Shown here: positions 1 through 16,623 of the stretch, piece after piece
Numbering within the stretch: the first letter of the stretch is position 1
Layout: each line of letters starts with the position of its first letter
Assembly (NCBI GenBank): GCA_043767805.1
Contig: JAYUGC010000035.1
Coordinates: forward strand, 1 to 16,623
DNA: 16,623 nucleotides
Reading direction: 5' to 3'
Source of the DNA: Pseudomonadota bacterium
GTDB lineage: Bacteria > Bdellovibrionota > FAC87 > UBA2466
The notes under the pieces: model-generated
Told to the model about the DNA's origin: nothing
Databases searched by the model: none
What the model saw: only the letters and a program-made list of their open reading frames with translations
Translations under genes and position numbers: made by a program

Positions 1-1
1 T

Positions 2-724
2 CATATCTTGAGAGGCGATTTCGACGCCGACCTTCAAGAGTACGCCCGACAAGCCAAGGCTTTCGACTACCCTCTCATCCTCGAGTTCGCTCCCGAAGCG
101 AATGGAGAATGGTATCCCTGGAACGGAAACTGGAATGGGGGCGGCAATACCATCGGTTACGGCGATCCCCGCCTTGCCGACGGACCCGAGCGCTACCGCA
201 ACGCTTACCGCCACGTCATCGATCTCTTTCGCGGGGAAGGCGTGGAGAACGTCACTTGGGTTTTCCACGTCGATTCTCAAGCCAAGCCCCTCGCGGCCTG
301 GAACACCATGGCGGATTACTATCCGGGCGATGCTTACATCGACTGGATCGGCGTCAGCGTCTTTGGCGCTCAGTACCCGTGGGACTACTGGAGCAATTTC
401 GCCGACACGCTCGATAACGCGTACGCCGAGCTAGCGGCCATCAGCAGCACCAAGCCGCTCCTCATCGCCGAGTTCGGCGTCATCGAGGACGCGACGGATC
501 CCAACCGCAAAGCCAACTGGATCCGCGAAGCGCTCACCACGATTCGAGACGGCCGATACCCCCGCATCCAAGGGATCAACTACTGGAGCGAGGCAAGCTG
601 GATTCCGACCAACAATAACGACATGCGCATCGATTCGAGCGCGGCGTCGCTTCAGATGTACAACAGCTTGGTCTCGGATGCGGTGTTTCTGGACACCGCC
701 GACGTGACTTGGCCCACGCCATGA
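2..724 (+). CDS. Glycoside hydrolase family 26-like protein (5'-partial, frame open at window edge)
   Basis: Motifs LEFAPEANGEWYPW (acid/base Glu), YYPGDAYIDWIGVS and KPLLIAEFG (nucleophile Glu). The frame is open from position 2, so the true start lies upstream of the window. Confidence 0.85.
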   Translation, partial: HILRGDFDADLQEYARQAKAFDYPLILEFAPEANGEWYPWNGNWNGGGNTIGYGDPRLADGPERYRNAYRHVIDLFRGEGVENVTWVFHVDSQAKPLAAWNTMADYYPGDAYIDWIGVSVFGAQYPWDYWSNFADTLDNAYAELAAISSTKPLLIAEFGVIEDATDPNRKANWIREALTTIRDGRYPRIQGINYWSEASWIPTNNNDMRIDSSAASLQMYNSLVSDAVFLDTADVTWPTP

Positions 725-736
725 ATGGGTAAAAGA

Positions 737-774
737 GTTAGGCGTGCCCTTATCTCCGTAAGGGCACGCCTAAC
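737..774. terminator. Perfect 16-bp stem-loop between the two GH26 genes
   Basis: GTTAGGCGTGCCCTTA-tctccg-TAAGGGCACGCCTAAC. A T-tract follows only on the minus strand (plus-strand AAAAGA at 731-736). Confidence 0.65.
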
Positions 775-800
775 GGCAAATCGATTGGGGGATAAAACCG

Positions 801-1976
801 ATGAAGGCTAACAATGCTACCGCTGCGGGTCGTTTCACCGTTGTGGGCCTTACCGCTACGTTACTTTTTATGCAGGGCTGTGCGAAGAGCATCACGCCCG
901 TAGTCCAAAGGCAGGTGCCGCCCGCACCCGCCGCGTTCCAAACGAGAGAGGGCGCCCTCGCGCCTCCCGCGGCCGGCGTTTACCACGGCGCCTTTCCCGA
1001 TCTTCCGGCGGACGTTGGCCGAGGCATCGCCTCCGACATTCTCGCCATGGAGCGGCTCGCCGACAAAAAGCTCGCTTGGGTGCAATTCGAAAACGATTGG
1101 GCGCGCAGTACGGAATTTCCCTGGAACACGGTGAAAGCCATCGCCGAACAGGGCAAGCTTCCCTACATCCGCATTCTTCCTCGTAGCCGGTCCCAGCAAA
1201 ATCTCGGCGCGGATCCGGTCTTCACCATGGCGAACTTCATCAACGGCGACTTCGACCGGCTTCTCGAGCGCTGGGCGCAGCTAGCGAAAGCTTCGGGAAC
1301 CCGCCTGGTCGTCGAGTTCGCTCCTGAAGTGAACGGTGATTGGTACCCCTGGAACGGCAGGTGGAACGGCGGCGCCGAAGCCGGCGCCTACGGAGACCCC
1401 CGGCTTGCCGACGGCCCCGAGCGCTTTCGCGACGCTTACCGCCGAGTCATCGATATTTTCCGCCGGGTGGGCGCCGATCAAATCACGTGGGTCTTTCACG
1501 TCGATTCCCAGCCCCGGCCTAAAGAGAATTGGAATGCGATGGCCGGTTACTACCCGGGCGATGACTACATCGACTGGGTGGGCGTGAGCGCGTTCGGGGC
1601 GCAGCAGCCGGGAGATTTCTGGGAATCGTTCTCGGACGTCTTGGACGGCACCTACAACGAGCTCGTTTCCATTTCGCCGCTGAAACCCGTGGCGGTGGTC
1701 GAGTTCGGCGTGATCGAAAAACCGGGAGACACTTCCGCTAAGGCGCGCTGGATCTCCGAAGCGCTCGATTCGCTACGAAACGGCTGGTTCCCCCACGTCA
1801 AAGCGGTGAGCTATTGGCACGAGCGGGCGGTCAGCATGAGTCCCGCGAGAAGCCTTCGCATCGACTCGAGTCTTCAGTCCCTAGGTGCCTACAAAGCGGG
1901 AGTCGCCGGAGACTTCTTCCTGGGCGACGCGGGCTTCACGGGAGTGAGCGACGTAATCCAGCGATCTTCGCCTTGA
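801..1976 (+). CDS. Glycoside hydrolase family 26-like protein, probable lipoprotein
   Basis: VEFAPEVNGDWYPW, YYPGDDYIDWVGVS and KPVAVVEFG motifs. N-terminal hydrophobic stretch ending LFMQGC (lipobox-like), then a Pro/Ala linker. GGGGGA SD-like sequence upstream. Clear paralogue of the upstream gene. Confidence 0.85.
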   Translation: MKANNATAAGRFTVVGLTATLLFMQGCAKSITPVVQRQVPPAPAAFQTREGALAPPAAGVYHGAFPDLPADVGRGIASDILAMERLADKKLAWVQFENDWARSTEFPWNTVKAIAEQGKLPYIRILPRSRSQQNLGADPVFTMANFINGDFDRLLERWAQLAKASGTRLVVEFAPEVNGDWYPWNGRWNGGAEAGAYGDPRLADGPERFRDAYRRVIDIFRRVGADQITWVFHVDSQPRPKENWNAMAGYYPGDDYIDWVGVSAFGAQQPGDFWESFSDVLDGTYNELVSISPLKPVAVVEFGVIEKPGDTSAKARWISEALDSLRNGWFPHVKAVSYWHERAVSMSPARSLRIDSSLQSLGAYKAGVAGDFFLGDAGFTGVSDVIQRSSP

Positions 1977-3417
1977 GGTAGGCGGTCTCGTCGTCCTTGA
2001 TGAGTCCCGTCCTGACCGAGACGATAAACACTAGCCCGACGTACGTGATTGCGCTCACGATGAGTAACGGAAACGGATGGAGATGGAGCGGGTACCAAGC
2101 GAAGCAGCTCACCAACACGCAGAAGACGCTGACCGCGCCGATGCCGAAGATCGCTTTCCAGGGGAGATAGTCTCTCAGGCGCAAGCCCATGAGCTCACCC
2201 GCGAAATGAGAATAGAGGGCTAGCGTCATCGCGTCGGAGACCACTTTACCAACGAGAGCGCCCATAGGGCCGTACTGGTACGCTCCTCCAATGACGAGCA
2301 CGACCGTGTACGCCACGGCGATAATCTGAAGCTTCAGCACGAGGCCCGTGCGCGCGAAGACCCGGAAAAGAATCTCGGGCGAAAAGCCCGTGAGTAAGAG
2401 CCCAATCAAAAACACGCGGAAGTAGGCGGCGCTCTCCCGATAGGTTTCCGAGAAGATGAAAACGATGATTGGCACCGCGAAATAGAAAAGATACACCGCG
2501 ATGGGGACCTGAAAGAGCGAGACCTTGCGAATCGTCGAGTGCCAGAGCGCTTTCACTTTGCCTTGGTTATCCGTACGCCTAGCTTCCACCATGTCGAAGG
2601 ACATGAGATCGGTCATGGTATTGGAAACACTTCCGATGAGCGGCACTTCGAAGCACCCCACCGCGTAGAGGGTAAACTCGCGCACGGGAAACATTGCTGA
2701 GATGACGAACTTGTCCATTTTCAGGACGGAACCGATGAGATTCTTCGCGCCTTGCGGCAGGCTAAAGGCCACCTGCTCGCCGAAGAAGCGCTTCATCTCC
2801 GCCCAACCCACCTCGGCCGCCCGCACGCGCCGGAGATTGAAAACCAGTAGGCAAAGCAGCTTCGCAAGAGACAGGAGCGCGAGCCCCAAGATCACCGCGT
2901 GGAGCGAGCCGAACCAGTAAAAGCCGCCGACGATGACGCCCGCCTTAATCGCTTCGTAAGCGACGCTAAGCGCGATGGCGCTTTTGATATCGTCGAGAAC
3001 CGCGAGGTAGTGCTCGAAGTGCTGCGCGGGGATGGCGAACAAAACAAAGAGCGCGAAGACCGGGAAAAATTCGGCAAGGCCGGGATTATTGAATAACCGG
3101 GCGATGTCGCTTCCGAAGACGAGACACCCTCCAGCGAGCAAAACTGCCATTCCCAAATCAAAAAGCAGGATGTTCAGCGAGAAGACCCCTTCTTTCCCGG
3201 GATGACTCTTGATGAAATAGAACAACCCGTTGTCCATGCCCATGTGGCCGATGAGCAGCGCGAAGGAATAGAGGAGGATGAGCTGTTTGTAGGAGCCGTA
3301 AGCCTCGATGGTAAGCCAGCGGCTTAGGAAAACCGGGACGAGAAAGCCGGCCGCGACTACCGCTACATGGCCAATGGAGAGAAGGACCGTTTTTTCGAAA
3401 TGACGCTTGTCTGACAT
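1936..3417 (-). CDS. wzx: Wzx-type oligosaccharide flippase (MOP superfamily)
   Basis: About 493 aa with many hydrophobic segments. Typical N-terminus (VFLSRWLTIEAYGSYKQ) and DKFVISAMF..F.LY.VG motif. Start re-called to ATG 3417 (MSDKRH) because the ORF-track extension is hydrophilic and covers the promoter region. Confidence 0.85.
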   Translation of the reverse strand: MSDKRHFEKTVLLSIGHVAVVAAGFLVPVFLSRWLTIEAYGSYKQLILLYSFALLIGHMGMDNGLFYFIKSHPGKEGVFSLNILLFDLGMAVLLAGGCLVFGSDIARLFNNPGLAEFFPVFALFVLFAIPAQHFEHYLAVLDDIKSAIALSVAYEAIKAGVIVGGFYWFGSLHAVILGLALLSLAKLLCLLVFNLRRVRAAEVGWAEMKRFFGEQVAFSLPQGAKNLIGSVLKMDKFVISAMFPVREFTLYAVGCFEVPLIGSVSNTMTDLMSFDMVEARRTDNQGKVKALWHSTIRKVSLFQVPIAVYLFYFAVPIIVFIFSETYRESAAYFRVFLIGLLLTGFSPEILFRVFARTGLVLKLQIIAVAYTVVLVIGGAYQYGPMGALVGKVVSDAMTLALYSHFAGELMGLRLRDYLPWKAIFGIGAVSVFCVLVSCFAWYPLHLHPFPLLIVSAITYVGLVFIVSVRTGLIKDDETAYLKAKIAGLRRSLP

Positions 3418-3612
3418 AACCGGCCCCGAGGCGTAGGCAACGCTAATGCTTTCCGCCCGCCGCATCAACAAACAAACACCCGGCTGGGAGGGCCGGTGCC
3501 GTAAGTATCCGTCCGAATCGAAGGTAGAAAAGTTTACCGGGGCCACTTCGCCCCGTTTTCGTTTTTCCTCTGAAACTAGGCGTGAGTTAGCGTCCGAAAA
3601 CCGCGAATTCAG

Positions 3613-3628
3613 TGGCACCGAACCTGCA
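3613..3628 (+). promoter_or_regulatory. Sigma54 (-24/-12) promoter of the polysaccharide operon
   Basis: TGGCAC-CGAAC-CTGCA matches TGGCAC-N5-TTGCW with exact GG/GC spacing. It lies about 70 nt before ATG 3700. Confidence 0.7.
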
Positions 3629-3699
3629 CAAGCTTAAGTCCAGTCAGTGCTTGCGGCGGTTCAAACGACGAGGACCAAACCGGAAGCTGGGGGGACGGT

Positions 3700-4368
3700 A
3701 TGAACCAATATTTCTTGCGCAACGCGCAGGCCATTCGCTCAAACTATTCCCTGTCCTTCGAGTTCGAGTCCAAACCTACTTTCTCGCTACGGCAGCTGGC
3801 CATCGACTCCATGCAAGGTTTGATGGCGCTGACGCTCCTAGCCCTCTCGAGCCCCGCTCTCTGGCTTTGCTTTCTCGCCATCAAGCTGACCTCGCGGGGA
3901 CCCGCGCTCTACAGCCAGGAACGAGTCGGTAAGGACGGCAGAATTTTTAAAATCTATAAGCTCCGGTCCATGCGCCTCGACGCCGAGGCGCAGACCGGCC
4001 CGGTGTTGTCCTGGCGCAAGGACCCTAGAGTCACGCCGCTGGGCAACTTCCTGAGAAAGAGCCACCTCGACGAGCTCCCGCAGCTTTGGAACGTCATTCA
4101 AGGCGACATGCGCCTCATCGGCCCGCGCCCCGAGCGACCTTACTTCGTGAACCGCTTCCGGGAAGAGGTCAGAAATTACCGCGCGCGCGAGCAGGTAAAG
4201 CCCGGCATCACGGGACTCGCGCAAGTCTGCTGCGACTACGATGCGAGCCCCGAGGAAAAGCTCGAGTTCGACTTGCTCTACATCCGGCACCGGCACTCGG
4301 TACCCATCTACTTTTTGATTATTTACTACACTGCGAAAAAGGTTCTGTTCGCGTCGTCGGTTTCGTGA
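3700..4368 (+). CDS. Priming phosphoglycosyl transferase (bacterial sugar transferase domain, WcaJ/WbaP C-terminal type)
   Basis: YSQERVGKDGRIFKIYKLRSM, DPRVTPLGNFLRKSHLDELPQLWNV, GPRPERP, VKPGITGLAQV and EKLEFDLLYI motifs. One N-terminal hydrophobic helix. GGGGGA SD. Confidence 0.93.
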   Translation: MNQYFLRNAQAIRSNYSLSFEFESKPTFSLRQLAIDSMQGLMALTLLALSSPALWLCFLAIKLTSRGPALYSQERVGKDGRIFKIYKLRSMRLDAEAQTGPVLSWRKDPRVTPLGNFLRKSHLDELPQLWNVIQGDMRLIGPRPERPYFVNRFREEVRNYRAREQVKPGITGLAQVCCDYDASPEEKLEFDLLYIRHRHSVPIYFLIIYYTAKKVLFASSVS

Positions 4369-4383
4369 GGGGACCTTACTAAA

Positions 4384-5247
4384 GTGGGCAAAGTAGCTCT
4401 CAGCATAGACGTGGAAGATTGGTTCTGCGTTCGCAACATGGGTGGCCACATCTCTCCCCATGATTGGAACGGGTTTGAGTTCCGCGTGCGCGTGGGGCTC
4501 GATTTCATTTTGAAGGAGCTCGATCAGCGCGGCATCAAGGCGACTTTCTTCATGCTGGCCTGGGTCGCGGAAAAATGCCATTCTATCGTCGCGGAATTGA
4601 ACCGGGCCGGCCATGAGATCGCAAGCCATGGTTACAACCACCGGCCTCTCGACGAGATGAGCCCTCTCGATTTCCGGGAAGACGTAAAAGCCTCGCTCTG
4701 CATTTTATCCGCGCAGAGCTCGACTCCCATCCTGGGTTACCGCGCTCCCAGCTTTTCCATCACGGAGAAGACCACCTGGGCCCTCGATGTCCTGAGAGAG
4801 CTCGGCTTCGCCTACGACAGCAGCATTTATCCGATTCATCACCCGAACTACGGCATTCCGGACTTTCCGAAGGAGCCGACTCAAGTCTCTGGAATTCTCG
4901 AGCTCCCCATGAGCACCGTGAATGTTTTCGGAGTGACCTTGCCCATCTCGGGCGGTGGCTATTTCCGCCTGTATCCTTACGCGCTCTCCAAGAGACTCAT
5001 CCAAAGAGCGCAACGCCAGGGCGATGTGATCTTGTACTTCCACCCGTGGGAGTTCGACGAAGGACAACCGAGACTGAAGCTACCGGCCTTGCGGCGCTTC
5101 CGCCACTACGTCGGCCTTGGCAAGAACCGCGCGAAATTCCGGCGTCTGCTCGATGATTTTTCGTTCTGCCCCATGAAGGACCTGATGGGAGGAGCAGCGG
5201 ACGCTAAACGTGAAACGTACCAGCAGAGGGACCTATGGAAATCTTGA
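4384..5247 (+). CDS. Polysaccharide deacetylase (CE4; XrtA/PEP-CTERM-associated, DUF3473-containing type)
   Basis: SIDVEDWF, HEIASHGYNH, GYRAPSFSI, YDSS, GGGYFRLYP and YFHPWEFD..QPR motifs. GTG start. Confidence 0.92.
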   Translation: MGKVALSIDVEDWFCVRNMGGHISPHDWNGFEFRVRVGLDFILKELDQRGIKATFFMLAWVAEKCHSIVAELNRAGHEIASHGYNHRPLDEMSPLDFREDVKASLCILSAQSSTPILGYRAPSFSITEKTTWALDVLRELGFAYDSSIYPIHHPNYGIPDFPKEPTQVSGILELPMSTVNVFGVTLPISGGGYFRLYPYALSKRLIQRAQRQGDVILYFHPWEFDEGQPRLKLPALRRFRHYVGLGKNRAKFRRLLDDFSFCPMKDLMGGAADAKRETYQQRDLWKS

Positions 5248-6047
5248 AAAAACATTTACTCGCCGTCTCGACGGTAATCCTATTTGTCGTGAGCGCTTCC
5301 GTTTACGATTTCCTGGCGCCGGAGCAGTACGAAGTCACCAGCCGGGTCACCGTCCACCGCTCGCAGATAGAAGCCCCTAACCTCTCCACCGAAGAATCGA
5401 AGAACCGGTGGATTTGGGTGAGAGACGGAAACGCCATCAAGGACTCGCTCCTTTCTCAAGATCTCTTGAGCTCGATTCTGGCCAAGAGCGAATTACTTTC
5501 CCGTCGGTATGAGGAGTTTAAAGCCGAGAACGACGCCATCATCCGGGAATCGCTCAAACGCGGGCTGGTGGATGCGGACATCAAGATTCAGTTTCTTTCG
5601 GAGTTCCGCAAAGCCATCGACGTCGACTACTTGGGCGGCGATGCCTTCACCTACGTTATCACCGTGCGGGACAAGTCTCCCGTGCTGGCAAAAGAAGTGA
5701 ATAGCGTGCTCGTGGAGAAGCTCAGGTCTCTGGTCGTCGAGGAGACTAAGGTCTCTTACGAGCAATCCCTCGCCGCCTTAGAGCTCGAGCTTAGAAACAA
5801 TACAGCACCCAAAATTCGGGCTCACCTCGCGGAAACCTATCGGGGCCTCCTCACCTCGAAGGTACTCTTTAATGCGAGTAGCGATCGAAGAGTGGAAGTC
5901 GTTCAGGCTCCCTCTATTCCCTTTTCGCCCATCTGGCCCAAGATCGACCGCCTTTTGATTTTAGCTCTCGTCGCGGGTCTCGCTCTCGGTCTCCTTTTGG
6001 AATACGTGCTCGCCTGGCCGAAGCACCAAGAACTGCAGACGGCGTAA
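5235..6047 (+). CDS. Wzz-like polysaccharide co-polymerase / chain-length determinant (no tyrosine-kinase domain)
   Basis: N-terminal TM helix, helical periplasmic region, and Pro-rich VVQAPSIPFSPIWPK before a Gly-rich C-terminal TM (LALVAGLALGLL). Operon context. Confidence 0.75.
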   Translation: MEILKKHLLAVSTVILFVVSASVYDFLAPEQYEVTSRVTVHRSQIEAPNLSTEESKNRWIWVRDGNAIKDSLLSQDLLSSILAKSELLSRRYEEFKAENDAIIRESLKRGLVDADIKIQFLSEFRKAIDVDYLGGDAFTYVITVRDKSPVLAKEVNSVLVEKLRSLVVEETKVSYEQSLAALELELRNNTAPKIRAHLAETYRGLLTSKVLFNASSDRRVEVVQAPSIPFSPIWPKIDRLLILALVAGLALGLLLEYVLAWPKHQELQTA

Positions 6048-6052
6048 TAGAA

Positions 6053-7333
6053 ATGGAGCAAACGGCACTCATCCAGAGACCGGGGATCGCGGAGCTCACC
6101 AGAGCTTTCGGATCTTTGAACATGACCCCGGTCATGTGCCTTTTCGCCTGTCTGACTCTAAGTGCGGCCCACCTCGAAGTCTCGATGCTGACCCACATGG
6201 GTCTCGAGCTCATCCTGGTAGGTCTCCTTTGCTCCTTCTATCTGCCCACTCTCTTTCAAGCGAACGCCACCGCCGATCGGTACGGCGTTGCCCGCATCCT
6301 GACCTGTTGCCTTCTGATGCTCTCGGCTCCACTCCTCTCCTCGTTAGCCAATGGAGCGCGGCTCGAAATCTTGATGAACCCCGAGTTCCGAAGCTGGGCG
6401 AAAGCGCTTCTCGTCTTGCCGTTGATGCCTTGGCTCTGCCGAACCGCCCGGCGAAGAGAGTCGCTGCTGGACGCCCTCGTCTTCGGGGCGGCCGCCTTCG
6501 CCCTCATCGTCTTTTACCGCTTTTACGTTTTGGGCGAGATGCGCGAAGTCGACGAACGGCCGAAACTTCATGTTAAGAACGGCGATCCGAACTTCATCTG
6601 CGTCATCTTCGCGGTGGCGTTACCTTTCGTGCTCTACAAAATCCAGAGCGCCTACCAAGCGGGCAAGCGGTTCGCGCTCGTTTGGTATGCCATCTGTTTT
6701 GCGCTTTTTGCGGCCTGCGTAATCATCACCGAATCGAGAATGGGGTTAATCTCGCTGCTCGCCGGCGTGGTCGTTCTGATTCTGACCATCCCGGTTCAAA
6801 ATCGTAAGCTCAAGATCGCTTTGGCCGCGGCTTTCTTTATACTCGTCGGCTCCACGGTACTCGGCGGACGTGTGGCCGATCGTTTCAAGTCCATGGACGA
6901 CGAGTCCAATCGCGAGCGTATCAAGTCACTCGTGACGGGCGCGCAGATGTTCGTGCGCCGGCCGGCGTTCGGCTTTGGCTGGGGCACGAGCCCGAAGCAC
7001 TTCTACGAGATCACGGGGCACGGCCGGTTGATGTCGGAAGCCCGCCCTCTGTCAGTGCATAACACTTTCCTTCAGCTCATGAGCGAGTTGGGGATGATGG
7101 GCCTCTTCGCGTACTTGAGCTTGTACCTGACCGTCTTGGTCAGCATCTTGAACGCCCTTCGCGTTGACCGCCGTCTGGGTTGCTTCTGTCTCGGGGCCTT
7201 TGTCATCCTGAGCATGAATCTCACTACCCTTCCCCTTCAGGGAAAAGATTTCATCCTGCTCTACTTCGGAGTGCTCCTGACTCTCTCTCTCGGAGCGACC
7301 AATGCGGCCCGCGAAAAGGAGGAGGCCGCATGA
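6053..7333 (+). CDS. O-antigen ligase family / Wzy-like polymerase
   Basis: Multi-TM protein with GDPN, TESRMG, PAFGFGWG and VHNTFLQLMSELGMMG motifs. Confidence 0.88.
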   Translation: MEQTALIQRPGIAELTRAFGSLNMTPVMCLFACLTLSAAHLEVSMLTHMGLELILVGLLCSFYLPTLFQANATADRYGVARILTCCLLMLSAPLLSSLANGARLEILMNPEFRSWAKALLVLPLMPWLCRTARRRESLLDALVFGAAAFALIVFYRFYVLGEMREVDERPKLHVKNGDPNFICVIFAVALPFVLYKIQSAYQAGKRFALVWYAICFALFAACVIITESRMGLISLLAGVVVLILTIPVQNRKLKIALAAAFFILVGSTVLGGRVADRFKSMDDESNRERIKSLVTGAQMFVRRPAFGFGWGTSPKHFYEITGHGRLMSEARPLSVHNTFLQLMSELGMMGLFAYLSLYLTVLVSILNALRVDRRLGCFCLGAFVILSMNLTTLPLQGKDFILLYFGVLLTLSLGATNAAREKEEAA

Positions 7334-8502
7334 CGTCTTTCTTCTGGATCTGTTTCTTCCTCATTTTGACGAACTATCTGCTCTTTCCGCTTTTCGTCAT
7401 CGCGCTCGCTCGCTTCGTGCGAAGAGACATTCGCAAAGGGCGCATCCGGCCGGACGTAACCCTCATCATCTCGGCTTACAACGAGGCCGCGATCATCATG
7501 GCCAAGCTTCAAAATTGCCTCGAGCTCGACTACCCGAGAGATCACCTCCAAATCATCGTCGTCTCGGACGGCTCGACGGACCGGACCCCGGATTTGGTCG
7601 AGGCCTTCATGAGAGACAACAGCGGTGCCCGGGTGATGGGACTTCATCGCAACGAGCGCCGCGGAAAAGCTTCCGCCATGAATCATGGCGTTGCCGCAGC
7701 TTGCGGCGAGATCCTCGTTTTCTCCGATGCCAATACGAGCTACCACAAGGACGCCCTCCTCCACCTCGTCGAGAACTTCAGTGACGCCACCGTGGGCGGC
7801 GTATCAGGTCGTAAAGCAATTCTGAAGGAAAAAGAGCGGGCGAGCTCCTTGGGCGACAGGCTCTTCTGGACTTTCGAAGCGGCTCTCAAACGGAGCGAGA
7901 GCCTCGTGGGCTCCATTCCGACGGCGGACGGCGAAATCTTCGCCATCCGCGCGAGTCTCTACCACCCCTTGCCGCAGGGAACGATTAACGATGATACCGC
8001 GATCACTTTCGACATCGTCGAGGCGGGACTGCGCGTCGTTTACGACCCTCTCGCCGTCTCTGAAGAGTCGGCTTCCTTCACGCTCAGAGAAGACATGGCA
8101 GTGAAGGCCCGCATGGTGTACGGCGGTTATCAAAGCCTCGCCCGCTACCACCGGCGTCTCCTTCCTCCGCGCACCTTCTTCGCCTTTCAGTTCTTTTGCC
8201 ACAAGACGCTGCGCCATTGGATGCCCTTTCTCCTCATCGGGCTTTTCGCGTCCAATCTCTTCGTTCACGGCTACTTCTACGCCGGGGTCTTCTGGGCTCA
8301 GGTGACCTTTTATCTCGCCGCCCTCGCCGGCGCCGCGGCGCTTGGCGCTGGCCGGCCGCTCAAGCCGCTCTACCTGCCCCTCTACTATTGCTCGATGAAT
8401 CTGTCTGCGGTGTCGGGGCTCGTGCACTTTTTGAAGGGCCGGTCCGTCAACGAAATTTGGACGAAAGCGGAAAGGTCGGAAGCATGGAAGAGACATTTCT
8501 AG
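7330..8502 (+). CDS. Glycosyltransferase family 2, membrane-anchored
   Basis: IISAYNE, VVSDGSTDRT, RRGKASAMN, FSDAN (DxD), INDD and C-terminal TMs. Start re-called to ATG 7330 (ATGA overlap with the upstream stop, GGAGG SD). Confidence 0.92.
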   Translation: MTSFFWICFFLILTNYLLFPLFVIALARFVRRDIRKGRIRPDVTLIISAYNEAAIIMAKLQNCLELDYPRDHLQIIVVSDGSTDRTPDLVEAFMRDNSGARVMGLHRNERRGKASAMNHGVAAACGEILVFSDANTSYHKDALLHLVENFSDATVGGVSGRKAILKEKERASSLGDRLFWTFEAALKRSESLVGSIPTADGEIFAIRASLYHPLPQGTINDDTAITFDIVEAGLRVVYDPLAVSEESASFTLREDMAVKARMVYGGYQSLARYHRRLLPPRTFFAFQFFCHKTLRHWMPFLLIGLFASNLFVHGYFYAGVFWAQVTFYLAALAGAAALGAGRPLKPLYLPLYYCSMNLSAVSGLVHFLKGRSVNEIWTKAERSEAWKRHF

Positions 8503-9494
8503 TTACCGGAGGCGCTGGGTTCATCGGGTCCAACTTGGTGGAGCTCTTAATCGAGCAAGGGCACCGGGTGCGGGTTTTGGACAACTTCTCGACGGGGCAT
8601 CTGGCCAACCTCGCTGAGTTCGAGGGTGAATTGGAAATCGTGGAAGGCGACGTTACGCAGGCCGAGGATTGCCACCGCGCCATGAAGGGTGTTACGCGCG
8701 TCGTCCACCTCGCGGCCGAAGTCTCGGTGGCGCGCTCCATCGGCTCGCCCGTGGCGACCAATGGAACGAATGTCTCGGGTACCTGCGAGATTTTGGAAGC
8801 GGCCAAAGAAGAAGGCGTGCGGGGCTTCGTGTTTGCTTCCACTTGCGCGGTCTACGGGAACGCCGAAAGCCTTCCCATCGATGAGACCCGGGCGGTACAC
8901 CCGCTCTCGCCGTACGCCGCGAGCAAACTCGCGGCGGAACACTACGTGCGGCTATACCGGCAACTCTACGGTATGCCGTCCGTGGCCTTTCGGCTCTTTA
9001 ACGTCTATGGGCCGAAACAAGATCCTACCTCCGCTTACTCGGGCGTGATCTCCGCCTTCGCCGATCGCCTAGCTCAAGGCACGCCGACGACCATCTATGG
9101 AGACGGAGAGCAAACCCGGGACTTCATCTTCGTGAAAGATGTGGTGAGCGCGTTCGTTTGGGCGGCCTTGAACCCCGAGTTCTTGCATGAATCCGTCTAT
9201 AACCTCGCGACCGGCTCGGCGACCTCGGTCACGCGCTTACACGAGAAACTCGTTCGTCTCGCGGGTGGCGGACCTCCGCCCCTCTTCGCGCCGCAAAGAA
9301 TCGGGGAAGTCAGGCATTCTCTAGGAAAGGCCGAGCTGTACTTGAGCGCGCGGGGCTTGGAAGCTTCCGATCTAGCGACCTTATCCGAAGGATTAGAGAG
9401 GACGGCGCACTGGTTTTTCCCTCGTCCGGCAATGGCGCGCCGAAGTTTTCCCGCTCACGGCACTGCCGCGGCCGGCTTCCTGGTGAGCCAGTGA
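8484..9494 (+). CDS. NAD-dependent NDP-sugar epimerase/dehydratase (UDP-Glc/GlcNAc 4-epimerase-like)
   Basis: LVTGGAGFIGS Rossmann motif, SPYAASK (YxxxK), FNVYGPKQ and GDGEQTRDF. Start re-called to ATG 8484 (MEETFLV). Confidence 0.93.
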   Translation: MEETFLVTGGAGFIGSNLVELLIEQGHRVRVLDNFSTGHLANLAEFEGELEIVEGDVTQAEDCHRAMKGVTRVVHLAAEVSVARSIGSPVATNGTNVSGTCEILEAAKEEGVRGFVFASTCAVYGNAESLPIDETRAVHPLSPYAASKLAAEHYVRLYRQLYGMPSVAFRLFNVYGPKQDPTSAYSGVISAFADRLAQGTPTTIYGDGEQTRDFIFVKDVVSAFVWAALNPEFLHESVYNLATGSATSVTRLHEKLVRLAGGGPPPLFAPQRIGEVRHSLGKAELYLSARGLEASDLATLSEGLERTAHWFFPRPAMARRSFPAHGTAAAGFLVSQ

Positions 9495-10261
9495 AACTCT
9501 TTAGCGTCCTGCTAGCCCTGCTTCTCTCCGTTTCGGCTAGAGCCACATTAAAAGGCAATCTGTCTCTCGAGGAGAGCTATGAGCCTCTCGGCGCCTTGGT
9601 CCGCACTTCCTTGCGAGCACGCATGGAGCAAGCCATCACCCCGTTCGTGTCCCCTTATCTCGCGGCGGGAAATGAGTCGGCCTCTCCTTACCAGTATCCT
9701 TTGCAATTAAATTCAGAGGCGTACCTTTTCGCGGCGCCCGGCGTGAAGCTGAGCCTTGGGAACTTCTCACTCCTCGCCGAGACCCGTTTTCGTAAATTCC
9801 ATATGGAGAATTACGAAGGAGCGCCGCCTCGGGCCTTGGTCGACGTCCAAGGGCTTCTCATTTACGACAACTACTGGGATCACAGGCTTTCAGAAACGAG
9901 CGGCCTTTCTTTATTTGGCGCGGTTTATAGCGAAACCAATTTCACTAGCGCGGATAATGCTAATCTCCTTCATACGACCCTCGTACGGGCCGGCCCGGAG
10001 ATTGTCTTCGTAAAAGGCGGGCACCTCGCGGCTTTCGTGGAGCCAAACTTCGTCGTCGATAGACTGCACCATTATTACAATAACCGCGCGGAGCTCAGAT
10101 TCAGTGGGCGCGTGCGGTACAACGCGGAACCGTTCGTACTAAATCTCACCGTTTCCTATCTCTTCAACCACTATTTCAAAATGAAGTACCTGGAAGAGTA
10201 TCCGCCCCCCGATCGCAACCAAGGCGTTACGGCTAAGCTCACTCTCGCCGTACATTACTGA
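9491..10261 (+). CDS. Hypothetical protein, predicted outer-membrane beta-barrel
   Basis: Signal peptide MKLFSVLLALLLSVSARA, alternating amphipathic strands, and C-terminal aromatic residue (AKLTLAVHY). GTGA coupling to the epimerase stop. Confidence 0.65.
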   Translation: MKLFSVLLALLLSVSARATLKGNLSLEESYEPLGALVRTSLRARMEQAITPFVSPYLAAGNESASPYQYPLQLNSEAYLFAAPGVKLSLGNFSLLAETRFRKFHMENYEGAPPRALVDVQGLLIYDNYWDHRLSETSGLSLFGAVYSETNFTSADNANLLHTTLVRAGPEIVFVKGGHLAAFVEPNFVVDRLHHYYNNRAELRFSGRVRYNAEPFVLNLTVSYLFNHYFKMKYLEEYPPPDRNQGVTAKLTLAVHY

Positions 10262-10991
10262 GACTTCGGCGGGGATTCTTGAAATGGTCGATGATCATCC
10301 CGATCGGCCGCGCGTCGTCGGAGGGATCCGCCGGTAGATTGAGCCGCTCTTGCCTCCAAGGAGCGTAGGGAGGCGCCCCCAAGCGCAGTTTTCCGAGGTA
10401 AGGAGCATAGCCTCCTACCGGAGCAACTAGTCCGAAGTCGACGACCAAGATCTTTCCCGTCGAGTCGATGAGGAGGTTCGCGGGGGTAATATCGGAATGC
10501 ACCCACCCGTTCTCTCCGGTCTTTTGCAAGATCCCTTGAGCTTTCCCTAGCTGGGCCGCGATGTGGTCGGCGTCAAAGGCGCCCGTCTCCCCGCCGCGCA
10601 CGACGGCTTTGACGGACTTAGGACTCTCCCCGTCGTAGAGCATTGTGGTGAGGATGAGCATTCCTTCCGGCCCGGGGTGCGCTCTCATGAAAAGACCGTC
10701 TGGATCGACGGGCTCAATCAATTTCGAGACCGCAACTTCGTGCTGAAGGGATTGCCGACCGCGGGGCTCCTCCCCCAAAGGCACTTTGATGGCCATGGGA
10801 ACCGGAGTGTCTTTCGTCAGATATACCGCCGCGAAAGACCCTTCTCCCGTCAGCACCAGATTGTTTCCAAAATGCTCGATTAGGGTGGCGTACCCCTTAA
10901 GGCAAAGGGCAGCGGGGCGCTCCGGCTCGGCAAAGAGCGGCGTGGCCCACAAAACCATTCCTAAAATGGCCGTGACGGACAATCGAAGCAT
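10239..10991 (-). CDS. Hanks-type Ser/Thr protein kinase-like protein with N-terminal signal peptide
   Basis: GEGSFAAVY (Gly loop), MAIKV (Lys), QHEV (helix C Glu), HSDITPANLL (catalytic loop), VVDFGL and GAPPYAP. N-terminus MLRLSVTAILGMVLWATPLFA|E. Confidence 0.82.
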   Translation of the reverse strand: MLRLSVTAILGMVLWATPLFAEPERPAALCLKGYATLIEHFGNNLVLTGEGSFAAVYLTKDTPVPMAIKVPLGEEPRGRQSLQHEVAVSKLIEPVDPDGLFMRAHPGPEGMLILTTMLYDGESPKSVKAVVRGGETGAFDADHIAAQLGKAQGILQKTGENGWVHSDITPANLLIDSTGKILVVDFGLVAPVGGYAPYLGKLRLGAPPYAPWRQERLNLPADPSDDARPIGMIIDHFKNPRRSLSNVRRE

Positions 10992-11087
10992 TGGACTCTC
11001 AATATCGCCGTGGACCGCTTGAATACGGCAGAGCTTTTATGTCGCTTGTGGCCACTGGCTGGCATTAGCCATAATGAGCCCTACCTC

Positions 11088-12395
11088 ATGCGTTTTTTGT
11101 TCTTACTAAGTTTCCTTTGCCTATCCGCGCGCGCGGAGCTGGCGAGCCCCGAGACATGGGCGGCGTTGAAGGCTTTCCACGGCTAATTCCGCATGGGCCT
11201 CGAAGTGGAAGCGGTTGGCCCGCCCATGGAGCGCGTGCTTCCTTACTTGGAGTACGAAGCGCTCATGGAAAGTCTCCCCGCAAGCTACTTCAACTGGCGA
11301 CCGAACCACGCGGACGCGTATCTAGAGCGAGAGGGAAACTTCGAAACGCTTTCGCCGGAGTTGCAAACAAAGCTTCTCGAAATGAAGCGGCCCAACGAGA
11401 CGATTCAGTCCGCCTGGACGAGACTGCCTTACGAAACTCAGGTCGCGGCCATTAAGCCCTCTCGCATGCCGCTTAGCGTGCTCTCTTACAAGCTCGCCAA
11501 CCTCGCGGCCGCGCTGAAAGTTCGCGAAGACGCCCCGCCCGCTTTCAAAGAGATGATGAGCCGGTTCGCCCTTGAGCCAGACGCCGTTAGCGGTCCGGCT
11601 ATCTTCGAGTTCAAGCATAACGAGGACATCGCCATGACCGATCCGGTCAAGTACCTCGCCGATCTGGCCTCGCTCTCAGGGTTCCTCGGTATCCAAAGCA
11701 TGCTCGACGATCCGCTCACCAGAAAGCCAGGGATCTATTCGTATCACGTGCATATCAGCAAGAAAGACGGGCCTATCGTGGAAAGCGTGCTGCAGGCTCT
11801 CAATTTCAAGCGCATGTTGGATCTCGCCAAACTTAATTCCGCAGCGGCCTTTAGTGAAACGAGCACGGTGGCGTACCAAACGGATATCAGGCGCAAAGGG
11901 CTCATCCGCCGTATCGCCGAAGATCGGGTCGAACTCAGATACCACGACGGAAATCCGGTCGACGAGCTGCGCTCGACCCTTGAGCTCTTGAGTCTTCCGG
12001 AGAAAGAAGCGGCCTCCCGCCTGAGTGCCCAGGTGGCCGAGCAGTTCACGCCCGAGCTCATCGAAAAAATCACCGAGATACGGCCTGACGTGGTCGTTGA
12101 TTACCTCCTTCATATTTACCCTCACCTCACGACCGAACAGAAGATCTTCAACGGCACTTTGCTCGCTGCGGTTCAGTCGGGAATCAGGAACGGGGGTAAA
12201 GAGAGCTCGGTGAAACGCCGTTTCGTGAAATCCTTGTACGCGGGCATGGCCTCTCCCGGCGTTTCCAAAGAGGCCAAAAGCATAATGAAAACCCTGGCCG
12301 CCCAAACCGATCCCTCGGGCGTCCCCTGGGCTCAGAACTTCGTGAGCGGCGTCTTCCAAAGTTGTGCCCTCGCCTTCAAGTCCCTCACCCGCTAA
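11088..12395 (+). pseudogene. Secreted amidoligase / COOH-NH2 ligase-fold-like protein interrupted by in-frame TAA at 11184-11186 (intact ORF 11193-12395)
   Basis: From ATG 11088 the frame reads MRFLFLLSFLCLSARA|ELASPETWAALKAFHG*FRMGLEVE, in frame with the 400-aa ORF. Motifs GLEVE, EPD, FEF, YHVHIS and VELRY occur in the order expected for glutamine-synthetase/GCS-fold ligases. Confidence 0.6.
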
Positions 12396-12407
12396 AAGGC
12401 CCCGGTA

Positions 12408-13190
12408 CATTGCTGTCCGGTTGGACGCGGTAGGTAAAGGTTGAAGAAGGCCTGAAACCAAGGCAACACAGGGTTTTCGACCAAGAAAATACTGTGCCGG
12501 AGGTTTCAGGCCGTAAGCCAAAATAACGTGTTCGAGCAAATGATCAAGTTGGTTTCTCGCCACCAGTTCGAGGGAGCGGTAGCTCACTTTGAAGGGGATC
12601 GGGGGGTTCGAACGCTCGACTGCTGGACGTGGTTCGGCGCGCTTCTATTCGGCCAACTCAGTGGCCACGACTCCATACGAGCCATCGAGCGTGTTTTCTG
12701 CCACGGCAATCGGCGCATGCAACGCATGGGCTTTTCCACTGTATGTCGCAGTACTCTTGCCGACGCCAATCAGAGCCGGCCTCTGGGGATCTTGGAGCGC
12801 ACTTACGCTGGTGTTCTCTCCCATGCCAAGCACATTTGTCCCGAACGCCACGGCTTTCGCTTTGAGGGCGAGGTCCGGGCGCTAGACTCCTCAGTCATCG
12901 ACCTGTGCCTATCTTTGAGTCCTTGGGCGAGCTTTCGCAAGGGAAGGTCTGGCGTGAAGCTGCACACGGCGATAGACCTAGCGGGAGATTTGCCGGACTT
13001 TGTCGTCATTACACCCGCCTTGCGCCACGACGTTCCTATTGCCCGGCAGTACTTGCACCCCAAGGCAGGTTCCACGGTGATTTTCGACCGCGGCTACTGG
13101 AGCGCAGACTTTCTCAACCAGCTCAACCGCGACAAGGTCTTCTTTGTCACCCGAGCTAGAAAAAACAATCGCTTCAAAGTCCTCGAAAGG
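12408..13190 (+). mobile_element. IS4-family insertion sequence, left part only
   Basis: Begins CATTGCTGTCCGGTT, resembling termini of DUF4372-type IS4 elements, followed by the transposase. No matching right end or target duplication found. Confidence 0.7.
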
Positions 13191-13289
13191 GGCTCACGTC
13201 TAACTGATATCTACTTTCATATAAGTCTTCAAATACTTAACCACTATTGCATAGTACTACTAGGTAGTATATACTACTTAGTAGTATGA
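12513..13289 (+). pseudogene. IS4-family transposase (DUF4372 + DDE), 3'-truncated
   Basis: VFEQMIKLVSRHQFE, LLFGQLSGHDSIRAIE, RSTLADAN, LDSSVIDL, GVKLH, FDRGY and FFVTR motifs. Similarity stops near 13190, before the catalytic Glu region. The remaining tail is read-through of the TA promoter. Confidence 0.88.
13247..13286 (+). promoter_or_regulatory. Sigma70 promoter and double palindromic operator of the TA operon
   Basis: -35 TTGCAT (13247-13252), 17-nt spacer, -10 TATACT (13270-13275). Two TACTAC-N3-GTAGTA palindromes at 13255-13269 and 13272-13286. Confidence 0.85.
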
Positions 13290-13624
13290 GACGCACCTTC
13301 GTGGAAACCTCACTGTTTGCGAGGCGAGTAAATCAGGAGGGCGCCGAAGTTCTGAAGGAGATTCAAGCGGAGATCCTAAAGAATTCTGAAGGCGGCCGAA
13401 TTATTCAGGGTACCGGAGGGCTACGGAAACTCCGAGTAGGCGACGAGGGCCGCGGAAAGGGCAAGCGCGGTGGCTTCAGGGTGATCTACTTGGACCTGCC
13501 ACACATCGAGCGCACGCATCTTCTGGCCCTCTACGACAAGGACGAAAAAGACGATATCTCGAAAGACGAGAAGAAAGCTCTGAAGGCTCTGGTGGAGCAG
13601 ATTAAAAAGGAAGCACGATTATGA
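13286..13624 (+). CDS. higB: Type II toxin, RelE/HigB family
   Basis: FVETSLF, G.IIQGTGGLRKLR, GKGKRGGFRVIY and LYDKDEKDDIS motifs. Toxin-first order with ATGA overlap to the HTH gene. Confidence 0.9.
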   Translation: MRRTFVETSLFARRVNQEGAEVLKEIQAEILKNSEGGRIIQGTGGLRKLRVGDEGRGKGKRGGFRVIYLDLPHIERTHLLALYDKDEKDDISKDEKKALKALVEQIKKEARL

Positions 13625-13953
13625 AAAAGACAAAACTTGGCCAGGAACTGATCGCCAGTCTCACCGAGGCCGTTGACTACGAGCGCGGTAAGAAAAAACT
13701 GCGTACTTCCACGCTTGAAATTCCCGAGCCCGCTAAACACTGGCGCAAGGACCAGATCGCGCGTCTTCGCAAAGAGCGATTCGGCGTAAGCCAGCCCGTA
13801 TTCGCTTCCCTTCTCAGCGTGACCGCATCGACGGTTCGAGCATGGGAGCAAGGGCTAAAAACACCATCGGGTGCCGCTAGCCGGCTTCTAGAGCTTGCAG
13901 AAATCGAGCCTGAAGTCTTTCAACGTCTGGCCAAAGACCGCCGTTCCGCCTAA
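13621..13953 (+). CDS. higA: Type II antitoxin, HigA-like Xre/Cro HTH
   Basis: ELIASLTEAV N-terminus and HTH VSQPVFASLLSVTASTVRAWEQGLKTPSGAASRLL. Confidence 0.9.
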   Translation: MKKTKLGQELIASLTEAVDYERGKKKLRTSTLEIPEPAKHWRKDQIARLRKERFGVSQPVFASLLSVTASTVRAWEQGLKTPSGAASRLLELAEIEPEVFQRLAKDRRSA

Positions 13954-13960
13954 CGAGGCA

Positions 13961-14143
13961 CTAAAAGTTGATAAACTTCGCCATCAGAACGACGGAAAGC
14001 ACGAGAGAAATGAAAAAGACTCCAAGGGTCGAAGCGGCGAATCTCATCAAGCCGATCTGAATGTCCTTTGCCTCTGCCAGCAAATTAGGAACCCCTAAAC
14101 CCTCTTTGAACGCATCGTCATCATCCTTTAAAAGCTGGGTCAA
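13961..14143 (-). CDS. Possible small membrane protein or 3' gene remnant
   Basis: 60 aa with one C-terminal hydrophobic helix. TTG start with no clear SD. Stops 7 nt from the higA stop. Confidence 0.3.
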   Translation of the reverse strand: MTQLLKDDDDAFKEGLGVPNLLAEAKDIQIGLMRFAASTLGVFFISLVLSVVLMAKFINF

Positions 14144-14233
14144 GGCAGTGTCTTGTGTAGCTTGCGGGAAAGCGGAGTTTCCAATTATTAGCGAGTTTGC
14201 CCGCTGCCTTTGAAGTCGAGCAATTTGATTCGT

Positions 14234-14268
14234 AAAAAACTCGTAAGGCTCACTTGAGCTACGAGTTT
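14234..14268 (-). terminator. Intrinsic-terminator-like hairpin
   Basis: AAACTCGTA-ag-GCTCA-ct-TGAGC-TACGAGTTT. The A6 run at 14234-14239 gives a U-tract on the minus strand. Confidence 0.55.
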
Positions 14269-14333
14269 GAAGATGCGTTCATGCGATGCATTGATCGAAT
14301 TGACGATCATTTCGCTCGCGCTTTGTTGGTTAG

Positions 14334-15478
14334 ATGCCATTTCTTATGTGCCTTATCGGGGGCGTGGTTACCTCACTTATGGTTCGGTACCACTGGGATT
14401 ATTTCTTCCTCCTTAAATTCGGCATCGTATCCCTCTACTCCGTCGCCCTTTGGAATAGCACCAAGTACCACGTTGCCATGCATTTCTTCGGCTTTGTCGG
14501 TTGGGCATTCTACCGAGCGGTGGCGAAGATCGGAATGCAGAACCGAGCGACAGAAGTCTTTGAAAATGCCGGGCTCACGAGTCGCAAGGCGCAACTACCC
14601 AAACTACTCGCCCATGAGTTAGCCGAGGATGGAATCCACCGAATGCGGATTGCGCGCTCTGGTCTTGCCAGGCAAGACTTCGAGAAAGCCAAGGGTAGCA
14701 TGGCATCCTCGATGGGGGTCTACGTCAATATTATCGAGGAGAACCGCGTTCGCGGAACCGTCGATATCACTTACAGCAGGACTCCCATTCCTAATTCCGT
14801 AGAGCTAGATTTCGCTGATCTCGGGCGCCTTCGTGAAGGGGAGTTCTATATCGGCGCAGGATATGCGGGATTGAAAACTTTCAGCCTCTCTCTGAGAGCC
14901 CCCACCTCCTCATCGCTGGTGAAACCGGAAGTGGAAAGTCGACGTTTCTCCACCAGTTCATTACCGGCCTTTACCGGAATGACCCCCGGATAGAAATGAC
15001 GCTCATTGACCTGAAGGGCGGTCTTGAGTTCACCGCGTTCAGCTCCCTTCCCGGCGTCACTGTGGTCACAGATCGAGAAGAGGCCTCAAAACGTCTAACA
15101 GTCTTTCCTGAAATCATTGGACGACGAATGGGAACCCTTAGGCAGAAGCACGCCAAGAGCATTGAGGAACTCTACGGCGAAAAGAGGAAGTTCGTGAATC
15201 GCGATGTCGTTATCATTGATGAGGTGGCGGAAATGTTTCTCCCTTCGGAGGATGACGCCGCCAAAGCGATTCTAAGTCAAATTGCGCGACAAGGCCGGGC
15301 GCTGGGGCTTCACCTGGTTGTGGCCACCCAGAGGCCGGATACTCGCGCCCTCGATCCTCAGATCAAAGCAAACCTTACCGGTGTGCTGTGTTTCAAAATG
15401 CTGAATGACGCTTCAAGCATCACGGTGCTCGGAAACGGGAAGGCAACCGAACTACCATCCGCACGGCCTCCGCCTTGA
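14334..15478 (+). pseudogene. FtsK/SpoIIIE-domain ATPase with N-terminal TM helices, frameshifted and 3'-truncated
   Basis: Removing one CT from (CT)4 at 14886-14893 joins ORF 14334 to SESPHLLIAGETGSGKST (Walker A), LIDLKGGLEF, VVIIDEVAE (Walker B) and GRALGLHLVVATQRP. Similarity ends after LGNGKATELPS near 15460. Confidence 0.88.
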
Positions 15479-15556
15479 ACTCCGCAGAATGGTTTCTATA
15501 AGGGCGTTTCTCGGACACGGTTACCTCCAACATCGAAGTATACCGCCTAACTTGGA

Positions 15557-15581
15557 GTGTCCATTTTACTGAGGAAGGTCA
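15557..15581 (+). mobile_element. Lone IS3-family-like terminal inverted repeat (right end)
   Basis: The reverse complement TGACCTTCCTCAGTAAAATGGACAC fits the IS3-family 5'-TG...GGACAC terminus pattern. Preceded by GCCTAA. Confidence 0.55.
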
Positions 15582-15582
15582 G

Positions 15583-15782
15583 CGACAGCAGTCCCACAAA
15601 ATTCCTACCGAACTTCTGGGATATTTGAGGAAAGAGCGCGAAAGGGTGACTAGCGTTTTTGTGGCCGCTTCGTCCGAGAGCGAAATGCTCTCGTATGAAT
15701 GGTACTCACGGACGCTGACCCGGTATTGCAAGGACTTGCGATTCCGTTGGTCGAAACCCACGGGCTACGGCATTCAACAGCG
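15583..15782 (+). pseudogene. Tyrosine recombinase (integrase) internal fragment
   Basis: RQQSHKIPTELLGYLRKERERVTSVFVAASSESEMLSYEWYSRTLTRYCKDL, a 1-nt frameshift near 15739, then IPLVETHGLRHSTA (HxLRH box II). No downstream LGH/Tyr region. Confidence 0.72.
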
Positions 15783-15822
15783 CCGCTTGCCGGAAAAATG
15801 TTGAGTCTTTGTCCATGCTCAT
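15775..15822 (-). pseudogene. abiEii: AbiEii nucleotidyltransferase toxin, 5' stub
   Basis: ATGA overlap with the abiEi stop. MSMDKDSTFFRQAALL resembles AbiEii N-termini, then the frame runs into antisense integrase DNA and stops at 15706 with no KGGT/DxD motif. Confidence 0.55.
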
Positions 15823-16601
15823 CCCTCTCCAGTTTCACCCAACGGAGGGAGCGTGATCTGAAATTCTTTATCCAGCTTACATCCTGGTACGACGACCCGT
15901 TTGCCGGTGCCGAGGTTCAGTTTCGAGGTGTTCAATTTTGAGTACCAGGGGTGGTTGCATCGCTTAGCAAGCGCCAGAAATAACCGTTTCACTTTTACCG
16001 AGCGGCAAGCCTTTAGAAGTGAAAAGGCCAAATCAGGTCTTAGGGCAGTCAGCCCCTCCATCAATTGAAAAGCCTCCTCTATCCCCTGTTCTTTCGGCGC
16101 GAGGTACAACGCCTCCATTATCGCCCTTTCCGGAGTCGAGGTCTGGACTTCGAAATTTTGGAATGAATGGGAGGTGAGTCCGAGAGAGTGAGTTCCCCCA
16201 AACAGCTTGGGGCCGAAGTACTGGATCCGACGTCCCCAGGGATGCCGTAAATACCAAGGCGGCAGCCTCACGTTCTTTTGGCCAAAGAGGTATACGACCG
16301 CACCCTTTCCGGCCGGAACGAAGTGGCCAAAGCCCTTTAGTTCCAACGCCGTTTTCGCCGCCACGTGAACGGGGAGTTTCAATTGCGTTTGTATGGCGAA
16401 TAGCGCCCCCGTCCAATCGACGTTGTCATTCAACCGAGCGTAGGCCCCGGGCCCCACCCGACGCAACCATCCCGACTTTTCATATTCGAAGGCAAGCTGT
16501 TGATATACCCCATGTTTTTCCAGCCACGGGAGCGCCGCAACGGTCCCCGCTGGCCAGACATGAAGTAAATGGTTTATTTTGGAGTGTAATTCACCAGCCA
16601 T
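15819..16601 (-). CDS. abiEi: Type IV TA antitoxin, AbiEi family transcriptional regulator
   Basis: SKINHLL..WP.G, Y.KSGWL.RVG.GAY, HVAAKTALELKG..H, LP.W, STPERAIMEAL, GL..LRP, C.SVKVKRLFL and LGTGKR motifs. Confidence 0.88.
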   Translation of the reverse strand: MAGELHSKINHLLHVWPAGTVAALPWLEKHGVYQQLAFEYEKSGWLRRVGPGAYARLNDNVDWTGALFAIQTQLKLPVHVAAKTALELKGFGHFVPAGKGAVVYLFGQKNVRLPPWYLRHPWGRRIQYFGPKLFGGTHSLGLTSHSFQNFEVQTSTPERAIMEALYLAPKEQGIEEAFQLMEGLTALRPDLAFSLLKACRSVKVKRLFLALAKRCNHPWYSKLNTSKLNLGTGKRVVVPGCKLDKEFQITLPPLGETGEG

Positions 16602-16623
16602 ACTTGTGATTTTAGCACCAATT

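What the first reader, a model, noticed from the sequence alone, without database searches (positions are those of the whole stretch)
10239..10991. Compact Hanks-type kinase with a cleavable signal peptide: candidate exported effector
Seen: a Sec-like leader (…WATPLFA|E) directly before the kinase domain, with no later TM or sensor domain. The catalytic loop is non-RD (HSDITPAN, Lys replaced by Thr), APE is replaced by APW, and the C-lobe is very short. Known: bacterial Hanks kinases normally keep the catalytic domain in the cytoplasm because the periplasm lacks ATP. Inference: it works in another cell's ATP-containing compartment (prey or host) or on a non-protein substrate.
Basis: partly seen in the sequence, partly recalled or inferred. 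Interest (0 to 1): 0.7.

Follow-up and report, generated by a model that had tools for sequence, protein, structure and literature searches.

The report
Export-signal-bearing truncated Hanks-type protein kinase
A predatory-type bacterium (Bdellovibrionota) encodes a small, apparently active protein kinase that carries an export signal, and so belongs to a rare family of kinases that seem built to work outside the cell's own cytoplasm, where kinases are not expected.

Summary
Window 10239-10991 (minus strand) is a real 250-aa gene. It has a Sec-type leader (about residues 1-21), then a Hanks-type kinase core that ends about 24 residues after helix F, so helices G-I are missing.

The ATP-binding and catalytic residues are present: K69, E85, D167, N172 and D185.

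It belongs to a rare group of 16 short kinases. By a crude script, 13 of the 16 show all three leader features. A cysteine sits at residues 19-39 in 15 of 16. The nearest solved relatives are PknA, PknB and StkP. The six other kinase ORFs in this genome have hydrophilic N-termini.

The genome is Bdellovibrionota. Only 3 of 401 genomes of the phylum carry the family. The gene lies just past the end of synteny with a same-genus genome. Its divergent neighbour comes from a second leader-bearing family with a weak glutamine-synthetase-like (ATP-dependent ligase) fold.

Best reading (0.55): an exported, catalytically competent minimal kinase that acts outside the producer's cytoplasm, possibly in prey. 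Export, activity and target are all inferred, not shown. No signal-peptide predictor was available. I rate it a new variant of a known kind, interest 0.6.

The parts
10239..10991 (-). Whole gene: 250-aa pre-protein plus stop codon (10239-10241). Leader followed by a truncated Hanks-type kinase.
10929..10991 (-). Residues 1-21, Sec-type leader: n-region MLR, hydrophobic core LSVTAILGMVLWA, c-region TPLFA. Candidate signal-peptidase sites lie after A21 (LFA|E) or A16 (LWA|T).
   Evidence: The model shows a detached helix at residues 7-16 with pLDDT 53-55. This is a heuristic reading; no SignalP-type tool was available.
10902..10904 (-). Cys30, the only cysteine in the protein, just before the N-terminal helix (residues 31-41) of the mature chain.
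   Evidence: a Cys at residues 19-39 in 15 of 16 family members. It is the sole Cys of the predicted mature chain in 9 complete members.
10824..10847 (-). Residues 49-56, glycine-rich loop GEGSFAAV.
   Evidence: G51 invariant in 16 of 16
10785..10787 (-). K69, the beta-3 lysine (MAIKVP).
   Evidence: Lys in 15 of 16
10737..10739 (-). E85, the helix-C glutamate (LQHEV).
   Evidence: at least 90% conserved
10476..10499 (-). Residues 165-172, catalytic loop HSDITPAN. It is non-RD, has Thr at D+2, and keeps the catalytic Asp167 and Asn172.
   Evidence: Asp in 15 of 16, Asn in 15 of 16, Lys at D+2 in 5 of 16
10431..10439 (-). Residues 185-187, DFG. It is followed by the family-typical activation segment LVAPVGGYAPYLG.
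   Evidence: DFG Asp in 16 of 16
10356..10364 (-). Residues 210-212, APW in place of APE.
10314..10316 (-). D226, the helix-F aspartate. Only 24 residues follow it, so helices G-I are absent.
10992..11087 (.). Divergent intergenic region between the kinase gene and the neighbour's leader ORF. GAGAG lies 4 nt before the kinase ATG.
   Evidence: No sigma-70-like site found (0 found, 0.5 expected).
11088..12395 (+). Divergent neighbour. A leader-like ORF (MRFLFLLSFLCLSARA...) ends at an in-frame TAA (11184-11186). The 400-aa ORF (11193-12395) follows, with a weak glutamine-synthetase/PafA/Dop-like fold. It is listed as context and is not shown to act with the kinase.
10262..10279 (.). End of synteny with the same-genus genome G001. 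The polysaccharide cluster up to about 10279 is shared; the kinase gene and everything after it are not.

Best explanation
The gene encodes a pre-protein whose N-terminal leader sends it through the Sec translocon. Signal peptidase I probably cuts after A21, less likely after A16. The released mature protein of about 229 residues has a short N-terminal helix bearing a lone cysteine, a complete kinase N-lobe, and a C-lobe that stops after helix F.

The mature protein keeps the residues that hold ATP-Mg (K69, E85, N172, D185) and the catalytic base (D167). It is a non-RD kinase, so it should not need activation-loop phosphorylation. It lacks helices G-I, the usual docking platform for protein substrates. 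I therefore expect substrates to be read by the activation and P+1 segment, which is unusually conserved within this family, or through a partner protein.

It therefore acts outside the producer's cytoplasm. Because the producer is a Bdellovibrionota bacterium, my preferred compartment is a prey cell whose ATP is accessible. The producer's own periplasm or cell surface, using low-micromolar ATP, comes second.

Shown here: the gene, the fold, the motifs, the truncation, the family, the leader-like N-termini, the genomic setting. Inferred: export, cleavage, catalysis, compartment, target.
For: Gene and fold:
- Pfam Pkinase is over its cut-off.
- The family profile matches PknA, StkP and PknB at E 3e-22 to 1e-15, from the N-lobe to helix F.
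- The AlphaFold model has pLDDT 87.4. Foldseek and VIA match protein kinases, for example PknB at Z 16.1, rmsd 3.3, 189 aligned residues.

Catalytic residues in 16 family members:
- beta-3 Lys 15 of 16
- helix-C Glu at least 90%
- catalytic Asp 15 of 16
- Asn 15 of 16
- DFG Asp 16 of 16

Leader, by my own heuristic script:
- 13 of 16 members have a Lys/Arg before the hydrophobic core, an 8-residue core with mean hydropathy of at least 2.3, and a small-x-small site after it.
- 2 are partial (P0136, P0083) and 1 has none (P0028).
- The core starts within residues 1-16 in all 16.
- Among 7 ordinary kinases used as controls, 6 have a core below 2.3; the seventh scores 2.34 at residue 25.
- Net charge of the 15 residues after the uncharged stretch is 0 or negative in 13 of 16, which fits N-in, C-out.

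Same genome: the other 6 kinase-domain ORFs have hydrophilic N-termini, and any membrane segments come after the kinase domain.

One lineage: the 16 form one side of a branch (SH-aLRT 95.7) against the 40 best-ranked other hits.

The paucity of cysteine, with one N-proximal Cys, suits an exported protein.

The neighbour's family also carries leaders on an ATP-dependent-type fold. This fits an island of exported ATP-using enzymes.

Taxon: RpoB is 84% identical to a Pseudobdellovibrionaceae MAG.

ATP outside the cytoplasm is documented in a review (PMC7432876, passages read).
Against: - No signal-peptide or topology predictor was available, and my script is crude.
- In the window protein the -3 residue of the preferred site is Leu, and the charge bias across the leader is weak (+1 before it, 0 after it).
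- The D+2 Lys that contacts the gamma-phosphate in Ser/Thr kinases is kept in only 5 of 16 members. One member has HSE instead of HSD (G155). One has Arg for the beta-3 Lys and DPG for DFG (P0083). Phosphotransfer may therefore not be the selected activity in all members.
- No conserved neighbour, no outer-membrane secretion signal and no partner was found. The three available contexts differ.
- Only 3 of 401 Bdellovibrionota genomes have the family, and one member is labelled Elusimicrobiota. A general predation role is therefore unlikely.
- In the 137-row tree the group needs 3 changes and the backbone is weakly supported.
- An earlier unchecked note of this scan (e1-1337370) argued that signal-like leaders on kinases in another phylum may not mean export. 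Two ATP-dependent folds with leaders side by side could be read that way too.
- No RNA run holds the region, so expression is unknown.
Confidence: 0.55

Rival explanations
1. The leader is an uncleaved signal-anchor. The kinase is tethered to the outer face of the inner membrane and acts on envelope or periplasmic targets of the producer itself.
For: The uncharged stretch is 18 residues long in the window protein and 21-26 in several relatives, long enough to span a membrane. Leu at -3 is a poor signal-peptidase site. P0083 has a 34-residue hydrophobic N-terminus.
Against: Most relatives have classic short cores followed by small-x-small sites such as VSA|F, SFA|N, AMA|A, SQA|F, VRA|G, VFA|G, INA|A and SLA|K. 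A Pro or Gly 4-6 residues before the site, as in TPLFA, is typical of cleaved leaders; that rule is recalled, not tested.
Confidence: 0.15
2. The kinase is cytoplasmic. Either translation starts downstream (M12), or the hydrophobic N-terminus is not an export signal, for example a reversed anchor or an amphipathic membrane-association helix.
For: The general rule is that Pkinase domains are cytoplasmic (PMC11032199, passages read). The charge bias is weak in the window protein. An in-frame ATG exists at codon 12.
Against: The M12 ATG has only an AGGA abutting it with no spacer, whereas M1 has GAGAG 4 nt upstream. Leader-like N-termini recur in independently called homologues at 20-50% identity. 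The n-region is positive in 14 of 16. The six ordinary kinases of the same genome lack any such segment.
Confidence: 0.12
3. The protein is exported but is not a phosphotransferase. It would be a kinase-fold protein used as an ATPase, a nucleotide or ligand sensor, a binding module, or for another chemistry.
For: The D+2 position is variable (Lys in 5 of 16). Single members have degenerate sites (HSE in G155; K-to-R and DPG in P0083). The size and the missing C-terminal subdomain recall RIO and Bud32: Rio1 matches at Z 16.1 over nearly its whole chain, and Bud32 gives weak NCBIfam hits. That RIO and Bud32 act largely as ATPases is recalled, not tested here.
Against: The five residues needed for ATP-Mg binding and catalysis are each kept in at least 15 of 16 members. 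In sequence the family lies with true protein kinases (PknA, PknB, StkP), not with atypical kinases.
Confidence: 0.12
4. It is a cytoplasmic anti-phage defence kinase of the PD-T4-6 or Stk2 type, sitting in a defence island.
For: PADLOC gives its best hit to a PD-T4-6 model at E 7.6e-9, 33.6 bits. Weaker hits go to mad6 and Stk2. The downstream region holds AbiEi, RelE/HTH and an SspH/HerA-like fragment.
Against: The PADLOC score equals the generic Pfam Pkinase score and covers only residues 49-190. The leader does not fit a cytoplasmic sensor of phage infection. The other two genomic contexts of family members show no defence genes. The gene has genome-typical GC (0.591 against 0.579), while the IS and toxin-antitoxin part is at 0.54.
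Confidence: 0.05

Closest known systems
Bacterial Hanks-type Ser/Thr kinases PknA, PknB (Mycobacterium) and StkP (Streptococcus)
   Same: They are the best sequence relatives among solved structures: profile E 2.9e-22 for PknA, 2e-19 for StkP, 3e-16 for PknB. The alignment runs from the glycine loop to helix F. The fold is the same, with PknB at Z 16.1. They share the glycine loop, VAIK Lys, helix-C Glu, HxD...N, DFG and the helix-F Asp.
   Different: Those kinases have the domain at a leaderless N-terminus in the cytoplasm, followed by a membrane segment and outside sensor domains. They are RD kinases with a full C-lobe (helices G-I) and APE. Here a leader precedes the domain, nothing follows it, the loop is HSD with Thr at D+2, APE is APW, and the chain ends after helix F.
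OspG / NleH type III effector kinases
   Same: They are compact kinases delivered out of the producer to act in another cell's cytoplasm (review PMC9950578, passages read). That they lack the C-terminal helical subdomain is recalled, not tested here.
   Different: They are secreted by type III systems without a Sec leader. They do not appear among the 50 rows shown by the structure search, which does not exclude similarity. No sequence match was seen. The present protein keeps a long, conserved activation segment.
RIO and Bud32 minimal atypical kinases
   Same: They are of similar size, and the similarity covers the whole chain: A. fulgidus Rio1 1zp9 at Z 16.1, rmsd 3.2, 189 aligned, chain residues 12-244 of 245. 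Bud32 gives weak NCBIfam hits at E 5e-5 to 0.05, far below the cut-offs.
   Different: They are cytoplasmic with no leader. In sequence the present family is nearer to true Hanks kinases.
Fam20C / VLK secretory-pathway kinases of animals
   Same: They are kinases with signal sequences that phosphorylate targets outside the cytosol. This is an analogy only (search listing and abstracts of PMC7948968, PMC5865150 and PMC9016620).
   Different: They belong to unrelated atypical kinase families in eukaryotic Golgi or extracellular space. No sequence or top-ranking structural match was seen here.
PD-T4-6 defence kinases (PADLOC)
   Same: Generic kinase-domain similarity (33.6 bits). An accessory region with defence genes lies nearby.
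   Different: The score is no better than the generic Pfam model and the coverage is partial. The present protein has a leader.

Membership tests
Hanks-type (eukaryotic-like) protein kinase, Pfam PF00069 | Score over the curated Pfam cut-off | tested here: met
   32.8 bits against 31.7, matching profile positions 7-147 of 263 only. The pass is marginal.
Hanks-type (eukaryotic-like) protein kinase, Pfam PF00069 | Glycine-rich loop, beta-3 Lys, helix-C Glu | tested here: met
   GEGSFAAV, K69, E85
Hanks-type (eukaryotic-like) protein kinase, Pfam PF00069 | Catalytic loop HRDLKPxN: Asp and Asn, plus Arg (RD) and the D+2 Lys | tested here: inconclusive
   HSDITPAN. Asp167 and Asn172 are present. 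Arg is replaced by Ser (non-RD) and Lys by Thr. Non-RD kinases are accepted members. Loss of the Lys is unusual for Ser/Thr kinases; that statement is recalled.
Hanks-type (eukaryotic-like) protein kinase, Pfam PF00069 | DFG and an extended activation segment ending in APE | tested here: inconclusive
   DFG is present and the activation segment is present and aligned to PknA's. APE reads APW here, and mostly S-P-N in relatives.
Hanks-type (eukaryotic-like) protein kinase, Pfam PF00069 | Helix-F Asp followed by the helix G-I subdomain with the subdomain XI Arg | tested here: not met
   D226 is present, but the chain ends 24 residues later. Model residue 250 aligns with PknB residue 220. I therefore file it as a truncated derivative of the family, not a canonical member.
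Sec-exported protein with a cleavable signal peptide | Positive n-region, hydrophobic core of about 7-15 residues, small residues at -1 and -3, no later membrane segment | tested here: inconclusive
   My own heuristic script gives n-region +1, a core hydropathy of 2.41 and candidate sites LFA|E and LWA|T. 13 of 16 relatives meet all three criteria. There is no later hydrophobic window. No trained predictor was available.
Lipoprotein (signal peptidase II substrate) | Lipobox L-[AS]-[GA]-C at the end of the leader | tested here: not met
   The residues before the N-proximal Cys are AAL (window), SGV, NLN, PEN, LIE and so on. The lipobox pattern itself is recalled.
PD-T4-6 anti-phage kinase | Specific match to a PADLOC model over most of its length | tested here: inconclusive
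   Best hit 33.6 bits, protein residues 49-190 on profile positions 18-157 of 292. This is no better than the generic kinase model.
Atypical kinases ABC1/UbiB, APH, Kdo/WaaP | Score over the family cut-off with coverage of the family-specific parts | tested here: inconclusive
   ABC1 scores 28.9 bits (cut-off 22.9), but only on residues 113-191, which is the shared catalytic core. APH scores 21.0, below its cut-off of 23.2. UbiB and Kdo kinase NCBIfam hits are far below their cut-offs. The family profile prefers Hanks kinases.

The most novel reading that the evidence does not exclude
Bacteria possess a lineage of Sec-exported, catalytically active Hanks-type protein kinases, stripped to a minimal core. 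These phosphorylate targets outside the producer's cytoplasm. In this Bdellovibrionota genome the kinase would be a prey-directed effector, encoded beside a second exported ATP-dependent enzyme (glutamine-synthetase/PafA-like). That would point to a class of predator effectors that run on the victim's ATP.
Probability: 0.3. Interest if true: 0.85.

Novelty: new variant of a known kind. Interest (0 to 1): 0.6.

Why it matters
Bacterial protein kinases are taken to work in the cytoplasm because that is where ATP is. A survey of kinase topologies states this explicitly (PMC11032199, passages read).

A conserved family that puts an intact kinase core behind an export signal would have one of two meanings. 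Either bacteria phosphorylate targets in the periplasm or outside the cell, or some bacteria deliver kinases into other cells by a route that starts with Sec. The known effector kinases use type III or type IV secretion instead (review PMC9950578, passages read).

The protein is also a natural minimal Hanks kinase, lacking helices G-I. That is useful for asking what the C-terminal subdomain is for. It is small, has a single cysteine and should be easy to express, so the question is directly testable.

Tried and rejected
Database searches for more members:
- The word-index protein search found only 2 proteins among 715 candidates: the query itself and P0002. With the family profile it added only P0104 and P0152 among 260 hits.
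- With A2 it found no relative in genome contigs (153 stretches) or in metagenome contigs (167 stretches).
- With P0022 it returned 37 loci, but none holds a family member. All have HMM scores of 81 bits or less and are ordinary kinases of up to 2369 aa.

Other look-ups:
- The ESM Atlas listed only generic kinase clusters.
- Earlier-findings look-ups by place and by sequence gave nothing.
- The neighbour protein had no Pfam, NCBIfam, PADLOC or PDB sequence match and no homologue in the large protein database.

Tests of the dimer idea and of monophyly:
- Complex prediction, a homodimer of residues 22-250 meant to test a Cys30-linked dimer, was never accepted. The queue was full and then the tool was withdrawn. 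The dimer idea is untested.
- The AU test of monophyly on the 137-row tree did not finish in three runs.

Weak or uninformative results:
- No RNA holder was listed for the region.
- The promoter scan found 0 sites, and the two terminator-like sites are at chance level.
- The T2SSK family search was uninformative, because the controls also ring in Gram-positive genomes. No T6SS sheath match was found.
- No tRNA and no meaningful repeats flank the gene.

Literature: six searches found no paper describing a Sec-leader-bearing Hanks kinase or an exported kinase of Bdellovibrio. This covers only the held open-access library.

Ideas rejected:
- Lipoprotein: there is no lipobox.
- Tat signal: no twin arginine.
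- Part of the polysaccharide operon: the gene is convergent with it, overlaps its last gene by 23 nt, and is absent from the syntenic cluster in G001.
Full report
**1. What is there**

The minus strand of window 10239-10991 holds an ATG-started ORF of 250 codons. Pfam's Pkinase model matches it just over the curated cut-off (32.8 against 31.7 bits). ABC1 (28.9 bits) and APH (21.0 bits) match only the shared catalytic core. NCBIfam gives weak, sub-threshold hits to many kinase families.

The N-terminus reads MLRLSVTAILGMVLWATPLFAEPERP. Residues 2-20 are the only stretch hydrophobic enough to be a membrane or signal segment.

- GEGSFAAV, the glycine loop
- MAIK69
- HE85
- H165-S-D167-I-T-P-A-N172
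- D185-F-G
- A-P-W (210-212) where APE is expected
- the helix-F Asp at 226

The chain ends 24 residues after D226.

**2. It is a real gene and a real kinase fold**

One protein in the 5.8-billion-sequence collection is 50% identical over 96% of the length (P0002, 242 aa). It has the same build, leader included.

An exhaustive HMMER search of 1.84 billion representatives gave 2801 hits at E <= 0.001, but only 20 at E <= 1e-10. Most are ordinary, long bacterial Ser/Thr kinases. Among the best 150 are about a dozen short proteins (258-310 aa) built like the query.

With an alignment of 13 of these (A1), AlphaFold gave a confident model with pLDDT 87.4 and pTM 0.81. In that model residues 1-20 are a detached, low-confidence helix.

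Foldseek and the Foldseek-independent VIA search both return protein kinases:
- Foldseek: more than 500 matches, E about 1e-8.
- VIA: Z 15-17 for 50 tied rows, for example PknB 1mru at Z 16.1, rmsd 3.3, 189 aligned residues, model 33-250 on chain 3-220; and Rio1 1zp9 at Z 16.1.

The family profile finds PknA (E 2.9e-22), StkP and PknB as the nearest solved sequences. The alignment runs from the glycine loop through the activation and P+1 segment to helix F, and there the query ends. The protein is therefore a Hanks-type kinase that has lost helices G-I, not an atypical kinase.

Contigs of further sequencing runs from the same study carry 10419-12047 (two runs) and 10361-10885 (a fourth run) without a single difference.

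**3. The family**

I assembled 16 members:
- the window protein
- P0002, P0006, P0010, P0022, P0028, P0069, P0078, P0091, P0136, P0104, P0152, P0130
- P0083, which is a gene of genome G012
- a second, divergently placed gene in G012
- one gene in G155

All clusters are singletons from metagenomes. The only named one is a hypothetical protein of an Elusimicrobiota MAG.

Conservation in the 16-row alignment:

| Feature | Members keeping it |
|---|---|
| beta-3 Lys | 15 of 16 |
| helix-C Glu | at least 90% |
| catalytic Asp | 15 of 16 (G155 has Glu) |
| Asn | 15 of 16 |
| DFG Asp | 16 of 16 |
| helix-F Asp | 16 of 16 |
| Lys two residues after the catalytic Asp | 5 of 16 |

Twelve of the 16 end 13-24 residues after the helix-F Asp. 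The segment after DFG (consensus A-A-P-V-G-G-Y-A-P-x-L-G...R-x-G...Y-x-S-P-N-Q...P-A-x-F-x-D-D) is unusually conserved for an activation loop. The APE Glu is replaced throughout. In full kinases this Glu pairs with an Arg in the missing subdomain (recalled), so its loss is what one would expect once that subdomain is gone.

On monophyly there are two results:
- In a tree of the 16 plus the 40 best-ranked other hits, the 16 form one side of a branch with SH-aLRT 95.7.
- In a larger 137-row quick tree the backbone is weak and the group needs three changes. The AU test on that tree did not finish.

I chose the 16 rows by eye for being short and leader-bearing. The tree tests whether they cluster; it does not test whether the trait defines a clade.

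**4. The leader**

No SignalP-type tool was available, so I scored three classic features with a script: a Lys/Arg before the core, a hydrophobic 8-residue core, and a small-x-small site just after it.
- 13 of 16 members have all three. Many have textbook sites: VSA|F, SFA|N, AMA|A, SQA|F, VRA|G, VFA|G, INA|A, SLA|K.
- P0136 and P0083 are partial.
- P0028 has none; its gene call may be short.
- Of seven ordinary kinases from the same search, six have no hydrophobic core. One reaches the threshold, but at residue 25 and across an Asp.

The charge after the leader is neutral or negative in 13 of 16. By the positive-inside rule this puts the kinase domain outside whether or not the leader is cut.

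In the window protein itself the signal is less clean. There is one Arg before the core, the net charge after it is 0, and Leu sits at -3 of the LFA|E site.

The alternative start at codon 12 has only an AGGA touching the ATG. Codon 1 has GAGAG four bases upstream. A start at M12 would also discard a segment that homologues at 20-50% identity retain.

In the window's own genome the six other kinase-domain ORFs all begin with hydrophilic sequence. Where they have membrane segments, these come after the kinase domain. This gene is the only one built the other way round.

A further family trait is a cysteine a few residues into the predicted mature chain:
- It lies at positions 19-39 in 15 of 16 members.
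- It is the only cysteine of the predicted mature chain in nine complete members, including the window protein (Cys30).
- It is not in a lipobox context.

A disulfide-linked dimer is an obvious idea, but the complex-prediction tool was never available, so it is untested.

**5. Setting**

The window is a whole 16.6-kb contig of a 4.5-Mb, 204-contig genome. Its RpoB is 84% identical to that of a Pseudobdellovibrionaceae MAG, with Bdellovibrionales, Bdellovibrio and Halobacteriovorax records among the next rows. The genome is therefore Bdellovibrionota, from sediment metagenomes.

Positions 1-10261 are a polysaccharide cluster: GH26, flippase, sugar transferase, deacetylase, Wzz, Wzy, GT2, epimerase, and an exported 256-aa protein with no family match. 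This cluster is syntenic with a same-genus genome, G001. Synteny stops at about 10279, at the 3' end of the kinase gene. G001 continues with unrelated genes and has no family member.

The kinase gene is convergent with the cluster and overlaps its last gene by 23 nt. Beyond it lie:
- the divergent 400-aa gene
- a DDE transposase
- RelE/HTH
- an FtsK/HerA/SspH-like fragment
- AbiEi at the contig end

The kinase and the 400-aa gene have genome-typical GC (0.591 and 0.574 against 0.579). The mobile part is lower, at about 0.54.

Across 401 genomes of the phylum, only G000, G012 and G155 hold a family member. The other 44 matches at E <= 1e-18 lie in longer open frames, most of about 650-780 aa; I read them as ordinary kinases without inspecting each one. 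G012's P0083 was in the query alignment, so that match is by construction.

The three contexts share no neighbour:
- In G012, two leader-bearing kinases flank a small exported protein.
- In G155, the gene follows lon.

**6. The neighbour**

The 400-aa ORF (11193-12395) has no match in Pfam, NCBIfam, PADLOC or PDB sequences, and no homologue in the big protein collection. It is 27% identical (E 7e-8) to a 726-aa protein of G012.

That protein's relatives occur in 17 of 401 Bdellovibrionota genomes. The 17 loci that I read through are open frames of 527-877 aa, and nearly all show a Sec-like leader followed by the motif F-R-[IM]-G-[M]-E-[IL]-E-L.

In the window the same motif (FRMGLEVE) begins two codons before the ATG at 11193. 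Directly upstream, in the same frame, is a leader-like ORF (MRFLFLLSFLCLSARA...) that is closed by a TAA at 11184-11186. The TAA is identical in the contigs of three runs. The gene is therefore either interrupted by a nonsense codon or now made without its leader.

An 18-row alignment shows invariant E4, E6, E139, H185 and S189, and near-invariant E247. The model has pLDDT 85.9. For residues 1-285, the matches listed by either structure search that cover this N-terminal part are carboxylate-amine ligases, but weakly:
- VIA: Dop Z 6.7, glutamine synthetases Z 6.6-6.3, PafA 5.8, glutamate-cysteine ligase 5.6, YbdK type 5.4.
- Foldseek: YbdK and glutamine synthetases at E 2e-3 to 0.1.

I take this as a probable, not proven, ATP-dependent ligase fold. 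Two adjacent genes from two families that each join an export-type leader to an ATP-dependent enzyme fold is the most suggestive contextual fact. It can be read as an island of enzymes meant for an ATP-containing compartment elsewhere. More cautiously, it can be read as a warning that such leaders may not mean what they usually mean.

**7. How it most likely works**

My best reading (0.55) is that the protein is exported by Sec and its leader is removed. The mature minimal kinase then binds ATP-Mg and transfers phosphate with Asp167 as the base. It would do so without activation-loop phosphorylation (it is non-RD) and without the usual helix G-I docking surface.

Where it acts is inferred only. 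A prey cell is my first choice because of the taxon and the neighbour (about 0.3 absolute). The producer's own periplasm or surface is second. A review reports periplasmic ATP of 24 +/- 3 uM per 10^10 cells and ATP in vesicles of E. coli (PMC7432876, passages read), so the rule that there is no ATP outside the cytoplasm is not absolute.

Rival readings:
- an uncleaved anchor holding the kinase on the outer face of the inner membrane (0.15)
- a cytoplasmic protein with a misread N-terminus (0.12)
- an exported kinase-fold protein that is not a phosphotransferase (0.12)
- a defence kinase (0.05; the PADLOC PD-T4-6 hit of 33.6 bits is no better than the generic kinase score)

**8. Comparison and novelty**

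In sequence it is a derivative of bacterial Hanks kinases. It fails one defining feature of that family, the helix G-I subdomain, so I file it as a truncated variant and not as a canonical member.

In design it resembles minimal kinases (RIO, Bud32, OspG/NleH) and, by analogy only, the animal secretory-pathway kinases.

Six full-text searches found no description of a Sec-leader-bearing Hanks kinase or of an exported Bdellovibrio kinase. [quoted passage not shown]

Earlier unchecked notes of this scan mention leader-bearing kinases in Omnitrophota and Elusimicrobia. They are leads only, and one of them argues against export.

Verdict: a real and unusual gene; a new variant of a known kind; function untested; interest 0.6.

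Noticed in passing
window 11010-12395 (+): The divergent neighbour is a leader-like ORF closed by an in-frame TAA (11184-11186), then a 400-aa ORF starting MGLEVE. Its relatives in 17 of 401 Bdellovibrionota genomes are long proteins (527-877-aa frames in the 17 loci read) with a Sec-like leader and an FR[IM]G[M]E[IL]EL motif. The model's N-terminal 285 residues weakly match only glutamine-synthetase/Dop/PafA/GCL-type ligases (Z 5.4-6.7). The TAA is the same in the contigs of three runs. This looks like an undescribed leader-bearing family with a probable ATP-dependent ligase fold.
   Followed up: partly
L096 (G012:C4:71621-75391), ORFs 2-1009 (-) and 1489-2376 (+): A genome of the same family has two leader-bearing kinases of this group, placed divergently around a 111-aa exported protein. 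One keeps HRD..K (an RD kinase). The other has Arg for the beta-3 Lys and DPG for DFG.
   Followed up: partly
L097 (G155:C2:25860-29522), ORF 1495-2373 (-): This family member has Glu in place of the catalytic Asp (VHSEIAPKN). It lies directly downstream of lon and is convergent with a PA14-like lipoprotein.
   Followed up: no
window 1-10261: Polysaccharide biosynthesis and export cluster: two GH26-like genes, flippase, Bac_transf, deacetylase/DUF3473, Wzz, Wzy_C, GT2, epimerase. It ends with a 256-aa signal-peptide protein that has no family match. G001 holds a 63%-identical counterpart and a weaker (34%) second match. The whole cluster is syntenic with G001:C4.
   Followed up: partly
window 12528-16623: Mobile and defence-type genes: a DDE transposase with DUF4372, a RelE-like toxin plus HTH, a 160-aa FtsK/HerA-type ATPase C-terminal fragment with a hit to SspH (E 2e-20), and AbiEi at the contig end, whose partner is presumably cut off. 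GC here is about 0.54 against 0.579 genome-wide.
   Followed up: no
window 11014-11164: Runs X2 and X3 also hold a 151-nt contig with 14 differences over the neighbour's leader ORF. This is a strain variant or a second copy of that segment.
   Followed up: no
window 13255-13286: A near-perfect 18-nt palindrome (TACTACTAGGTAGTATAT / ATATACTACTTAGTAGTA) at the junction of the transposase and the RelE-like gene.
   Followed up: no

Follow-up and report, generated by a model that had tools for sequence, protein, structure and literature searches.

A terminal cysteine helix on a predicted exported kinase and a glutamine-synthetase-like ligase looks like an undescribed bacterial tag with a possible tethering, anchoring or delivery role

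Two divergently transcribed genes in the window (the whole stretch of 16,623 nucleotides analysed here) encode enzymes whose only cysteine lies in a short terminal motif: CLKGYATL (10904-10881, C30) behind the signal peptide of a predicted protein kinase, and CALAFKSL (12363-12386, C391) at the extreme C-terminus of a ligase-like protein. A first-pass annotation had reported these positions, the lone cysteines and the divergent arrangement, and all are confirmed, with 96 bp separating the two genes. The terminal Cys helix looks like an undescribed tag that may serve in tethering, anchoring or delivery. We consider it very probable that the Cys-helix module is real and conserved. For the overall reading, in which a portable Cys-helix module on exported enzymes of cytoplasmic type forms a disulfide tether until a reducing cytoplasm is reached, we estimate a probability of about 0.45, and we hold the disulfide-tether mechanism itself only tentatively. 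Because the motif was defined from the kinase and the ligase, the pair alone proves nothing beyond chance. The features of the locus are as follows.

10239-10991, minus strand: gene of a predicted small exported protein kinase (P0001, 250 aa), with Pfam Pkinase and ABC1 matches
10419-10850, minus strand: catalytic core of the kinase, residues 48-191, from the Pfam match
10881-10904, minus strand: N-terminal motif CLKGYATL with C30, the sole Cys of the kinase
10929-10991, minus strand: signal peptide of the kinase, residues 1-21, predicted cleavage PLFA/EPERP, from a home-made heuristic and the sequence
10992-11087, no strand: divergent intergenic region of 96 bp between kinase and ligase, from the ORF positions
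11088-11183, plus strand: signal-peptide-like frame of 32 codons, MRFLFLLSFLCLSARA/ELASPETWAALKAFHG, in frame with the ligase ORF
11184-11186, plus strand: in-frame TAA between signal peptide and enzyme domain, from the sequence and the family profile match
11193-12395, plus strand: ligase-like ORF (P0002, 400 aa), stop codon at 12393-12395
11193-11957, plus strand: glutamine-synthetase/YbdK-like catalytic domain, residues 1 to about 255, with GLEVE, EFKH, SYHVHIS and RVELRYH
11958-12326, plus strand: armadillo/HEAT-like helical region, of variable length across the family, model helices 255-372
12327-12392, plus strand: C-terminal helix and tail with CALAFKSL at 12363-12386 and C391, the sole Cys

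P0001 reaches a Pkinase score of 32.8 bits against a Pfam gathering cut-off of 31.7, and ABC1 is also matched. It contains AIKV, HSDITPAN and VDFG, with the beta-3 lysine, the HxD...N loop and the DFG motif of kinases, and all of them are kept in P0003, a close homologue with 50% identity and a Pkinase score of 35.2 bits. C30 is located 9 residues past the predicted cleavage site, and the motif around it is conserved in P0003 as CQPIFTAL. Sampling of the kinase is thin, P0003 being the single close homologue. In another genome (G012), the signal peptide of a secreted Pkinase protein is followed by SCAGTLADL, in which its lone Cys lies. AF2 modelling of P0001 from a 2-sequence alignment gave a mean pLDDT of 33.9, and the model is unusable; for that reason the helix predicted at residues 26-41 was discarded as evidence.

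Residues 1 to approximately 280-300 of P0002 match the YbdK/GCS2 ligases and glutamine synthetase at the level of the fold (PDB-codes: 1r8g, 1tt4, 4bax, 2qc8 and others). The family models to be expected for such a fold are Pfam GCS2, Gln-synt_C and Amidoligase_2; none of them matched, and P0002 hits no Pfam and no NCBIfam family at E up to 1. Eighteen of 19 homologues likewise have no Pfam match at E up to 0.01, and the remaining one has HEAT/Arm matches only. The profile search of solved structures returned designed armadillo repeat and helical proteins only, for the C-terminal region, and no relative of the catalytic domain. Within the family no variation is seen at H185 and E247 and hardly any at E139, H187 and R249, and the G-x-E-x-E strand is kept; these Glu, His and Arg residues may be the counterparts of the metal- and nucleotide-binding residues of glutamine synthetase. 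YbdK/GCS2 ligases and glutamine synthetase thus resemble P0002 in fold and in the acidic, His and Arg residues conserved on its strands, but they are cytoplasmic and have neither the signal peptide nor the helical repeats nor the Cys tail of the P0002 family. The fold assignment suggests carboxylate-amine ligase activity for this family. The earlier description of the ligase-like protein as an ATP-dependent enzyme draws on fold and motifs and finds no counterpart among Pfam and NCBIfam models.

The glutamine-synthetase-like family is large, unannotated and without a Pfam model. An exhaustive phmmer search yielded 97 relatives of P0002 among 1.84 billion representatives; a word-index homology search had returned P0002 itself only. 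Related loci were taken from a profile search of 41 genomes, and none of the 210 matches of a contig pattern search based on a 5-row alignment encodes a P0002 relative.

A terminal cysteine recurs throughout this family. In 90 of 98 proteins a Cys lies 3-22 residues (median 11) before the end of the chain. Over the last 25 residues, which include it, the Cys frequency is 3.7% compared to 0.18% elsewhere. It is the sole Cys of the protein in 39 of these 90 and the sole Cys beyond residue 35 in 54; some of the eight proteins without it are fragments. C391 of P0002, which is followed by 9 residues, is invariant in the five closest sequences, and all 13 family ORFs read from 12 loci, in relatives and in this genome, have a Cys tail at their end. 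The strict motif C-x3-[FY]-x2-L occurs in 15 of the 89 other tails (P0002 excluded) against about 0.68 expected, a value computed over the 83 tails of sufficient length (Poisson 1e-15), and the relaxed and broad motifs occur in 21 and 34 of the same 89. Signal-peptide-like N-termini are present in 65 of the 98 proteins. The tails are amphipathic, with a hydrophobic moment of 1.31 compared to 0.90 after shuffling (p 4e-14), and AF2 places a helix at residues 379-399 of P0002. Both motifs had been said to lie on a short amphipathic helix; this stands for the ligase tail, for which model and family moment agree, but falls short for the kinase with its model of pLDDT 33.9. A PSSM built from the ligase tails was non-discriminating, P0002 itself scoring -1.8.

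The ligase had also been called secreted, which does not hold for P0002 as encoded here: the TAA at 11184-11186, missed in the first-pass annotation, cuts the signal-peptide frame from the enzyme. The frame 11088-11183 can be aligned to the N-terminal ends of P0004 and P0005, the family profile match spans 11088-12308, across the TAA, and the homologues of P0002 continue uninterrupted over this position. The search of 41 genomes gave 29 other family matches, all of them free of internal stops. Contigs from three sequencing runs, all of one study that is possibly the source of this DNA, have the TAA as well, with no variant there. Among the sequencing runs listed, no RNA run contains this sequence. 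The ligase gene is therefore either a recent pseudogene or a gene whose product is made without export from the ATG at 11193. One further apparent case of signal peptide, TAA and enzyme, at G000:C164, was rejected, the TAA being a stop upstream of the normal start of a cytoplasmic paralogue.

Similar cysteines are found on other enzymes predicted to be exported. In a Fic family C-x3-[FY]-x2-[LIV] is kept in all eight sequences that have their N-termini, at about 30-51% identity; a ninth (P0103), in which the N-terminal region is absent, has no Cys. Conservation among homologues thus extends from the ligase tails to the Fic N-termini and to P0003. Further carriers, with the tag at either end, are nucleotidyltransferases, glycosyltransferases, FAD oxidases, methyltransferases and a PLD-like protein, and what they have in common is export, cytoplasmic co-substrates and almost no other Cys. 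Across two genomes, unrelated exported enzymes with a single Cys have the strict motif at the N-terminus, as CFQNFSAL, CREKFSSL, CKSLFPKL, CQNVFSEL and CQESFQKL. N-terminal cysteines lie 3-13 residues past a type-I cleavage site, for example in EPERPAAL-C, DEDLFK-C and PSPAALD-C. Two families carry the Cys at either end. In a NadD-like nucleotidyltransferase it is N-terminal in G048 and C-terminal in this genome, and among nine amine oxidases three members have an N-terminal Cys and one has a lone C-terminal tail, SSCHFLMKKL; three others have two C-terminal Cys, probably an internal pair, and two have no terminal Cys. A UDPGP-like enzyme (C11:26123) has a signal peptide and the motif, whereas its 58%-identical paralogue and its orthologue in G001 start about 45 residues later without either, and by this comparison it has acquired both relative to the cytoplasmic paralogue. 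The comparative data thus agree with the proposal that exported enzymes of effector type bear a portable Cys tag whose position is free, with the reservation that the ligase of the window is itself cut from its signal peptide.

The module is most probably an amphipathic helix of about 10-20 residues whose hydrophobic side bears a single Cys, followed by a hydrophobic residue at +4 and an aliphatic one at +7, and in this lineage it either directly follows a Sec signal peptide or forms the very C-terminus. Its carriers are predicted exported, otherwise nearly Cys-free enzymes that need ATP, NTPs, NDP-sugars, SAM, aminoacyl-tRNA or FAD. As a mechanism we hypothesize that in the oxidising periplasm helix-helix pairing would bring the lone thiol into a disulfide with another molecule, either a second copy or a common carrier, and this bond would tether or escort the enzyme to a reducing cytoplasm such as that of a prey. 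There, in the manner of AB toxins, the bond would be broken and the enzyme would meet its co-substrates. In the window, the kinase has the N-terminal form and the ligase the C-terminal form, the latter protein being split from its signal peptide by a nonsense codon.

AB toxins offer a precedent for such a bond. In these, an interchain disulfide holds the enzymatic chain to the binding or translocation chain and is reduced in the target cytosol, and one thiol is found on a Cys-poor enzyme that acts, as the tagged enzymes here would, in the cytoplasm of another cell. Exported enzymes that require ATP, SAM or NDP-sugars are a standing puzzle, and AB-toxin-like delivery would explain the cytoplasmic co-substrates. 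The AB-toxin Cys is not known to sit on a portable terminal helix, however, no B or carrier chain was found among the neighbours of 23 tagged genes, and the disulfide is a proposal in our case. Around the same 23 genes no neighbour gene recurs, only tagged genes themselves cluster, and the search of neighbour families found neither a partner nor a processing enzyme. A further step, which we regard as doubtful, would make the Cys helix the address label of an unrecognised delivery route, with a disulfide to a common carrier or translocator and release of the effectors by reduction in the cytoplasm of the other cell; it assumes a lineage of predatory type, and the RpoB fragment has matches of only 74-75%, to MAGs with the mixed labels Myxococcales, delta proteobacterium and Bdellovibrionales. 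We know of no resolved route by which enzymes of Bdellovibrio-type predators enter the prey cytoplasm, and if the delivery-route reading were true, the tagged proteins would be a directly readable catalogue of prey-directed effectors.

A conserved tag of this sort, short and free in its position, on enzymes of this kind would give a sequence rule for listing candidate effectors from genomes alone, and its single thiol would be a handle for cross-linking or trapping a partner or the machinery. It would also be a new type of bacterial terminal tag with no need for a membrane segment. Should it be a mere dimerisation staple, it would still be a clean case of selection for one Cys in otherwise Cys-free exported proteins.

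An alternative to the disulfide tether is that the Cys is lipidated (thioether or thioester), with the residues beyond it perhaps trimmed, and that the tag anchors or sorts its carriers to vesicles, the cell surface or the outer membrane, either like MYXO-CTERM without the helix or independently of a lipobox. An invariant Cys near the terminus of exported proteins is characteristic both of lipoproteins and of the four C-terminal signals that contain Cys, and a small residue often precedes the tail Cys (Ser in 19, Pro in 12, Gly in 11 and Ala in 8 of 90). For those four signals, lipid attachment and cleavage have been proposed in the Haft preprint (10.1101/2023.06.07.544157), and they are described (see also mBio 2025, PMC11980579) as a signature motif followed by a transmembrane helix and an Arg cluster, at the C-terminus only. 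They share with the Cys helix a short terminal element, an invariant Cys, Sec export and occurrence on many unrelated proteins of one lineage. The differences are that here no tail of 98 has a transmembrane-like segment (15-residue window with a mean Kyte-Doolittle value >1.6 in the last 30 residues), that the Cys is followed by 3-22 mostly amphipathic residues, and that an N-terminal form exists; the word "Bdellovibrio" is absent from the preprint. Arg is common at +6, +9 and +10 of the ligase tails, with no transmembrane helix before it, and 24% of tail residues are charged. P0002, the protein scanned, was matched by none of the curated NCBIfam/TIGRFAM sorting-domain models (0 families at E up to 1).

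Bacterial lipoproteins likewise have an N-terminal Cys close to the signal peptide of exported proteins. Their lipobox, [LVI][ASTVI][GAS]C, is processed by Lgt, LspA and Lnt. In contrast, the kinase reads PLFA/EPERPAAL-C, in the Fic orthologues the Cys follows D, N, H or P, the N-terminal copies are generally preceded by charged or polar residues, and one ligase tail of 98 has a lipobox-like triplet. The CaaX box, in which the Cys is fourth from the C-terminus, occurs on eukaryotic proteins and on some injected bacterial effectors, so that a C-terminal Cys on effector-type enzymes is again shared; however, its position is found in one tail of 98 (P0084), the median tail has 11 residues after the Cys, and the N-terminal form is incompatible with it. 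The Cys helix lacks the defining features of the known tags tested, namely a transmembrane helix, a lipobox or the CaaX position, and the open-access literature searched contains no description of it. An intramembrane protease of known type would be unable to act on a tag that has no membrane segment and is found at either end of its carriers. We judge a lipid anchor unlikely.

A further alternative is that there is no shared tag: the ligase tail would be real, the N-terminal cysteines of kinase and Fic proteins would be separate, family-specific structural elements, and two or more unrelated family features would have been put together. Any amphipathic helix with a buried Cys shows hydrophobic residues at +4 and +7, and the N- and C-terminal forms could therefore be functionally unrelated. 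The positions around C, +4 and +7 do differ: in ligase tails the Cys is preferentially preceded by Ser, and +6 is preferentially Arg or Ser, whereas the N-type prefers a small residue at +5 and a Leu-containing acidic stretch ahead of the Cys. The pairing of kinase and ligase is not conserved, the two lying on different contigs in all five relatives that have both families.

The proteome-wide statistics are modest. Gene and signal-peptide calls were made with crude home-made heuristics, whose false positives include RsmD, Era, asparagine synthase and a DnaJ-like start. In proteins with one Cys, the terminal zone holds 11 strict motifs against 2.29 expected over two genomes with the founders excluded (Poisson 3e-5), compared to 6 against 3.7 for interior Cys. 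In the held-out genome G007 the strict motif follows 4 of 112 Cys in the N-terminal zone of signal-peptide proteins and 6 of 1226 interior Cys (p 0.007), the strict counts being small, at 4-5 per cell. The relaxed motif, which was picked post hoc after the data had been seen, is not enriched there (4/112 vs. 26/1226, p 0.24). The C-terminal zone of predicted exported proteins shows no enrichment over that of cytoplasmic ones (9/225 vs. 10/400 in G000, p 0.21), and in G007 this zone has 1 relaxed and 0 strict motifs in 84. Terminal enrichment is thus seen for the strict motif, in one-Cys proteins and in the N-terminal zone of signal-peptide proteins of G007, but not for the relaxed motif in G007 or for the C-terminal zone, and these two negative results speak for unrelated features. 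Against unrelated features we set the fact that the strict motif, taken from one N-terminal and one C-terminal founder, is recovered in other ligase tails and again, in two genomes, at the N-terminus of exported one-Cys enzymes unrelated to each other, that two enzyme families have the Cys helix at either end, and that the carriers share cytoplasmic co-substrates and the near absence of other Cys. Taken together, a coincidence of family features seems to us improbable.

A Cys helix acting on its own enzyme, as a redox-sensitive lid, an autoinhibitory element or a swinging arm with a catalytic thiol, has still less to recommend it. The tail helix of P0002 has a pLDDT of about 60 compared to >90 in the body, as for a mobile element, and flexible Cys-bearing C-terminal arms exist in other enzymes; yet the pattern is shared by at least eight enzyme folds whose chemistries are unrelated, and it may sit at either terminus, which is hard to reconcile with a role in each active site, and we think an intramolecular role quite improbable. 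Chance resemblance of two Cys-led 8-residue strings sharing an aromatic residue and a Leu can be dismissed as very improbable, since a motif defined post hoc from two sequences, following 68 of the 10724 Cys of this genome (0.6%) and having 93 copies genome-wide against 102 expected, nevertheless meets a conserved Cys in the ligase relatives, the Fic N-termini and the kinase homologue, as well as terminal enrichment in the one-Cys proteins of two genomes.

Some observations concern single carriers. A GT28 search gave one relative, and the homologues of C71:20766 are fragments. For the small cytidylyltransferase-like protein, the relatives are mostly tailless NadD-like proteins of the ordinary cytoplasmic kind.

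The assembly (4.52 Mb in 204 contigs, 57.9% G+C), whose RpoB matches MAGs labelled Myxococcales, delta proteobacterium and Bdellovibrionales at 74-75%, contributes the window as one entire contig. The kinase and ligase-like genes lie between a polysaccharide cluster and mobile-element remnants and are divergent, with a 96 bp gap. The first-pass annotation had correctly placed a lone-Cys motif on each (C30 of the kinase, C391 of the ligase ORF).

Features of the window
1-10261: polysaccharide cluster (two GH26-like genes, Wzx-type flippase, sugar transferase, deacetylase, Wzz, Wzy_C ligase-like, GT2, epimerase, Cys-free exported protein)
9491-10261: the Cys-free exported protein, 256 aa, at the end of the cluster; no Pfam or NCBIfam match; ends ...LTLAVHY
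10239-10991, minus strand: kinase gene P0001, 250 aa; Pfam Pkinase at 32.8 bits against a gathering score of 31.7; AIKV, HSDITPAN, VDFG
10904-10881, minus strand: kinase motif CLKGYATL; C30 is the sole Cys, nine residues past the predicted cleavage site between PLFA and EPERP
11088-11183, plus strand: signal-peptide frame, MRFLFLLSFLCLSARA followed by ELASPE..., in frame with the ligase ORF
11184-11186, plus strand: in-frame TAA between the signal-peptide frame and the enzyme ORF; an ATG follows two codons later
11193-12395, plus strand: ligase-like ORF P0002, 400 aa
12363-12386, plus strand: ligase motif CALAFKSL; C391 is the sole Cys of the ORF
12528-16601: mobile-element remnants (truncated IS4-type DDE transposase with DUF4372 and DDE_Tnp_1, RelE/HTH pair, FtsK/SpoIIIE fragment, AbiEi antitoxin gene)

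The gene of the Cys-free protein shares 23 bases with the 3' end of the kinase gene, and the protein's ending may be that of an outer-membrane barrel. Among the remnants, the FtsK/SpoIIIE fragment is split over two frames and the AbiEi gene stands at the contig end.

P0002 matches no Pfam or NCBIfam family. An exhaustive phmmer search returned 97 remote relatives of 146-1296 aa; Pfam matches were absent in 18 of the 19 scanned, the remaining one being HEAT/Arm. An alignment of 48 sequences gave an AlphaFold2 model of P0002 with high confidence (pLDDT 91.7), and Foldseek placed YbdK (1r8g) first (E 8e-4, probability 0.99, TM 0.22-0.25) with glutamine synthetases (GS) next. The conserved columns (a G-x-E-x-E strand, E139, H185/H187, E247 and R249) fit the GS/YbdK superfamily by a presumed equivalence of residues. 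The family architecture runs from a signal peptide through the GS/YbdK-like domain and a helical region of variable length to a Cys tail.

This tail characterises the family. A Cys lies within the last 25 residues in 90 of the 98 family proteins, 3-22 residues from the end (median 11), and is the sole Cys in 39 of these 90; Cys makes up 3.7% of the last 25 residues versus 0.18% elsewhere. C391 is invariant across the five closest sequences, and a Cys tail ends all 13 family ORFs that we read, at 12 loci in the relatives and this genome. With P0002 excluded, C-x3-[FY]-x2-L, the strict motif derived from the kinase and the ligase, occurs in 15 of 89 tails, against about 0.68 expected for the 83 tails with room for it (Poisson 1e-15), and C-x3-[FYW]-x2-[LIVMF] occurs in 21 of 89. 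The tails are amphipathic (moment 1.31 versus 0.90 shuffled, p 4e-14). At one locus (G023:C7:40689-44942), three tandem GS-like copies share near-identical signal peptides (MR.LLF.LAW...AQAEIRVAQEVEL) and differ in their Cys tails; this array is expanding locally.

The ligase-like protein had been described as secreted, which overlooked the TAA at 11184-11186 that severs the encoded ORF from its signal peptide. Homologues run uninterrupted at this position (...AGRYRFGLEIE in the homologue P0005, ...FHG*FRMGLEVE here), the family profile match spans 11088-12308 with one TAA inside, and the 29 further matches, from a search of 41 genomes, are all free of stops. The same bases are present in contigs of three sequencing runs, all of one study that is possibly the source of this DNA. 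These observations make the gene a lineage-specific nonsense allele. As read from the sequence, the gene would be either a young pseudogene or one switched to a product that is made from the ATG at 11193 without export.

A single close homologue of the kinase, at 50% identity, retains the motif as C-QPI-F-TA-L; the relatives' genomes hold distant kinases only. At a locus in one of them (G012), a 372-aa Pkinase protein with a signal peptide has a lone Cys in SCAGTLADL and adjoins another exported kinase that has a Cys directly after its signal peptide. In a Fic family, the Cys with F/Y at +4 and L/I/V at +7, a short way past the signal peptide, is kept in all eight sequences having N-termini, the comparison including P0102 (51% identity), a paralogue and five orthologues of another genus (30-37% over segments); in the Fic protein P0103 the region is absent and there is no Cys. 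The Cys, whose loss in homologues was to count against the earlier proposal of a tag, is retained in the Fic sequences with N-termini, in most of the ligase family and in the kinase homologue. At G000:C115:15974-20176, exported Fic-domain proteins of 635 and 768 aa are encoded side by side; each bears a lone N-terminal Cys motif, and BLAST detects no similarity between the two. Another protein (163 aa; G007:C3:6306-6797), which matches Fic weakly at E 0.013, contains LASC, resembling a lipobox, within the signal peptide and a second Cys 11 residues later in CPKAYSQL, and may be a lipoprotein also bearing the motif.

This genome encodes 147 predicted exported proteins with exactly one mature Cys, which lies 3-22 residues past the cleavage site in 22 and 3-22 residues from the C-terminus in 17, against 11.6 expected in each case. 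In about ten of the 22, C-x3-[YFW]-x2-[LIV] is preceded by polar or acidic residues, and these motifs therefore lie outside the hydrophobic core of the signal peptide. The motif-bearing N-terminal cases are mostly mutually unrelated by BLAST, and the N-terminal carriers comprise three Fic proteins, a UDPGP-like nucleotidyltransferase, a flavin amine oxidase, a glycerol-3-phosphate-oxidase-like flavoprotein and several without a Pfam family; C-terminal carriers include a cytidylyltransferase-like protein and two GT28 glycosyltransferases. Carriers in G007, a genome of another genus, are also of cytoplasmic type: a methyltransferase fused to an LPG-synthase-C-like domain, Fic proteins, weak glycosyltransferase and methyltransferase matches, and a PLD-like protein with the tail SPCENIFQQLF. 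A paralogue of the UDPGP-like protein in this genome (58% identical) and the orthologue in G001 begin about 45 residues later, without signal peptide or Cys, which indicates that the module is an add-on.

For the proteome counts in this genome the gene calls were crude, the signal-peptide test was home-made, the two founder proteins were excluded, and the relaxed motif, C-x3-[FYW]-x2-[LIVMF], was picked after the lists had been inspected; visible false positives include RsmD, an acyltransferase and a DnaJ-like start. The anticipated enrichment at the termini of predicted exported proteins was seen in the N-zone, where 19 of 322 Cys open the relaxed motif, compared with 32 of 2208 in the interior (p 6e-6) and with 12 of 509 among cytoplasmic proteins (p 0.008). 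The C-zone (9 of 225) shows an excess over interior Cys (p 0.011) and no significant one over cytoplasmic C-zones (p 0.21). The strict motif gave 5 of 322 versus 7 of 2208 interior in the N-zone (p 0.012) and no significant result in the C-zone. With identical scripts, the whole G007 genome (2.16 Mb), held out as a test, gave 4 of 112 versus 6 of 1226 for the strict motif in the N-zone (p 0.007), 0 of 84 in its C-zone, and no significance for the relaxed motif in the N-zone (p 0.24). A count of one-Cys proteins, which needs no signal-peptide calls, found the strict motif at 11 terminal-zone Cys across the two genomes together versus 2.29 expected (Poisson 3e-5), and at 6 interior lone Cys versus 3.7.

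At the level of predicted proteins, we show that a portable amphipathic helix with a single Cys is carried by enzymes that are exported, are otherwise poor in Cys and use cytoplasmic co-substrates, and we consider it probable (about 0.8) that this module is real and conserved. For its mechanism we tentatively favour a disulfide tether: in the periplasm, the lone Cys would link the enzyme by an intermolecular disulfide to another copy or to a carrier, and reduction in a target cytoplasm would release it. What points this way is that the Cys lines up with +4 and +7 on the hydrophobic side of the helix, that further Cys are avoided and that the module is free in its position. Lipid anchoring through the Cys, the main rival, appears unlikely; the tag fits neither the lipobox nor the CaaX definition. 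Cys-containing C-terminal sorting signals are described as tripartite (motif, transmembrane helix and Arg cluster), with lipidation and CPBP protease cleavage proposed (10.1101/2023.06.07.544157). Relative to that description, the ligase tails lack a membrane segment (no transmembrane-like stretch in any of the 98), P0002 has no NCBIfam match, and the present pattern occurs at N-termini too. No description of this tag was found in the open-access papers searched.

That the N-terminal and C-terminal forms are not equivalent, being separate family features, we regard as less likely; the C-zone counts speak for it, and two families with the Cys at either end speak against it. In the NadD-like nucleotidyltransferase, the Cys follows the signal peptide in G048 and is C-terminal in this genome. 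Of the nine amine oxidases read, an N-terminal Cys is found in three (shifted by a residue in one case), that of G011 has a lone C-terminal Cys tail instead (...SSCHFLMKKLENSPHL), three have two C-terminal Cys and two have no terminal Cys. The paired Cys, in G008, G006 and G010 (L079, L080 and L090), are conserved about 20 residues apart (RGHCAA...W..C...) and probably form an internal disulfide, unlike the lone-Cys tail of G011.

Two results weigh against a simple picture: a neighbour search around 23 tagged genes found no recurrent partner gene, and the kinase-ligase linkage is absent elsewhere in the relatives' genomes. Tagged genes are clustered in small islands, such as those on C11 (four genes) and C34 (three genes). 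The former, an island of exported lone-Cys proteins (G000:C11:23321-37875), holds a relative of the C-terminal part of a GT28 giant (tail CVKGFNDL), a UDPGP-like enzyme (N-terminal CYADYIGV), two GT28 glycosyltransferases (tails CNFGRL and CPFSAL) and an SLT transglycosylase (CLSGYRNV near the end). The latter (G000:C34:16990-20476) consists of three adjacent family-less exported proteins with the Cys tails KCNYGAVKGK, ACNFYWGKVTGK... and RCWAAMSGINN...; the first two are mutually related, and the third is related to C81:3641.
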